Positions 1 through 64,000 of a DNA stretch of 64,000 bases are shown in pieces. The stretch covers positions 11,004,633-11,068,632 of the forward strand of contig OZ037769.1 of assembly GCA_964035545.1 (NCBI GenBank), written 5' to 3'. The stretch comes from Bugula neritina. Its lineage: Eukaryota > Animalia > Bryozoa. Position 1 is the stretch's first letter, and every line of letters begins with the position of its first letter. The notes beneath the pieces are model-generated. The model made no database searches. It saw only the letters and a list, made by a program, of their open reading frames with translations, and was not told the DNA's origin. The translations under genes and the position numbers were made by a program.

Positions 1-486
1 TAAGTCAGATGTACAGGGTTTTATACAGAAAAATACTTTACAGTTTACAGAGGGCCTTAGGTAAGCCCCGCACTAGTTTCTTTCTGACTAATATCTCACT
101 CTAAGATCATGGTGTATTCAGAGTATATGCAGAGAATATGCAGTTTAAGTTGCTATCTGTACATACTATTGAAATATTATGAGAACACATAATAAAGCTT
201 TAAAATAACTTGTATGAAATAACTTGTATGAAACAACTTTATACAAAGTATATAATATATCATAGTACTATGTATAATACAGTATATAATATCTTATAGT
301 ATATAGTACATTATATAATATCTTCTAGTATATATTATATTATATGTTACAATATATAATATCTTTCTGAAGTATATAATGTTTCATACTATATCCTTAT
401 ATATCTTATCTATGCAAATCAAATTTTATCTTCCAAAATACATTTTGTGCTCTTTAGCTTCTGCAGGTACCATATTGATTACTACC

Positions 487-1088
487 AATATAATATACTG
501 AATATTATTAATATAATATACTGAATACTATCAATATAATATACTGAATACTATCAATATAATATACTGAATACTATCAATATAATATACTGAATACTAT
601 CAATATAATATACTGAATACTATCAATATAATATACTGAATACTATAATATAATATACTGAATACTATCAATATAATATACTGAATACTATCAATATAAT
701 ATACTGAATACTATAATATAATATACTGAATGCTGTCAATATAATATACTGAATACTATAATATAATATACTGAATGCTGTCAATATATTATACTGAATA
801 CTATCAATATAATATACTGAATACTATCAATATAATATACTGAATACTATAATATAATATACTGAATACTATAATATAATATACTGAATATTATTAATAT
901 AATATACTGAATACTATAATATAATATACTGAATACTATCAATATAATATACTGAATATTATTAATATAATATACTGAATACTATCAATATAATATACTG
1001 AATACTATCAATATAATATACTGAATATTATTAATATAATATACTGAATACTGTCAATATAATATACTCAATACTATCAATATAATAC
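487..1088. repeat. Minisatellite, ~22-23 bp unit AATATAATATACTGAATACTATC
   Basis: Directly visible tandem array in the intron upstream of a PSPH exon. Confidence 0.95.
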
Positions 1089-1110
1089 ATGATGCAATGT
1101 TACATGGCAG

Positions 1111-3641
1111 GGAGCTTGTTCTACTCCTTCAGTCTAAGAATATAGATGTGTATTTGGTGTCTGGGGGTTTCATCTCCATCATCCAGCCAATAGCCGACCA
1201 GCTGAATATACCAACCAGTAGTATATATGCTAATCACCTCAAGTTCAACGAGGATGGTGAGTTCTGGAAAGTTCCTTCCTGACATTGAGTGGCAGCATTC
1301 TAAGCCTTGTGTTGTATGCGTAAAACCTGAACCTGATTATGGCAAGCCACTTTCTGTTTGTATATAATAAGTATAAATCGATAAACTACAGATATACCTA
1401 TGAACGAAAGTAGGTTATATACTATAATGCTATAATACTCGTACCATTACAGGGTACTATACTGTATAATACTCATATCATTGCAGGATATTATACTGTA
1501 TAATACTCGTACCATTACAGGGTGCTATACTGTATAATACTCGTACCATTACAGGGTACTATACTGTATAATACTCGTACCATTACAGGGTACTATACTG
1601 TATAATACTCGTACCATTACAGGGTACTATACTGTATAATATACTCATACCAATACAGGGTACTATACTGTATAATACTCATACCAATACAGGATACTAT
1701 ACTGTATAATACTCATACCAATACAAGGTACTATACTGTATAATATACTCTTACCATTACAGGATACTATACTGTATAATACTCATACCAATACAGGGTA
1801 CTATACTGTATAATACTCATACCAATACAGGATACTATACTGTATATACTCACACCAATACAGGGTACTATACTGTATAATACTCATACCAATACAGGGT
1901 ACTATACTGTATAATACTCATACCAATACAGGATACTATACTGTATAATACTCATTCCAATACAGGGTACTATACTGTATGATACTCACACCATTACAGG
2001 GTACTATACTGTATAATACTCATTCCAATACAAGGTATTATACTGTATAATACTCACACCATTACAGGGTACTATACTGTATAATACTCATACCATTACA
2101 GGATACTATACTGTATGTATTCATACCATTACAGGATACTATACTGTATAATACTCATACCAATACAAGGTACTATACTGTATAATATACTCTTACCATT
2201 ACAGGATACTATACTGTATAATACTCATACCAATACAGGGTACTATACTGTATAATACTCATACCAATACAGGATACTATACTGTATATACTCACACCAA
2301 TACAGGGTACTATACTGTATAATACTCATACCAATACAGGGTACTATACTGTATAATACTCATACCAATACAGGATACTATACTGTATAATACTCATTCC
2401 AATACAGGGTACTATACTGTATGATACTCACACCATTACAGGGTACTATACTGTATAATACTCATTCCAATACAAGGTATTATACTGTATAATACTCACA
2501 CCATTACAGGGTACTATACTGTATAATACTCATACCATTACAGGGTATTATACTGTATAATACTCATACCAATACAGGGTACTATACTGTATAATACTCA
2601 TACCAATACAGGGTATTATACTGTATAATACTCACACCAATACAGGGTACTATACTGTATAATACTCACACCATTACAGGGTACTATACTGTATAATACT
2701 CACACCATTACAGGGTACTATACTGTATAATACTCATACCATTACAAGGTCCTATAGTGTATAATACTCATACCGTTGCAGGGTCTTATGCTGGGTTTGA
2801 CGTTGACCAGCCAACCTCAGCTTCTGGTGGTAAGCCGAAAGTTGCTCAGATTCTCAAGGAGACTAAAGGATACAAGCGTCTGGTGTTCATAGGAGACGGG
2901 GCTACAGACGCAGAGGCATCACCACCTGCTGTCAGTGTTGTTTGTATATACATCATCTCTATTCATACACTGCAATGGTTATTCAATCTATCCCTGTAAT
3001 CAGTTGAGATATGGGGTGACCCAGTAATCAGTTGAGATATGGGGTGAAATACCTAGAGTTGATGACTGGTGCTCAATTTGGTGTTGCAATTTCAAAATTA
3101 AAATATCAAAAATTTGAACCAACAGCCATTATGTAAATCTTACTTCTAAATATAACATATGTAGTTGTGCCAAGTTTTAGGGCTCAGCTTATCACAAATA
3201 TTGTCTGACTGCAAGCCTGTATCTCATAAAGCAATTAGTTTTATGGAAAATTATGATATTTTGTTATCAAAGTCAGTATTTGGACTTGTAAGTTGACTTG
3301 TAAGCAGCTTTAAATAATAAATTCCAAATGTTTCACTTTTAGTTAATTTCCTGTAAATATGACTGAGAATTGGTTTGAAAAAGTATATTTAGTAAACACT
3401 TACAAGTTGATAGGAGTATCAATGTTGCCCGATGTTACAATTCTTTTAGGATTTTTAAACAACTAAATTTGCAGATATTTTTGCTACGAGGACTACATAT
3501 TTTGCGTTACTTATAGTAATACTAATGTTGTTTCAGGATGCGTTTATAGGGTTTGGAGGAAATGTTGTGAGGGAGTCAGTCAAACAAGCGTCCAGCTGGT
3601 ATGTTTACAATTTCCAAGAGCTCATTGCTGAGTTGTCCTAG
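1111..3641 (+). CDS. PSPH: Phosphoserine phosphatase (HAD family), last three coding exons; 5' exons lie outside the window
   Basis: Exons 1111-1256, 2782-2930, 3537-3641 with AG/GT boundaries and consistent phases; peptides VYLVSGGF, YAGFDVDQPTSASGGKPKV, FIGDGATD, DAFIGFGGNVVRESVK match animal PSPH. Confidence 0.93.
1415..2781. repeat. Minisatellite, ~33 bp unit (core TACTATACTGTATAATACTCATACCAWTACAGG), ~40 copies
   Basis: Tandem array filling a PSPH intron and ending at the splice acceptor. Confidence 0.95.
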
Positions 3642-4963
3642 CCTGCTGACAGCCAACAGCAGATGTCCTAGCCAGTACGCCTGCTGACGGCAATCAGTAG
3701 CCCTAGAAACATGGCTCGATGGCATCATCAAAATCTTGTGGAGTTATCCTATCATTTGATGTGCTACTTAGATCAATAACCTACTTAATTTTCCCATTAT
3801 TTTATCAAGAAACTAGTATTGGTATTGTCATGGAACATAACGGTACTTTTAAAGGTATGCCAAATTTGCTTTGCTATTATTTTTTATTGTAGCCAAAGTT
3901 GTAAACTGACATTATTTTCAACTGCTGTAATTTTTTTACCTTCTGCTATTTTGAACCACATTCCTTGAAAATTATTCAATATTCTTGGATCTCAGTTACT
4001 AGTCTGCAATATTTATAGATAGTTTAATATAAAGTTATTTTATAGGCAACTTAATGCACAGGCATAATACCATGCTATACTTATCAAATAAATTTGTCTA
4101 AAACTACTTCAGTTTATTCTACAAAATTGTATAGACATAAATATGCTGGATGATATTATAGCTCTTTACAAAGAAATTTCAGTGAAATACAACTTTATTT
4201 TTAAGTTCGACTCATTTTATCAGCAAGTGCCTTATATCATAGAGTTTGAAAGTAGAAACCAGTACATATTACATAATCTTTACTAAAAAAGTTTGTTGAA
4301 ATAGGCCTTGCCTTTTTCATGCATACTCAACAGACCAATCATACGGTAACATCATAACGTACATGTCTTGACTTTGTCACAATACATCCTTGAACTATAT
4401 AATATCTATATAATCAAACTTACATTTGCAACAGAAAAAAAATATATATTGCATAATTTTTTCCGGTAAAACAAAATGTTGGCAATTCATTGTTAATTAT
4501 AATTAATAATTGAAAGGCTTAAATAAAATGAAATAACTAGATTACAATAATGCATACAGAAAATATTGTCTCAAGTTGCAATGTATACTGCATGTTTCTC
4601 AAGCCACCATCTCTTCATCAGTAAATTTTATCTTATTCGAAGTAACAACTGCTTTTGAAGTGCCATATTTGGAAATAACATACAAATTGCTTACTATTAT
4701 GCCAAAAAGTAATTGTATAATGATTTCTTCTCAATATTAGAAATCGCTGAACTACCGTACCACAATTATTAAAATTAATATTAGCAATTTACTACTTCCA
4801 ATATAAGGCATCCACAATATCTCTCAAGTCTTTATTCTATATATTTATATGTGTTCACTGTATTTTAAATACCTATAGGTTTTTAATGTATTCCCTATTG
4901 TAAAGGCTGCAGTTCCTCACTGTATCCTAGATTCTTGTAACAGTCTTGTTGCATGTCCAGGTC

Positions 4964-7900
4964 TCAGATTTGAGATATCTTATCCAACTGCTTTAATATA
5001 AGGCAAAGTTCTTTCTTGGTAATCTTTCCGTCATTATCCATGTCTATAGCCTTCTTCAACGAGCTCTCTAAAGTATCCAGATCAGTAGAGTCGTACTCCT
5101 GCGATATATTATACAGAATACTTTATTATATGCTGTTCTATAATTACAGAGTGGGAGACATAGCACCAGTAATCATGTCTAATCTTTTAGTACTGCTGCT
5201 ACATGACAATCTTCTGGCAGTTTGGTTTATTGTATTATATACTGATATAACTACATCTATACATAGATACATCTATACATAAGGTAGGTGCAGTTGTATT
5301 GGTATGTGATATACATGTATATCACATACCAATACAACTACACCTACATTATATATAGTCATATAACTACACACACATTATGTGTACCTATATTACTATT
5401 AATTTATATGTAGGCCTACATGCAATACACATACTAGTAAAAGTACAAGATGTAGTAAGCAAAAAAACATAGATATATGCAGTTACTGCCCATTGGTATT
5501 TTTACCATTATGAATGATAACTGCCACAGCTTTTAGGTGTAGAACTATATAAATTTAATAATGCGAAAGCTATATAACTATGTCTACTTCTATTTTATAA
5601 CACGGTTAAATTCCTAACATCTTGATTTCTTTTTCATTTGTAGGGGTTTGTTTAATATTAGCATGCTTTCCATATATGGAACCTTTGAAAGTTGTACAAA
5701 TGATTTTAAAGCTGTTATCAACTTGCCAAGTTGCTCACCTCATATGCCAGTTCTAGCAAGTCTTTCACAAACCCGTGCAGCTCATTATTCTCTATTTTTC
5801 CATTTTTATCCTATAAAATATTAAGAAAGTATTTTAAACAGGGAATTTTTAAGCATCTAAGAACCTTGCACGATCTTACATACATTGCATACTATTTATA
5901 CAGTAGATTTTATACATGCCAGAGAAATTAGTTCAATCTAGCCCTATCAATCTTGTAACTATGTAATTTCATATCAACTATGTTGCTATTTCTGTAAAGA
6001 GTTATTAATATACGTGAGCAGCAACACATCGCATGGCCTTATCATGTGAATACAACTCCTGAGGCATAAACGCTTGATATAGAGAGGATGGTGACTGCCT
6101 GCAGCTAATGTTGGGTACTGGGTGTTTAGTGTTTAGTAAGATATTATATACTTGCAGTATTGAGCTTAGGACTGAGGCAATAGACTTCAAAAGGTAAAAC
6201 TTGTAGTGTGAAAGTGTGTTGGTAACCTCCTTGTTATAAACCAAGACCTATTTGCAAACTTTAATCTATTTCGAACACAACTATCTAAATACCAGAAACT
6301 TCAACAATTGAAAGCATGATATTGCACTATAAACTATAATATCATAAAATAACTGTTTCCATACCTTATCATAGTTCTCAAATACTCTATTGATATCTTC
6401 TTCAGTAATGGTAGTACCTCTCTGAAACAGCATTGCATACAATTTGATAAACTGTAACTGAAAATTGTAAACTTCAATTTAACCAAGGTTATTTAGATTT
6501 CTAATATTGAGGAATAATAGCAAGTTGCATGTGCAACCATAATGTAGCACCTATATTAATGCTTATAGAAATGTTGGAAGCCTTCAGTCACCACAAAATT
6601 TGAGCCTAATTATCAAATTTACAGGTTATAAATATGATGATGAATAACTTCATAATAATTAGACACTATAAGCGAACAACTACATAGTAGTGAGAACAGT
6701 AGGTAGGAGATAAGTTTTAATATATTATTATAAAATATCTAATTTTTTTTCAAATTACAAAGCGCACACTGTGCTGGTTAGAATCAGTTTTAAATTTTCA
6801 AATATTTCGAATGCAGCAGATGACGCTTGATATTTTAAAGATGCGTTTAATGCATGTGAAAGGAAGTTTCGGACAAACCTTGAAAGCTGGTCGAAGCAAG
6901 AAGTTTTCTCTAACAGGTATTAGCCTAGCCATTTCGCTGAGCTGCAACTTTCCATCTCGGTTTCTGTCAAAAAGGTTTAGCTAAAAATACATTCAACAGA
7001 CAATTATTGTTATTTCCTAAAGCATATGGAAACCGGTTGGCAGTCATGCCAGAATGTATGTAGTAAGTATAGTAAGTACAGCTCATTTCAAAGTGTGGTA
7101 TAAGCCTGTTTGTCTTGCAACAGACTTGTCATTAGGTAATCAATTTGGTTGTAATTAAAACTCATGGAAGATTGTAGTAACTATCCCTGTGAGAACCCTT
7201 GGTGGAAAGGGTTTGTTTAAAGCAGGCTAAGGACTTATTCAGATGGGGCACAGAAGCAATTATGACTGAATGCTCTTCCTAACATCACCAATGGCCTTTG
7301 TTGGAGATCAAGACTATGACTTTGTGTTTGCTAAGCCAACGCTCTCACCCCTAGACCACGATTGCTCCCATTGATTGTAATTTAAGCATCAACATAAAAT
7401 ATCTATAATATATTACATTAATAACATATGTTTTTATTTTCATCGCATACAACTGTGTCAGCATAATCTATGACATCATCATGTGAAACTACTCATTATT
7501 GTGTCAGCATAACCTATGACCTCATCTGCATGAGATTACTCACCATTGTGTCAGCGTAACCTATGACATCATCTTCTGAGACTACACTGGTTCTATCAGA
7601 CACTTTCAGTAATTCTTTTATAAAGTTCTTCAGTTCATTTGCTTCAATAAATCCACTGCAATCAGTATCAAACTGTTTCCACACCTACAACCACAGCAAA
7701 TAGTCAGATACAGTAGAGGGTTTGAGTTTATTATACATATGCATCAGTTTTGCCACAAAACTGGATAGAGCCATAAACATAGAAGTAATTCAGTTTAAAC
7801 ATTACCATGATTACAGTGCTGAATAAGAATATATTTTTTGGTCTAGGAGTCAGTGTGTGTGCTTAGTAAGCCCAGTAATATGAAGCATGGGATCTCAGGA

Positions 7901-8551
7901 GCAATAAAAAGGGAGCATAGGCTAGAAAGATTGAGAGAGCAGTCGTGGTCTAGGGAGCGTTTGCCTAGTAAACACGAACTCATGGGTTCAACCTAATAAA
8001 GGCCATTGGTGATGTTAGGAAGAGCATCCAGTCATAATTGCTCCTGTGCTCCATCTGAAACACGGGCTTTCCATGTACCGATCTCAGATCGATCTTGCTG
8101 AGATCGATCTGAGACATGTGCTCAGATCGATCGTTTTTCCATGAGAGTGTCAGATCGATCCCGCGAAGTTGCCTCCTCTTAAGTGAAGGATACTTTAAAA
8201 GTATAATTTGTTCACCTATTTGAGTGATTAAAGCTACTACTGTTGAAAACCAGATGGTAGTAATCTAAGATTTAATCCCAGCTATAAACTATACGCAGCA
8301 AAGCTTTCAGTGTATGGTAATTTGGCCAATTCAAAATAATAAGTTTTAATTTTTTAGCTTGACAGCTTATATAAACTTAATGGCTGTCTTGCAGATTATT
8401 AATAAACTTACAGGACTGTTAGGCCTAAAATTACAAAGAAAATAGCTAATGAAACTAAGTTTTAATAGTCATTTAAATTCAATTTAAATTCTCCCATTTT
8501 TTTTACCTTCTGCTGCATATAATTGAGTTTTCTTAATCATAGTAGGGGTAA

Positions 8552-8600
<49 letters not shown>

Positions 8601-11028
8601 ACGGGCCGAATTTTGCATTTGTTGCTCTCATTCGTCTGTTTTTCAAGTTACTAGTTCAATAATTTCTAGTCTCAATGCTGCATCTGTTGTCTATTACAGG
8701 TACCAGTTTGTTGTTTCTATCTCTTTCACAACTTTCAGAATAATGAGATTTTCATGACGAAAAAATTGGCCCATTGTGCCCCGGTACCGGGGTACAATGG
8801 GCCACTGGGTGGGACACAACAAATATATTGAAATTTTGCGTATTTTGTTATATCTGATCTTTATTTATTTAATAATACAAATAAATAAAGATACTCTTTC
8901 AGATCTACAGCAAAATTCATGTTTTAGCTGTACAGTTTGTGCCACTACGGATAGCAGAGGAAAGCAAAATCAAACGCACAACACTCGGTTCTGCAGTGCC
9001 ATTATCATTACTGTTTAAAACTAAAAACGTTTTGTTATTTTCACTTCAGAGGAACGTTTATTAAAAAAAAACTTTACTAAAATGTACTACAAAATTCTGA
9101 GTGAACTTTTTTCAATGAACTGTATAGCTAAGGTGCATGAATGGCTGAGGTTTGTGACTGGAGTACGGAAGGCAGAGGGGGGAGCAAATGAGCAAATCAC
9201 AATTTATTTCTGTCAAATGCATGTATATTTCCTCAATGGTGTAATATATAATGTTTATCATGACTATCTACTAGTAGCAACAGCAGAAAGTTTTGTATTA
9301 TGTATAAAATGGCAAAGCTTTAACCTCACCAGATGTATGTATTAGGGGAGCTTCAACTTGTAGTTTTGTAGTCTTACCATGATGTTTTTGATATTTTACA
9401 AAAAGGTCAGAAATGGCTATATCTATAGATTTTAGTAACATTTCAATCAACTTTTTGGGCAAACAAACTAATAACAGTGATCAGGGTGCAATAATCAGGT
9501 GGCCCATTGTGCCCCGGTCAGCGTGGCCCATTGTGCCCCATGTGGCCAAATTGAAAATAAATGTGCCTCAAGGAAAATTTATTTCAGTGTTTGCTGTTAT
9601 ATTAGTTAAGTATTGTAGAGACAAGCAATGGCAACAATATTAGTAAAATCTAGGCTTCTTGCCTTTGAGTGTAAAAAGTTATAAGACTTCAACGACATCC
9701 TAAAATATTTACAAAAAGTAGGTAAAAACAGTTTTTTACTCGCCTTTTCAACATGTATATTCCGCAAGTGTTGAAACTATAAGGGCTGAATAATTATGTC
9801 AATATCTTTTTATGAAAAAAAAATCACAACTCTAAGTCAATAAGTTCTCTCACAATTTGGCCGGCTTTTTGTACCCCTATGACCGTTGTGCCCCCCCCCC
9901 CCCCCCCCCCCCCGTTACCCCTACTGAAAGTCAAAGTTTTGGCATCTGAAAAAGTGGCTATCATAATTATTTAATATTTTGCTTAGTAATTATCAATAAG
10001 TTATCATTTTTATTAGCAGACAACATTGTAGCGCGCAGTCTTTTTCTACTTCTCAGATCGATCTGGCGTCTTTCCATGGTCTTATTGACATGAGATCGAT
10101 CTGAGTTCGAGCTCCACAGACCGACCAGCTCAGATCGACGGAGATCGATCTTTGGCGTCTTTCCATGGATCGATCTCGCTGAGATCGATCTGAGATCGGT
10201 ACATGGAAAGCCGGTGAATAATTCCTTAGGCTAATTTAACAAAAACCCTTTATATCAGGGGTTTTCTCACAGGGATGGCGGCTATAAACTTGCATGCATG
10301 GGTTGTTAAAGCATTCATATAAGGTATACATTATTTATGTAGGAAAACATGGTGTGTAGTTATATTTATGCTACACAAACTTGTTAAGGCAAGCTTGGTT
10401 TAAATATTGACAGAACGCAGGTTTTAGCCAATACATTTTATTTATTCCTTAAATAACTAAACTGCTGAACAAATCAATTACTTTAAAATAATTTAAATGC
10501 ACATAAAAACATTAGGGTTGTTACTCTACCTTCATAAAGTCAACACTGGACTCTAGTGGATGATCTAGTTGAAATAATACTAAGAAAGTCTCATCTGTTG
10601 GTAATATTTGTGCCATCTGTAACATCATACAAAGCATATTTTATTAGGCCATAGCAACTCTCTGTAGCGTGATACTATTTAAGCAAGTGTGATAATGAAA
10701 CTGTAACTCACTCTACATGGTGCCAGTGTCAATGACAAGCTGGCATTTTCTAGCTTTACAATTAATTTTTCTAACTGCATTGCAAAACTCTAAATAATTG
10801 ATAACTGTAATGATATTGTGTTTAAATATTCCAATAAAATTTAAATTGATATAGGTTAGAAAATGCAATAAGAAATCACATCATCAGCTAACTAAGTTTA
10901 CTAAATAATACGAAAATTTTTCGAAACTCTAAAATTTTATAGATGCAGCAAAGTATTGGTTTATTTTAATTTAAATCATATAACTTCTCTATTAGGGCTG
11001 AAACTTATAAAAAAATATCATACTTAGT

Positions 11029-11079
<51 letters not shown>

Positions 11080-13323
11080 CACCTCTCTAATATCAATTCT
11101 GTTATCTTTGTCATCATCAAATGCCTGTAAAAACTGTTCTTTCATCTTCTTAAAGTCTTGCTTCACCTCCACCTGCAAAACAAGCCATTTCTAGTTGCAT
11201 GGATTTCTTGTTTATCAGAGAGCAGATTCTTAACAACTAATATACTTGAAATTTTACCTCAATTCAGACATGTCTCGATATAGGATAATCAATTATAACA
11301 CCCAGCTATCTTTATACTATCTTCCATAGTGTTATTGAAAGAGTATACTATACATTGTATTATAATACGGTGTTTGTACAAACTATTAGTAAACAATACT
11401 CGTTAATTCTTATTAATATTTTATAAGTGCCGAATCATTGACAGCAGGATTAATTATTTTGGATTTTATAGAAATTAATCATCACGTTGTTTTTAGAGTT
11501 TATTACAACAACTTATAAAGTAGTTCAGATTACATAAATATTATGTGCCGTGAAAGGTTAATACATAAATAATATAGAGTTTAACACAATATAGGTAACT
11601 AGAAAATGTATAAACACTAAACTTGACTTTGTAGCTAAAGGACTTGAGAGAGACTTGAAGAACTTTAAAAGAGGTGATATGTAGAAGGTAATACTGTTCT
11701 GAATGACGTCTTGGAGGTGATTCACAATGACCTCTACGCATTTTAATCATTACTTTGGAATGAATTTTCTTCCTTATAGGCAATAGCCAGCAATGAACAC
11801 CCATTAGTAATGGACATTATATTTAATAGCTGATTATAATTTGTAGTCTTCAATATAAACATTTTGCCTTGGGACAAAAGTTATAAATACTATGATAACA
11901 TCAATTATTTTGCAAAGACTTTAATGGACACATGCTTTTTAAAATGTCTTTTATACAAAAACAGCACAATGTGGCTAAAGAGTACACATACTGCAGCCTG
12001 GAAGGTTAGTAAGTAAATGTTTGTCCAATTATGATAGCCCACAGCATTGAAGGCCTTTCTACCAAGTAATTAATTATATAACCGTATAAATATATTATAG
12101 TATAGTGATATAATAAGGTTCAACAAACCTAGACACACAGACAATATTACATTGCAGTTGATGACAAACGTGTCACCCATGACTATACAAGCAAACAGGC
12201 TTTAGAAACTGCTACCACTTATACTATACAGTAATAACAATATAATGCTGTCAACTATGAATAGTGAATACTATTTTATAGTAAAGTATAGTATAGTATA
12301 GCAAGGTATAGTAGTATAGTAACTGCAATTACCAAATCTTGGGGATCTTTTGGCATGCAATCAAAAAGTTGCTTCACAAAGGAGTCTAATTCCTGGTTTT
12401 CAATGTACCCATTAGCTGCAAAGTAAATGGCTATATTGTCATAATACATACATAAAATAATATATATGAAAAATATATACATACAATACATAATATGTTA
12501 TGTTACATAGTATATACATAATATGTACATATCTTACATGCAAACATATAAATTTGACACAACATTTGGTCTAAATATATGTTTTATGGAAAGTGGTCTA
12601 GGGGTTAGAGCGTTTGCCTAGTAAGCATGAAGGTCATGGGTTCGAGCCCAGACAAAGGCCATTGGTGATGTTAGGAAGAGCATCCAGTCATAATTGATCC
12701 TGTGCCTCATCTTAATAAGTTCTTAGTCTGATTTAACAAAAACCCCTTCCATCAGGGGTTTTCTCACAGGGATAACGACTATAAACTTGCGTGAGTTTTT
12801 ATATGTTTTACGGAAAACTGTCCTTCTATGTATTACTATTAGTTTTGTGTTTTGTAGGATGAATTACATTTGCTATAGTCCTTATAGCTAAAATACGCTA
12901 GTAAACCACTGATGGACTTGTATGTTTACTTCATGTCATACAAAGTAACAGAAGAATAATTTGGACTGTACAAAGCCAGCTAGTACGAGTACATGAATAT
13001 GACTATTTCTAAGGAACTTTATACTTGAACTATATATGCATGCCTTTAAGATAAAACAATCATAGTTCAAACAAAAATAAAAATTTTTTAACTTGAGCCA
13101 GTTGAAAATTAATAATAAATACTTCTTTAAAACAACAGAAGCAGCCAATGCTAAGCATCTATTAGTCTCAATGGTTACATTGTTAAGTATGATATCTGCT
13201 TCTCTCACCATCTGCATCGTAGAAGTACCAGACCTCCATGAACTGGGAGGCTGATAGAGTTGCCCACTTGTGTGTGCCATCAGATGATATTCTGTACTTT
13301 TCTAGAACATTCTTTGAAGCCAT
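4964..13323 (-). CDS. Six-EF-hand calcium-binding protein, calbindin-32/secretagogin/calretinin family (~293 aa, 9 exons)
   Basis: Exons 13209-13323, 12333-12415, 11083-11172, 10530-10616, 7544-7684, 6879-6980, 6365-6421, 5739-5810, 4964-5098 splice in frame; [39 protein letters not shown] and six EF loops typical of invertebrate calbindin-32. Confidence 0.9.
7160..7369 (-). mobile_element. tRNA-derived SINE copy
   Basis: Reverse complement of the ~210-bp family with A-box (GTGGTCTAGGGG), B-box region and core GATGTTAGGAAGAGCATCCAGTCATAA. Confidence 0.8.
8061..10216. mobile_element. Non-autonomous DNA transposon with GATC-rich TIRs (CACSGGCTTTCCATGTACCGATCTCAGATCGATCT)
   Basis: ~45-bp inverted termini at 8061 and 10216; TSD ambiguous; superfamily not assigned. 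Confidence 0.75.
8545..9921. mobile_element. Non-autonomous Tc1/mariner-pogo-like element, TA TSD, poly-G/poly-C TIRs
   Basis: TA-GGGGTAAC(G)44CACAACGG ... CCGTTGTG(C)23GTTACCCC-TA; internal repeats GGCCCATTGTGCCCC. Confidence 0.8.
12593..12797 (+). mobile_element. tRNA-derived SINE copy
   Basis: A-box GTGGTCTAGGGG, B-box GGTTCGAGCCC, same body as the other copies. Confidence 0.85.
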
Positions 13324-13653
13324 CACAACTCTTCAAACAACATGCATTGTAAATACAGAACATAAAAGAATAACATTGGAGGTCTATGTGACATTTATAT
13401 AACGGTTATGAAGTTGATTATATATTCAAGAACATGTTAATACAAGCTTTGAGAAAACAGCCTTGCTATGAATTTGCTTGTAATTATATGCTGTGTTGAA
13501 AAGTTCGAAGGCAAGTTTATGAAAATCAATTAAAAGGCAATACATTTATTCTCAACCTTTACAAGTTCTCTAAAGTACGTTATATTGAAGGCTGCCTAAC
13601 TGCAATGCCTGGGGTCAACTGTCACAAGTAGTTTGTAAACTTGAAATAATACG

Positions 13654-14045
13654 TCTACATTATATCTACACAGGTCTACATTATATCTACACAGGGCTAC
13701 ATTATATCTACACAAGGCTACATTATATCTACACAGGTCTACATTATATCTACACAGGGCTACATTATATCTACACAGGGCTACATTATATCTACACAGG
13801 TCTACGTTATATCTACACAGGTCTACATTATATCTACACAGGTCTACATTATATCTACACAGGTCTACATTATATCTACACAGGGCTACATTATATCTAC
13901 ACAGGGCTACATTATATCTACACAGGTCTACGTTATATCTACACAGGTCTACATTATATCTACACAGGTCTACATTATATCTACACAGGTCTACATTATA
14001 TCTACACAGGGCTACATTATATCTACACAGGTCTACGTTATATTA
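13654..14045. repeat. Minisatellite, 21-bp unit CTACATTATATCTACACAGGK
   Basis: Directly visible tandem array. Confidence 0.95.
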
Positions 14046-15565
14046 TATACACCTACCTTATATCTACACCTACAATATATCTACACTTACAATGGCACAT
14101 CTTATATTTCTCATCTAAATAATATACTTTGCTTGATAGCATGCACTCTTTCAGCACATCTGCCTCGAATAACTAAATTTTCAAACAACATAGTAATGGT
14201 ATAGTTTAAACTCCACTTACCGGGAGAATCACTGCACACTAGACTAGTAAGAGTGAAAGATGCTGACTAAAGCACGGATGAAGTGTTTACTATGCTGCCT
14301 GCTGTCTTATATAACACTTTTATTGCATAAAAGGCAAGTAGCATCAAGTCTGAATTGTCTTGTTGATAGCAAAACGTGAATATCAATAAGTTGCGATGAA
14401 TGGCTGTGAAAGACTAGCTAGTGGAGTGTGTGCTGCACATCAACTATTATGTTATTACAACTTTAATTAGGTCTAAAAGACTGAAATCAATATTTTCTAA
14501 TCCAAACGCAGCCCTGCATATATTCACGTTATGATAGGTAATTGTTTGAAAAGTGACACGAATAACAAAAGCCCCAGCACCGGCCTAGTTCATACTGCTG
14601 CATGCCATACGCTATAATAATTTTGACTATAAATGAGAGTTGCACAAAATTGCAACCTGCATAGCACAAGGAAAGTTACTAGCTTTTTCATAAGATAAGT
14701 TTTATGTGGTCACACTCACACAGATACAAGTCTAGAGACTCCAGCAATGGCAACTTAATTAAAGTTTAGCATATAAGATGTGTTGTAATTGAACAGGTGG
14801 AATTAATTAGCATGCAATATATTAGCATCATATATAAATGCATATAATATGTAGTGTTGTCAACATTTCTCAACTTGATGCTTGTAGTCCTGCACAGGTA
14901 GCCTAAATGGACTAAAAATACTCCAAATCAATTCATGTATATGAATACATTCACATGGCTGAAAAGATGGATCTTAGAGAGTAATAACTCACTGCTACAT
15001 ATTTTTTAATTTAATATAGCTGTTTTTGCAGCCTTCCAATATTATCATAAAACTGATGTAGTAGCAGGATGTATGCTTGAGGAAACGACGAAAGGATGAA
15101 TATATTAAACCAACTTCAAAATCAGACGTGAATTGATGGTGTGTTGACTTGAAGTAGGGTGGAGCTAGTGCAAATAAACACTCAACGCATTTATTATGTC
15201 ATGGACACCACTTGCAAGGAATAATGATCAATATATTACAATATGCTGGAGTAAGTGTATACTTTTATATTGAATATATTGAATATATATATTAGAGTAC
15301 CAAGTTGAATCATGAGTAGAATTTTTAGTTTGAAATACTAATCCTGTTGGTGCTATCTTTTTACTATTGACAAGCTGGGCAGGCGAGTAATGCCAAGGTT
15401 TCACATTGTTATTGATTCGCTTTTGTTTTAATCTATAGTGCCACGTTAATTTGATATGTCAGCCCAACTTCAAAGGAATTTGATATTCATATTATATTGT
15501 AAATTAAATTACAAAGAAAGTATAATTAAATATAGAGAATTGGAAATAAATTGAGAGCATAAGTT

Positions 15566-18500
15566 TTAGTTAGCCACTGAAGGCGAGTATCCTTTTGCTA
15601 GTCTGTCAAACTCTGTTTCCCTTGCAAAGTAGCTTTCCACAAACGTGTGCCTTCTGTGGGAATCCTTCAACTGTGACATGTATCTGTTTGAAACCTGCAA
15701 GAATCATCAGGTGAAAGTATTGTAGATCTGCATAAAATATTAGAATCCTTTGACCTATATTTGTATTAGCCTATCAAATCATACAGTAAACTTTATAACA
15801 TAAAGCATTATTTATTGCTATCTGGAAGGGATAATTTCAATTAACTTTATTATTGGGAAATTATTTGAAGTTGTCTCCTTTTCAAGAACAAGATTAGAGC
15901 AACCATTAAAGAAAAGCAATTTCAACGCAATGAGGCACACAGTTAACAAAACAAGAAAATTTCAATTTGCAAATGTATTATATAAGCAATAAAAATATAG
16001 CTGATGGGAAAGTCTTGCAAACTTTTAAAATAAAATTAAAAAAATAATGCTTTAAAAAATCCTATATGATCATTCAACTTTTATCTGCCAAGTCATTTCT
16101 TTTGCCTCAAACAAATTTGGGCATCACGTCATAAAGCAATTCAGCTATTTTAAATTTAATTTTGTTGCATTTTAACGCTCTCGTTTAAGAAAAAAGAACA
16201 CAACTCTCCATATTGCCAAAATTCCACTGGTTAGAGTTACTTATGTTGGGGTAAAAGCATATCATATACAAGAGTTGATTATTCTAGCATTTAGGCTATA
16301 GCATATAACCTGTACACCTCCGGCTACAACACTACAAGTAGATAGAAGTATATACCTCAGGTGCCTTCCCCAGTAGCTGTGACAAAACTATCATGTTAAT
16401 TAGTGTTTCTGCATTATTGCTGTCCTAAAATAACAAAGAATGAAGATAATATTTTCAAAAAAGGACTGACCAGAGTAGATATTACAGATATGGGTGAAAC
16501 ATCTAGTACAGGGATGGGTGATAGTTGGTATAATGATATCAAGATATAAAAGATATCTCTAGACTATACAGATATCTCTAGACTATACAGAGATCTCTAG
16601 ACTATACAGATATCTCTAGACTATACAGATATCTCTAGCCTATACAGAGACCTTTAGACTATACAGATATCTCTAGACTGTACAGATATCTCTAGCCTAT
16701 ACAGATATCTCTAGACTATACAGACATCTCTAGACTATACAGATATCTCTAGCCTATACAGAGATCTTTAGACTATAGAGATATCTTTAGACTGTACAGA
16801 TATCTCTAGGCTATACAGATATCTCTAGCCTATACAGAGATCTTTAGACTATACAGATATCTCTAGACTGTACAGATATCTCTAGGCTATACAGATATCT
16901 CTAGCCTATACAGACATCTCTAGACTATACAGACATCTCTAGACTATACAGAGATCTCTAGACTGTACAGATATCTCTAGGCTATACAGATACCTCTAGC
17001 CTATACAGAGATCTTTAGACTATACAGATATCTCTAGACTGTACAGATATCTCTAGGCTATACAGATATCTCTAGCCTATACAGACATCTCTAGACTATA
17101 CAGACATCTCTAGACTATACAGATATCTCTAGGCTATACAGATATCTCTAGCCTATACAGACATCTCTAGACTATACAGACATCTCTAGACTATACAGAT
17201 ATCTCTAGACTATACAGAGATCTCTATAATAAACAAGCATCTCTAAATATCAATTTTACTGCTGACGCAAGAGTATGAAGACATAAATTAGCAGTTGAGT
17301 GATTAGAACTGCTGCATGTGTTTGTCTGAAGACAAGCTTTAGAGTGGGAAGACAACTCACTCTGTCCATTGACTCTTGCAGCACTGTGTCAGCGTCATCG
17401 TATTTACCCTGAGCAATATAGGCAGCGGCTTGACCGTTCAGCAGCGTAGGGGTGGAGCTGTTCCTATCGGCCATTTCTTGAAATATATCATATGCGTCCT
17501 TGAGTTTGTCCCCTCCCTGTAACCAGATATAGTATATTACACATGCTATGAAGAGCTGTGCACATGTAAAGAGATGAGAGTATTGAGAGCAGCTCTATCT
17601 CTAGCTATAGCCTAGGATCTTCAAAAATAGAATATAATGCACTTGCCGAAGCGAGGAAAATCCAAGCCTGTGCAAGCTGAGAGATGGTGGCATCTTCATC
17701 CTTCTCCTGCATTTTAGTCCATTCCTTTCTATAAAGGTAGAAATACATATCTGTATTGATTTCCATCACACAGGAGTACATGTGACATTTAGATAATACT
17801 TTTTATTATATTAACTATGGTTGTAGGATACCTGATAAGAAGTTTCAAATAAAACTAAGAGATTTTAACTTGCAAAAAGCTAGAATAACTTACCTTGCAA
17901 CATCTACCCGATCCATCTTCAGGTATATTTGAATCATCAAGGCTATGCTGCAACACAACGTCATGTGTTAATCAATTGTATTTTATTTCTAACTTGAAGG
18001 TTGGATAGTGACAGAGAGAATAGTATTCAACATTTTAGGGAAACAATACAAAAAATTATTGCTAGTTTTCAACTAATGGAGATGCAGTTTGTTCAAGATT
18101 CATATAAATAACTTGAACCAAATTATATATGATGCAAAAACTATGTGGATCTCAAATTCTATTCATACCATTCTAAATCGTCAGACTGATGAAGTATTTT
18201 AAGAGCAGCGTCAAGATTTCCCTCCAAATAGTAGACATTGGCAGCCATTAGAATGAAAGTGGCATCACTCAAGTCATAGCTGCTGGAAACCTTCTTGTCT
18301 AAAGCACTGATTATTTTGGGTCTAAAACATGTACAGAATTTGCTATTATATAAAAAACATTGTTAAGCAGTACAACGCTAATTACTATATAACTGTTGCT
18401 AGGACTTAGCAAATAGGCTCATAGAATCTACAGTTCTAAAAGGAAATAAATATGCAAGCGATAAGTAAACAAACACCTGTTCATTTCATTTGAAAGATAA

Positions 18501-19898
18501 TCAGCGAGCATTCGAACTGCCTGAAGAGGGCCATCTGATGATGGCCTGATTTCATCCAACACAACTCCATATTTCCTTTGCCCCAGGTATGCTCTATACA
18601 TCAACACGTCTTTCAACGTTCTTGCATCATCACCACTCGGCTGCATTCAAAGCTTAGCATCATTAAATTGTAATATAACTTAATAAATCAAATGCAAAAA
18701 ACAGCTAAATTTAATACTAAGGAACATCAAAGTTCTACAAGTCATCTAACTAAAATCACATCAATTAGGCTAAATTAACTTCACACATTTAAGTTTAAGT
18801 TTAAACATTTAATGAGAATTGTAGAATAGTTGAATAGTATATGTATGAGTTGAGTTAATGTAAAACATTACACCATTTCAAGATAAAAAAAGATCAAATT
18901 AAATCAGTGGTATAAGAATAATGTGATCTTTGCTTGAATAACTGATGCAAACTAATAACTTAAAATCAGTAAGAAATAAAGATTCCTTATTCTTTCTAGT
19001 TTAAACGTAAACTATGAATAGGAAAATAAAATGCATCATGTAAGGAGAAAGTGGTATAAAACAAGAAGAGTTTTGCTAAAATATTTGTTAAAGTAAATTT
19101 GAGCATTGAAATTATGCTGTTTGTCTGTTAAAAATTTAAAACCTGAAAGTTAGTTATTAAATAAGTAAAATTTCAGTTTTGAACTTGAAATCAAAGGTGT
19201 CATTGTATACTATATAATATAGTAATAATTTTAATAATAATAGTAATAGCAATACTTATACTTAATTTTACTATAATACTAATACCTATAGCTATTGATT
19301 ATTGAAACAAATCTAACTTGTTTAAAACACACTAAAGCCACGTAAGCTTATAGGTCTACCACTATTAGTATTAGCATTCCTATCAGTGTTGCTACTAGTG
19401 GCTATTTATATCACTGGCACTATCAGAGTATCACTATGTCTATAATCTTTACTCAGTCTACAGTAATAGTCGGAATGACAACAATAATGACTCCTTCATT
19501 GATCCTCATCAATTGTGATTGATTATAATTTATAACTATTATAATTAAATCAATTTTGACTAGAACTAGAAGATTGAGATTTTCATTCCATTGAGTTGGA
19601 TCACTCATTTACTCAGTATCAGCCTTCATCCTCAGGTTTAAGAGTCATTGTCCATGACTCACAGTGACGACAGAATGAGGTCACAGAGTCAGACTCAGGC
19701 TGACAAATTTTTAAACTTTGATCCCATTCATTTTCAATTTCATTGATTTAATTCTGATTTCATCGACTTTGAAGAGCTCAAAAACTATGTTAGTAAACAA
19801 AAACTTACCTTGGCTTTTTGAGCTTCATTTATGCAATGCTGGAAATTGCCTGTATAAAGAGCATTTTTAACTTCAAATAGTTCATCTACTTCTGCCAT
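15566..19898 (-). CDS. COPE: Coatomer subunit epsilon (8 exons)
   Basis: Exons 19809-19898, 18477-18640, 18169-18321, 17894-17947, 17647-17728, 17361-17516, 16356-16424, 15566-15694; [76 protein letters not shown]. Confidence 0.95.
16551..17225. repeat. Minisatellite, 19-bp unit GATATCTCTAGACTATACA
   Basis: Tandem array in a COPE intron. Confidence 0.95.
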
Positions 19899-20434
19899 AA
19901 CGTCTAGTAATACTAACTTTATAATAATAAATTTAATAGCTACAGGAGTACTAGTTAGTCTTGCTTTGTTGTATCCGGTTTGTTTTTAGCCTGTAAATCT
20001 TGAACAAATTAATTTTGAATCGTTCCAGTGTCAAGGTTTTCTAACGGAGCTGATCTATTCTTTGGCATGAGTAAGAAAACTCCTCATAGATAATCTTCAG
20101 AAAGTCAAATATATGAAATTGTATTATAATATTATTTTGGCTTTGTATCGAAAATATTATTTTGTATTTTATTTTATTTAGTAGAGTTATCTTCTCTCAC
20201 AGGCTTGAATACTCAAAGCACTTTCATGATTGTAAAATAGTTGATGATTGCATAATATAATATGTGTACAATTCTCTAAACTACTGTTGAGTATTGGTAG
20301 CCTTATATAGTCTATTCCATTAAACATATTGATGAAGATGAGATAATCACAATGAAGGAAGTGCATGTCTGTGATTTTACATTATATATACTATTTGGGT
20401 ATTTGAACTATCATGACAGTGAGTGAAAAAATAT

Positions 20435-20645
20435 CGCAAGTTTATAGTCGCCATCCCTGTGCGAAAACCTCTGATGGATAGGTTTTTTTGTTAAATCGTG
20501 CTAAGGACTTATCCAGATGGGGCACAGGAGTAATTTATATGACTGGATGCTCTTCCTAGCATCACCAATGGCCATTGCCGGGTTTGAAACCATGACTTCG
20601 TGTTTACTAAGCAAACACTTTAACCCCTAGACCTCGACTGCTCCC
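20435..20645 (-). mobile_element. tRNA-derived SINE copy
   Basis: Reverse complement of the same SINE family. Confidence 0.8.
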
Positions 20646-21354
20646 TATCATGCCGGTAAATAATTACAAAATTGCACGCAAATCTTATACTCAAGAGCAT
20701 AATTTTATTTAGTTGAGTAAAATATGCAAATATTTTTATCTCTGTCAAACCTCTCCTTTTGAAAGCAAACAATAGTGTTTGAAATAGTGGAATTAAAATT
20801 GTAAAACCAAGCACACCATACTGGAATTCTGATGTGTAATGATATTCATTTATTATGATTATATAAAGGCATAATGCTGAAAATTCTTATGACTACTCAA
20901 ATTGAAATAATATTTTACCTGTAAATCATTTCTTCAGCAAAAATAAAGATACTTAAACTATGTAAACCACACATTTATTTATTATTATATATATATGTTA
21001 ATGCAACTGGCACTTTGTTCTATGAAAGCATATAAAAGTGTTTAGATTTGATGTCTTTTGAAGCTGTTTCAACCAAAATACAGACAGCTGTAGAACATAT
21101 TATATTTGATTAAATACAACTTAGAAAACGACAAGGAGTTGTTTTTCAAATCTTTGCATTCTTCAAATTGCTGGTACTAGCTGTAATATACAAACCATAT
21201 ACAATCAATCATAGTTTGTATCTCTTGAAGGAACACGATAGCATATATACCATGAGCAAGTTTACCATCTTTAAAATATATCTTCCTAAGATATACTTGA
21301 AGTGGTTAGAACATTTTGAGAGAAAATTTTTCTATTTACAGCTATTGAAGAAAA

Positions 21355-21512
<158 letters not shown>

Positions 21513-22001
21513 CACACGTACACACGCACACACTTTTAAAATACAAAAAGATATCCTTAAAGTATTGCAGTATTGTTGTATAGCCATCAATCAGAACCTT
21601 GTTTAAAAAGTTCGTCCATCAGTGCAGTGAGAGTTAGAAACAAATTTGTTCCTCAAAAAATTTTATTGCGAAAATTTATAATTTCAATAATTAAGTGGTT
21701 GTACTAAAAACACTAATGACGACAACAATTTCAATTTATTAAAAATAAACATATGACGTATGATAATTATAACATACAATAATTGCAGATTTATGCACTT
21801 GCCATTAAAAAATAAATAAAATTTATGTGTGCACCTATAATGAAATTCCCAAAACTGCGCTGGTCTGTATATTCTTTTTGAAGAAGGCAAAATTACTCAA
21901 ATAAAAGTAATTTGATTAAAACATATTTGAAGGCTCACTGATTTTTTAAAAGCCCGAAAAGATTTGCATAAATTTTATTTTTCGGTTTACTCTGTCAAAA
22001 A

Positions 22002-23833
<1,832 letters not shown>

Positions 23834-24691
23834 GACCGGAATTTAACCTTTTCTGTTATTCAACAAAGTTCAATGGGTTAATTATTGTTTACTAGAAAGT
23901 TTTAATCAACTGAAAGACCTACTTTCAATGCACTAAAAACAATCACAGCATGACGTTTTTATTATTTCATATTTCAATAATGCTTTGCATTGTTACATAT
24001 TAACAATACCAATTAGTGAGGATACATTCAAAGACAGTTGCTAGTCTCTGTAAACCGAAAAGATCTGTCAAAGAAGTAGAGAGAATAGCCAGTTAGAGTA
24101 TTGTTGTCATCACTCTACTGCTTATGTAGCTTGTAACATTGGTTAATTTTTAAACTTTTATAGCTGCTTTTTCAATAACATAATATGTTCTGTAAAGAAG
24201 TTATTTCAATTGTTAGCAAATTTCTAAATAATACGGGCCACCATAGTGCAAGATTATTTAAATTTAATTAGAAGTAACACACTTATAAATATTTTACAAT
24301 ATCACGGTACAGAGCAAGTTATATTTCAAGTGTAGAAAGGTTGAACATGCAACTATCCCTAGCGTTCTCATTCACATTACCTTTAGGTTTGTATACAGTT
24401 AAAGCATGGTGACTTTTCAATGCAGGTAAATTAGGATAATGCTTTTATTTGCAATCATCTTCCCACTAATGACTGTTTTTCTTGGGCATCTCAAGTAACA
24501 GTTAGTATATATAGTATAGTCTACTGTGTTATGATTTCTACAGCAATGCAATCTGGTATTTACCACTTGACTGTGATGTCACAATGTTTTCATAACAAAT
24601 GTAGTGACATACGTATCACATATTCACTGTGTTTCCATGACTGCGCATTATGCAGTGATGAAGAAGTACCAAATGCACTATAAAATAATTT

Positions 24692-24764
24692 TGCCCCCAT
24701 TGGGATTTGAACCCAAGATCTTCGGCTTGCAAGCAGATGCACTAACCATTACACCACAGGGAAC
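24692..24764 (-). pseudogene. tRNA-like sequence (tRNA pseudogene or SINE head)
   Basis: GTTCCCTGTGGTGTAATGGTTAG...GGTTCAAATCCCAATGGGGGCA has A/B boxes, but the anticodon arm has a mismatch and a 6-nt loop. Confidence 0.6.
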
Positions 24765-25557
24765 AGTGAGTAAACTCAACACTACATGCACAGAGTAATA
24801 AGGCTTTTTATTGAGTTTATAAACATAATTTTGTTGACTACAAACAACTGTATATTTAAAAATATGTATATAATATACATTTACAATAGCACAATCACAA
24901 TGCATCTACTACCTTTGAAAAGGCATAAAAGGGCTGAGATAAAACAGAGTTACAATAAATAAGACTGACTGGTATAATTGAGTAAAAATAACAAATATTT
25001 GTAGTTATAGGTACAATAAGTTAGCACAGAAACTTGTAAAACATTTATTATAATAAACTCCTATTTTTTTAACCAAATCCTATAGATGAAAAAGCTCTCC
25101 TATGCACAGTACCATAAATGATTATCAAAAGATGGACAAAGGGTTATCATGCTGCAACCAAAATGACTTGAGAAATGTTGAACAATTATAAAATCGCACA
25201 GAAAATGGACAGAGTTGTGTATATAATACCAATATCTGTCATAGGAGATGGCAAGATCAGTATACACAGACTATATAAATAACCATTGGTAAAGCAATTT
25301 GCTTATAAACTAAAATCCAAAAAACTGTAAAAATTAAATATGATTAATAATTAAAGTCACCACTTAAAAAAACATAAAAAATATCCTACATAAACATGCA
25401 TTATGCAACATATTACATACTTAACTAGTCAGCTAGCAAACAGCATTAAAAATAATATATTAATAATAATCAGTGAATATTAATATACAACATCTAGACA
25501 AAATGGAATGAGCTTGCAAAAAAGTTGTCTGGATTGCCAATTTATATAGAAGATAAG

Positions 25558-28500
25558 TCAACTTAAGTGTTCTTTGGGTGACATATTTGGCATTTCTACA
25601 TACCCCTTTGTTATAATATTTTTCCATAAAGTCAGAAAGCTAGTATCAGGTTTTGTTTGTTTGACCAGTGCTTTCAAGTCTCGATATGTCATTTCACAAG
25701 TTGGAATATTGAGATAACTAAAGAATTGTAAAAAAAGTATCATTAGGCAATAGAGAGGCTCATAACTAAGGTATTTGTTTATTTATTTGTAAATGATTGA
25801 TATGATCTCTGAAATCTTTTCTAAAGTACATTATAACATGAACTGAAAAATAAAACGTACAGAAATGAATTATAAAGTGATTTTGAAGAGCTGATCATAT
25901 GACCGACTTACTGACCTAGTTTAGTAAGTGAGAGAGTCCTTACCTACTTACATGACCTAGTTTAGTAAATGAAAGAGTCCTTACCTACTTACATGACCTA
26001 CTTTAGTGAATGAGAGAGTACCTACTTACATGACCTAGTTTTGTGAGTGAGAGAGTACTTACCCACTGATAACATCTCTTACATTTCTAGCATACAATTC
26101 TGCATTTTCCTTCTCAGCCTCTGAAGGATCGTAAACTGGATGGAATTCTATTTCAATTCCCAGAAATGGAGTACAGAGCATCAGAGTCCATATTGCTGCT
26201 CTACAGAAGCAGAATTTATTGCATACACACTATTTGAATAAATAATATCTACAATATCTGCGTTATAGACTGCAGCTTATCCTAGGCCGTAGAGGTAGTG
26301 ATACAAGAGGTTGATTGGATATGTTTTAGTTGACAGGTATTAGGGAGGTAATAGACAGGTAGTAGGTAGGTAGTAGGTAGGTAGCAGGTAGAATGTTTCA
26401 ACAGATCAGGTCTATGAGTACAACTGGGTTTTAGTATATGAAGTATTTAAATTAGAAAACACCTTCATACAGCACAACTGTTCTACAATACGATTAAATT
26501 CTAGGAAACACTAGTAATTTATAGCTTTAAGTCTGCTATAAGATGGTACTCTAACAATAACTTTGCAGTTATGAAAGAAATCAGGCTACAGAAAGCAGAA
26601 CACCGCTGCCTGCTGCTGCTGCCTGCTGTACAAAGCAGCTAATAGCAAGTCTAACCTAATGCTGAGAAAGATACTGAACTGTGATTGTACAATAAAGTAT
26701 TGCAATGAACATATTTTGTTACTATATATCACAATATACACACACATGGACCTAAGCTAAGATACTGTTATGCTAAATGGAGGTATAGTACATACACTGA
26801 TGGTCCTGAGTCTATCCAGCTGGTGACATCATGTTTAGTGAGGTATTTGATAGTAACAGGTTGAACTGGCACTCCAGGCAGAAAGGCACCTACAGAACAA
26901 ACGCTACTCTAGTATAAACTAAATAGCTTTGTAAGCTGCAACAACATGGCATATGCTATGAAGAACATAATATTAACAGTATGTGCTTGTAACTAGTTAG
27001 TGTAGCACATGGCAGGTTAAAACGCTGATCCATCAAGTGTTGAGAATGAACCACTTGCGCATATATTCCATGTAACTACTTACAGGCTTAACTTCCGAAA
27101 AAAATGCGTTCAAATCAACGATTGTTTTCTGTTAGCATGAAGCAAAGGTAAGTATTCTACACAGGTGCAAGTAAGAAGGGACAACAATACGATTTGAGTG
27201 TGTATAGTATGTTAAGTTACACCAAGTTCTATTCAACCATATTTTAAGGGTAGCCATAGAATGGTACTCCAATAGGGAGCAGCCATGGTCTAGGGATTAG
27301 AGCGTTTGCCTAGTAAATACGAAGTCATGGGTTCGAGCCCGGACAATGGTCATTGGGGATGTTAGGAAGAGCATCCAGTCATAATTGCTCCTGTGCCTCA
27401 TCTTAATAAGTCCTTAGCCCGATTTAACAAAAACCCTTCCCGTCAGGGGTTTTCTCACAGGGATAGTGACTATAAACTTGCGTGAGTATTGGATTCTCAT
27501 ATCTGACTAAGAAGATATGAATGTTTTTATCCAAAATAATTACTTGCATATATATGTAAAGAATTTTAATACAAACTCAACATATACTGTACTATACTAT
27601 AATAATATATTATAGTATAGTATACATATCATAATTCTCAACTATTAAAATTTATTAAACGAAAATTTTTCTTCACTAATTTTTGTTGGCTAAAAAGACA
27701 AAGCAAAAGTAATATATATATATATATGAAAAATATATACATACAATACATAATATGTTATGTTACATAGTATATACATAATATGTACATATCTTACATG
27801 CAAACATATAAATTTGACACAACATTTGGTCTAAATATATGTTTTATGGAAAGTGGTCTAGGGGTTAGAGCGTTTGCCTAGTAAGCACGAAGGTCATGGG
27901 TTCGAGCCCAGACAAAGGCCATTAGTGATGTTAGGAAAAGCATCCAGTCACAATTGCTCCTGTGCCTCATTTAAATAAGTCCTTGGCCCGATTTAACAAA
28001 AACCCTTTCTATCAGGGGTTTCTTACAGAGATAGCGACTATAAACTTGCATGAGTGAGTGAGTTTTATAGAATGGTACTCTAATACAAAAGCAGTTGCCA
28101 GACCTCAAACGGCCACAGTACTATACATAACGTGTCTAAGGAAAGTTAGAGTTAGGCTAATGTTCCCAATGATATGACACTCAAGAGGCCTGTACAAAGC
28201 AAAATACATGCAGTCCCTGCAGGTTTCTCTAGAAAGAGCTATATTTTATTATCATGAATAATTATGATTCCACAAACCTGTTTTAAATGGGAGGAGACTT
28301 TTACCATTAGAGCAAAATCCTTCAGGAAGTATTATTATCTGAGGCCACGCCCCTTTAGTTGCTGCTCTCTTCTTAATCTTTGCAGTAGCTTTATTACGAG
28401 AGTCTGGGTCACCTCTCTCCACAAATATAGATTGGCATGCTCGGAATATGGCTAAATGGCAACAAATAAGTCTATGAACCAGCAGACTAACAGATTGATC

Positions 28501-29067
28501 AAAGAACTATTAAAATTAATACATTAATGTCTAACGTTATTTGACAAGAAATTTAATTTAATAGAGGAAATCTAAGGTTGAGACAGAATTTTCATAAAAT
28601 CAGGTTATGCTGCACGTTAAGAGTTGTCTTTCTACACACGATGTGTTATAGAACTGCCATGGACACTTAAAATATGTATGTCCCTATTTAAAATTATTAT
28701 TTTAAATAATAGGCCTACAGTATATAATTCCATGATACTGGCACACAAAACACACTAGCATAGCTGTTTACAACAACTTAATTTACAAATTTTTATAGCC
28801 GTTTTTCAGCTTCTATGATATGAATCAATTCATTTGTTATATAACCAGATTTATACTTTTATTCCTACATAGCGAGTTAAACAGGACACTTCACTGCCTA
28901 CAATATTGAGTTATTATGCATGCTGAAAATAGAGTGTAAAGGCAAGAAGCTGGGTTTAAGTCTTTATCACTGCTATCTACCAAATGTGTCGACTGTGTAA
29001 AGTTCTTAAAACTGAGCTTACAACGGCATGTGGTTTAGCGTCATATGCACATTTTAAAAATTATTTG

Positions 29068-29153
<86 letters not shown>

Positions 29154-32100
29154 TTGCGTTCATTCCTGCATTAATTTTTGTTGCGTCAAGAAATAAAACA
29201 CTGCAAGCTAACTGCGATTTCGAGTCAGATTTAAGCACTGCCCATCTTTTGTATATTTTCTTACCTCCAATAACTGGCATTCTGCCATTATCTATTGAGG
29301 ACACAACTCCTGGGAGACCACACAAGGAGCCAGCTAGTATCTCTATAGAGGAAGTGTGGGGGGCCATGACGAGTATGGGCGCCTCTTTACTAGTAACCTG
29401 CTTGCCCTTGACTCTTTGTATAAAAAATCCACTCACATAGCCAGTAAGTAAAGCTAATCGTACTGTTAAATCTCTGAAAATGCTGAAATAATAAATTATA
29501 ATATTTAGCTGCATAAAGGACTAGGCGTATTATCAAAACTAATTGAATTTTGCTAGAAAATTTGCATTTGAGCATCAACTCGCTAAGAGCCACAGTAACC
29601 ATTAAAAATGCAAATGCTCACGTTCAAGCATTAACAAGGCATAAACAAGACGAGTTCTGTTTAGGTATTAACTCTGCCAGATAAATTATACCTAAAAGTT
29701 TGGTGAGAGTTTTGTAATAAAATATATTGAGTGCAAGTTTTTTTTGTTTTTGCGTAATCAATTTTAATGCAGTTCATAATAACTTATTAAAAGCTCAATA
29801 CTGGTTTACTGGCACTATCATGGGTGATCGATTACTTGTGTCTTGCAGCAAATTTTCTCACCATAATCATACAAAAGTTGTTCGTTAAAATTTTATGGAG
29901 GCAATTTCAATCTTCAAAGTATGTGCTGTTTAATGCAAAACAAGCTAAACTAGGCAAAACCAATCGCCAAATGTCCCACCACTTTTTTTCTATAAACATT
30001 GAGGGCATAAAACATTGTCAAGTAGGCAGAGCTTAAATTCTCGTGCTCTGAGTAGACTAATATGCTAACTGTATGATACAAAGAGCTCAAAACTTGATTC
30101 GAGAAAAGATCAACTGAAATAAAATTGAAATTAAGGAATTTCTTTAGACATTGGGTATAATGCATAACATCATATACTCTATATTTTTACTTTTAATAAA
30201 AAGTGAAAACCACCTTATTACAGGATTCACAAACAACATGATTTTTGCACATTGACAGGATAAAATATCAGTAGTAGTAGGTGGATGGTCCTAGGACAAC
30301 CCTTCCCCCGTCGAGTCTTCGACTCTCCGGTGTCAGGGATTGTCCCAGGACGCATCCACCTACTACTACTCTATTAATGTTTTTATTAAGTTTTAAAAAT
30401 TGTACGTTTTAGGACAGTTTATTATTTTATTGTCCTAGAATTGTATGTTTTTAGGTTGGTTTATTATTTTATTACTGTTAATTTAGAATAAAAAAAAAAA
30501 GCAATTACTCATTAATACTATTATAATAAAGTTTAAAATATACGTAATGAAAAGGTAATGCCGTATCAGTTATTTCGCTAGCGGGAGTATCAGTTAAAAT
30601 TACGTCATTGGGTTTATGACTCGGATAATCACTCGAAAGAGCTATTGTAAATGAAAAATTATTATTAGCGTTAATAATTTTATTAATATTTATTTTACTA
30701 TACGGAACATTATGTTCAGCACCGCTTATATCATAAAATAAATTTTCTTTAGATTCATCAAATGGGTTTACGCTATTACGAATATGTAAACCTATTTTTT
30801 TATCAGTCCAATATAACGCTTTTGTTTTATTTTTAGTATAATGTTCACCATAAAATTGTATTAACGCGTGCGTTATTTTTATAGGTTTATTTACTAAATA
30901 ATCGTTAATTAAATCTACCGTAAAACTATTAATATTTTCGTAATAATAAAATTTATTATTATTTATAATACCCGAAATAAACGCTTTATTAGTCGTTATA
31001 TCGACTTTATTAAATTTATAAATATTCATTTATAATTATAATAAAGTTTTATTAATACGTAATGAAAAGGTAATGCCGCATTGGTTATTTCACTAGCGGG
31101 AGTATCGGTTAAAATAACATTACTAGGTTTATGACTAGGATAAGTTTTTGATAATATTATTGATAGTGAAAAGTTTTTATTAGCTTCAATAATTTTATTA
31201 ACGTTTATTTCGCTAAACGGAACATTATGTTCAGCACCGCTTATATCATAAGAAAAAAAAATATTTTCAGCGACGTCACTATACTTAAATGTGTTAGCGC
31301 TATTTCTAATTTCTAAGTTTAATCGTTTATCAGTCCAATAAAGTTCTTTAGTATTATGAGCTTGTTCACCGTAAAAATGTACTAATATATTTGTTATTTC
31401 AATCGGTTCATCGACTAAAAAATCTCTAATTAATATTCCTTCAAAATAATCATCTCTAATATTTTTTATAAAATATGACGGAATTATAATATTCGTAATA
31501 TACGGTTTTTCATTTATTATATTGGCTTTAGCCGAATTTCCAAAAATATATACCGAATTCATTTATAGTTATAATAAAGTTTTACTAATACGTAATGAAA
31601 AGGTAATGCCGCATCAGTTATTTCGCTAGCGGGAGTGTCGATTAAAATTACGTCACTAGGTTTATGACTAGGATAATTTTTTGATAATGACATTGTTAAT
31701 TTAAAGTTTTTATTAGCTTTAATAATTTTATTAGCGTTTATTTCGCTAAACGGAAGATTGTGTTCATTACCGCTTATATTATAAAAAGTATTTTCATTGG
31801 ATGGATTAAATAATTCAGTACTATTTCTAATATGTAAGCCTATTCGCTTATCAGTCCAATAAAGTTTTTTAGTATTATGAGCTTGCTCACCGTAAAATTG
31901 TATTAATATATCCGTTATTTCAATTGGTTCATCGACTAAAAAATCTTTAATTAATGTAGTAGTAAATCCTCCTAAATAATACGTAAATTCTGACGGAATT
32001 ATAATATTCGTAATATACGGTTGTTCATTTATTATATTAGCTGAATTTCCAAAAATATATACCGAAGTCATTTATATAAGTAATTTATTTATAATTAATT

Positions 32101-35100
32101 GAGGTGACTCGCGTTTAAACATTTCTTTAAGCCAGTATAAACACAAGTGTCCGCATATAACCGTACCGAATTTTTGTACTCGTTCCGTGTTATAAAATAT
32201 AGGCGGTTTTAAATATTTCATTATTTCTAGCGGAGGATGTAATCCGAAACTATCGAAATAATATTTTTTATTTCCGTTTTTATACCAAGCTACCCAATGA
32301 GTACCGTTACCCATTAAATCGTCTAAATTTAATATACCACACTCTTTTTTACGCGGCTTATCGGGTAAATCGTTTCTTGAGAATACTCCTCTAAAAAATG
32401 GTATTTTTAATTTTTTAATCGCAAACTCTAATTCAATATTTGAGAGAGCTTTATTTTGTAATTTTATATTTTTTATTTTAATCATTTATATAACCGTAAG
32501 GGACTGTCATTATACCGTTTTTTAATATAATTCTTTTATCGTCTTCGGATGATAATGCCACTTTATTTATAGTCTCGGCATACATCGTATGCTTATGACT
32601 TCTTAACACGTTCATCGTTCTAAATTGATTTCGCCGCGTTAATAAACACTCTTTATAATCATCAAATGTTATGCGATTATCACGAGTTGTTTTATTAATA
32701 CCCTTACATTTTTTCTCTTCTATATCATCCATTTTGTAAGAATATAATTTAGCTCTTAGGCCTATAAATTCTGTAATTTGCTTGCCACCGGCTTCATCCT
32801 TAAACTTTCCTATTACTTTTTTATTTTTACCGGTTGGTATACCCGATTTATGATTTTTTGGATAATTACTCGTGTCAAATTTATTTTCGATATCCGGTAA
32901 TATATCTTTATAAAAATCTTTAGTTTGCACGTGATACATTAAGCTATCTGTATCCGTAAACAGTAACTGAGCTTTATTACCGTATTTAAGTCTAATATAC
33001 TCGTAATGAAAGTCGTACATTAGAGTTTTACTAATGTCTAATATAGCCGCACCTAAATATATAGGCTTGTCAAATTTTAATTTTACTACATTCATATGAA
33101 CGGCTATTAAATTTTTAGAAAATATAGTGAAGTTTTTAAAGTTAGGCTGATTAGTTAATTTTTTAGCTTCGCTTTCGCTAGTAATTAACTTAATGTTAAC
33201 TCTATTTCGTATATTTTCCATCGTTTTACCAAACACGGAATTATTCATTAGCTTAAAAAAATCTTTTTCAAAATCACTCTTAGCTAAAGTTCTTAGTTCG
33301 GTATTTAATTTTATATATTTTTCTAACTTATTCGATTCATTAAAGGTTATACCTCTATGAATCTTCGTTAATTTTAAGCCGTACATAAGACATTGTTCCA
33401 ACGCTTTATAGTGTATAACGTAATTCTTTTTATTATTTAAGTTTGGCACCAACTTTTCTACTTTGTTAATTATTATTCTTTCGGGGCAAAACGGATAATC
33501 TTTATGCGTGTCGTGTAACTTCTTAGAATATTCTAAATCTACTTCCAAAAAGCTAGGCGGAAAGTTTAAACTTTTTTCTAACTTACGGCATTCTCTTTCG
33601 CTTAGCCACTTAAAGTTACTTACGGGTAAATTTTTAGACATGGCCCATCCATATAAATTATTAGCATCTAAATACGTAATATAACTACTAGGCTCTTTGG
33701 GATTATAATTAGTCATATATTCATTATTAGCTCGAGCGTATCTATGACTAATCATACTTACTCCCCCTCTAATTCCTTTTTCAAAGAAGAGTAATTGCTC
33801 AATGTTAGTAATTGGATCCAACTCTAATTCCGTAGTTTTGAGCATAGCGTCCCAACTTAAACCCGGTGCCGTATAGTACCAAGCCGGATCTAATTTATAA
33901 TATTCGAGGCATACGTCTCTAAAGTTTTCAAAAACGTCAGCTAATTGAATTACGTCGACTTCCATATACAAGTCGTGATATTCTCTAAACGTTTTCATAT
34001 TAAACTCTCGCCAAACGTTTTGAGCGTGTTCGTAATCCTCATCGCTTATATTACTTTCAGTTAAACTCGAGTAAAACTTTTCTTTTGGTGGTAAAGACGT
34101 TTCATCCAACACGCTTACGTTATTGAAATAGTCGTACGGAAATACTCCTTTTCTTAACAATAAGCTTAATTTATTTTCATTATTAAAATGTTGTTGTAAG
34201 TATTTAAAGTCATTACGTTTTAAATTCGCTACTAAGCTCGCTAAACTAGAACTCATAAATTTATACGAGTCTAAAAAGCGAATTTCACGCGTAACTTTAA
34301 CTTTTTTACCTTCATTATTAGTAAATTCGTCTACTATTATTTTTTCATTAAACGATATATATTTTTCTTCAGTGTTGGGTATACACGAAATTTCACCGCT
34401 TAAATTTTTAACGAATAAGTGAGCGTCGTAACCCGACAAGTTATGAATAAATACCGGATAAAATTTTGGAATTTTATAATTTAAATTACAATTATTATGA
34501 GCCGCTCCTCTATAGTTTCCGGTTAAGTGGCAGTGATCTCTCACTCTGTCATTACCCAATTTTTCTTCGCATATATAACAATTTTCGGCTAATTCGAAAG
34601 ACTTTTGTTCGCTAGCCGAAATTTCCATTGATTTAGGAAACTTATGTTTTTTATACAAGTTTTTAATGTCGAGTTCTAATAATCTCATAAATAGTTCACC
34701 AATATTTTCGTCTTCGTATTGCTTAGTATAACTTCTGTACTCGCACTCGCCGGTAACGCTCACGATATAATATCCGAAACCCGACGGTTCGTGTTGCTGA
34801 TATTGGTTAGTATAGCTTTTCTGAAAATTAGGCTGACAACTTTGTATAGGCTTAGTAAAACATTCAAAGTCCGCGTATACCACAAACGGTACTCTCATAC
34901 TACGGCAATGGTGACTAGACTGAAATTTTATTTTATTTTCTATTTTCGGAAAGACCGTAGTTACGCCTTCGTTCGTTAAACACCAATCTTGATGCTTTTT
35001 TAAAGATTCGTTAGATCGAAACGAATTCATACAATTTACGCAAATATGTTTAGCGCTAACGCGTTTATTTATTTGCGAACCGAGTAATTTATTTAAATTT

Positions 35101-38100
35101 TTAATATAAGCGTAATGACTCTTTTTGTCGTCGCTTATATAAAATAAATTTATAATTTTACCCTGATTTTTAGTTTTTTTCCATAAATTTATTGTTTTAC
35201 CGTCCCACGTAAATACATTAATTCCAAAATCGGAATTAACCTCTTCAAAAGCGTCAATAGATTTTTTAGTAGCGGGAAATTCAACGCCTTCCCACGAAAA
35301 TTTATTAACGTATTCTTTATAATTATTAATTCTTTCGGGATGGTTTTTAGGCGTATAAACACTCATTAAAATGGCCCACATAAAGCACTTATTATCCTCA
35401 TTTTTAGGATTTATTACGGCTTTTTTTAATTTAATTTCTTTCGGAAGATCAATCCACGATGATCCGTTAAGAGGTTGATATTTATTAATATTAATTTCCA
35501 TTTTTTTAATGGCTTTAAACATCCAGCTACTTCCTTTCGCGTTTAACGAAGCAAAATTTTCTTTTATACGTTCAATTATTTCATCGTATATTTCATTAAT
35601 ATTTGTAGACTCTAATATAGTTTCAATATTTGATGTAAATGGCATAATTTCTACAATAGTTTCTCCGGTACGTACATTAATTTTTTCCATTTCGCAATAC
35701 ATAAATATTTTAACTTTTATAGTAGGTTTCAATAATTCTATTACATTTAATTTTACTAGTTTACTAAACGAATCTATATCGTATTTGGGTAAACCTTTAA
35801 TTTCATAAGTTTGAAACCAACCATTAGCGGCTTGTTCTTTAAGTTTAGGCTGATTATATAAAGCCATAATTTTATCCTTAATTGGATTTATAATTTTTGT
35901 AATTGGCTTTATAACCCATTTTTTTATATTACGCGTAGTTTGCGTAAATATTTCTCGCATAATTTTTTTTACGGGTGTAGGTATTAACGGGGCTTGTCCT
36001 ATATTCGGAACGGGTTCGTCCATAGGCGATAATAGCCGTATAAGTTCGGCTTTTTTTAATCGAGAATATCGTTTCAATCCTCTTTCTTTAGCTAAAGCTT
36101 TTAAAGCTTTTACGGTAATTTTTGTATTGAACTCCATTTATATAATATATTCTTTAATAGTAATATCAATTTTTAATATTATTACTTATGTAAAATAAGT
36201 AATAATACTGGGCTGTTATACGTCTCTATTTTCTTCTTTTAGTTTATAAGCTTCGCGTTTTAAAATACTTTTTATATAAAAATATTTATTAATGTTAGGA
36301 ATTTGTTTTCTCGTTCTAAAATTAATTTCTTTAAGAGATATATTATTAATTACTGGTATATATAAATATTCGAGTAACGGTGTATATTTTTTTTGTTCGG
36401 TTTTAGCTATTAGTTTATCGAGTAATTCAACGGTAAGATCCATATTATAAAATAATAAAATAATAAAAATCATTTTTTTATATAAATGGATTTTCGACGA
36501 GAAAAATTAGAACTTTTAAACGATGAAATTATTAAATTAGAAAACGAATACGAGCAAAAACTTAATCGTTTTAATTGGTTATCAAAATCGTTAAAAATAA
36601 TTTCGGGATTATGCGGTACAACGAATTTAATATGCGGTGTCATTATTACGGCATTAATAAACGCTAACGTTACTAAACAAACGTTATTACCATTATCTAT
36701 AATAGTAAGTATAATGAGCGTAATTACTACTTCTATTTCTTCTCAAGATACTAAATTAATTAAATCTACGTTAATGTATTTAGATATATATACGTTTATA
36801 AAAGATTCAAAATTAGAAATTAATTCTATGTTATCAAAATTTTTAAGCGACTCTTATATAGACGAACAGGAGTATGACGCTATAACCGAAAAATATAAAA
36901 ATATTAATAGCGTAATAGTGAATAAAAAAAGCGATATAATAGTCGCTCGTAACAACGTTTGTTAATTACTTGCAAAATGCAATTAATTAAAAAAGGAAGT
37001 TCAATATAAAAATTATCCGTATATTTATATATGTTTTCTTTAACTATCATTTCGTCTTTTTTCTATTTCGTCTTCGGCGTATTTTAGTTTAGTAAAGAAT
37101 GACGGTATTCTAGCCGCCGCGTAATTCATTAAACCTACATTAAGTTCTTGAATTATTTCTTTAGTTTTGTAAATAGTTTTTATTTTTAATTTTCCATCAT
37201 TTTCTTTATAAATAATTTCTTTTTTATTATTATAAGTAATTTCTTCGAGTAATCCGCACTCATTAGTTGAATTATTCATTTCGTCTAATATATTAAAATT
37301 TTTATATATAATTCTTTCTTTAATATCACCGCCTTCGTACACTCGTTTTTCGTATTCGGAAGTTTTATATATTGTTTCGGTAATCGGGGTGCCGTCGAGG
37401 CTTTTATAAGTAATTACTGTTGACATTTATATACGTTTTCTTTAACTATAACAGCATACCTAAAAGAGGAATATTTTTAAACGGACTATTCGGACCTAAA
37501 ATTAAACCTTCGCCTTTTATATAGCTAGAACCTTGTTTTAAATATAAACCGTTACCTTTCATTAAATTAGACGACGCGACTGGTTTTAAAGTAATAGAAC
37601 CGTTTAAATTAGGTTCTACGGAACATACGCATCCGCCTTTTTTCAAATAAAGACCTTTACCTTTAATAGCTCTTTCGACTCCCGCGCTAGCGGCTCCTGA
37701 AAGTACACCCGGTATAATAGTTTTTAATAGCGTAGGTATTACTCTCGTAGCTATACCTAATAGAGCTCCTAAAAATCCTCCGCTCATTGACGCGTTAGTT
37801 TTTACTAATGACGGAGACATTTCGAGCGTTATATTTTTTTTATTCGCGTTTAACGCTTTTAAAATATTATCATTTTGCGTTTTCGTAACGACTAGTTTAT
37901 CATTTCCGCTTTCGAGAGGCAATTTAATAACGCAACCCTTACCGCTTCTATAAGCGTTCATTATTTTTTGTTTTTGCGCCTGCGGCACGTTTCCTATAAT
38001 TTCGCAGTAACCCATTTATATAATACATTAAACTTCTCTTAAATGAAATCTTATCGAGAGTTGTTCACCGCTAAGATCTAATAAATTACCTTTTTGATCG

Positions 38101-41100
38101 GTTACCGTAACGGTTAACGTCTTAATATATTTAACGTGAACGGGTAAGTATATTAAATTATGAGGTTTTTCTATTATTTTATATCCCGGACTAACGCTCG
38201 GAAAAAATGAATAAATAACGGGTTTATAAGTACCATCGATATAACTTCCATTAATACAATCAACTTGTACGTGTATAGCGTTTATATTTAAAATATTTAC
38301 TATGTTCGTAGCTTCGATATAAGGTTGATTATATATCGCCGCGTCAAAACCTAAAACGTCTCTTAGAGAATTTTCAACGTTAAAATCTATTCGATAATTT
38401 GGTTTTAATTTAAGTATAATTCTAAAAGTTACTTTATTAGCTTGTAAAGTAATACCGTTTCTATTACCCCCCTCTTTTACTATTTCGTCTTGAATAGTTT
38501 CTTCTAGTTGATCTAATTCGTACACTCCGACTGGTAACGAAACTAAATGCCACGTAGTACCACCGTCTTTAGACCATCTATAGGAATTTCTATCGGTACT
38601 AATGTTTGGAAAAGAATAAAACGTATCCAAACTAATAAGACACATTTCGTATTTTTTATTTTTATTTAATTCTATAGGCGGATTAAGTTGAGTAATTATT
38701 CTCGTTTTAGTATCGGTAACTCCTATAGTCATCGTTTGTTTAGAGGCCGTATTATCAGCAATTTCTCTTAATAATTTGTTTTCCATTTATATAACTTTTA
38801 AATTGTTTCCATCGGAACTGAGAGACATAGTTTTATCCGATAGAATTAGCGCGTAAGCTTGAGTATCAGCCGGCACGTTTTGACTAAACTGAACTCTTAA
38901 TTGAATATCGGCTACGCTACTTTTAAGAGCTTCGCTTTGCTTACTAACGTCTATTACGAACAAAGCGTAAAGATCTTTATATTCCGAAGGTAATACGTTT
39001 GAATAAGCGATTAGCTCGTTTATACCGTAATATTCTCCGCAAAACTTAGAAGCGTCTCCGTACACTCTACTAAACTTCATTTTAGCGAAATCTATATCGT
39101 AATCAACTTCGGGATACCGCTCACTGTTTAGCATCGCGTATATACTTTTAACGTTAACGTGATCGAATACGGCCGGATTAGTCGTTTGACTTTCAGTCTT
39201 ATCCGTTTGAAAACCTACAATAATATATTTAGGTTTTTCGGTATCTCCTCTAGAACCCAAACGCCACGTAAAGTTAGTAGTTTGCGGCACCGCGATACTA
39301 TCACACCATCTAGATCTATAAATTAGGGGTAGTTGCGCCTTACTCTCTATAATTTTATAGAGTTTATGCTTCATTTCAAAACTAGGCGTTACGTGAGGCA
39401 TCCACCACGATACTTTATTCAACGTTATTTTTCCCGCGTCTACGCCGTTAGCTCTATAAATAGCGTTATCGTTAGTATCGCGTACTAGCGTTAGTTGATG
39501 TTTTATACCGTATAATACTTTTTCGTAATCATCGGCGAATCCGAACAAATGTCTGAGATCCACTTTAATACTAAAAGTACCTTTAGGATCCGGCTTTTGT
39601 ATAATATAAATTTGACGCGCGTTAAAACCTAAATTAGCGGCGGCAGCGGCTGCGGTAGTATCTTTTGACCACAACTGATTAAGACCTCTCGACTTACCGT
39701 AGTCGTCGGGATAAGTTAATAAACCCATCATGGTCGAAGCGTGTCCGGGATTATTTATATATTCCAAGTCGTGTCCGTCGAGTTGATATCTAATACTTTT
39801 AAACAAATAAGCCATACCGTTATTCGTTAACGTTACTAAGTCGGCGTCGGCGTAAGCGGTTCCGTCATTTTTCGTTAAACGTCCTTCGATAATTAAATAA
39901 CTTTTACTCGGCTGAACGTACAAATCTTGTTGATTAATAACTATTCTAATTTCACTGGGAGTATTTAAATTCGTTCCCGTTACGGGTTCGTATTCGTGTA
40001 CCTGATCGCGCTCTACGCTCGTATCGAGTACAATTTTTTGTGTAATGTTCAGAGAATCCATTTATTATAGTAAAATAATTTCTTAATAAGCTATAGCTTG
40101 TCCGCTTCCTTCTAAAATATTACTTATATTATTATTGTTTAATATATTTTTAGTTTGATTAAGCTTTTGTAGTATAGCTTGACTTTTAGCGTTTAACTTT
40201 TTTTGTCTTCTTTTTTTAATCGCGTTAACAATTTTTTCACCGGCCGCGGTACCCGCTTTAGCTATAGCCTTTTTACCTAATTCTCTTACGCTGGAATTAC
40301 TAGCTATTTTAGTTACTACATTCCTAATGGTATCAAATATTCCACCACCGGCGTAGTGTTTTTGTAATCGTTGTCTTTTATCGTAAACGTACATTTATTA
40401 TACGAGAATACTTTTATAATAGTCACGAGTAATAATTTTCATTCTAAGTAATTCGTCTAATATAGACACAATTTCGTTTCGTACTCCCGTATTTCCGGCT
40501 TTAGCGCTAGAAATTAAAAGTTCGAGTCGTTCTACTAAAGCGTTAGGATCAGACGATAAATATACTACTCCATCACCGACTTGCCTTTTAGCTTTTTTAC
40601 TATCGGCGAGTTTCGCTCTCTGAGGATATAATTGTTCCCAAATAGGTCTAACAATATTTTTCCATTTTTCACTATTTTTATCTATGGGACCGTGTTTACT
40701 TTGATATATAGCGCCGCTATTATCGAGTATATTAGCGTAATTCGCTAAATCATTATCATCGTATCCTATAGGCGTTTTACGCGTTAAAAGACTTAAAAGT
40801 CCTCTAGTCGCCGGATATTCTTCGTTTTCAAAAATTATTTTACCATCGTTAAAACTTATAGGTTTCGTACCAATAACGTGTCTATTACCATCCCACTTTA
40901 CGTTATAAGCGCCGGGTTCTAAGCCAGCTAAAGCGTTTTGCGTATATTCGTCTAAATTTATAACTCCATCCGTTATAGCCGGTTGAACATTATAATTGGG
41001 TAATGTAAGCAATTGTTTTAACGCGTCAGTCGTTTGAGCTTGCGAAGTCGTTACGGGTTCAAAATATTTTTCTTGAGCTATAGCGGCATTTAATTCTCGC

Positions 41101-44100
41101 TCGCGTTCTCGTTTAAAATTTTCTTTTAATTTATTCTTTCGAGAAATAAAATCTTGTACGGTTTTATCTCTTTTTATAGGGTCGTGAATCTTTAAGTAAC
41201 TCATTTATTATATATTAATTTGTGTCTACTTTTTATGGACACAAACACATTTGTGTCTACTTTTTATGGACACAAACACATTTGTGTCCACTTTTGTGTC
41301 TACTTTTTATGGACACAAATACATTTGTGTCTACTTTTTATGGACACAAACACATTTGTGTCTACTTTTTATGGACACAAATGTGTTTGTGTCCACTTTT
41401 GTGTCTAGTGTCCACATTTGTGTCTAGTGTTCACTATAATCGTTCTAAAACGTTTAAATTTACCCAAGAGTTTTGAGAATCGGGATAACCTAACCATTTT
41501 ACTAAAGCCTTTTTACCTTTCTTTTTAATTACGCGTTCTATTCTATACATTTCTTGACTCGTCTTTTGTAATTCCTGTTCGTAAAAAGATCCTTGAATTT
41601 CTTCTCCACCCGAGTCGGTTAATTTATAAGTAGTCGGATTAGTATATAATATTTTACTTATAGTAAACACTTCCTCCGTCCATCTAACGGTATAACCTTT
41701 TTCAAACGTTCGTTTCTTACGAGGTATACGTACTCTATCACCTATAGCGAATTTAGGTTTAAAAGGCGCTGGTAAGTTTGAATATAATTTCACGCGTACT
41801 TTATTTTCATTAGAAGGATTACTAGCTTCAATCGGTGTCATTCCAATAGACGAATGTTTAGTCTCGTTATACCGTTTTACTAAATCTTTTAGTACGTCTA
41901 TATATTTATAAGTATTATTAGCCGAAAAATATTTAAACATTCGCTCTTTCATTGTTCTATTCCACCTCTCTACTACGCTAGACTTTTCTTCATTTTCCGT
42001 AGAATATAAGTCTATTAAAGACTTTACGTCTTTGTTATAAAATTCTTTTCCCTTGTCAACCCATAAATGTTGTGGCTTACGACGAGTTAAAATCGTTTTT
42101 AAAGCTAAAGCAACGGCTTTTCCGGTTTTATTTTTTAAAGGTATTATCCAACCGTATTTTGAAAACACGTCTATTACCGTTAGTAAATATTTATAACCGT
42201 TATTAAATTTAGCGAATTCAGTCATATCAACCAAGTCAGCCGCCCAAATATTATCGATACCCGATACCCAAACTCGTCTTTTACGAAATTTTTTTTGTAC
42301 GGGTTTATGTAGTTCTTCGGCTAACTCGTTCGTCCATCCCCATCCTAAGCGTTTTTTCGCTCCTATTATTGCCGAGGCGAAACGACTGTGTCGCTGTTCA
42401 GCGGGTGTAGGATTAGGTATAGCTTTCAATTCGTCTAGCATATTTTTATCGCATATTTCGTTTCTAGTCTTAGTATCTTTATTAAGCGCGTAACATACGT
42501 CGTGTCTCATGGCTATAGCGTCGTCTCGATCTACCGGTTTACTCCATTCTTTAGGAGTCGTGTCGTCATTAAGACGTTTATTTAATTTAGTACCCGGTCC
42601 TAAAAAATTATGGCCTGGATAATGCAATTCGAAGGGTAAATTATTTATTAAATTATTAGCTAAACCCGACCCAACGAATGTAGTTTTTTTACATCCGCAT
42701 TGACCGCAATTACCGTAACCCATTAGTCTATTATTTTTACTTACTCTCTTTTCGTAATTAAGAGTTTTCGTTTTAGTTTTACACTTACAACAATACATTT
42801 ATTATAATAAATGGAAAAAGAAAATCTTTCGTGGAAAAACGAAATTAATCGTAATAATAATCCTTTACTCCCTAAAAGCATAAGAGGTCTTATCGTTGGA
42901 AAGTCTGGATGCGGTAAAACTACGTTACTTTGTAACTTACTATTACAACCTAATTGGCTCGATTACGATAAACTTATGATTTACGGTAAAAGTCTTTCTC
43001 AACCCGAATATATAAATATGAGGAAGGCTTTCGAACTTAAATTAACTAAAGAAGAAATTTTAAATTTTTTTAAAAATAGTGACGCGATAATAAATTCGGG
43101 TATAAACGTAAATCGTGTTTTAAAAAATAGTAGGGGTAACGGTAATATAGACGCCGAATTTATAGAATCTAGTGACGACGTTTATGATCCTAGCGAATTA
43201 GACGTTAATAATAAAAATTTAATAATATTCGATGATTTAATGTTGGAAAAACAAAAAACTTGCGAAAGTTATTACGTAAGAGGACGACACAATAACGTCG
43301 ATTGTTTTTATTTATCGCAAAATTATTTTAAGCTGCCTAGAAATACTATTCGAGAAAACGCTAATTTTATTTGCTTATTTCCTCAAGACGGAAAAAATTT
43401 AAATCATATATATCAAGATCACGTAACCGGAGATTTAACGTTAAACGAATTTAAAAACTTTTGTTATAAAGGATGGCAAAAACCTCACGGCTTTATTACT
43501 TTAGATCTTTCTTCCTCAAAAAATAATGGGAGATATAGACACGGGTTAGACGAATTTTATATACCGTAATAAATGAGTGTTTATAAATTCGGAGGAAGCG
43601 AAAAAACAAAAATAGATACAAAAAAATTCGTTTTAATAAACGGTAGTAGTACTCTTACGGGTACATTAGATATGGGTGAAAATAAAATATCTAGAGTTAT
43701 TAATCCGGCTGACAATCAAGACGCGGCTACAAAAAAATACGTTGATGATACGAGTATGCCTAAAATACAAAACCCTATTAATCAGTTAACTATATCAACT
43801 GATGATGGACGCGTTATAGATAGTAATTTAAAAGTTGATGATGTTGTTACAAAAACTAATGTATTTAATTACGCAGTACCTCTTATACGAGACCCGAGTG
43901 AAAAATTAACCGTATCAACTAATACGGGTAATATTGTAGATAGTAGCTTAAGCGTTAGCGATATTGTTACGACTAGTAATATAAATAATTTCGCTATAAA
44001 TAAAATACAACCAGCGAATGAAAAATTAACCGTTTCGACTACTTCGGGTAATGTTGCGGATAGTAGTTTAAGCGTTAGCGATATTATTACGACTAGTAAT

Positions 44101-45680
44101 ATAAATAATTTCGCTATGAATAAAATACAACCAATAATCGGAAGTAAATTATTAATGCTTTCGAGTGATGGTAATATTGTAGAAACGAATATAAATATTT
44201 CGGATCTTATTACAATAAATAATATATCGGATTACGCTATTCCTAAATTACAGGGAGCAGTTGGTAATAAATTAATTATATCAACGAGCGATGGTAATAT
44301 AATAGAATCTACAGAATCTCAACCCACATTTCCAAGTTATAACGTTTAAACACTAAATTATTATATTCTTAACGTATAATAATTTATTATCTTATTAATA
44401 GTAACGAGTGAATGCATTCTGAAATAAAAGTTAATGTTTGTCCTAAAAACGTACAATTCTGAAACAAAACTCTATAAAATATTTTTTTATTCTAAATTAA
44501 CAGTAATAAAATAATAAACTATCCTAGAACGTACAATTCTGGGACAGTAAACTCAATAAAACAATAAACTGTCCTAAAACGTACAATTTCTAAAACTTAA
44601 TAAAAACATTAATAGAGTAGTAGTAGGTGGATGCGTCCTAGGACAATCCCTGACACCGGAGAGTCGAAGACTCGACGGGGGAAGGGTTGTCCTAGGACCA
44701 TCCACCTACTACTACTAATATCGCTATTATAAGTTTTATACATACAGCCGCCAGCCGGCCAGAGGCGTGTCTGGCTCCAAGGGAAGACCGAAGACTGCGA
44801 TACGAGCAGCAAGAGAAGTCAATGCAAAGCAGGAGAAAATAAGAGCCAATCGAATAGGTGCTATAGTCACTGCCATTATATAAAACTACAATATTTGATA
44901 TATAAATGTAAGTCTTTAATTATCTTTTCAAGTACTGCATGCATGAAAATTTGTTTTGGAAATTTCTTATACTATAATTATAGTCTATAAGTGTTTATAC
45001 TATATCATGACATAGTTTGTAGAAACAAACCTATAAAGGTATAATTAACATAGCATTCACATATATGGCAAAACTCATTGTGTAAACTGAAATGCAATTT
45101 TGCAACTACTCTGAACAGATTTGTAAATGTATTAAGCCACTTTTCTAGACAAGAAGATGAAAGTCAAATAAAAATACAAATCATTCAAGTGATTGAGCAG
45201 TCATAGCATTTAAGAAAGATTAAGGCTTATTTTGTTAGAACGAATAATTTTCGTAAAAGCATGTTCTCAGAATTAGGGTGTTTTACGAAGCATGTGAGAT
45301 TGCTGTCTGCAAATTAAAAGAGAACTCTGGTATTACAGTACTTAATTTTACAAAAATTACAAAGCTTAGAAAGAAGGTGTTACAAAAGAAAATGCCCAAA
45401 GATTTAAAATTTAAAATTAATTTTTCAACAGCAGAATATGTCTTTCTAAAAATGTTTCAAACAAATTATTATCATTAAAACACCAAAACCAGTTTTAATC
45501 AAACAGCCAAAGATACAAAAACACAAAATGAATGTAAACACTCACAACTATTCTATCCCAAAACGTTGTGTAGAGAGTATATCTAAAAGGGTGAGTATTG
45601 AGCGAGCTGTCTGACACAGAGTTATTATGTAATCCATTGCTGTCTCTTTTGTAATCCAAGTCTTCTGCTGCCTCGGCCAT
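25558..45680 (-). CDS. LPCAT-like lysophospholipid acyltransferase paralog A (~352 aa, 7 exons; Polinton in intron 2)
   Basis: Exons 45546-45680, 44746-44885, 29265-29482, 28278-28451, 26796-26889, 26063-26200, 25558-25717; TIAPIR, EAPILVMAPHTSSIE, WPQIIILPEG, FKTGAFLPGVPVQP, PVYDPSEAEKENAELYARNVR. Confidence 0.88.
27275..27487 (+). mobile_element. tRNA-derived SINE copy, full length
   Basis: GGGAGCAGCCATGGTCTAGGG...GGTTCGAGCCC...TATAAACTTGCGTGAGT. Confidence 0.85.
27853..28063 (+). mobile_element. tRNA-derived SINE copy with (TGAG)n tail
   Basis: Same family; followed by the second copy of a 19-bp direct repeat. Confidence 0.85.
29068..29155. repeat. (TG)n microsatellite
   Basis: Directly visible. 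Confidence 0.97.
30270..30496 (+). repeat. Left TIR of the Polinton; outer 101 bp form a hairpin
   Basis: Reverse complement of 44482-44716; outer 101 bp differ at one base, inner part has substitutions and a ~9-bp indel. Confidence 0.95.
30505..31029 (-). CDS. Polinton orphan paralog 3 (174 aa)
   Basis: ORF shares LYWTDK, YDISGAEHNVP, YPSHKP, DTPASEIT, LPFHYV blocks with its two neighbours. Confidence 0.85.
   Translation of the reverse strand: MNIYKFNKVDITTNKAFISGIINNNKFYYYENINSFTVDLINDYLVNKPIKITHALIQFYGEHYTKNKTKALYWTDKKIGLHIRNSVNPFDESKENLFYDISGAEHNVPYSKININKIINANNNFSFTIALSSDYPSHKPNDVILTDTPASEITDTALPFHYVYFKLYYNSINE
31026..31562 (-). CDS. Polinton orphan paralog 2 (178 aa)
   Basis: Same conserved blocks; ATGA overlaps with both neighbours. 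Confidence 0.85.
   Translation of the reverse strand: MNSVYIFGNSAKANIINEKPYITNIIIPSYFIKNIRDDYFEGILIRDFLVDEPIEITNILVHFYGEQAHNTKELYWTDKRLNLEIRNSANTFKYSDVAENIFFSYDISGAEHNVPFSEINVNKIIEANKNFSLSIILSKTYPSHKPSNVILTDTPASEITNAALPFHYVLIKLYYNYK
31559..32071 (-). CDS. Polinton orphan paralog 1 (170 aa)
   Basis: Same conserved blocks; ATG immediately follows the protease stop. Confidence 0.85.
   Translation of the reverse strand: MTSVYIFGNSANIINEQPYITNIIIPSEFTYYLGGFTTTLIKDFLVDEPIEITDILIQFYGEQAHNTKKLYWTDKRIGLHIRNSTELFNPSNENTFYNISGNEHNLPFSEINANKIIKANKNFKLTMSLSKNYPSHKPSDVILIDTPASEITDAALPFHYVLVKLYYNYK
32072..32485 (-). CDS. Adenain-like cysteine maturation protease
   Basis: GTHWVA (His), YFDSFG (Asp), VQ...ICGHLC (Gln, Cys) motifs. 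Confidence 0.93.
   Translation of the reverse strand: MIKIKNIKLQNKALSNIELEFAIKKLKIPFFRGVFSRNDLPDKPRKKECGILNLDDLMGNGTHWVAWYKNGNKKYYFDSFGLHPPLEIMKYLKPPIFYNTERVQKFGTVICGHLCLYWLKEMFKRESPQLIINKLLI
32478..36137 (-). CDS. Protein-primed family B DNA polymerase (1219 aa)
   Basis: Exo motifs YADFE, HNLSGYD, YMEVD; pol motifs YLDANNLYGWAM, KLMNNSVFGK, FTDTDSL; also Rho_N-like N-terminus, OTU-like segment, Zn finger and endonuclease VII-like insert. Confidence 0.97.
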   Translation of the reverse strand: MEFNTKITVKALKALAKERGLKRYSRLKKAELIRLLSPMDEPVPNIGQAPLIPTPVKKIMREIFTQTTRNIKKWVIKPITKIINPIKDKIMALYNQPKLKEQAANGWFQTYEIKGLPKYDIDSFSKLVKLNVIELLKPTIKVKIFMYCEMEKINVRTGETIVEIMPFTSNIETILESTNINEIYDEIIERIKENFASLNAKGSSWMFKAIKKMEININKYQPLNGSSWIDLPKEIKLKKAVINPKNEDNKCFMWAILMSVYTPKNHPERINNYKEYVNKFSWEGVEFPATKKSIDAFEEVNSDFGINVFTWDGKTINLWKKTKNQGKIINLFYISDDKKSHYAYIKNLNKLLGSQINKRVSAKHICVNCMNSFRSNESLKKHQDWCLTNEGVTTVFPKIENKIKFQSSHHCRSMRVPFVVYADFECFTKPIQSCQPNFQKSYTNQYQQHEPSGFGYYIVSVTGECEYRSYTKQYEDENIGELFMRLLELDIKNLYKKHKFPKSMEISASEQKSFELAENCYICEEKLGNDRVRDHCHLTGNYRGAAHNNCNLNYKIPKFYPVFIHNLSGYDAHLFVKNLSGEISCIPNTEEKYISFNEKIIVDEFTNNEGKKVKVTREIRFLDSYKFMSSSLASLVANLKRNDFKYLQQHFNNENKLSLLLRKGVFPYDYFNNVSVLDETSLPPKEKFYSSLTESNISDEDYEHAQNVWREFNMKTFREYHDLYMEVDVIQLADVFENFRDVCLEYYKLDPAWYYTAPGLSWDAMLKTTELELDPITNIEQLLFFEKGIRGGVSMISHRYARANNEYMTNYNPKEPSSYITYLDANNLYGWAMSKNLPVSNFKWLSERECRKLEKSLNFPPSFLEVDLEYSKKLHDTHKDYPFCPERIIINKVEKLVPNLNNKKNYVIHYKALEQCLMYGLKLTKIHRGITFNESNKLEKYIKLNTELRTLAKSDFEKDFFKLMNNSVFGKTMENIRNRVNIKLITSESEAKKLTNQPNFKNFTIFSKNLIAVHMNVVKLKFDKPIYLGAAILDISKTLMYDFHYEYIRLKYGNKAQLLFTDTDSLMYHVQTKDFYKDILPDIENKFDTSNYPKNHKSGIPTGKNKKVIGKFKDEAGGKQITEFIGLRAKLYSYKMDDIEEKKCKGINKTTRDNRITFDDYKECLLTRRNQFRTMNVLRSHKHTMYAETINKVALSSEDDKRIILKNGIMTVPYGYIND
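36216..36473 (-). CDS. Polinton hypothetical protein (85 aa, or 75 aa from the ATG at 36443)
   Basis: ORF fills a gap in the compact element; start uncertain. Confidence 0.55.
   Translation of the reverse strand: MIFIILLFYNMDLTVELLDKLIAKTEQKKYTPLLEYLYIPVINNISLKEINFRTRKQIPNINKYFYIKSILKREAYKLKEENRDV
36486..36965 (+). CDS. Polinton putative membrane protein (coiled coil + two hydrophobic helices)
   Basis: 159-aa ORF with ATAAATG start; hydrophobic LICGVIITALI and LLPLSIIVSIMSVIT. Confidence 0.75.
   Translation: MDFRREKLELLNDEIIKLENEYEQKLNRFNWLSKSLKIISGLCGTTNLICGVIITALINANVTKQTLLPLSIIVSIMSVITTSISSQDTKLIKSTLMYLDIYTFIKDSKLEINSMLSKFLSDSYIDEQEYDAITEKYKNINSVIVNKKSDIIVARNNVC
37040..37426 (-). CDS. 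Polinton hypothetical protein (128 aa)
   Basis: ORF with ATAAATG start and repeated (T/I)-I-(Y/T)-(K/Y)-like strands. Confidence 0.7.
   Translation of the reverse strand: MSTVITYKSLDGTPITETIYKTSEYEKRVYEGGDIKERIIYKNFNILDEMNNSTNECGLLEEITYNNKKEIIYKENDGKLKIKTIYKTKEIIQELNVGLMNYAAARIPSFFTKLKYAEDEIEKRRNDS
37446..38015 (-). CDS. Putative virion core protein, adenovirus pX-like, with several adenain sites
   Basis: MSGG/FLGALLGIA resembles the pX C-terminal region; IKGKG, MKGNG, IKGEG fit (M/I/L)XGX/G. Confidence 0.75.
   Translation of the reverse strand: MGYCEIIGNVPQAQKQKIMNAYRSGKGCVIKLPLESGNDKLVVTKTQNDNILKALNANKKNITLEMSPSLVKTNASMSGGFLGALLGIATRVIPTLLKTIIPGVLSGAASAGVERAIKGKGLYLKKGGCVCSVEPNLNGSITLKPVASSNLMKGNGLYLKQGSSYIKGEGLILGPNSPFKNIPLLGMLL
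38028..38786 (-). CDS. Minor capsid (penton) protein
   Basis: Size, position next to MCP and Polinton mCP-type motifs LNPPIEL, FPNIS, LPVGVYE, VLGF, CINGSY, LIYLPV, DQKGNLLDLSGE. Confidence 0.85.
   Translation of the reverse strand: MENKLLREIADNTASKQTMTIGVTDTKTRIITQLNPPIELNKNKKYEMCLISLDTFYSFPNISTDRNSYRWSKDGGTTWHLVSLPVGVYELDQLEETIQDEIVKEGGNRNGITLQANKVTFRIILKLKPNYRIDFNVENSLRDVLGFDAAIYNQPYIEATNIVNILNINAIHVQVDCINGSYIDGTYKPVIYSFFPSVSPGYKIIEKPHNLIYLPVHVKYIKTLTVTVTDQKGNLLDLSGEQLSIRFHLREV
38787..40061 (-). CDS. Major capsid protein (double jelly-roll)
   Basis: 424 aa; EIRIVINQQDLYVQPSKSYL, YLFKSIRYQL, LFGFADDYEK, EKPKYIIVGFQ, LNSERYP, LFVIDVSKQ typical of Polinton MCP. Confidence 0.9.
   Translation of the reverse strand: MDSLNITQKIVLDTSVERDQVHEYEPVTGTNLNTPSEIRIVINQQDLYVQPSKSYLIIEGRLTKNDGTAYADADLVTLTNNGMAYLFKSIRYQLDGHDLEYINNPGHASTMMGLLTYPDDYGKSRGLNQLWSKDTTAAAAAANLGFNARQIYIIQKPDPKGTFSIKVDLRHLFGFADDYEKVLYGIKHQLTLVRDTNDNAIYRANGVDAGKITLNKVSWWMPHVTPSFEMKHKLYKIIESKAQLPLIYRSRWCDSIAVPQTTNFTWRLGSRGDTEKPKYIIVGFQTDKTESQTTNPAVFDHVNVKSIYAMLNSERYPEVDYDIDFAKMKFSRVYGDASKFCGEYYGINELIAYSNVLPSEYKDLYALFVIDVSKQSEALKSSVADIQLRVQFSQNVPADTQAYALILSDKTMSLSSDGNNLKVI
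40083..40394 (-). CDS. Small basic putative core/membrane-active protein
   Basis: YAGGG followed by amphipathic IFDTIRNVVTKIAS; C-terminal LEGSG fits the adenain consensus. Confidence 0.7.
   Translation of the reverse strand: MYVYDKRQRLQKHYAGGGIFDTIRNVVTKIASNSSVRELGKKAIAKAGTAAGEKIVNAIKKRRQKKLNAKSQAILQKLNQTKNILNNNNISNILEGSGQAIAY
40398..41204 (-). CDS. Polinton hypothetical protein (268 aa), probably conserved
   Basis: N-terminal coiled coil; C-terminal YLSSDPNALVERLELL..AGNTGVRNEIVSILDEL resembles a recurring Polinton core-gene domain (recalled, not searched). Confidence 0.7.
   Translation of the reverse strand: MSYLKIHDPIKRDKTVQDFISRKNKLKENFKRERERELNAAIAQEKYFEPVTTSQAQTTDALKQLLTLPNYNVQPAITDGVINLDEYTQNALAGLEPGAYNVKWDGNRHVIGTKPISFNDGKIIFENEEYPATRGLLSLLTRKTPIGYDDNDLANYANILDNSGAIYQSKHGPIDKNSEKWKNIVRPIWEQLYPQRAKLADSKKAKRQVGDGVVYLSSDPNALVERLELLISSAKAGNTGVRNEIVSILDELLRMKIITRDYYKSILV
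41219..41433. repeat. Array of 31-bp palindromic units TTTGTGTCTACTTTTTATGGACACAAACACA inside the Polinton
   Basis: Five units plus partial copies, intergenic. Confidence 0.9.
41434..42798 (-). CDS. Retroviral-like DDE integrase fused to an N-terminal Zn ribbon and parvovirus-type PLA2, with C-terminal chromodomain
   Basis: CCKC...CGQC; HNFLGPGT...DAIAMRHDVCY; WAADLVD, WVDKGKEF, VVERWNRT; YRIERVIKK...ALVKWLGYPDSQNSWV. Confidence 0.95.
   Translation of the reverse strand: MYCCKCKTKTKTLNYEKRVSKNNRLMGYGNCGQCGCKKTTFVGSGLANNLINNLPFELHYPGHNFLGPGTKLNKRLNDDTTPKEWSKPVDRDDAIAMRHDVCYALNKDTKTRNEICDKNMLDELKAIPNPTPAEQRHSRFASAIIGAKKRLGWGWTNELAEELHKPVQKKFRKRRVWVSGIDNIWAADLVDMTEFAKFNNGYKYLLTVIDVFSKYGWIIPLKNKTGKAVALALKTILTRRKPQHLWVDKGKEFYNKDVKSLIDLYSTENEEKSSVVERWNRTMKERMFKYFSANNTYKYIDVLKDLVKRYNETKHSSIGMTPIEASNPSNENKVRVKLYSNLPAPFKPKFAIGDRVRIPRKKRTFEKGYTVRWTEEVFTISKILYTNPTTYKLTDSGGEEIQGSFYEQELQKTSQEMYRIERVIKKKGKKALVKWLGYPDSQNSWVNLNVLERL
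42811..43569 (+). CDS. A32/FtsK-like DNA packaging ATPase
   Basis: Walker A GKSGCGKT, Walker B IIFDD, RGRHNN, YLSQNYFKLP..IREN. Confidence 0.95.
   Translation: MEKENLSWKNEINRNNNPLLPKSIRGLIVGKSGCGKTTLLCNLLLQPNWLDYDKLMIYGKSLSQPEYINMRKAFELKLTKEEILNFFKNSDAIINSGINVNRVLKNSRGNGNIDAEFIESSDDVYDPSELDVNNKNLIIFDDLMLEKQKTCESYYVRGRHNNVDCFYLSQNYFKLPRNTIRENANFICLFPQDGKNLNHIYQDHVTGDLTLNEFKNFCYKGWQKPHGFITLDLSSSKNNGRYRHGLDEFYIP
43573..44349 (+). CDS. Fibre-shaft-like repeat protein (258 aa)
   Basis: LDMGENKI...DNQDAATKKYVD neck-like motif followed by ~5 repeats of 40-41 aa (KLTVSTxxGNIxDSSLSVSDI). Confidence 0.75.
   Translation: MSVYKFGGSEKTKIDTKKFVLINGSSTLTGTLDMGENKISRVINPADNQDAATKKYVDDTSMPKIQNPINQLTISTDDGRVIDSNLKVDDVVTKTNVFNYAVPLIRDPSEKLTVSTNTGNIVDSSLSVSDIVTTSNINNFAINKIQPANEKLTVSTTSGNVADSSLSVSDIITTSNINNFAMNKIQPIIGSKLLMLSSDGNIVETNINISDLITINNISDYAIPKLQGAVGNKLIISTSDGNIIESTESQPTFPSYNV
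44482..44716 (-). repeat. Right TIR of the Polinton
   Basis: Inverted copy of 30270-30496; hairpin at 44616-44716. Confidence 0.95.
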
Positions 45681-45719
45681 TGTGAATGTTAGCTCTGCAG
45701 TACAATAGAACTCTTAGTA

Positions 45720-46620
45720 TACCACATGTGTAGACTATAGATGGTATGCTACATAGTATATAGGTGGTATATACCATAGTATATAGATAGTATATCCCAT
45801 AGTATATAGATGGTATATTACATAGTATATAGATGGTATATTACATAGTATATAGATGGTATATCCCTTAGTATATAGGTGGTATATTACATAGTATATA
45901 GATGGTATATTACATAGTATATAGGTGGTATATTACATAGTATATAGATGGTATATTACATAGTATATAGATGGTATATTACATAGTATATAGATGGTAT
46001 ATTACATAGTATATAGATGGTATATTACATAGTATATAGATGGTATATTACATAGTATATAGATGGTATATTACATAGTATATAGATGGTATATCCCTTA
46101 GTATATAGGTGGTATATTACATAGGATATAGATGGTATATTACATAGTATATAGATGGTATATTACATAGTATATAGATGGTATATCCCTTAGTATATAG
46201 ATGGTATATCCCTTAGTATATAGGTGGTATATTACATAGTATATAGATGGTATATCCCTTAGTATATAGATGGTATATCCCTTAGTATATAGGTGGTATA
46301 TTACATAGTATATAGGTGGTATATTACATAGTATATAGATGGTATATCCCTTAGTATATAGATGGTATATCCCTTAGTATATAGGTGGTATATTACATAG
46401 TATATAGGTGGTATATCCCTTAGCATATAGGTGGTATATCCCTTAGTATATAGGTGGTATATTACATAGTATATAGGTGGTATATTACATAGTATATAGG
46501 TGGTATATCCCTTAGTATATAGGTGGTATATCCCTTAGTATATAGGTGGCATATTACATAGTATATAGATGGTATATTACATAGTGTAGATGGCTTATAC
46601 CACATAGTGTAGATGGTATA
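45720..46620. repeat. Minisatellite, 23-bp unit TATATTACATAGTATATAGRTGG and variant TATATCCCTTAG...
   Basis: Tandem array just upstream of the LPCAT-A start codon. Confidence 0.95.
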
Positions 46621-49199
46621 CTGCCATGTATTGAACTAGCCTTGTCAATACACCACATAAACTTATTGCGACATAACCACATTTTATGTACTGGGTTACT
46701 TCTTATTCTAATGTCTATTTGTTTAAACTCATTATATACAGTTTTTTGCCATACCAATATACCAGCCAGTTGTTATTCTGTCACTTTTTATCTAGATGTA
46801 TTCTTATGTCAGTTACTTGTTAGCTTCAATACAATTCATACATTCTACTCTACAGCCAATCTTACTTATACATGTATAATCTTACTGTTTACTCTAGTTT
46901 AAACAAAATAACAAGAAGACAACAGTATACCGGTATAGATAGTATGCCACAGCCACATGCTGTCACCTGCCATCATTTGTTGAAGATGGTCTACCTGCAG
47001 TTCTTTGATAGTATCTACTTGTATGTACTTATCGTATACAAAGCATACACTAAGTACCATATTATAATAGAAATCCCAACATATCTAATATACAAGTGTA
47101 TGAAGGTCACTGTAATGAGCTGCAGACTGTACTATTAAGTTATTTAAGTAGCCACTGAGTTACTGAGTAGGAAACTAATTAGCAAATAATATGGAGATGA
47201 AGCAATGCCTGCCCATAGTTTATATTCCTTTTCAGACGGATTTCAGTCTAGGTTTTAGAATGTAGCACAAGACAATATATTTTGCCTTTGAATCAACACT
47301 AATTTTCAAAAACCCTGAATCAATAAAGTTGAGACTTGCTCATCAACATCTTGACATATAACTGCACCTGAAGTAGGAGCAGCCACATTATAATTAGTAT
47401 AGTTCAGTGGCAATTCAGACCCTTTATTAAGTGCACAGTGCCCGCCTTTATCATGCCAATTTAGTTTACAAACAGCTAATTGACTCATGGATGCACTACA
47501 ACAGGGGTGTGTAAGCAATTTGTTTCATAGTTGAAGGTGATCTATAACTTGTAGGAACTTTACTGTTTCTACCATTTAATTAACTTAATGAGCCAAGATG
47601 GTACATTTAATATTTAATAAGTATAGGAATCTGCATTTCAAGAATTTGTTTATACCTAACACAAAATAGTTGAATACTACAACATACATATATACAGTTC
47701 AGGTTGCTAGTGAGCAAAATAGAATTTGATTTCACCATTGCATCAAATCCATCATTTCTATTTGATAGAAAGTGCATTGCTTGTGATAGTTCTTAGCCGA
47801 AGATAGTTGTGAGTTAGTACTTATCAGAGTGAGATCTTGGCAGAAAAGCTGGTTAATTATGAAGAAAGTGAGTCAGAATCATTCTAGCAAGCTCAACAAC
47901 AAGTAGACATCCTTACAAGCTAAGTTTTACAGCTGATGCCTAAAATGCAAGGCTTAAAGAGCTGCTGCAACCACTAAAGATTAGGTGTTCTACCTTAAAA
48001 CTCTATTCAACTGTGATAGCTTATTGCATCAGCCTTAAACTAGTTATTAATTTACTATCACAAATATTGGAACTTACCCTTTGAAGAGCAATACGATCAG
48101 CCCTCAGGAGCGTGCATTGAGTGACCTAACCAACTGTTGACTGTAAACTATTGACTCTACAGCCCATGCGCACGCTTAGAACTAACTCTACTTCATTGGC
48201 TGCCTTTGTTCCCTTTGCTGTATTGGCCATTTATTACAAAGATGGCAAACAATGTGAACTAACATGTATTCATAAGCTATGAAAGTAATAATCTTCAACG
48301 ATTTGTGTGTTCCATCCTGCGTAATGTAGCCATAAACTCATTAATGAATTATATTATTTTGTTATTTAAATATTACATTTTTTGAAAGACATAAAATCTC
48401 TAGTGAGTAGGTATTCACCTATAAATTAACTTATACAGTAGGAGAAGAGATGAAAATTTAAACAAGCAAAGCAAAGAAATAGACAATGCTTTGCGGAATC
48501 ACTTATCAATGATGAATACGGTTGCCGAGTCCCCAGAGAAAAAAGTGCACTTGGAAAATAGCTACTATTTCAAACGTATATAACATTGATTGCTAAGCAG
48601 CTTTAAAACGCCAAATGCACACACAGCTCTGGGGATTAAAAAGAATAATATGGTAGAAAGAGAGGGAACAAAGATGTATAGACCATCTATGAGAGAATGG
48701 ATACAGCAAGCAATAGGTAGTAAATAGGGCTGGTGGCTGACTAAGCATTGGCCTAAGGGCGGATATAATATAATGCAATATAAACACATAAAGCAAATCT
48801 AATAATAATAATGATGCAATAATAATCATGTGATAAAAGAGTATGGTAGAATATTGTGATCTAATAACATGACTACTAAGATAATACTTACCGTATAATT
48901 ATATAATATGATGATATAAGAATATAATTATTATAATAATATGGTATAATAGTATGGTATAAAGTGATATAATAATATATAATGAGCTGTAATAATGATA
49001 TAATACAGATGATGCAACAAAACGGCATAACATGTGGTATAATGTGACATTTGATATAATGAAATGATATACTAACATGATATATTTATATCATAACAAT
49101 ATAAATATGACATAATTGATATATGATAAGATGATATATCAGAGTTGTCATTTCTACCGTTCTTACTTGGACAGACTTATTAGACTTAAAACCATGTTT

Positions 49200-49375
49200 A
49201 AAATCTTTATCCTGGTGGCCTGTGAGAACCCCCCCCATGGTAAGAGTATTTTTTCAAGTAGGCCAAGTGCTGCGTATGCTGTGTGAACAGACAATTATGA
49301 TTGGATGTTTTTTCTGACATCACCAATTGCCCTGCTGGCACTGGAACCCATGACTTGTAGCGCTTGTTGGTAGCT
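49200..49375 (-). mobile_element. Degenerate SINE related to the family above
   Basis: CAATTATGATTGGATG...CTGACATCACCAAT...GAACCCATGAC matches the SINE core in reverse. Confidence 0.55.
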
Positions 49376-51581
49376 ATCTCAAACTTATTAGTCAATCTTT
49401 ACTAAGTGTGAAAAACTGATTAAATTGAATTGGTAACAATTCTAAACTATCTCTTTATGAAACTGCAATATAAGACGTGACAGTTTAAATACTCAGCCAG
49501 TTTAAAATTTTGTAGGCCGGTGCTTATAACCAAAATTACTTCAGCATATCTTTGACAGCAAATCCTTATAAAGAATTAAAATATTCATATATATCGTAGA
49601 TATCATCTACAGACTGTTTGAGGGTTGTATGTGCTCAAACAACTTTGTCCTATAATGAAGTTTGCGCAAACTTTTCTTGAATTGATTTGGAATTTATGAT
49701 GTAAGTCTGTGGCGTTATAAAACTAGAAGTAATTATTGCTAACTTTCATTATACACAGATATTAGCTGCTGCAGAGCACATCTTGACCGACGGGACAGTC
49801 TCAAAGTTTAAACTATGAACTTTTAAGCTGCGTGTTGCAGTAGCAAGAAAAGCACTCAATGAAAGTGAACAATAATAACTATTAGTTATATATTACTACA
49901 AGCTATAAGTGCTATAAGAAGGCACCAGGAATATGAATCAGAAATTCCAAATTAATTCAAGACATGTTTGCACAAAATCTCTTACAAAACAAAGTATTGT
50001 TTAAGCATACAACCATCAAACAGCTAGGATATATATTGTATGAATATTTTAACACTGCCTAAATGAACAGTCAGGATCCTTTAATAATTCAATACAAAAC
50101 ATTCTTAGCTTGCCTTTACTTGGAGAGCATGTAATATAGAATGAAAAGTCTGCTTTATAAACTTGTTCATGTGGATGTAGCAAGCATGCAGTTACCTTAC
50201 CTATAAGTACTGCTGAAACTCTCATAGAAATCTAATTGTTCAGAAATTGCTCGACTACTTAACAAATATTTCTTTACCTATAGTGAGCAAGTTTGTGTTA
50301 ATACTTGCAACTGCAAGTTAGTTTACTACATACTTGGAATTGGAAAAAATATTTTACTGTGCTTGACATTTACATCCGATACTAATGTTATCAGTGGTAA
50401 AAACAGTTATGCCCCAACAGGCTAATAACAAAACTGGATTTATTGACTAGGTTCTCTTTATAAAATGAATTGCAGGATTACTTTGTCCAGTTATAAGAAT
50501 ATTGCCCCTCATTCAGGCCCCTGATTTAATTTGTATTGAAACAGGCATACTAGATAATCACACTATTTTTATTGAGAATAAAGAGTTTTTTTACAAAATC
50601 TGAAAACGAGTATAACAAGAGCTTTTATTAGAAAAAAGGGAAATACTTTGAATAGCAGAATTAGAGCACAATCAGCATATAAAATATATCAAGTTTGATA
50701 AGAAAAATAATACACAAGGTTAAACCAAACATATATGTATATATTGTATACACATGTGAAACTTGTATGCATTTATTTTCAATTTTTGAATTACAGAAAA
50801 TTTCCTAACACTAGGAAATTTTATTAAAGCCTATTGTAAATTCTAGCTAACAAAATTTATTGAGAGATGAAAATAGAAAAGTGGATAAATATTGGCAGAG
50901 AATCAAACAGTGACACCAAAATAACTCACTTATACTGCTGGAAGAACTTTCCTGAGGCTTACACGTCATGATATAGCAACAAAACCTGAGCTGCCTTATT
51001 CAGCAAGTCAATGATTTAAAATAATCTAGTAATTAGTTACTATTACTCAGTTGTGATCTTTAAAAACTCAGGTAGTTTAAAAACTTAGAGGCACACATAT
51101 AAAATCTTTCAAAATCGTTTTAAAATGGTGATTAATTGTTTAAATTGACAGCAAAAGAGAGAAATTTGATAAGCCATCATTTTATATAATAAAACAATTG
51201 TTGCCTCATGACTGATCAGCTCAGAAAAATGCTGGAAGTTAAAAACCATCAACAACTCAGTTCCTCCCAAAAAACCAACAGATATAGGACACCGTAACAA
51301 AACACAAGTTCTACAAAAATATCAGCAAAATATTTTTTAAGAAACCGGATTATATAATCAATGAAATATTTAGATGACCAATAATCTACATAAAAATAGT
51401 TGATATTAAAAAACTCAATTTAAAGACATTGATCTAGAATCATGTGACCTTTATATAACAACTAGTACAGTCTACCAAGTGTTACTATTATGCTATAGTA
51501 ATGACCAGGTACGAAGTGAATATAACAATAGACGTGTAGAACTCTAATAGACTATAACAGGAGAGCACCCTATTGAAGAGG

Positions 51582-54500
51582 TTAGCTTAAAGCTTCCCTA
51601 GAAGGAATGTCCACAAATCCTTTAGATATGATGCTCCACCAGAGTCCGAGAAAGGTAACTCTCGGCTTGTTTTGCTGAACGATAGCTTTCAGATTTCTAT
51701 ATGTTAGTTCAGTGGTTGGTAGCTCAAGATATCTAGAAATGAGTATAACATCTTCCACTATTAATAGTAATAGTACTAGTAGTATTAACAGTACCACTAG
51801 TACTAATAGTACTGTCAGTACCACTAAAACTATTAGTACTGATAGTCCAAACAGTACTAGTAGTACTAACAGTACTATATTAGTGCCACTAGTATTATTG
51901 GTACAGCACCCTCGACTTCGCGCACACACACATATATTAGTAATAGGTTGAACTTCCCAAACTACACATACCAACTATAGTAACACATATTGCAGTATAA
52001 TAACATACGGCATTACTAATTATTAGAATTTGCTCAAAATATTTTCTTCTAGTTATTATACTAAATAGCATAACAATTCTATTTTTAATGTTTTATTATC
52101 AATATTATGATAGCACTCTAACCTGCTCATCAGCTCTCTCACATTCTTAGCAAACAACTCTGGATTCTCTTTCTCTTCGTCTGACGGATGGTACACTGGA
52201 TGCAGCATAACCTCAATTCTGGTGATGGGTGTACATAACAGCAGAGACCACATGGATATCCTAAAGGTAGAGTGGCAGTATAGAGTAGTGTTGACTAGGG
52301 CAGTGAAGAGTGGAGTTAGGTAGAATAGAATAGTGTAGGGTGGAATAGAAAGGTTTAGAATAGGATAGAGTCGAATAAGGTAGTGAAGTATAGAGTATAG
52401 AGTAATGTAGAATAGTACAGAGTAAATTAAAGCAATGAAGAGAACAATGTAGCATGGGATAGGGAATTACAGCTGAACAAACGTATGCTAGTCAATACCT
52501 GTCTCACTAGCTACAAGAACAATTCATCAATATTAGAGAGTGACTAAACCTAAATCCAAAAGAATAAAAAAAATTCTTACCAAGAAATACCTTTAAAAGA
52601 GATATAACTGAAATGAAGATATACAAAAGTATACTCACAGCCCTGGACCTGTATCCACCCAGCTGGTGACGTCAAGTCTCCGGTTGTTATACTTCACTGT
52701 GATTGGCTGTACAGATACACCGGGTAAGAAAGCTCCTGTGATGAAAGAATATAACTAAATGCTTCCAGAAAGCTCCGGAATTTCACTTGTTGTCACTCAG
52801 TTTAAGGTGAGTAACTCAGTTCAACTGACAGATGAGTACTCAGTTTGACTCACAGATGAGTACTCAGTTTAACTGACAGATAAGTAACTCAGTTTGACTC
52901 ACAGATGAGTACTCAGTTTAACTGACAGGTGAGTAACTGAGTTTAACTCACAGGTGAGTCCCAAGAGCATATAGCACTTGTCCACAAGTTATTGCGATCA
53001 ACCCAAAATTTTTATATTGAAGCAACAAATGCTTACTGATGAAAATACACATGACATTATGATATTTGCTGTAAATTCAACAGAACACAAACCTGTTTTG
53101 AATGGGAGGAGACTTTTGCCATTAGTGCAGAACCCTTCAGGAAGTACTATCAACTGAGGCCATGCCCCCTTAGCCTCTGCTCTCATCTTGATCTTTGCAG
53201 CGGCTTTATTACGAGAGTCTGGGTCACCTCTCTCCACAAATATAGACTGATTTGCACGAAATATAGCTAAAGGCATAAACAAATTTTTGCTTGAAATCAC
53301 ATTACAATATTAATGCTAAGAATCAAAATTTTTCTCAACAATAAATAAAACTTTTTACATAACCTTGTAAAGTACCAACTATTTTAATTAGAGCAATAGC
53401 CATAAATATTTATCATCTACATAGCAATTTAAAGACACTGTGAACCGAAATATAAAGAAGATAGATACGGACACATTGTTGTAGCAACATATCTAAAAAA
53501 CCTAGATTGTGTCCATCAATTAATTAGAATAGCTACGGTTATTCATCACCTATAAGCGAAACATGAAGAAGATAGATATGAACACATATAGCTGGCAAAA
53601 GAAGGCTAGGCGTAGAGATGGTTGAAGATGTATGATGAGACCAAAATGAAAGCAATTATTGTAACGACAGACTGCTATGATGAGGGTGGCATAGTTGGTG
53701 TATTTATAGCTGACATCACTTTACACATTGTTTAGGAATTTTATTTGAATGTGTGTCAGTAGGAAAACTCAACCAATCAAGTATATACCAATTGAGGAGA
53801 ATAGAAGATTTGGACAGGTAACTATTAGCTAATTAGTTTTAGCCTCTGCATACAAGTTTATGATTTCTTAATAATATTTATAAGTTTCATAAAGTTTAAA
53901 ACTGAACAAACAAAAATGTTTTTCCGGTATCGTATTATTACATTCAACTTTTTACTTTTGCTTCAAAAGAAAGCTTGCAAAATTGAACTGTTTTGAAATA
54001 AAATTACTTTTAAGGGAATTCATGAAACCATGTTTGAAAAGTGTATATACTACTGTAATCTATATTTTCCTTGAACTTAATTTTTATGATGCATGATCAT
54101 GGTGAGATTTGTTTTTTTTTATTATACATAAATTATTTCTTATAACCATAGAGTTTCATTGTTTATAAATTATGAGGTACAATGATTTTAAAGATACTTT
54201 GATGAAATGGGTGAATACTATAATATGAGCTTTTATAATTTTTATATTGTAATATGAGTTTAAATAAAATATATTAACTACAAATAAAAGAATGTGCCTT
54301 AACATCATTGAAACGTGTTATTTGCATCTTGCTCTTATAGTATATTGAACAACAGTTCAAAAAACCTGGTACCCACCTCCTAACAGAGGTATTTTAACAT
54401 TATCCATCATAGACACAGCCCCGGGCAGCCCGACCATAGCCCCGGCCAGCGGGTCTATAGACGAGGTGTGGGGAGCCATGATCAGCAGAGGAGCCTCCTT

Positions 54501-57500
54501 GCTGGACGCCTGCCTCCCCTTCACCGTCTGGGACATGATTCCCGCGGAAAATGCAATACATCTGGAGAAGAACACTGCCAGGTCTCGAAATACTCTACAA
54601 ATATTACACCACAGTTGAACACACTGAGGATGAAGTTTCACACAAAAAATAAAACTACACTGTATAATATTTTGGAACTTAAGGCCTGGCCTCACCATTG
54701 TGAGAATCACACAAAATCGTCTATTTGACACGAAAAAGCCATCGTACGAGAAAATTTGCGGGAATTCAAACGAAATCGTCTTCGTTGGGTGTACACAACG
54801 ATGACGATGGACGAAAAATCAAAATTGACGATAAGCACCATTTGATTGGTCAATAGAATTTTAGCAACAGTAATTATCTTATTTCTACCACTTTTCTCTA
54901 TTTGGCAATTTTCTGCTACTTGTATCTCGTGCAAGACTCATTCATAGACTATTTATTATGTGTTTCGTCCGACGAGTGTGTGGCTGGTCTTAACAAGAGG
55001 ATAACTCACGAAAATCGTCAAACGATTTCGTGTGATTCTGACGATTGTGAGGCCAGGCCTTTAGTTTGAAAATTCATTGAATGGTTTTTCCTTTTGAAAA
55101 ATAGAGCATCAAACAATTTTAATGTTTCAGCAAAAATGCTTGTCAATGATTGGCCAATATGGCAAATGAAATTAGCCTATCAACTTTTTATGTTTATCAA
55201 ACCATGATTGAATGATTTTCCCGTCCCAATTGAAAAAAAAGAAAATTCCTTTAGGATTATTATCACCAAGTGCATATTGTATCACTGGTTCAAGTGGATA
55301 ACACTGAATCAATTTTCAGATGATTTAAAAACATAAGCAGTAATATATTTACTGTTTCCAATGAGTTGATTTAGTCTACGTAATTCTGAAGAAAATTAGT
55401 TTAGTTGATTGAATACTATTTTCTATCTTAAAGAGAAAAAATATGTGCACATATTATTTTAATGGTGACTACAAATCATAATTTGGTATTAAAACAGGGG
55501 TTTAAAGTATAAATTCCATAATTTATATCGCAAGATTTAAATAATTTAGAACATTGCCCCGAAATTTAATATTTAAAAATTACCTAACAATATTCAAATG
55601 TTTTACTCTATGTAAAGTATTGTATGCAAATTAACCCAAATTGGTAGATTTATTCCACAGAGTTGCAGACAATTAGTTTATGGTGTGTGATGTCCAACAA
55701 CTAGTAGCAATGAGCTACTTACAATGATGTCTAACAACTAGTAGTAATGATATCATGAGCTACTTACAATGATGTCTAACAACAACTAGTAGTAATAAGC
55801 TACTTACAAGCGCCATCCACTAAGAGGTTGAGAGGGTTCAAGAGGCAGCCCCATCACTGATATGTTCGCAACAATTGATGCCAGAATAATAAAAGTGAAC
55901 ACAAACACTAATCTAATTGGTGCAACTGTAAACGCCATGATCAACCACTAAAATTACGGAAGAAAAAAGTAAATTCTATGAAACAACCAATAACATGCAT
56001 GGCCATCTACACGCCATGCTCAACCAATAAAATGCAAGCTGTAAGTAAATTGTTAAAAAAACATGCAAAAAAAGTTTATGCATAAAAAATATTTAAGTAT
56101 ATACAAAGTATAAAAGTTTAGATGCAAAATTAATACTTGTCTTTAATATTCCAAACAATGTAGTAGCAACAATCAACACAGAAATTATCTTCTCCTGGTT
56201 GGTGCACTCGTACACAGATAAGTGTTGCTTAGGTACAATAAGTAACTAGTATGCAGTCTAAAGAACCAAACACAGTGAGTAAAACTCATGTTTCTCAAAA
56301 GGAGACATTTGAACAAATGTGTAAACATGAGCCAGACAAGGCGAAAGAAGGTGAATTCCTGCCAGATGATTACTTTATTTTGGTCAATCATAAGGAGCCA
56401 GTAAGAGGGGAACAACTCTAAATTATCAGTTCTGTTAATTTAAAAACAGCGAGTACCGTAAAACGGGGTTACTTTAGCTACCTGGGGTAATTTTGGCCAT
56501 TTTGGAAAAAATGTTTAAAATGTAGCTGGTGCTATATCTATGCAGTCTAAAGATATTTTAATTGTATATATGCACTGACTGTAGATTGATGCATCCTATT
56601 CATAAAAAATAATTGATATACTCATTTGCTGCTTCTTGCTGTCAGCCATTTGGACTTCCTGTTTGACAACAAGATTTTCAGCGCTGTCCAACTTTATTCT
56701 ATTTGAAGGCATTGGAAAAGCTCAACTCATTATTTTCTCTTGGTTAAAGAACTTTGGTAAGTATTTAACCATGATATTTGTAATTTAGGTAATTAAATTG
56801 AAATCCAAAATTAGAATCTGTGTCTTAAAATCACTGTGTACAATTTTTGACGAATTTGGGGTAACTTTGGCCATGACTAAATGGTACTCCAAAGTAAGTT
56901 TCTGGCAGCGCTGTGAATTTCCTGTTACTTCAAACACTTAGTACATTACCCTCTAAAGGCACAATGATTTGATTCACCTATATCCGATGCTTTATTTATG
57001 TATTTCAAACAACTTAGAGCCCGAAATATGAAATAATTGTATGGGGAATTATGCATTTTTGTTCCCACATAGCAATTTTGTGTTATTTCAACGTTTTTTC
57101 ATATGAAAATCTGACCATGCATTGTAAAATGGTTTTTTCAGGACAATTATACCCAGAAAATGTCGGAGGAAAGCAACATCTCCAAAATATGGTATATCTG
57201 AGGAGATCATTGGTTTCGCTTTATTCACAAGAATTGGCAGCTGGAAAGTCTTGACGAGAAGTGGCTAAAAATATGATTTTACCAAAGCAACACTACAAAA
57301 CAGAGCCACATGAAGACACAAGCTAAAAGCTGGACGCCAAACTGTGTTATCACAAGTAGAGGGAGTAGCCATTGTTGACCATACTACAAAGCTGGCTCAA
57401 TGGGGCTTTCCATTAGATAAAACAGACTTTCGAATGATAGTCAAGACCTATTTTGACAAATGTGAGAGAAGTGTGCAACAGTTCAAAAACAACTACCCTC

Positions 57501-60500
57501 AAGATCACTGGAGTCTCAGTTTTATGTTAAGACATAAAGATAGCTTGTCTCACAGGTTGTGCCAAAACATAGCACCGGAATGAGCAACAGTTAATCCTGA
57601 AGACATTACGGATTATTTAAAAAATCTGGAAACAACTGCCACAACCTATAGTTTGAGAGGGTATATTTGACTTTCAAATGACATTCAGTGATATGAATTT
57701 GTACAGTGATTTATTCAATGTTGCCAGCAAATTACATACTTTTTTTTATACATGTACAATTTTTTTTACACTAAATTAAAATGTACCTCGAATAGCTGTG
57801 GCTTCAATGAAATAATTATACTATTATAGCTTGAATTTTGTTTAAAGTATATTTTTTGGCGATAATGAAGTTTAATAATGTTGTTCTTTAATTTCTAGCT
57901 GACCAAAGAAACTCCAAGTACTGCCAACTTTAGCCACATGAAGAATAACAATACCGGCCAAAGTAACCCCGAAATTAGGGTAACTTTGGCCACCTACTTT
58001 TTCCAATACCACAAGAGATCTAGCAGTCCCAAACTCCAAATAGTTTTTTCATTTAGTGCAGTGGTTTCCAACCTTTTTCATACTATTCCCCCCTTTCATA
58101 AATGTTGACTATTAATTTCCCCCTTTCTAAGAGCGAAAAGATTTTATGGCTTACTGAATGAGAATATATGATACAATGCAATATATTTTGTTCTATTATA
58201 TTTGCATATAGTATAATTATCATAATAGTAATATTATAGTTATTTTTATGTTATTAAACACAAAGCAGTTCAATTATTAATTTTATGGTTTGCTTAAGCC
58301 TGGATCTGTTTTTGACTAGGCCCGTCTCAAGTCACTCTGTAGGTTAAGGCCATTTCTCTTCTTTTTGATTTGATGAGAATCCTACCTCACAGGGATAGGT
58401 GGTGCTGGATGGCACCAAAACTCTGCTTTGTCAGCTATGTGTGGAAAGAGTTTACTTGTTAAAAGTTAGAATGATTTTAGGTAAAAATGGCACAGGTGAT
58501 AATGGCACAAACGGAAAAGTAGGTAAAAATGGCACACCGATGTTAAGTTTTTCCAAACTCAAACCCCAAACCCTTGAACTCCAAACCCTCACCCCCTAAC
58601 TCAAACCCCCACCCCCCAACTCCAGAACCTCAAGTACAAACCCAAAATCCTCACCTCAAACCCCACTTTCAAATTCCAAACCCCCCCAATGTTGAAAACA
58701 TGTGCCATTTTTACTTACTTTTCCATTTGTGCCATTATTACCTGTGCCATTTCTACTGGGCACCACCCACAATACATCAATTGGAGAAGATTTCAAATCA
58801 CCCTTCATCGCTGAAGTGAACCAACTCAATGAAATTCTCCTGTAATTCCTCTGAAATCTTTTCAACAAAGCTTTGCAATGGGTCACATGTCAAGTTAGGA
58901 ATCTAGCTCTTTTTTTTTGGGAGGTAGCTCAGAGAAATACGGTTAAAACTCCATTAAAAGTTTACAGAGGTGCCTAGAAGTTTTTTTGAGAAATGATCTG
59001 GAACAGGTGGTGTCCGGTAAAAATGGCACAGGTAATAATGGCACAAATGGGAAATTAGGTAAAAATGAGACCTTTTCAATATTAGGATTGAAGATTTGAG
59101 TTGGGGGATTAGGCATTCAGGATAGGGGGTTTGGAGGTTTGGGAAAATTTAACACCAGTGTGCATTTTTTACCTAAAATCGGAACAGGTTCTTCTCCTAT
59201 AAAAGTTTATTGAGTGTGGGGAAAGACACCATGTTTTTGATTGAGATGCCACTTCTTCAGTGTAACTTTAAAAACATTGCTGCTGCTATGAAAAGCAATG
59301 ATATGATGATTGCACTCCTGCATTTTCAGGTTCAGATTATTTAGTGTAGCAAATATATTCACTAGGTATGTAGTATACCATTCATAGAGGTTGACTTGCA
59401 TGGCTGCTAAAAGTTGGCTTGTTGGTTTTTGCAAATTTTTTGACCTTCATTCGAAATAGCACAGAGAGCAGTTAGGGTAGAGTACTTAATAAACGCATTC
59501 ATGTAGAAGTAAACTGAGATTGCAGAATATGGTTTGGTTAAATAGATGAAGATTTATAAATATACATATACATGTAACTTGCAAGAGCTCAAAAAGCCTT
59601 CAGCAAATTTCGTGAAATTTTCAAAATCCAAATTCCCACCTAAAATGTCCAAATTCCCCCCTAGGGGGGTATTCCCCCCAGGTTGGGAACCACTGATTTA
59701 GTGCATATGTTGATAAGCTTCATTTAGCATTCAAAAATTTCAAAGAATATTGCGATCCTTTCATATGACACCCAAAAATATGTCTCAAAACCGCCAATGT
59801 TGCTCTGTTGTACGGTACCAGTTTTCGTTTGTTTTCAGGTAATCACTTTTAATTCGAAAAATTCCCCTTCAAAATCTATGCAATTTGCTTGTGTCTTGCA
59901 GCAAACTACAAGCAAAATTCACTAGGCAACCCCAGCTATGAGAAATTAATATTATAGACTAATGTCGAACAAATTTACTTAATGTGTTTGGTTCATTAAA
60001 AAAAATTTTGTAAAACTTTTTTTGTCAAAGTGCTATGAAAGCTATATGCTATGTTACTAGAAACAAGAAGCAAGTTTTAGAACATTATTAGTATTCAGGA
60101 ACAGATAAAGCAATAAAATTATCAACAATGAAATATACAACAAGTCTAGACTCACATGCACACCAAGTTAGAACATGTCTTGAGTATAAGCACTATGAAT
60201 CAACAATGTACAACATTAACTAATGGAGTCTAACATCTACCAACATTTTAGGAATAATAATGACCATTAAAATTTGAAATCTGAACAACTATTTCACCGA
60301 CTCTAGTATCAACTAATATCTATTAAAGCGAAATATATTGGCAATAGAATAAGACAACAGTAATATAGTAATATGTATGTGCCGGAGCATAGATGAGAAA
60401 CTTACAACAAATCTATCGCGAACAGTTGGGTAGAGAGAGTATCTGAAAGGGTGGGTGTCATACCAACTCTGACCACTCTTGCTTATATTTCCATTCTTTT

Positions 60501-60525
60501 CTCCATTGGCCAGCTCTTTAGTCAT
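51582..60525 (-). CDS. LPCAT-like acyltransferase paralog B (7 exons)
   Basis: Exons 60406-60525, 55808-55947, 54377-54594, 53093-53266, 52639-52735, 52123-52260, 51582-51732; intact HTSSID motif, WPQLIVLPEG; exon sizes mirror paralog A. Confidence 0.88.
52790..52958. repeat. Short tandem repeat, ~23-25 bp unit GAGTAMTCAGTTTRACT(G/C)ACAGAT
   Basis: Directly visible. Confidence 0.85.
54682..55060. mobile_element. PIF/Harbinger-type MITE
   Basis: TIR AGGCCTGGCCTCAC...GTGAGGCCAGGCCT with TTA TSD (54679-54681, 55061-55063). Confidence 0.85.
58473..58766. mobile_element. MITE with GGTAAAAATGGCAC repeats, nested in the hAT element
   Basis: Inverted arrays of AATGGCAC/GTGCCATT; second copy at ~59009-59180 in the opposite orientation. 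Confidence 0.65.
59009..59180. mobile_element. Second MITE copy of the same family
   Basis: Flanked by direct repeat GGAACAGGT (59000-59008, 59181-59189); boundaries approximate. Confidence 0.6.
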
Positions 60526-62565
60526 TGTGACGGCTGGTGTTGGTGTGGAAAACTAGCAACTGAAAAATACAGTTACTGTATGTCCAACACCACTTCTTTA
60601 CTGGCACCCACTGCATTATGAAGATTATATTTATAATTGTTAAGAGTTGTAGTGTTGATATTAAAACCTAATTTAATAAAAATTAGGCTTCCAATTCTCC
60701 AGCAGCAAAACATAGTTTTGGTTAAAATTTTGTCACTTCACAAACAGAGCAGTGAGTTTGGAGAAGCATTTCCCAGCTACTTACTGCAGCAGTTTTACAT
60801 AGGCACACCAGGTTAATGTGATTACACTCATTAAAAAATATACTTCACTCAATAGTACCTGTGAATAAAGCATTGTTCATGGGTGCTATTCAAAACAAAA
60901 TTATAATAAACATGGTTTACAGTCAAGTTTTCATGATGAAATCTATAATATTTAACAAAAATAAACTTTTGACTACAAAGTATAGTGTCAATGTAACATA
61001 ACATACTTTAACTATGCAAGCTACATCAAGTTTATTCTTAGGCTTAGTCTCCTATGTACTTTATCAAAAAGTATCAAAGGTACAGAGCTTCTTTATATAC
61101 TAATGGTAAGCATATAAATTTGTATATTCCTTGCTTCAGCTACTTTCTATTTTTTATGCTACTAAATTTTTGAAGTATCCTATGCTGACAAATCAAGGAA
61201 TCTTACTACCTGAACACCAATATATATGTGTTGGTCCAATTAATTCTGTTCACAACCCATATTAAAACTTTAATGCACCACTAAATAAAACATTTATTAA
61301 AAATAAAAACAAGAAACTGCTGAAAGAATCAACTGAGAAAATAACAATATGGTTCAACAAAACTTAAATTTTATACTAATAATTTCAATTTTAAAATTTA
61401 AACTTTGCAATTATGAAAAGAATAAGCTTGAAACTCAAAATTAAATGTACAGTAAGGTTAGTAAAATTTCTCGCTCATGGCATAAATTTATAATAAGATA
61501 ATTGACATACATAGTAACTAAGGCTGGGTGTGGTAGCAGTTGCCAGACTGCACTTCATAGGACACTTGTCCCATGCCCTCACCAAACAACCTGAAGGACA
61601 CCTGTCATATGCCCTCACTAAACTAGAGGACACCTGTCCCATGACCTCACCAAACAAACTGGGTATGAAACAAAGTTACAACTGGTAGCAGTAATATACA
61701 AGTTGGTTGGTAGAATAAATCATATTATTAGCAGTTAATTTGCACAGAAATAAGCAAAAATTAATTTAAAAAAAAACATAAAAATTGCTTAAAATGTAAG
61801 TAAAGAAATAACCCAAAAATACCAGCAGATATTAATCTTAATAAAACAATTTTCTGAAGCAGCATATATATAGACAACCAAAAAACAAGAAGTGAAACTA
61901 AAAGTATACTTATTAGTATTACATTTGAACTAGTAACAACTTCACAATAAATAGATATGAAAGTATTACCCCTGAGGAGAATGAAAGACAGTTGAGTATA
62001 TGAATCTAGAACTGGAGTCAACACTCAGAGTGTTGCAATATCACCAGAGTCTCTACATCACGATTAAGGCACTATATACACACACGCGGTACTGTTAAGG
62101 TACTAACACTGTTGAGTTACGGCTGCAAAGCTACATGTGAAAATAATACCAAAACATGTAGAAATTTTCCCAAGTACTGAGCAAACAGGATGTTAGAATT
62201 GTGTCCCCAAGAAAATTGATGTTACATATTTTAGTCTCATATCTACAGTTGATTCGTTAGCCTGACTTATCTGTAGAAAAGAGCATTATTTGATGACTAC
62301 TTTATCAGCTGCAAGCATGGATTTATAAAATAGGAAAAAAAATTGCTTGGGGTTGGAACTCTCAGCATGTGCTTACGAATCTTAGAATGCTGCCTACATG
62401 TGACTATGACAATGCTGATTCAATAAAAATACCTGATACTTAAATTAGAAGTTTCGTTTCGAATTTAAACAGAGTAAACCGTAAACAACTACAATTCCTT
62501 AATCTAAAGTCTAAATGAATAATAAAAATGTATATTAATGAGCTAGTTGAGTGTAAAATCTCATG

Positions 62566-63804
62566 TTAATACAAATGTTTCTTAGCTGGCATTTCCACAT
62601 ATCCCTTTGTTATAATACTTTTCCACAAAGCAAATAGGCTAGTGTCAGGTTTAGTTTGATTGACAATGTCCTTCAGGTCACTGTACGTCATGTCAGATGT
62701 GGGCAGCTTAAGGTACCTGCAACATAGGAGTGAAACAGACATGCCAGCTGTTATGTATACCTGATACTCAGACATGTCATATATCACGGGGAATCCCTCA
62801 CCTACTCATTGTCTTACGAACATTCCTAGCGTATAGCTGTGGATCCTTCTTTTCTTCTTCTGACGGGTGGTATACAGGGTGCCACTCCACGGTCATACTG
62901 GATATTGGTGTGCACAAGAGAAGAGACCAAATAGCCACCCTTTACAACAAGTATGGGTGGTTATTGCATCAGATAAGGTGACATTAGGACATAACAGCAC
63001 AATCATACAGAGAAATATTGCTTCAAGTACTGATTAGATTAACAAAAACAATCCAACTTCAACTAATTCGCACAATTTATAAAAATGCTAACTATACAAG
63101 GTAAAGCCTCTATGTCTAAGTTTCCAACATCTCTTCTCAACTGGTAAACACACAGTGAAAAACAGAAAGCAATCAAAATAGCATAGTATGATAGAGGAAT
63201 AAACCGCTTTCTAACAAGATATAGTAGTGGTGGTATAAGTAGCTGATCTGTTTGAACTGTATGTGAGATAATAAACTGAAGGTACAGAAACCCCTGAGAC
63301 AAGATTTTAGAAAACGACTCACAATCCTGGTCCAGTATCAATCCAGCTGGTTACATCTAATCTGTTATTGAAGGTTACAGACATGGGCTGTACAGACACT
63401 CCTGGAAGGAATGGTCCTAGAGGAGAAAGAGGTTACACATGTTTTGTAAGGGCAGAACAAAGCTTCTAGTAAATTCCACTCTCAGCAAACATGAAATGCC
63501 GATTTGACACACGGTTGATATGACTTGCCACATTTTATAAAGCTACTCCTTCGTATCAATAAGACAATCCATGTGTGAATAGTAGAGTGGTGACAGTAGT
63601 ATGCTAGATATATCTTATATACTCACGCACCGACTTTAAAGGGCAACAAGTAACGACCATTAGAACAAAAGCCTTCTGGGAAGATAATAATCTGCGGCCA
63701 TTCTCCGCCAGATTCGACTCGATCCTTGATTTGTTGAGCTGCTTTGCTCCGAGAGTTGGGATCCTTTCTCTCAACAAATATACACTGGCTTGCTCGAAAT
63801 ATGG
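62566..63804 (-). CDS. LPCAT-like acyltransferase paralog C, last four exons (5' part beyond the window)
   Basis: Exons 63631-63804, 63323-63416, 62802-62939, 62566-62716; WPQIIIFPEG, PVYHPSEEEKKDPQLYARNVR. Confidence 0.88.
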
Positions 63805-64000
63805 CTAACAAATAGACAACAATGTGTAATTAAATGCTTCACTATTGAAACACAGCACTGCTGCTTGTTTCATACAAATACACTTCATTTATGCATTATT
63901 AAGATATATTCATATATCTTGGCTATATCATCTACATACTGTTTGGGGGTAGTATGCTCAAACAACTTTGTTTTATATTAAACTTTGTGCACACGTGTCC

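What the first reader, a model, noticed from the sequence alone, without database searches (positions are those of the whole stretch)
30270..30370. Each Polinton terminus is a 101-bp hairpin with an element end on both sides
The terminus begins AGTAGTAGTAGGTGGATG and 101 bp later ends CATCCACCTACTACTACT (perfect 18-bp inverted repeat, stem extending to ~34 bp with two bulges). The 31-nt loop has two mutually exclusive mini-stems (GTCGA/TCGAC and GAGTC/GACTC). The same unit sits at 44616-44716 with one difference. The element therefore has four AGTAGT ends. Possible roles (inference): parvovirus/poxvirus-like hairpin telomeres resolved during replication, perhaps by the endonuclease VII-like domain in pPolB; self-priming in addition to protein priming; or a 101-bp unit that the integrase can move as its own mini-element. 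The standard Polinton model needs only pairing between the two TIRs.
Basis: partly seen in the sequence, partly recalled or inferred. Interest (0 to 1): 0.8.

Follow-up and report, generated by a model that had tools for sequence, protein, structure and literature searches.

The report
Fold-back hairpins at both Polinton tips
Both ends of an intact virus-like jumping gene (Polinton), most likely in an animal genome, begin with a 101-base sequence predicted to fold back exactly onto its own tip; related copies keep it, and it likely serves as an end signal during protein-primed copying rather than as a flipping parvovirus-type telomere, though no function has been tested.

Summary
A 14,447-bp intact Polinton (30270-44716, AATATC target-site duplication) starts and ends with a 101-nt interrupted palindrome whose inner arm repeats the 18-nt tip exactly (41 predicted pairs, z -9 to -11). 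The right unit is the inverted copy, one base different. Contigs of four other runs hold the unit, so it is no assembly artefact; diverged sister families keep it where the rest of the terminal repeat no longer aligns, and one mid-stem variant looks compensated. Sister contigs show no flip/flop and no solo unit, but the test is weak, and one deep contig stops exactly at the unit's inner end. The polymerase keeps its terminal-protein and OTU domains, so protein priming is likely retained; its endonuclease-VII insert is family-wide, not hairpin-specific. Best reading (0.45): a fixed-orientation fold-back end signal on displaced single strands. Terminal palindromes beside target duplications, with hairpin priming proposed, were reported in 2026 for protist virophages/PLVs, mostly without pPolB; this scan also noted Polinton end hairpins in other genomes. 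New variant of a known kind.

The parts
30264..30269 (.). Left target-site duplication AATATC
30270..30370 (+). Left terminal 101-nt interrupted palindrome (tip 1-18 / inner copy 84-101; mid-stem; GC-rich apex)
30270..30287 (+). Outer arm: true element tip with (AGT)3AG end motif
   Evidence: end motif as in PMC8097293
30305..30335 (+). GC- and CpG-rich apex with two alternative mini-stems
30353..30370 (-). Inner arm: exact inverted copy of the 18-nt tip, flush with base 1
30270..30496 (+). Left TIR (227 nt); AT-rich inner part with repeated TGTCC(C/T)AG / AATTGTAC motifs
32072..32485 (-). Adenain-like protease
   Evidence: Pfam Peptidase_C5, weak (E 0.006); 50-57% to Polinton loci
32478..36137 (-). 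Protein-primed DNA polymerase B, 1219 aa, uninterrupted
35472..35828 (-). Predicted terminal-protein domain of pPolB (LF/PAD fold; invariant G202-S203-x-W205 in the loop after helix 2)
   Evidence: criteria from PMC11071308
35088..35450 (-). Predicted vOTU protease domain (invariant C251, H341)
34482..34595 (-). Endonuclease VII-like (HNH) insert in pPolB
   Evidence: Pfam PF02945 E 1e-4; motif count
38787..40061 (-). [quoted passage not shown]
   Evidence: PF21738 E 1.6e-57
41434..42798 (-). ORF with DUF5679, PLA2-like, rve integrase and chromodomain
42811..43569 (+). A32-like packaging ATPase
44482..44716 (-). Right TIR (235 nt), 92% identical to the left over its length, 99% over the 101-nt unit
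44616..44716 (-). Right terminal 101-nt palindrome, inverted copy of the left, one difference (position 77)
44717..44722 (.). Right target-site duplication AATATC

Best explanation
The 101-nt unit is a palindromic tip shared by both ends of this Polinton and by its sister families, and it likely works as a fixed-orientation fold-back signal on the single strands that protein-primed, strand-displacing replication would release. Shown: the sequence, its register with the tips, its retention in diverged sisters. Predicted: the fold, and the terminal-protein and OTU domains of the polymerase. Inferred: the polymerase starts with its own terminal protein on the (AGT)n tip (jump-back type); as each strand is displaced its first and last 101 nt snap back at once, giving a local duplex copy of the origin that caps the end and presents the tip sequence without waiting for the far end 14 kb away; the next round starts at the tip with terminal protein, so the unit is not inverted. 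The conserved asymmetry (bulged G83, one-sided apex) would let proteins tell the real tip from the inner copy. The inner arm probably arose by copy-back to a free linear end, which explains why it stops exactly at base 1.
For: Exact register with both tips and z -9 to -11.5. Present in contigs of 4 of 4 runs laid. In run X2 at 80% likeness depth is about 1,000-2,300 over apex and inner arm but 155 or less behind 30378 and 0 behind 30390, so the unit outlasts the rest of the TIR. 10 of the 14 variant rows listed fall in the mid-stem 30336-30349; an outer-arm loose end in X2 (GCTCACTTTT before 30303) is complementary over 7 nt to the X5 depth-416 inner variant and over 5-6 of 7 to the three X2 inner variants, i.e. 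double changes at pairs 26/75, 27/74 and 30/71 (read by hand). 8 of 16 listed contig pieces run from the apex through the inner arm 6-19 nt into the interior, all in the window's orientation, with depths up to 1,188 against about 62 for one host haplotype; no strand-change joint at the tip, no loss of G83, no C put in after base 18. Terminal-protein (LF/PAD, Z 7.0-7.4) and OTU (Z 7.6) folds with invariant S203, C251, H341 in 53 of 53 aligned sequences meet the criteria of PMC11071308; AGT repeats are linked to jump-back priming in PMC8097293. A terminal-protein replicon whose 3' end can pair with an inner copy 84 nt in exists in Streptomyces (PMC5449611).
Against: No molecule was observed; the function is inference. 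A flush, paired 3'-OH next to template is a natural primer, so something would have to stop the polymerase from extending it. At equilibrium the end-to-end panhandle is far more stable (-135.7 over the 101 nt against -35.7 and -42.1), and both window TIRs share two letters at 30377/30379 where most X5 depth reads otherwise, so ordinary end-to-end matching seems to operate too. The two halves of the compensated variant lie on different contigs and the best match is across runs; copy-back conversion could give the same pattern without selection. The variant table appears to omit isolated changes near contig ends, so invariance of the apex is not shown. X5 record 13 (depth 1,040) stops exactly at 30370, as a branch into other DNA would make it. 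A relative (57% capsid identity) has only a 13-bp subterminal stem at its probable tip. In Streptomyces the tip-to-inner pairing was not the structure used for end repair.
Confidence: 0.45

Rival explanations
1. Hairpin self-priming (first reader; model D of the Halocafeteria preprint): the folded 3' end primes second-strand synthesis, giving hairpin-closed duplexes or inverted dimers that a nuclease (endonuclease-VII insert or integrase) resolves; protein priming serves only the open ends.
For: The 3'-terminal base is predicted paired with template next to it, as in an AAV ITR. The same idea is proposed for virophage/PLV palindromes. The HNH insert keeps its CxxC, DHCH and CN residues. Some parvovirus ends occur in one orientation only (PMC8242256). 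X5 record 13 ends exactly at 30370.
Against: For identical ends, rolling-hairpin copying gives flip and flop independently (PMC11575299); none seen. No HUH-Rep hit among 16 ORFs. The nuclease insert is family-wide (120 of 120) and read as a homing-type insertion in PMC11071308. The preprint ties palindromes mostly to non-pPolB replicons, whereas this polymerase keeps its priming domain.
Confidence: 0.22
2. Signal for excision, integration or packaging rather than for priming: the unit extrudes as a cruciform or single-strand hairpin that the integrase or the A32 ATPase recognises, the bulges marking strand and outer end.
For: Fixed orientation and retained bulge in sister contigs; the Halocafeteria palindromes go with particular rve integrases; parvovirus hairpins double as packaging signals.
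Against: No binding or cleavage data; hairpin substrates for rve integrases are not known to me (recalled); the probable tip of relative L154, with a 67% identical integrase core, lacks the inner arm.
Confidence: 0.18
3. By-product: a copy-back duplication of the origin that is tolerated and kept similar by occasional template switching, or two inverted double-stranded binding sites; the fold itself has no job.
For: The inner arm stops exactly at base 1, as copying to a free end would give; the mid-stem is built from the TGTCC(C/T)AG motif repeated further inside the TIR, and an 11-nt version is shared with L154; the preprint offers accidental annealing as an alternative.
Against: The unit is retained where the rest of the TIR has diverged beyond alignment, and the G83 bulge persists next to apparently compensated changes, which wholesale copy-back to the tip would erase.
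Confidence: 0.12
4. The 101-bp unit is an integrase-mobilised mini-element with two AGT ends.
For: Both ends of the unit read as element ends; one deep contig stops at 30370.
Against: No duplication flanks the unit itself (AATATC outside, CTATTA inside); 2 of 2 copies in 64 kb are at the element ends; all 6 listed loose ends behind the unit start at 30376 or later and at least three read like TIR sequence (12 of 19 loose ends shown).
Confidence: 0.03

Closest known systems
Terminal palindromes of endogenous virophages (subtypes 1, 2, 5, 6) and PLV subtype 4 of Halocafeteria seosinensis (bioRxiv 10.64898/2026.07.28.741278; section 7 and passages read)
   Same: Palindrome inside each TIR, adjacent to the target-site duplication, in an rve-integrating double-jelly-roll element; hairpin priming proposed, untested.
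   Different: There a protist host, a 52-nt palindrome in the example shown, and mostly non-pPolB replication genes; here a likely animal Polinton with an intact pPolB (terminal-protein and OTU domains), a 101-nt interrupted stem with bulges and an asymmetric apex.
Polintons/Mavericks (adintoviruses) of animals (PMC8097293, PMC8502044, PMC10748475; passages read)
   Same: Size, 6-bp duplication, (AGT)n...(ACT)n ends, TIRs, pPolB, rve integrase, ATPase, protease, capsid.
   Different: The words hairpin and palindrome do not occur in the main text of PMC8097293 or PMC10748475, and hairpin does not occur in PMC8502044; an inner copy of the end motif is not described in the passages read.
Archetypal Streptomyces telomeres (PMC5449611; passages read)
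   Same: Terminal-protein-primed linear replicon; the single-stranded 3' end is predicted to pair with an inner copy (Palindrome I with IV, within 84 nt); no inversion described in the passages read.
   Different: Bacterial, internal origin with end patching by Tap/Tpg, several short palindromes; the I-IV pairing was not the structure used in end repair.
AAV/parvovirus ITR hairpins (PMC11575299, PMC8242256; passages read)
   Same: About 100-145 nt terminal palindrome with a paired 3' end and a structured apex at both identical ends.
   Different: Single-stranded genome, HUH Rep nicking at a resolution site, flip and flop forms; no Rep hit and no flip/flop sign here, and the element encodes its own protein-primed polymerase.
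Poxvirus hairpin telomeres with resolvase (recalled; one passage in PMC11296320)
   Same: Imperfectly paired terminal hairpin; a junction-type nuclease domain is encoded.
   Different: Poxvirus ends are covalently closed, AT-rich, flip/flop; this unit is 55% GC and is integrated as an open end with a target duplication.

Membership tests
Polinton/Maverick | Protein-primed PolB plus rve integrase | tested here: met
   1219-aa PolB with YLDANNLY, KLMNNSVFGK, DTDS motifs and Polinton homologues; rve E 6e-9
Polinton/Maverick | TIRs, (AGT)n ends, 6-bp target-site duplication | tested here: met
Polinton/Maverick | Capsid, packaging ATPase, adenain protease | tested here: met
   PF21738 1.6e-57, Pox_A32 2e-8, Peptidase_C5 0.006 (weak)
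Protein-primed replicon | Terminal-protein domain with a hydroxyl residue between helix 2 and strand 4; active-site Cys/His of vOTU | tested here: met
   Model pLDDT 85.7; LF/PAD and OTU matches at middling Z 7.0-7.6; S203, C251, H341 invariant in 53 rows; covalent linkage itself not tested
Halocafeteria-type terminal palindromes | Palindrome within the TIR adjacent to the target-site duplication | tested here: met
   the paper's screen allowed a gap of at most 10 nt and 4 mismatches, which this bulged unit might not pass
Halocafeteria-type terminal palindromes | Preferential link to non-pPolB replication genes | tested here: not met
   The element's only replication gene found is pPolB
Parvovirus rolling-hairpin termini | Flip and flop orientations | tested here: inconclusive
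   No sign in contigs, but short branch contigs may not have been laid and record 13 ends at 30370
Parvovirus rolling-hairpin termini | HUH Rep initiator | tested here: not met
   No such Pfam family among 16 element ORFs at E up to 0.05; 7 of them had no hit at all
Poxvirus-type hairpin telomeres | Covalently closed ends on free DNA, resolved from concatemers | not testable with these tools
   Only contigs were available
Non-autonomous mini-element (MITE-like) | Solo copies with their own target-site duplication | tested here: inconclusive
   None in the window or among listed loose ends; no whole genome held

The most novel reading that the evidence does not exclude
This Polinton family runs a hybrid replicon: terminal-protein priming at open ends plus snap-back priming from the 101-nt hairpin, with integrase or the polymerase's HNH insert nicking at the AGT/ACT borders to free genome-length ends. 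That would join adenovirus-type and parvovirus-type end replication in one animal DNA virus and could offer a route for excision from the chromosome.
Probability: 0.2. Interest if true: 0.8.

Novelty: new variant of a known kind. Interest (0 to 1): 0.47.

Why it matters
How Polintons leave the chromosome and copy their ends has not been shown experimentally as far as the passages read go; the working model needs only pairing of the two TIRs. A conserved, asymmetric fold-back with a second copy of the end motif, in an element that still encodes terminal-protein priming, gives a short defined substrate on which priming, self-priming and integrase cutting can be compared in vitro, and extends a feature reported in 2026 for protist virophages/PLVs to animal pPolB Polintons. 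If it proves a by-product, it is still a record of copy-back at free linear ends.

Tried and rejected
No whole genome is held, so solo units and sister ends could not be searched directly. The 18-nt tip gave 1 hit in viral contigs and 38 in metagenome contigs; none continues like the unit or aligns to the TIR, so all were taken as chance. The apex 18-mer gave 0 hits in viral contigs. A generic AGTAGTAGT..ACTACTACT pattern gave 110 loci; 11 passed a stem/energy filter and only L096 had a long stem, but it ends a 4-kb contig whose 424-aa ORF looks like an RNA-phage maturation protein (my reading, not scanned), and no window Polinton protein matched it: rejected. Related Polintons L040 and L159 have TIRs cut off at the contig ends; L041, L155, L156, L160 show no TIR; L161-L165 and L167-L169 are distant (L166 not examined): uninformative. 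Rfam gave two miRNA matches far below gathering score, generic hairpin matches. Runs were held only as contigs, so free ends and strand could not be seen. An early reading that C at position 77 is the majority and that the apex is invariant (notebook) was withdrawn: every listed variant has a contig with 31 or more letters to its end, so isolated changes seem not to be listed, and records 13 and 14 (depth 1,040 and 1,188) fit a roughly even C/T split. Kapitonov and Jurka 2006 was not held; its model is cited through PMC8097293 and the Halocafeteria preprint. 10.1101/2022.05.25.493380 (protein beta-hairpins) and 10.1101/2022.07.28.501842 were irrelevant.

Full report
The element. Window 30270-44716 (14,447 bp) is an uninterrupted Polinton: 6-bp duplication AATATC on both sides, (AGT)n ends, TIRs of 227 and 235 nt that are 92% identical. 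Of 17 ORFs of 60 aa or more, 16 were scanned: capsid, A32 ATPase, rve integrase with chromodomain and PLA2-like part, a weak adenain hit, and a 1219-aa polymerase with an endonuclease-VII-like insert. The named capsid relatives at 55-58% are from a scallop and a bryozoan, and the flanks are microsatellite-rich; an animal host is inferred.

The observation. Each TIR opens with a 101-nt unit. Bases 1-18 pair exactly with 101-84; after a bulged G83 come 12 positions (one A/C mismatch on the left, none on the right), a bulged A70, four more pairs and an apex that can add 3 + 5 pairs. All four strands fold at -35.7 to -42.1 kcal/mol, z -9.4 to -11.5, 0 of 200 shuffles; neighbouring 101-mers do not. 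The unit is 55% GC against 18% for the rest of the TIR. The right unit is the inverted copy with one difference. Only the outer ends carry the target duplication. The two mini-stems exist but are unequal (0.86 against 0.13).

Sister copies. No genome is held. Five runs share words with the stretch, all kept as contigs; four were laid and two of them again on 30270-30430. X5 also covers the host flank (two contigs at depth 62, one with no difference), while element bins reach thousands, so it holds tens of copies; X1-X3 cover the element but not the flank. All four cover the unit, so it is not an artefact of this assembly. In X2 the apex and inner arm are covered at about 1,000-2,300, the TIR behind 30378 at 155 or less and behind 30390 not at all: the unit is the conserved part. 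Ten of 14 listed variant rows lie in the inner mid-stem. An X2 contig that leaves the reference before 30303 reads GCTCACTTTT there, complementary over 7 nt to the X5 depth-416 inner variant (changes at 30340, 30343, 30344) and over 5-6 of 7 to the X2 variants: double changes at three pairs. This is read by hand, the halves are on separate contigs, and with several variants to choose from it is suggestive only. The outer arm is thinly covered in X2 (127-274), so most of its outer arms were not seen.

Flip/flop and solo units. A flipped end would show as a strand-change joint, a missing G83 before CTATTA, an extra C after base 18, or host DNA straight after base 101. None is listed. Eight of the 16 pieces shown (of 92) run from the apex through the inner arm into the interior in the window's orientation, unbroken at 30370, the deepest at 1,188; they extend only 6-19 nt past the unit, short of the tool's 31-letter rule for bridging. 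All six listed loose ends behind the unit start at 30376 or later (12 of 19 shown). Against this: branch contigs of about 30-40 nt may not have been laid, the stretch began at the tip so overhangs there were hidden, and X5 record 13 (depth 1,040, identical to the left unit) stops exactly at 30370, which a change at 30371 or a branch into other DNA would both explain. The test leans against free flip/flop and abundant solo units but does not exclude them.

The enzymes. A model of polymerase residues 85-360 (53 sequences, pLDDT 85.7) matches Y-family little-finger domains over its first half (Z 7.0-7.4) and OTU proteases over its second (Z up to 7.6; Foldseek found the same families at E above 0.001). 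These Z values are middling, but the pair of folds, Ser203 in the loop after helix 2, and invariant Cys251/His341 are what PMC11071308 describes for terminal-protein and vOTU domains (passages). Protein priming is therefore likely retained. The endonuclease insert's DH[CD]H core is in 120 of 120 listed homologues and the full motif in 80 of 120, also in L040 and L154, not matched in L041; the homologues were found with residues 60-400, outside the insert. Such inserts are reported in nematode and oomycete pPolBs (PMC10748475, passages). It is not a special partner of this hairpin.

Other Polintons. Of the related loci found only L154 shows a probable tip (one end only, so unconfirmed). It starts AGTAGTAGG like the window's, has a 13-bp stem from base 10 (z -3.0 for 60 nt, -1.3 for 101 nt) and no inner AGT arm, and shares an 11-nt TIR motif. 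The full fold-back is thus probably not universal in the group.

Mechanism. At equilibrium the end-to-end panhandle beats the two hairpins (-135.7 against -77.8 over the unit), and shared private letters at both window TIRs suggest the ends are matched to each other. The hairpin can matter only kinetically or locally: on a strand being displaced, at a fork, or as a cruciform. With priming domains intact, jump-back-type AGT repeats (PMC8097293) and no sign of inversion, I favour a fixed-orientation fold-back that caps the displaced strand and presents a local duplex origin (0.45), loosely like Streptomyces telomeres (PMC5449611). Self-priming with resolution (0.22), an excision or packaging signal (0.18), a by-product of copy-back (0.12) and a mini-element (0.03) follow. 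Every functional step is inferred.

What is known. A July 2026 preprint reports palindromes in TIRs next to target duplications in Halocafeteria virophages and PLVs, proposes hairpin priming, notes they go mostly with non-pPolB replicons and calls for a global survey (section read; its supplements are closed and may list pPolB cases). Six paper searches, judged from listings and from passages of five Polinton/PLV papers, showed no such structure described for an animal pPolB Polinton; the two founding papers and Repbase entries were not seen. This scan's own notes list end hairpins at Polintons or related elements in several other genomes, unchecked here; they suggest the feature recurs and are not counted as support.

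Verdict. Real, conserved and probably functional; a new variant of a recently described kind, with the more dramatic readings untested rather than supported. Interest 0.47.

Noticed in passing
window 41187-41438: A 31-bp tandem array with both orientations of a GGACACAAA/TTTGTGTCC motif inside the Polinton, between the 268-aa ORF and the integrase ORF; it gives perfect 18-22-bp stems and its core resembles the TIR's GGACA motif.
   Followed up: partly
window 30505-32071: Three tandem paralogous ORFs (170-178 aa, 61-76% identical) next to the left TIR, without a convincing Pfam hit.
   Followed up: partly
window 41434-42798: DUF5679 and PLA2-like domains are in one frame with the integrase; in L040, L154 and L159 the matching parts come as two separate tblastn segments.
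   Followed up: no
window 30346 and 44640: The single left/right difference (C or T at unit position 77) may be an even split among close sisters (X5 records 13 and 14, depth 1,040 and 1,188); it could mark left versus right ends.
   Followed up: partly
window 5292-5339: Perfect 48-bp palindrome in host DNA, extendable with a few mismatches.
   Followed up: no
window 23079-23361: (AT)n array with inverted CCTCAACC/GGTTGAGG inserts forming a perfect 125-bp inverted repeat.
   Followed up: no
L096 1493-1598: A 4-kb viral contig that looks like an RNA phage ends in a 38-bp-stem hairpin containing AGTAGTAGT; unrelated to Polintons, possibly a library artefact.
   Followed up: partly
L154 1-11498: A Polinton joined to non-Polinton DNA inside a contig filed under a bacterial MAG, probably host contamination; L155 and L156 are similar.
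   Followed up: partly

What the first reader, a model, noticed from the sequence alone, without database searches (positions are those of the whole stretch)
30505..32071. Tandem trio of orphan paralogs: conserved scaffold with hypervariable loops
Three 170-178-aa proteins share near-identical blocks (FYGE, LYWTDK, IRNS, ISGxEHNxP, YPSHKP, DTPASEIT, LPFHYV, KLYYN) separated by short segments that differ in sequence and length: SEFTYYLGGFTTT / SYFIKNIRDDYFEGI / NKFYYYENINSFTVD and TELFNPSNENTF / ANTFKYSDVAENIFFS / VNPFDESKENLF. Aromatic-rich variable loops on a probably beta-rich frame suggest a diversified receptor-binding or anti-host cassette at the genome end. I recognise no family.
Basis: partly seen in the sequence, partly recalled or inferred. 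Interest (0 to 1): 0.8.

Follow-up and report, generated by a model that had tools for sequence, protein, structure and literature searches.

The report
Polinton's variable shaftless fibre heads
A virus-like mobile element (Polinton/Maverick) inserted in an animal genome carries three related genes predicted to fold as small beta-sandwich heads; they begin with the same short tag as the element's own fibre-like protein, which ends without a head, so they are likely stubby, fast-changing attachment spikes on the virus particle.

Summary
The trio is real. It forms the last three genes of an intact 14,447-bp Polinton/Maverick (160-bp inverted ends, 6-bp target duplication) in an intron of a host acyltransferase gene. 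AlphaFold gives a confident jelly-roll beta-sandwich (pLDDT 83) with a disordered 9-residue tail. Best structural matches (birnavirus spike domain, TNF ligands, phage cement proteins) reach only Z 7-7.8, so the fold class is clear but no family is. The new evidence is the tail: VY(K/I)F(G), in 28 of 35 database relatives, recurs among the element's other 12 genes only at the start of the fibre-shaft gene (profile E 9e-7). That fibre has no head here, while a relative's has a C1q-like head. There are two subfamilies with uncorrelated variable patches. A/B changes concentrate at variable sites (15/22 vs 26/148); dN/dS is 1.6 there and 0.46 elsewhere, but not significantly above 1. Gene C carries a patch that looks converted from type A. 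Best reading (0.55): shaftless capsid spikes docked through the shared tail, by analogy with the adenovirus fibre tail. Docking, trimer and receptor are untested. All 15 element genes start at TAAATG.

The parts
31559..32071 (-). Head gene A (type A), 170 aa, predicted single jelly-roll beta-sandwich with an N-terminal tail
31026..31562 (-). Head gene B (type A clade, divergent loops), 178 aa
30505..31029 (-). Head gene C (type C), 174 aa
   Evidence: type C clade 99/98 support
32042..32071 (-). N-terminal tail of A (VYIFG motif), disordered in the model
   Evidence: pLDDT below 50 at residues 1-5 and 7-9
31955..31975 (-). Type-A variable patch 1 (residues 33-39 of A)
31784..31819 (-). Type-A variable patch 2 (residues 85-96 of A, hairpin loop)
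30550..30594 (-). Patch of gene C that resembles type A (likely gene conversion)
   Evidence: identity 0.83 to type A vs 0.56 to type C; A-C DNA identity 98% over A residues 147-161
43573..44349 (+). Fibre-like gene, 258 aa: same N-terminal motif (VYKFG), phage tail-fibre repeat, four 40-42-aa repeats plus a partial fifth, no head domain
   Evidence: (PHROG tail fibre E 8e-6)
38028..38786 (-). Probable penton (minor capsid protein); inferred docking site for the tail
   Evidence: inference from size and position beside the major capsid gene; no family hit above cut-off
38787..40061 (-). Double jelly-roll major capsid protein
   Evidence: PF21738 E 1.6e-57
32072..32485 (-). Adenain-like maturation protease, directly upstream of the trio
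   Evidence: PF00770 E 0.006 (below cut-off)
32478..36137 (-). Probable protein-primed family B DNA polymerase
   Evidence: size and recalled PolB motifs read; no PolB Pfam hit
41434..42798 (-). rve integrase with PLA2-like domain and chromodomain
42811..43569 (+). A32-like packaging ATPase
   Evidence: PF04665 E 2e-8
30270..30429 (.). Left terminal inverted repeat, preceded by target duplication AATATC
   Evidence: 157 of 160 bases match
44557..44716 (.). Right terminal inverted repeat, followed by AATATC

Best explanation
The three ORFs are tandem paralogues at the left end of an intact animal Polinton; each is predicted to fold as a single jelly-roll head behind a short tail shared with the element's headless fibre-like protein, and they likely act as shaftless attachment spikes that would dock on the capsid vertex through that tail. 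Shown: element anatomy, paralogy, the shared tail, two subfamilies, clustered variation, a headless fibre ORF. Predicted: the fold. Inferred: virion location; docking in the clefts between penton subunits, as the adenovirus fibre tail does; trimer formation through the conserved sheet; binding of host-cell (or helper-virus) surface ligands through the variable surfaces. Type A varies on one sheet face plus two hairpins, type C mainly in three loops likely at the tip, which suggests two ligand classes or two escape surfaces. Gene conversion likely keeps frames alike and moves patches between paralogues.
For: Tail: motif in 28 of 35 database relatives P0001-P0035; 6 of the 7 misses lack the N-terminus or are broken, 1 is a variant. 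Among the element's 12 other ORFs the motif occurs once, at residue 3 of the fibre gene (chance about 2e-4, motif chosen after the fact). Profile-profile match of the head and fibre families is confined to the N-terminus (E 9.4e-7 pairwise; 1.5e-5). Fibre relatives P0036, P0037 and P0044 keep the motif. The tail is disordered in the model, as an anchor peptide would be. Relative P0044 has tail, shaft and an all-beta C-terminal domain (Atlas TM 0.63 to a C1q domain, below the naming bar); the window's fibre stops where that head begins. Fold neighbours include capsid projections and fibre tips: IPNV VP2 P domain Z 7.8, rmsd 3.8, 125 aligned; 4-1BBL Z 7.0, rmsd 3.4, 116 aligned; collagen-fibre and tail-fibre proteins in BFVD. 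Outward positions on four strands vary in type A, while those of the other four are conserved. A/B amino-acid differences: 15 of 22 at independently defined variable sites vs 26 of 148 elsewhere, p 3e-6; frame dN/dS 0.46, pN below pS at p 0.02. Adenovirus fibre tails bind the cleft between penton monomers through FNPVYPY (PMC8156859).
Against: No structural match reached Z 8; the top rows are tied with unrelated jelly rolls (GOLD, seipin, IFT25, CBMs), so the fold does not specify function. The shared motif is only 5-8 residues and its partner is unknown; type C has a degenerate form (YKF then N, S or G). The trio lies beyond the polymerase and protease, away from the capsid block and at the opposite end from the fibre gene. 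dN/dS at variable sites is not significantly above 1 (p 0.76) nor above the frame's N:S ratio (p 0.19); dS is raised there too (0.48 vs 0.21). Overlap of the type-A and type-C variable sets (3) equals chance (2.98), so they are independent, not mutually exclusive. Strand faces and loop ends are inferred from strand order; no coordinates were available. The penton is itself assigned by position only.
Confidence: 0.55

Rival explanations
1. Virion surface proteins, but anchored elsewhere: the tail binds the major capsid protein (decoration or cement role, like adenovirus IX/LH3) or drives mixed oligomers with the headless fibre, as proposed for PRD1 P5 and P31, which share N-termini.
For: Trimeric cement and capsid proteins are among the tied fold matches (7dou Z 7.0, 7eel Z 7.0). 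The fibre has no head. P5/P31 precedent in PMC5850374; LH3/IX in PMC8156859.
Against: A tail shared with a fibre points to the fibre's docking site, which in adenovirus is the penton. A head with its own anchor does not need the shaft.
Confidence: 0.15
2. Non-structural proteins that bind host defence factors or a helper virus inside the cell; the shared tail is a targeting or protease-processing signal.
For: Terminal position, typical of accessory genes (recalled). I-F-G-G-S in several relatives fits the recalled adenain consensus, and such sites occur in ORF 37446-38015. All 15 ORFs of 100 aa or more start at TAAATG, hinting at dependence on a helper virus.
Against: The window's own tails (IFGNS, YKFNK, KFGGS) do not fit that consensus (one search found no site in the fibre); the conserved residues are the aromatic Y and F. 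The only other carrier of the motif is a fibre-like protein.
Confidence: 0.2
3. Whatever the function, the variable sites only reflect relaxed constraint on exposed positions plus conversion that homogenises the frame; no diversifying selection.
For: dN/dS not significantly above 1; dS also raised at variable sites; conversion-like tract in C.
Against: Positions variable in type A are nearly fixed in type C and the reverse (rho 0.01), which exposure alone does not predict; one sheet face is conserved in both.
Confidence: 0.25
4. The trio are duplicated, derived pentons (minor capsid proteins).
For: Single jelly-roll fold; some adintoviruses have duplicate pentons (10.1101/2024.03.25.586562).
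Against: No similarity to the element's own 252-aa penton candidate (hhalign probability 0.4%, E 0.14); the tail is shared with the fibre, not the penton.
Confidence: 0.05

Closest known systems
Adenovirus fibre (tail, shaft, knob) and multi-fibre adenoviruses (HAdV-F40/41, aviadenoviruses, LAdV-2); PMC8156859, PMC5850374
   Same: Short aromatic N-terminal tail before a beta head; several fibre genes in one genome would compete for the same vertex.
   Different: No shaft in the trio; the tail motif differs (VY[KI]FG vs FNPVYPY) and homology was not tested; best fold matches are jelly rolls of other families; four tail-bearing genes, one a headless shaft.
PRD1 spike P5 with penton P31 (PMC5850374)
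   Same: Vertex proteins of a double jelly-roll virus that share N-terminal sequence; a knob on a capsid vertex.
   Different: P5 has shaft and knob in one chain and shares a whole domain with the penton; here only a 5-10 residue tail is shared, and with the fibre.
Birnavirus VP2 projection (P) domain (PMC10179583; 3ide, 2df7)
   Same: Jelly-roll projection with variable BC, DE, FG and HI loops; best structural match among Foldseek's candidates (Z 7.8).
   Different: There it is an insert in the capsid protein of an RNA virus; Z under 8 may be only a common fold.
TNF/C1q homology domain (4-1BBL; PMC6224509)
   Same: Jelly roll with one sheet forming the trimer core and a DE loop contacting receptor; matches the inferred conserved face and variable hairpin of type A.
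   Different: No Pfam TNF or C1q hit in 35 members; extra long loops; oligomer state unknown.
Polinton/adintovirus and PLV fibres (PMC8502044, PMC12220804, 10.1101/2023.08.22.554363)
   Same: Fibre-like genes occur in this virus group and are proposed to attach to the penton and set host range.
   Different: Described ones are long modular chains (S74 chaperone, laminin G, collagen, beta-helix); stand-alone shaftless heads with a shared tail were not found in the searches run.

Membership tests
Polinton/Maverick (adintovirus) | Terminal inverted repeats and 6-bp target site duplication | tested here: met
   157/160 match, AATATC on both sides
Polinton/Maverick (adintovirus) | rve integrase (with chromodomain) | tested here: met
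   PF00665 E 6e-9, PF00385 E 2.5e-5
Polinton/Maverick (adintovirus) | Double jelly-roll capsid protein and packaging ATPase | tested here: met
   PF21738 E 1.6e-57; PF04665 E 2e-8
Polinton/Maverick (adintovirus) | Protein-primed PolB and adenain protease | tested here: inconclusive
   protease E 0.006, below cut-off; no PolB Pfam hit, assignment by recalled motifs (divergent Beta PolB is described in PMC8502044 section 3.1)
Adenovirus-type fibre | N-terminal tail that binds the penton | tested here: inconclusive
   Conserved, disordered aromatic tail shared with the fibre gene; binding not tested
Adenovirus-type fibre | Repetitive shaft between tail and head | tested here: not met
   The trio's head starts at about residue 12-19; repeats lie only in the separate ORF 43573-44349
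Adenovirus-type fibre | Adenovirus knob fold | tested here: inconclusive
   top rows are jelly rolls of other families, none at Z 8 or more
Adenovirus-type fibre / TNF-C1q | Homotrimer | not testable with these tools
   Needs biochemistry or a structure; no usable computation was obtained
TNF/C1q superfamily | Profile match to TNF or C1q families | tested here: not met
   0 of 35 members at E 0.1 or better
TNF/C1q superfamily | Jelly-roll topology close to TNF ligands | tested here: inconclusive
   4-1BBL Z 7.0, rmsd 3.4, 116 aligned, tied with unrelated folds
Duplicate penton | Homology to the element's penton | tested here: not met
   E 0.14, probability 0.4%

The most novel reading that the evidence does not exclude
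An animal Polinton has taken the adenovirus-style fibre apart: a headless shaft and a cassette of stand-alone heads are separate genes that all plug into the penton through one short tail, giving particles a mosaic of spikes whose binding surfaces are reshuffled by gene conversion among many genomic copies, and transcribed from poxvirus-like late starts. This would be sequence evidence that these elements are under selection at an extracellular, infectious stage, and would name the first testable attachment proteins for them.
Probability: 0.3. Interest if true: 0.75.

Novelty: new variant of a known kind. Interest (0 to 1): 0.52.

Why it matters
How animal Polintons enter cells, and whether they do so as free virions, is open; the papers read propose fibres mostly for protist PLVs. 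A family of small, soluble, diversifying candidate attachment proteins can be expressed, solved and screened for ligands without any virus. The shared tail gives a simple tag for finding vertex proteins among unnamed Polinton genes. The family appears narrow so far, which limits its reach.

Tried and rejected
Homotrimer prediction of gene A: verdict 'no answer', score 0.00, alignment not used, fold uncertain; not evidence either way. AlphaFold of fibre relative P0044 failed (pLDDT 36), so no fold search was run on it. No related loci in IMG/VR with the trio, capsid, penton or ATPase queries or in JGI metagenome contigs. The tail-motif DNA pattern gave 28 IMG/VR matches, 2 in frame (33-aa ORFs) and none with a tblastn hit to 9 element proteins: chance. 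No longer, fused forms among 7,991 candidates (weak evidence). No match in GenBank phages. No adenovirus knob or solved penton in the top 50 rows. Atlas features for P0025: unnamed Bacteroidota clusters at 0.92 and a PHR cluster at 0.89, leads only. RWD Pfam hit (6 of 35 members, best E 0.018) rejected as below cut-off and inconsistent with the model. No RNA holder listed. Joints inside the trio are single contigs between similar paralogues and cannot give copy number. No whole genome is held. Term searches of PMC11296320 and PMC11161782 gave 0 hits. Findings index: nothing by sequence or place.

Full report
Observation. Three minus-strand ORFs lie head to tail at 31559-32071 (A), 31026-31562 (B) and 30505-31029 (C). 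All 8 conserved blocks occur in all 3 proteins and the 6 variable segments are as quoted. B and C are 76% and 61% identical to A. Pfam, PHROGs and PDB sequence searches give no family.

Context. The trio are the last genes of a 14,447-bp element, 30270-44716, with 160-bp inverted ends (157 matches) and the duplication AATATC on both sides. It encodes a double jelly-roll capsid protein, an rve integrase with chromodomain, an A32-like ATPase and a weak adenain match, plus a 1,219-aa ORF read as PolB from recalled motifs. This is a Polinton/Maverick (adintovirus; PMC8502044, sections 3.1 and 3.2 read). It lies in an intron of a host acyltransferase gene. Four runs laid 869 to 7,000 contigs on it across identity bands from 99% to under 90%, and one contig joins the two flanks. 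Many divergent sister copies and an empty site therefore exist; depth was not used as a copy number. All 15 ORFs of 100 aa or more, the trio included, start at TAAATG, which supports the gene starts.

Family. Searches returned 23 relatives and 18 cluster representatives, 35 distinct proteins, unnamed and mostly from short JGI contigs; their hosts are not known, and many may come from the same host lineage (P0001 is 96% identical to A). A tree of 22 full-length proteins (13 fragments left out) puts A and B in one group (type A, support 94/95) and C in another (type C, 99/98), with five distant relatives outside. Four pairs of type-A and type-C proteins share a contig length (6093, 4262, 1612, 2973), suggesting that the A+C pairing recurs. 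No longer fused form was found (weak).

Fold. AlphaFold with 35 sequences gives pLDDT 83 and pTM 0.81: eight main strands and a disordered tail at residues 1-9. Matches are jelly-roll sandwiches: birnavirus VP2 projection domain (Z 7.8, rmsd 3.8, 125 aligned), 4-1BBL (Z 7.0), phage cement proteins, XepA, GOLD and seipin domains; none reaches Z 8. BFVD lists iridovirus proteins and collagen- or tail-fibre proteins. The fold class is secure; a family is not, and no enzyme fold stands out.

Variation. Variable columns were defined from database proteins only (6 type A, 7 type C): 25 and 21 of 179. Each set is clustered (p 0.004, 0.0002), and the two are uncorrelated (rho 0.01; overlap 3, chance 2.98). 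Type A varies at 33-39, 85-96 and at alternating positions on strands 75-83 and 121-130 (78, 80, 124, 128), which are non-core positions; outward positions on the other four strands are conserved. Type C varies at 25-27, 61-65 and 132-154. From strand order alone (no coordinates), type A's sites would lie on the outer sheet and the hairpin that in TNF ligands touches receptor (PMC6224509, passages), and type C's on the BC, DE and HI loops, as in the birnavirus projection (PMC10179583, passages). This mapping is inferred. A and B differ at 15 of 22 variable codons and 26 of 148 others (p 3e-6). dN/dS is 1.61 there and 0.46 elsewhere; the frame is under purifying selection (p 0.02), but the excess over neutrality is not significant (p 0.76) and dS is also raised. 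Gene C carries a type-A-like patch at A residues 144-158 (0.83 vs 0.56; 98% DNA identity to A), likely conversion. Several of the 24 loose ends shown (of 169) fall at borders of these segments (30558-30598, 31468, 31802, 31976).

The tail. The family starts with M-x(0-3)-(V/I/L)-Y-(K/I)-F-(G/S/N), allowing a few substitutions: 28 of 35 relatives match; six misses are truncated or broken and one is a variant. Among the element's 12 other ORFs the motif appears once, at residue 3 of ORF 43573-44349. That ORF matches phage tail-fibre profiles (best E 8e-6) and consists of 40-aa repeats. Head and fibre profiles align only at the N-terminus (E 9.4e-7). Three of the fibre relatives keep the motif (P0036, P0037, P0044); three weaker hits match only the repeat and lack it. 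Tail variants track between head and fibre in two pairs with equal contig lengths. P0037 and P0044 continue from the shaft into a beta domain with Atlas TM 0.63 to C1q (below the naming bar); the window's fibre stops at that point.

Mechanism. In adenoviruses an extended aromatic tail (FNPVYPY) binds the cleft between penton monomers, and some viruses have two fibre genes (PMC8156859, PMC5850374; passages). PLV fibres are proposed to attach to the penton (PMC12220804, passages), and a fibre-like protein was found in Gezel-14T particles (10.1101/2022.07.28.501842, passages). The simplest reading is that the four tail-bearing proteins share one docking site: three heads without shafts and one shaft without a head. 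The heads would present two kinds of variable surface to host or helper-virus ligands. Docking, oligomer state and ligand are untested; I put this at 0.55. Rivals: another anchor on the virion (0.15), a non-structural interaction protein (0.2), a duplicate penton (0.05; no similarity). Separately, the variation may be relaxed constraint rather than selection (0.25).

Novelty. Searches for Polinton, Maverick or adintovirus with fibre, receptor, promoter and accessory terms (listings) found no description of stand-alone heads sharing a tail with a fibre. Passages were read in 10.1101/2023.08.22.554363, 10.1101/2024.03.25.586562 and PMC9719478. The one supplement file searched for PMC8502044 was cut when stored and gave one 'Fiber' label and no motif hit. 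bioRxiv supplements were closed; their unnamed adintovirus gene clusters could already include this family. Earlier scan notes are leads only: e1-8580207 reports the same TAAATG starts, e1-5308628 a shared N-terminal peptide among giant-virus fibres, and e1-9075764 a variable gene array in a Maverick.

Verdict. New variant of a known kind; interest 0.52.

Noticed in passing
window 30270-44716: All 15 ORFs of 100 aa or more start at TAAATG, nearly all as TATATAAATG or TATAATAAATG; only 2 are explained by an upstream stop codon; 25 of 312 ATGs in the element have this context. It resembles the poxvirus late initiator (recalled). An earlier scan note (e1-8580207) reports the same in another animal Polinton. 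The 85-aa ORF 36216-36473 lacks it.
   Followed up: partly
window 43573-44349: The fibre-like ORF ends after its shaft repeats with no head. Contigs of run X1 return from its end to 43481, and one X4 contig skips 255 nt of repeats, hinting at tandem fibre genes and variable shaft length in sister copies.
   Followed up: partly
window 44716-44760 and flanks: The element sits about 25 nt into an intron of one gene in a tandem array of host acyltransferase genes (PF01553 in 2 of 4 exons tested; LPCAT-like by recall). An empty site is seen in an X4 contig, and an X2 contig covers both flanks.
   Followed up: partly
window 37446-38015 and 40083-40394: Small basic ORFs with adenain-type cleavage motifs (4 and 1 sites; consensus recalled), probably core proteins of the GasderminX and Cupiennin classes of PMC8502044 (by recall, not tested).
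   Followed up: no
window 41187-41438: 31-bp imperfect tandem repeat with palindromic units between ORF 40398-41204 and the integrase.
   Followed up: no
window 30270-30370: Each terminal repeat holds an internal palindrome about 100 nt long (AGTAGTAGTAGGTGG at one end, CCACCTACTACTACT at the other).
   Followed up: no
window 45593-46600: Host 23-bp minisatellite, about 37 registers.
   Followed up: no
P0022: A database protein that runs from the end of one head gene into the start of the next, suggesting tandem arrays in more distant relatives too.
   Followed up: no

What the first reader, a model, noticed from the sequence alone, without database searches (positions are those of the whole stretch)
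30505..44349. Candidate modular spike system: a headless fibre and three shaftless heads share an N-terminal peptide
The fibre-like protein at the right end starts MSVYKFG; the three left-end paralogs start MTSVYIFG, MNSVYIFG and MNIYKFN, although the proteins are otherwise unrelated. The fibre ends just after its last shaft repeat with no evident knob, and the paralogs have no shaft. Adenovirus fibres dock on penton base through a short N-terminal FNPVYPY peptide. Inference: four interchangeable vertex proteins use a common VYxF docking peptide, or separate tips assemble on the shaft, allowing mixed or switchable tropism.
Basis: inference. Interest (0 to 1): 0.85.

Follow-up and report, generated by a model that had tools for sequence, protein, structure and literature searches.

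The report
Polinton-wide plug on virus spike proteins
A virus-like element inserted in an animal genome carries one headless fibre and three small shaftless proteins that all begin with the same short tag, a tag that many related elements put on otherwise unrelated fibre proteins, so it is likely the common plug that fixes exchangeable spikes to the virus particle, though no binding has been shown.

Summary
The window holds a complete Polinton/Maverick (30270-44716). In detail: a fibre that stops after five repeats and three beta-sandwich paralogs share an N-terminal peptide. The motif is not VYxF but [VI]-[DNHY]-[KI]-F-G. It starts fibre-type ORFs in 33 of 87 penton-anchored loci of related elements (18 of 25 well-covered ones), on unrelated bodies: collar fibres, collagen, discoidin heads, small shaftless proteins. 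Tyrosine is local to this lineage, so the likeness to adenovirus FNPVYPY is probably chance. In the paralog family 29 of 34 intact N-termini keep F-G, down to 29% identity, and none of the hits is fused to a shaft. Best reading: a capsid-anchoring tag, with the paralogs as independent short spikes; the penton is the likelier partner, the major capsid protein a serious rival. Tips assembling on the shaft is unlikely. The principle is known from adenovirus fibre tails and Zamilon Zav_19/20/1, and this scan noted like tags on giant-virus fibres; I found no paper on this Polinton tag.

The parts
30270..44716 (.). Complete Polinton/Maverick element with 6-bp target-site duplication (30264-30269, 44717-44722)
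30270..30496 (.). Left terminal inverted repeat
44482..44716 (.). Right terminal inverted repeat
30505..31029 (-). H3: shaftless paralog, 174 aa; weak tag (G missing)
31026..31562 (-). H2: shaftless paralog, 178 aa; full tag at 31536-31562
31559..32071 (-). H1: shaftless paralog, 170 aa; full tag at 32045-32071; predicted beta-sandwich from about residue 13 (low-confidence model)
32072..32485 (-). Adenovirus-type protease (weak Pfam match); the paralog array follows it directly
   Evidence: (PF00770, E 0.006, below cut-off)
32478..36137 (-). Protein-primed type-B DNA polymerase (assigned from recalled motifs and homologs in related loci)
38028..38786 (-). Minor capsid protein (penton) with insertion domain; candidate docking partner
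38787..40061 (-). Double jelly-roll major capsid protein; rival docking partner
   Evidence: PF21738, E 1.6e-57
41434..42798 (-). Integrase with N-terminal PLA2-like domain and C-terminal chromodomain
42811..43569 (+). Packaging ATPase
   Evidence: PF04665, E 2e-8
43573..44349 (+). Headless fibre, 258 aa: tag 43573-43596, phage-tail-fibre-like collar about 43639-43758, repeats 43759-44346

Best explanation
The four proteins share a short N-terminal tag, [VI]-x-[KI]-F-G, found across related Polintons on unrelated fibre-type proteins, and it likely anchors each of them to the outside of the capsid, more likely in the cleft between penton subunits than on the major capsid protein. Shown: the tag, its conservation, its recurrence on unrelated bodies, the penton-like fold of 38028-38786 (predicted), and the standalone form of the paralog family. 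Inferred: that the proteins are virion components, that they are trimers presenting three tags, that the paralogs are independent short receptor- or glycan-binding spikes that compete with the fibre for the same sites, and that a particle could carry a mixture. The fibre is read as a lineage that lost its own head; whether it still does anything is open.
For: Tag in 33 of 87 loci, 18 of 25 with six or more core genes; a looser pattern gave 39 matches in 34 of 87 loci, a few spurious, against 0-8 in ten shuffles. Bodies behind it: phage-tail-fibre collar, collagen (L062, L068), discoidin F5/8 (L004, L007, L016), 126-147-aa shaftless proteins (L004, L018, L087). Two loci carry two tagged genes (L002, L004). 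None of 120 penton homologs has it. Paralog family: 29 of 34 intact N-termini keep F-G, 34 of 34 keep F (41 examined, 7 lacked an N-terminus; some are near-duplicates), down to 29% identity, with D and H variants that link it to the family-wide form. All 21 hits among 1.84 billion representatives are 185 aa or shorter. P0021 (paralog family) and P0024 (fibre) share their first ten residues. In 6 of the 17 loci mapped, a tagged gene directly follows the protease, the slot that H1-H3 fill here. The penton model (pLDDT 91.7) matches mavirus penton Z 13.5, Sputnik Z 12.8 and fowl adenovirus penton base Z 12.4 over 242 residues, rmsd 5.8. The H1 model is a beta-sandwich with a low-confidence N-terminus. 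Adenovirus tails bind the penton cleft (PMC8156859, passages).
Against: No binding, virion or expression evidence. The H1 model is poor (pLDDT 56, three sequences) and its best match (Z 8.3, rmsd 3.4, 121 aligned, a carbohydrate-binding module) is nearly tied with TNF/C1q, phage cement and small-virus capsid folds; trimer formation is untested. H3 and 5 homologs of its subfamily lack the G. 7 of 25 well-covered loci show no tag (many are partial or decayed). The loci were fetched by penton similarity, so tag-penton co-occurrence is built in and says nothing on the partner. Many loci come from a few metagenomes and are not independent. In a virophage, the comparable shared N-terminal module is proposed to sit on major-capsid capsomers (bioRxiv 2023.01.23.525297).
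Confidence: 0.6

Rival explanations
1. The tag docks on the major capsid protein (capsomer tops or three-fold axes), so the paralogs are capsid decoration or facet spikes, not vertex proteins. This is a sub-case of the anchoring reading.
For: Noumeavirus NMV_189 is a tail-less fibre head fitted on capsomers, and Zamilon Zav_19/20/1 are proposed to anchor on capsomers; atadenovirus LH3 and protein IX use an N-terminal triskelion on hexons; trimeric phage cement proteins are among the fold matches (Z 7.3-7.4); four genes would have more sites on facets than on 12 vertices.
Against: Most tagged proteins are ordinary long fibres; the shared part is a short peptide, as in adenovirus tails, not a folded prism; the penton keeps the adenovirus-like insertion.
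Confidence: 0.2
2. The tag is a motif for a host protein (nuclear import, chaperone, sorting to the assembly site) shared by late proteins, not a capsid anchor.
For: Five residues can serve as a linear motif for a host factor; nothing here names the partner.
Against: The other 12 element ORFs, capsid and core proteins included, lack it; it sits at the end of the fibre opposite the head, where virion anchors lie.
Confidence: 0.12
3. The paralogs are separate tips that assemble on the end of the headless shaft.
For: The fibre stops where homologs P0025 and P0149 begin a domain of about 120 aa, and the paralogs have a head-like fold.
Against: Sharing the N-terminal tag points to the same site, not to each other. 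P0152 appears to share a contig with the headed fibre P0149 (equal length 7418, same source; inferred). The paralog family is unrelated to the P0149 head (only the N-terminus aligns, probability 13%). Other elements have tagged shaftless proteins too (L004, L018, L087).
Confidence: 0.08
4. The likeness is a relic: paralogs arose from a fibre gene by deletion or exchange behind its first codons, and the peptide no longer matters.
For: Common descent of the 5' end is plausible; H3-type members lose the G in about half of cases.
Against: F is kept in 34 of 34 and F-G in 29 of 34 N-termini while the residues behind vary in length and sequence and overall identity falls to 29%; paralogs show dN/dS 0.46-0.65.
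Confidence: 0.1

Closest known systems
Zamilon virophage Zav_19/Zav_20/Zav_1 and noumeavirus NMV_189 (bioRxiv 10.1101/2023.01.23.525297; abstract, passages and section 7 read; supplements not seen)
   Same: One virus, several surface proteins with a shared N-terminal module on unrelated bodies of different length, including a short or tail-less beta-sandwich head; proposed mixed display.
   Different: The shared module is a 52-aa beta-prism, here a peptide of under ten residues; proposed partner is the capsomer; host is a protist system, here an animal endogenous element; no headless fibre.
Adenovirus fibre tail and penton base, including two-fibre viruses (HAdV-F40/41, aviadenoviruses, LAdV-2) (PMC8156859, passages)
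   Same: Short conserved N-terminal peptide on fibres; penton with an insertion domain; more than one fibre gene per genome.
   Different: Motif differs (F-G core, Y not conserved); adenovirus fibres all have shaft plus knob; here the tag is on collagen, phage-collar, discoidin and shaftless bodies.
Phage-like fibres of Polinton-like viruses and oomycete Polintons (PMC12220804, PMC10748475, passages); adintovirus gene sets (PMC8502044 passages and section 8; PMC11071296 passages and section 16)
   Same: Modular fibre genes in the same virus group, assumed to attach to the penton.
   Different: In the passages seen, no shared N-terminal tag and no array of shaftless paralogs is described.

Membership tests
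Polinton/Maverick | Terminal inverted repeats and 6-bp target-site duplication | tested here: met
Polinton/Maverick | rve integrase, packaging ATPase, double jelly-roll major capsid protein | tested here: met
Polinton/Maverick | Single jelly-roll minor capsid protein | tested here: met
Polinton/Maverick | Protein-primed polymerase B and adenovirus-type protease | tested here: inconclusive
   Pfam gave no polymerase family and a sub-threshold protease match; both have strong homologs in related loci; polymerase motifs recalled
Adintovirus Alpha or Beta class | OTU-like domain on PolB; class of hexon and PolB | not tested
   Only the integrase chromodomain and a PLA2-like domain were seen
Adenovirus fibre-tail/penton system | FNPVYPY-type tail sequence | tested here: not met
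   core is F-G; 35 of 35 matches in other loci have D, N or H at the Y position
Adenovirus fibre-tail/penton system | Penton with adenovirus-like insertion domain | tested here: met
   8roq_M Z 12.4 over 242 residues; 8coi_A Z 7.5 on residues 60-163
Adenovirus fibre-tail/penton system | Tail binds the cleft between penton subunits | not testable with these tools
Adenovirus fibre-tail/penton system | Trimeric beta-spiral shaft | not tested
   repeats are 40-41 aa; the fibre was not folded
Adenovirus fibre-tail/penton system | C-terminal knob on the fibre | tested here: not met
Zamilon Zav_19/20/1-type system | Shared N-terminal module on unrelated bodies | tested here: met
Zamilon Zav_19/20/1-type system | 52-aa beta-prism N-terminal domain | tested here: not met
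   conservation ends at about residue 8
Viral fibre heads (trimeric beta-sandwich) | Fibre-head fold and trimer | tested here: inconclusive
   low-confidence model; matches tied among carbohydrate-binding, TNF/C1q, cement folds

The most novel reading that the evidence does not exclude
Animal Polintons use one five-residue N-terminal plug to mount any captured domain on the particle, and this lineage has split the classical fibre into a headless shaft and a copy-number-variable, loop-variable array of shaftless spikes that share the same sites, giving mosaic particles.
Probability: 0.35. Interest if true: 0.75.

Novelty: new variant of a known kind. Interest (0 to 1): 0.55.

Why it matters
How animal Polintons would attach to cells is an open question (own knowledge: no animal Polinton particle structure is known to me). 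A short, conserved N-terminal tag gives a simple way to pick out their candidate surface proteins, many of which match no family, and reduces the question to a peptide-capsid binding test. An array of such genes with variable loops and variable copy number also suggests that endogenous copies are still selected as particles.

Tried and rejected
Complex prediction (penton x3 with the H1 tag) was not available, so there is no verdict. The protein atlas was not available. No host genome is held. Scans with the paralog alignment found no loci in the metagenome or viral collections, nor did single-protein scans with penton and major capsid protein in the viral collection. A DNA scan for the tag in viral contigs gave 10 hits, none near Polinton genes, 9 internal to one unrelated protein family: the short word alone is not specific; it needs the N-terminal position. 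Pfam, PHROGs and PDB sequence searches name nothing for the paralogs; Foldseek on PDB gave no match at E 0.001; on viral models 37 weak matches, several of them collagen-fibre proteins, also plant movement proteins. Paralogs are not penton duplicates by profile and do not significantly match the 147-aa protein of L004. A dUTPase-like look of L018/L087 (by eye) was not confirmed. Protease-site reading rejected: G after F-G is not conserved (site consensus recalled). Shared upstream DNA rejected as the cause: a TATAA/TAATAA box precedes 15 of 16 element ORFs. No RNA holder was listed; no statement on expression is made. Positive selection not shown: dN/dS in the variable loops was 1.07, 0.39, 1.19 on 31-33 codons chosen after seeing the variation. 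Literature searches without a description of the tag.

Full report
The element. The finding lies in a complete Polinton/Maverick at 30270-44716, with inverted repeats of about 230 nt and a 6-bp target-site duplication. It has integrase, ATPase and double jelly-roll capsid genes, a weakly matched protease, a polymerase assigned from recalled motifs and homologs, and a minor capsid protein whose model (pLDDT 91.7) matches pentons of PBCV-1, mavirus, Sputnik and fowl adenovirus at Z 12.4-14.1. Contigs of public runs show a multi-copy, varied family.

The observation. The four N-termini are as stated. H1-H3 are paralogs; the fibre is unrelated to them beyond the first residues. The fibre has a phage-tail-fibre-like collar (PHROGs E 8e-6), four full repeats and a partial fifth, and no room for a head before the right repeat. 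Two homologs, P0025 and P0149, have a shorter shaft and about 120 more residues starting where this fibre ends, so the headless state is probably derived. It does not look private to this copy: contig depth runs past the stop, one listed piece spans it by more than 31 letters on both sides (X7, 44210-44393), and only one contig form, in one sample, has a deletion there. That table is cut (40 of 184 substitution rows, 32 of 1072 pieces shown), so headed variants are not excluded.

I fetched 87 loci by penton similarity (the metagenome scan kept the best 80 of 470). M-x(0-2)-[VIA]-[DNHY]-[KIVQ]-F-G occurs 35 times in 33 of 87 loci, in 18 of 25 with six or more core genes, twice in L002 and L004. 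A looser pattern gave 39 matches against 0-8 in ten shuffles, and exactly four in the whole window; these patterns were written after seeing the data. A matrix from 20 locus peptides ranks the four window proteins first of 16 and scores none of 120 penton homologs above -1.4. Behind the tag come collar fibres, collagen, discoidin domains and small shaftless proteins (16 tagged locus proteins were scanned against Pfam, 6 against PHROGs). Conservation stops at about residue 8. All 35 locus matches have D, N or H at the position of Y, so the adenovirus VY likeness is likely incidental. Many loci come from few metagenomes and are not independent.

The paralog family. Two searches gave 23 and 21 hits; with cluster members 41 proteins were examined, 34 with an intact N-terminus, of which 29 keep F-G and all keep F, down to 29% identity to H1; single members have D or H in place of Y. 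In the all-length search none exceeds 185 aa, so the domain is not seen fused to a shaft. Co-location is inferred in both cases. The array sits right after the protease, where 6 of 17 mapped loci have a tagged gene. The H1 model is a beta-sandwich with an unmodelled N-terminus, pLDDT 56; matches are generic. No cysteine, signal or membrane segment is seen. Variation is concentrated in segments near residues 21-40, 61-70 and 81-90, overall dN/dS is 0.46-0.65, and single-contig joints suggest shorter and longer arrays in other copies (31566 to 32081; 31955 back to 31476), though paralog cross-mapping could mimic them.

Mechanism. A short peptide kept at the virion-side end of unrelated fibres is best read as the anchor. 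By analogy with adenovirus (PMC8156859, passages), three tags of a trimer would bind clefts between penton subunits; the paralogs would be short spikes competing for those sites. I put 0.6 on capsid anchoring, about two thirds of it on the penton. The capsomer rival has a real precedent in Zamilon and noumeavirus. Tip-on-shaft assembly is unlikely for the reasons given above.

Novelty. Shared N-terminal anchors on several fibres, and tail-less heads, are published for adenoviruses, a virophage and a marseillevirus. Earlier unchecked notes of this scan report like tags on giant-virus fibres. Seven literature searches and passages or named sections of six papers showed no description of this tag or array; subscription papers and supplements were not seen and may hold one. 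Verdict: new variant of a known kind, interest 0.55.

Noticed in passing
window 30505-44349, upstream of ORF starts: 15 of 16 element ORFs have TATAA or TAATAA directly before the ATG, an element-wide start box.
   Followed up: partly
window 41434-42798: The PLA2-like domain is fused to the integrase here; in several related loci (L001, L002, L004, L007, L008, L024, L087) the matching part is a separate ORF.
   Followed up: partly
L018:2538-2918, L087:6097-6486: Tagged 126-129-aa shaftless proteins right after the PM-like gene; by eye dUTPase-like, not confirmed by Pfam or PDB.
   Followed up: partly
L004:5444-6587: Two tandem tagged genes after the protease: a 147-aa protein of no family and a 226-aa discoidin protein.
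   Followed up: partly
window 43481-44354: Contig joints suggest tandem fibre genes and different repeat numbers in other copies.
   Followed up: no
window 29041-29514: ORF left of the element looks by eye like an exon of a host lysophospholipid acyltransferase, suggesting an intronic insertion; Pfam gave nothing significant.
   Followed up: partly
window 41187-41438: 31-nt tandem repeats between the integrase and the next gene.
   Followed up: no
L087 (record title MAG bacterium): A Polinton contig sits in a bacterial genome bin, probably contamination.
   Followed up: no

Follow-up and report, generated by a model that had tools for sequence, protein, structure and literature searches.

A Polinton/Maverick (adintovirus) lying intact in a 64,000-nt stretch of the Bugula neritina genome (the window) carries the heptamer ATAAATG, its ATG serving as start codon, at 15 of 16 open reading frames. 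We tentatively favour, at a little below an even chance, the reading that this heptamer is a per-gene transcription initiator recognized by the RNA polymerase of a large DNA virus, as in virophages; that the helper is specifically a poxvirus is much less likely. The gene set comprised all 16 ORFs of the element of at least 60 aa (nested ones left out). The original prediction of ATAAATG at every start except 36473 was borne out: ATAA abuts the ATG at all 15 starts, and six A's precede the ATG of 36473, an 85-aa ORF without a homologue in 80 related loci.

The element and its host gene

The element spans 14,447 bp (Table 1), and a repeat comparison aligned arms at 30265-30432 and 44554-44721 that are 98% identical. 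A 6-bp target duplication is a trait of the Polinton family, and both this duplication and the terminal inverted repeats are present. Pfam matched the integrase (rve, PF00665, E 6e-9; chromodomain, PF00385, E 2.5e-5), the double jelly-roll major capsid (PF21738, E 1.6e-57), the A32/FtsK-type packaging ATPase (PF04665, E 2e-8) and an adenain-like protease (PF00770, E 0.006, a weak match below the cut-off); the penton was assigned by size and synteny alone. The 1219-aa ORF, which we take to be a protein-primed-type DNA polymerase B from PolB catalytic motifs read by eye, had no polymerase family match in Pfam or PHROGs, as expected for the Beta class; polymerases of the family have an OTU-like domain at the N-terminus. 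The element shares with animal Polintons/Mavericks the terminal repeats, the 6-bp duplication, the rve integrase with chromodomain, the A32 ATPase, the double jelly-roll capsid, a putative adenain-like protease and a large putative PolB without a PF03175 match, and it probably belongs to the Beta PolB adintovirus class as outlined by Starrett et al. 2021 (PMC8502044); it differs from the adintoviruses compared in that its PLA2-like domain is in frame with the integrase.

Coding density is 93%, and the only polymerase-sized ORFs are those of the DNA polymerase, integrase and capsid, in line with the earlier claim of no RNA polymerase and little UTR space. No transcription factor was recognized in the element by Pfam or PHROGs; ORF 31562 has a predicted beta-sandwich fold (best Z 7.9) without a clear match, which is not a transcription factor fold, and ORF 37426 has eight close homologues, all unnamed, and is lineage-specific. 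Splicing of the element was rejected on 15 joints listed of 56, none of which has intron ends. Host exons flank both sides (one directly beyond the right end, the next recognizable one near 29472), and the element therefore lies within an intron of a gene that we presume to be LPCAT-like from sequence likeness (putative first exon starting at 45680; a database search with the host exon gave no match).

Table 1. Coordinates of the element, its start motifs and neighbouring features in the window
Feature	Position	Strand	Remark
Element, ends AGTAGTAGT / ACTACTACT	30270..44716	.	
Left target-site duplication, AATATC	30264..30269	+	
Right target-site duplication, AATATC	44717..44722	+	
Left terminal inverted repeat	30270..30432	+	163 nt
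Right terminal inverted repeat	44554..44716	-	163 nt
ATAAATG, ORF 31029	31027..31033	-	174 aa, paralogue family; in Y-K-stop tail of upstream gene
ATAAATG, ORF 31562	31560..31566	-	178 aa; upstream tail Y-K-stop
ATAAATG, ORF 32071	32069..32075	-	170 aa; TAA serves as stop codon of the protease gene
ATAAATG, adenain-like protease 32485	32483..32489	-	Within I-N-D-stop tail of polymerase
ATAAATG, putative DNA polymerase B 36137	36135..36141	-	1219 aa; 78 nt past preceding stop
Divergent pair 36473(-)/36486(+)	36471..36488	.	ATGs 12 bp apart; + side ATAAATG at 36482-36488
ATAAATG, ORF 37426	37424..37430	-	128 aa; 19 nt past preceding stop
ATAAATG, ORF 38015	38013..38019	-	189 aa, conserved in relatives; 12 nt past preceding stop
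ATAAATG, putative minor capsid 38786	38784..38790	-	TAA is the major capsid stop; named from size and synteny
ATAAATG, double jelly-roll major capsid 40061	40059..40065	-	21 nt past preceding stop
ATAAATG, ORF 40394	40392..40398	-	103 aa; stop-TAA-ATG, one TAA beyond packing need
ATAAATG, ORF 41204	41202..41208	-	268 aa; behind 229-nt repeat spacer
Perfect 18-bp palindrome, two back-to-back ATAAATG	42796..42813	.	Start codons of integrase, 42798(-), and of packaging ATPase, 42811(+), with 12 bp between them
ATAAATG, fibre-like ORF 43573	43569..43575	+	Stop-TAA-ATG
Non-start copy in ORF 31562	31511..31517	-	Out of frame
Non-start copy in paralogue of ORF 31562	32026-32032		
Non-start copy	42063-42069	+	
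LPCAT-like host exon	44745..44879	-	Directly beyond right end of element

Enrichment of the motif at gene starts

ATAA precedes 15/16 starts as against 3 of the 296 non-start ATGs of the element (Fisher p 9e-22). The original prediction had proposed a comparison with AT-matched background, and the motif proved strongly enriched there too: among ATGs preceded by four A/T bases, ATAA was found in 2/30 within the element and in 17/380 in the flanks (binomial p 9e-20), and a conservative count of 10/11 at p = 1/16 still gives 9e-12. Since the window holds 35 copies of ATAAATG where 32.6 +/- 5.6 are expected, the enrichment is positional and not global. The motif is broader than first noted, with W-A-T-A-A at -5 to -1 in 15/15 starts and TATA within 8 nt upstream of the motif T in 14/15; all motifs involved are short and consist of A and T only.

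A scarcity of TAAATG within the genes (4 versus 15) was considered as further evidence and rejected: TAAAT is not depleted there (75 copies versus 76.7 by chance), relatives show no such scarcity, and a general TpG/CpA deficit (0.64-0.70) accounts for the apparent depletion. The chance-level frequency of TAAAT and the three full copies away from starts (Table 1) speak against an initiator role.

Start motifs in related Polintons

The original prediction had also pointed to other Polinton clades, and a start motif is present in most of those covered by the 80 related loci: T-A(2-5)-ATG stands at 107/143 unique orthologous starts versus 4.1% of 18,310 other ATGs (the overall spread across relatives being T-A(2-6)-ATG), and one related clade lacks it (0/6 starts; L058, L068 and L080). 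T-A-ATG occurs at only three of the relatives' starts, which sets the lower bound at three A's, that of the ATG included; a run of three A's is one on which the vaccinia polymerase slips, according to PMC6211774. A second family, which falls elsewhere on the capsid tree, bears TAA-ATG at 54/70 starts versus a 2.6% background, even though TpA is depleted about two-fold in the three of its loci tested. Exact TAAATG marks two lineages only, most relatives having T plus 3-6 A's, and this makes the 'poxvirus-late' label of the original prediction too narrow, while its idea of a dedicated start signal holds up in that neither stop-start packing nor host context (T at -3) explains the motif.

Outside the two TAA-ATG lineages, 68/73 starts have A, a Kozak-type purine, at -3, which an A-rich translation context of the host would equally produce. 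T is found ahead of the A-run in 38/40 starts versus 68/88 in AT-matched background (p 0.012), a difference that weakens to p 0.059 once the starts are likewise matched for A+T. In 11 related loci the ATGs of divergent genes are separated by 20-48 bp, and this spacing, with the 12 bp of the window element, leaves no room for ordinary leaders.

An upstream profile was computed from 99 N-terminally supported starts in 22 other clusters. Their A+T content is 0.81-0.93 between -26 and -16, 0.69-0.78 between -15 and -9 and 0.84-0.94 between -8 and -1, and TAAAAA is placed 18-24 nt before the T in 13/43 (0/500 rotations), although the core TAAA is the upstream stop codon in 11/25 cases. Judged by sequence, this succession of core, spacer and initiator resembles the vaccinia intermediate promoter, described in PMC12917281 as an AT-rich core at -26 to -13, a 12-bp spacer and TAAA. 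The window copy differs from its relatives in having no positioned upstream core (15 sequences); no word beyond TATA/TTATA was found, and its T fraction at -15 to -11 is 0.51.

Family RNA and possible transcription by the host

RNA of the Polinton family was found in three libraries from three studies (X1, X3 and X4) that splice a host COPE-like gene. Its depth was 0-20 in X3 (COPE exons, about 390), 0-26 in X4 (about 180) and 64-1366 in X1 (about 1140). Read-through of introns at many copies could explain this RNA, yet it is not silence. The data are assembled contigs, which cannot show 5' ends.

Such RNA, with no helper known and the element integrated in a nuclear gene, would suit compact per-gene promoters of host RNA polymerase II, in which the AT-rich block opens the DNA and near-leaderless transcription starts at the T-A step by the ATG. 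We regard this reading as rather unlikely. Leaders under about 5 nt are translated poorly in animals, and near-leaderless messages would thus be at a disadvantage. No TATA box lies about 30 bp ahead of a start upstream of the ATG, the TATA words of the window standing at most 8 nt from the ATG motif, and the 9 copies of TATAAATG in the window that match the TATA consensus would start transcription about 25 nt inside the gene, in conflict with N-termini that align from the first ATG. TATAAA begins 30 to 25 nt before the ATG in 15/99 related starts, which speaks for the host polymerase, but with an optimal TATA-to-start distance of 30-31 bp, as given in PMC1779604, these boxes would place the start at or beyond the ATG. 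Adintovirus transcripts have been reported in cavefish tissues (PMC8502044), again in favour of host transcription.

Independence from upstream stop codons

Alternatively, the heptamer might act in the translation of longer messages made by the host, either through UAA-AUG termination and re-initiation or by giving polycistronic RNA an A-rich start context. Consistent with this, 7/15 motif starts overlap the upstream stop or sit at most 3 nt from it, and RNA contigs cross gene junctions (X4 record 29, X3 record 17), though a contig need not equal a single transcript. As originally predicted, the motif persists inside upstream coding sequence (Y-K-stop for 31562 and 31029, I-N-D-stop for 32485) and at divergent genes (42798/42811 and 36486). 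Five motif starts (polymerase, 41204, integrase, ATPase and 36486) either lie more than 75 nt from any stop on their strand or lack an upstream gene altogether, and two others carry a second TAA behind the upstream stop. The motif is just as exact at those five, where no ribosome arrives from upstream, and is therefore independent of upstream stops. The A at -3 in most relatives agrees with the AAAAAAAUG pattern of PMC2241899, in which all 47 eukaryotes share A/G at -3. Each of the three putative host starts of the window likewise shows a purine there, whereas 15/16 starts of the element have T in place of the Kozak-type purine, and this T is fixed in two lineages. A translation signal would also leave the upstream core-spacer profile of the relatives unexplained, and we consider it unlikely.

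It is improbable that the motif has no signal function and arose through compaction of the genome and its A+T bias, spreading from gene to gene by recombination at junctions. In favour, spacers are short and AT-rich, paralogues make up three of the 15 genes, a direct repeat of the start region flanks one gene, and sister contigs depart from the window at 43569, where a motif begins, but the AT-matched backgrounds fall far below 15/16 and the motif is common to unrelated genes and a second family. A poly(A)-signal reading was rejected (AATAAA overlaps only 6/15 starts, two of them without an upstream gene), as was spliced-leader trans-splicing (an AG acceptor lies within 12 nt of the ATG in 1/15).

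A candidate initiator for a large-DNA-virus polymerase

If ATAAATG is an initiator for the polymerase of a large DNA virus, transcription would begin at the first A after the motif T, so that the message starts within the A-run, and slippage on the three template T's would add a 5' poly(A) leader. With such a leader, A would replace the unfavourable T at -3, and the TAA-ATG and TAAAA-ATG lineages would come out alike in RNA. Integrated copies would be mostly quiet and would be read in the late phase of a co-infecting helper, in a virophage-like cycle whose helper need not be a poxvirus.

Vaccinia late promoters have a T-containing core of about 20 bp placed 5-7 bp before TAAAT. Their initiator is TAAAT(G/A) (PMC5294985), and here likewise TAAATG is fused to the start codon in 15/16 genes. 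Vaccinia makes 5' poly(A) leaders with its own polymerase and intermediate and late factors; the element differs in having no such genes, in being integrated in a nuclear genome and in using one signal for replication and capsid genes alike. The yeast plasmids pGKL1/2 have a TAAAN initiator with slippage and 5' poly(A), and, like this presumably protein-primed element, are protein-primed and linear with T-A-run initiators near the ATG, but pGKL2 has genes for an RNA polymerase and a capping enzyme of its own, neither of which is found here (plasmid data from PMC6211774).

Virophages and helper-dependent Polinton-like viruses are likewise small integrating dsDNA elements without an RNA polymerase, with one short motif of large-virus type upstream of their genes, and in virophages and one Polinton-like virus the helper has the same promoter motifs (PMC8547959 and 10.1101/2022.07.28.501842): TCTA in mavirus/EMALE with CroV, and AAAATTGA in Gezel-14T with PgV. 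In known virophages the helper is established and the hosts are mostly protists, whereas this element is from an animal. The Polinton-like viruses in entomopoxvirus occlusion bodies belong to other lineages, and the paper on them mentions promoters 0 times.

Animal Polintons have no RNA polymerase, and activation of Mavericks by a giant virus was already proposed by Barreat and Katzourakis, without a sequence signal (PMC8097293). No start motif of Polintons was found to be reported in the literature searched; the word 'promoter' has 0 uses in PMC8502044 and PMC11071296 and two, unrelated, in PMC8097293, and an invariant start heptamer is not described in PMC8502044. It is conceivable, with less confidence than we place in the initiator itself, that a broad group of animal Polintons are virophages of animals, with initiators of the intermediate or late type of large DNA viruses, whose starts (TAA-ATG, TAAAA-ATG or none) are tuned per lineage to a different helper or host. 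Multicopy elements of animal genomes would then be dormant parasites of large viruses and integrated Polintons possibly an inherited antiviral defence, and the start signature would predict which integrated elements need a helper, and of what kind, and so guide the search for it. The fixed heptamer and the 18-bp two-way palindrome make Polinton transcription directly testable.

No relative turned up when viral contigs were scanned at the protein level. A palindrome scan of viral contigs gave 22 loci, six of them carrying giant-virus bin names. At just one of the 22 (L103) do both ATGs open ORFs, with one side doing so in seven more, and these palindromes are therefore mostly chance. One 152-kb viral contig (L083) has TAA-ATG starts in 6/9 ORFs.

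Start motif of the element

The interval 30270-44716 is an intact Polinton/Maverick and an ordinary member of its Polinton family. It has terminal repeats of 163 nt (98%), the target duplication AATATC on both sides and a coding density of 93%, and encodes an rve integrase carrying PLA2-like and chromo domains, an A32 ATPase and a double jelly-roll capsid, together with a weak adenain match; the named capsid homologues (56-58%) come from one scallop and one bryozoan. The element lies within an intron of a host gene that we take to be LPCAT-like, and its 1219-aa gene carries what we read by eye as PolB motifs. This gene gave no match to PF03175, in agreement with the Beta class outlined in PMC8502044. 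No further ORF is of sufficient size for an RNA polymerase, and no transcription factor was found in the element by Pfam, PHROGs or one fold prediction.

Host genes in the window
Feature	Position	Strand	Basis
Phosphoserine-phosphatase-like gene	1040-3640	+	recognised by eye
Calbindin-like gene	6284-13330	-	recognised by eye
Coatomer-epsilon-like gene	15569-19900	-	recognised by eye; splicing confirmed
At least three tandem LPCAT-like paralogues	25561-64000	-	recognised by eye

Start contexts were compared for 16 non-nested ORFs (30505-44349). ATAA immediately precedes the ATG at 15 of them, compared with 3 of 296 other ATGs of the element (p 9e-22), and these are exactly the 15 positions named in the original prediction; its single exception, ORF 36473, indeed has six A's in place of ATAA, and none of the 80 related loci contains a homologue of this 85-aa ORF. 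The heptamer ATAAATG is not enriched over the whole window (35 copies versus 32.6 +/- 5.6 expected); its non-randomness resides in its placement at starts. Positions -5 to -1 read W-A-T-A-A in all 15 motif starts, TATA lies directly 5' of the motif in 14 (0/500 rotations), and the start sequence is TATAAATG at nine starts and AATAAATG at six. The start motif is a real, highly non-random feature.

The motif is not a product of stop-start packing. Intergenic gaps range from -8 to 229 nt; seven motif starts overlap or almost touch an upstream stop, three follow spacers of 12-21 nt, and five have no upstream stop nearby or no upstream gene, which bears out the earlier claim that the motif is kept where its TAA is no upstream stop and at divergent genes. 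Two junctions read stop-TAA-ATG, one TAA beyond what packing needs. The ATGs of both divergent pairs are separated by 12 bp, and the integrase/ATPase pair shares a perfect 18-bp palindrome (42796-42813); the spacing of this pair in 11 related loci is 20-48 bp (20-30 bp in nine).

Start signal in related Polintons

Relatives were retrieved by capsid alignment (80 metagenome loci, the best among 323, and 2 from genome bins); the 80 loci formed 22 clusters at 78% identity, the largest with 48 loci. T-A(2-5)-ATG was present at 107 of 143 unique orthologous starts (157 in total) versus 4.1% of 18,310 other ATGs, and T-A-ATG at only 3 of the orthologous starts. In the large cluster exact TAA-ATG occurs at 54 of 70 starts (background 2.6%) and in all eight genes scored; in the remaining clusters it occurs at 2 of 73, with T-A(3-6)-ATG at 50 of 73. 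The signal is absent at 6/6 starts of one clade (L058, L068, L080). From these lineage-wise counts, the family signal is a T followed by an A-run that leads into the ATG, and the number of A's depends on the lineage; it recurs in other Polinton clades, where the original prediction had proposed to look. In a midpoint-rooted tree of capsids with 55 rows, from which 42 of the 48 loci of the large cluster were omitted, this cluster and the lineage of the window do not appear as sister groups, at moderate support (84/91). TpA is down to 0.41-0.55 of expectation in L013, L025 and L051 (cluster 0), and TAA before their starts is retained.

Element sequences in sequencing runs

Parts of the element are contained in 13 runs from four studies, none recorded as RNA. 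The host COPE-like gene is spliced in runs X1, X3 and X4 and unspliced in the DNA run X10. Element depth was 0-20 versus ~390 on host exons in X3, 0-26 versus ~180 in X4 and 64-1366 versus ~1140 in X1, and summed depth in X10 was 1862-8241 over 30440-44540 versus ~100 on the host gene (the likeness cut-offs, 85 and 90, differ, and depth summed over contigs is a crude quantity). According to the X10 depths, this host carries many and diverse copies of the element family. Some element-family RNA is present in ordinary libraries; the contigs do not show 5' ends, and this RNA may come from read-through of intronic copies, host polymerase II transcription or hidden infection.

A possible viral initiator

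We infer from the start pattern, as the likeliest reading, that T-A-run-ATG is a transcription initiator read by the RNA polymerase of a large DNA virus, and give this a little less than an even chance. The start site of vaccinia late genes carries TAAAT(G/A) (PMC5294985), which resembles the ATAAATG at 15/16 starts here, and slippage of the vaccinia polymerase on three T's of the template adds a poly(A) leader (PMC6211774). If messages of the element likewise started in the A-run with such slippage, the sharp three-A minimum would be explained, T at -3 would be harmless, and lineages with differing A-run length would be unified. The adjoining TATA may be a second start point, given the TA(+1)TA initiator that late genes use in African swine fever virus (PMC7163114). 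Against a viral polymerase speak the RNA without known infection, the agreement of most relatives with an A-rich host context, the excess of T before the A-run, which is weaker once A+T is matched (p rising from 0.012 to 0.059), TAAAT within genes, for which no avoidance was found, and the one clade without the signal.

The poxvirus-late reading of the original prediction is too narrow; a poxvirus in particular as the helper is quite improbable, initiators of a similar kind being present in large viruses of other groups as well. Weak indications of these come from L083, a 152-kb viral contig (4016-5866 and neighbours), with TAA-ATG at 6 of 9 ORFs within the 8 kb examined, and from a giant-virus-bin contig (L103, 4001-4018) in which the same 18-bp palindrome serves as a divergent start pair.

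Upstream core and alternative explanations

An upstream core was sought in relatives at 99 starts whose N-termini align between clusters (15 families in 22 clusters, not counting the large one). The A+T fraction was 0.81-0.93 from -26 to -16, 0.69-0.78 from -15 to -9 and 0.84-0.94 from -8 to -1; TAAA occurs within the last 13 bases at 79/99 starts versus 570/5709 (AT-matched, 62/69 versus 202/497). TAAAAA lies 18-24 nt 5' of the T in 13/43 starts (0/500 rotations), and AAAA is positioned in 12/25 when capsid and divergent genes are dropped (1/500 rotations), an upstream stop codon accounting for 11/25 such cores. This core-spacer-TAAA profile would agree more closely with the vaccinia intermediate promoter layout (PMC12917281) than with a TATA box for polymerase II. 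In the window element no positioned core was found. Mini-promoters for host polymerase II, in keeping with element RNA in the absence of known infection, are a minor possibility: a TATA box between -30 and -25 relative to the ATG, as present in 15/99 starts, would place the message start at or past the ATG (PMC1779604).

A translation signal on longer messages is unlikely. Most relatives agree with an A-rich host start context (A at -3 in 68/73 starts outside the large cluster), but the element has T at -3 in 15/15 motif starts, and A/G at -3 is common to all 47 eukaryotes studied in PMC2241899. The motif is not the host start context, for which the window offers a small sample of three putative host starts (GTT, ACA and GTG before ATG). 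A by-product without any signal is very improbable, since the AT-matched comparison proposed with the original prediction gave 2/30 element ATGs and 17/380 flank ATGs versus 15/16 starts.

Comparison with known systems

The literature searched, supplements aside, yielded no description of a start motif in Polintons. Protist virophages and a single Polinton-like virus, all with a known helper, are described as sharing promoters with it (PMC8547959, 10.1101/2022.07.28.501842). Polinton-like viruses accompany entomopoxviruses (PMC11296320, which leaves promoters unmentioned), and activation of vertebrate Mavericks by a giant virus was proposed, without a motif, as outlined in PMC8097293. Tentatively, many animal Polintons may be recognisable by their start signatures as virophages that depend on large DNA viruses.

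Further features of the element

CpG and TpG are at 2.1 and 0.59 of expectation in the element and at 0.37-0.41 and 1.2 in the host flanks, with CpG at 0.6-1.1 in ten related loci; the element is not shaped by host methylation decay. ORF 37426 is bordered at both ends (37020-37060, 37420-37460) by a near-identical 24-nt repeat that includes a start-type tract and looks like a cassette insertion. Two of the three tandem paralogues at 30505-32071 end K-L-Y-Y-N-Y-K-stop, which codes for the start signal of the next gene; the Y-K ending is also found in homologues P0129, P0136, P0138 and P0143, and the N-termini of P0136 and P0138 resemble the beginning of the fibre-like ORF 43573. Between the integrase and ORF 41204 lies a 31-bp repeat array with internal palindromes (41205-41433), the length of which differs among sister contigs. 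The PLA2-like domain and integrase form one ORF in the window (41434-42798); in four relatives (L001, L009, L018, L081) they are in separate frames with an A-run at each overlap, and this frame change is possibly a programmed ribosomal frameshift.
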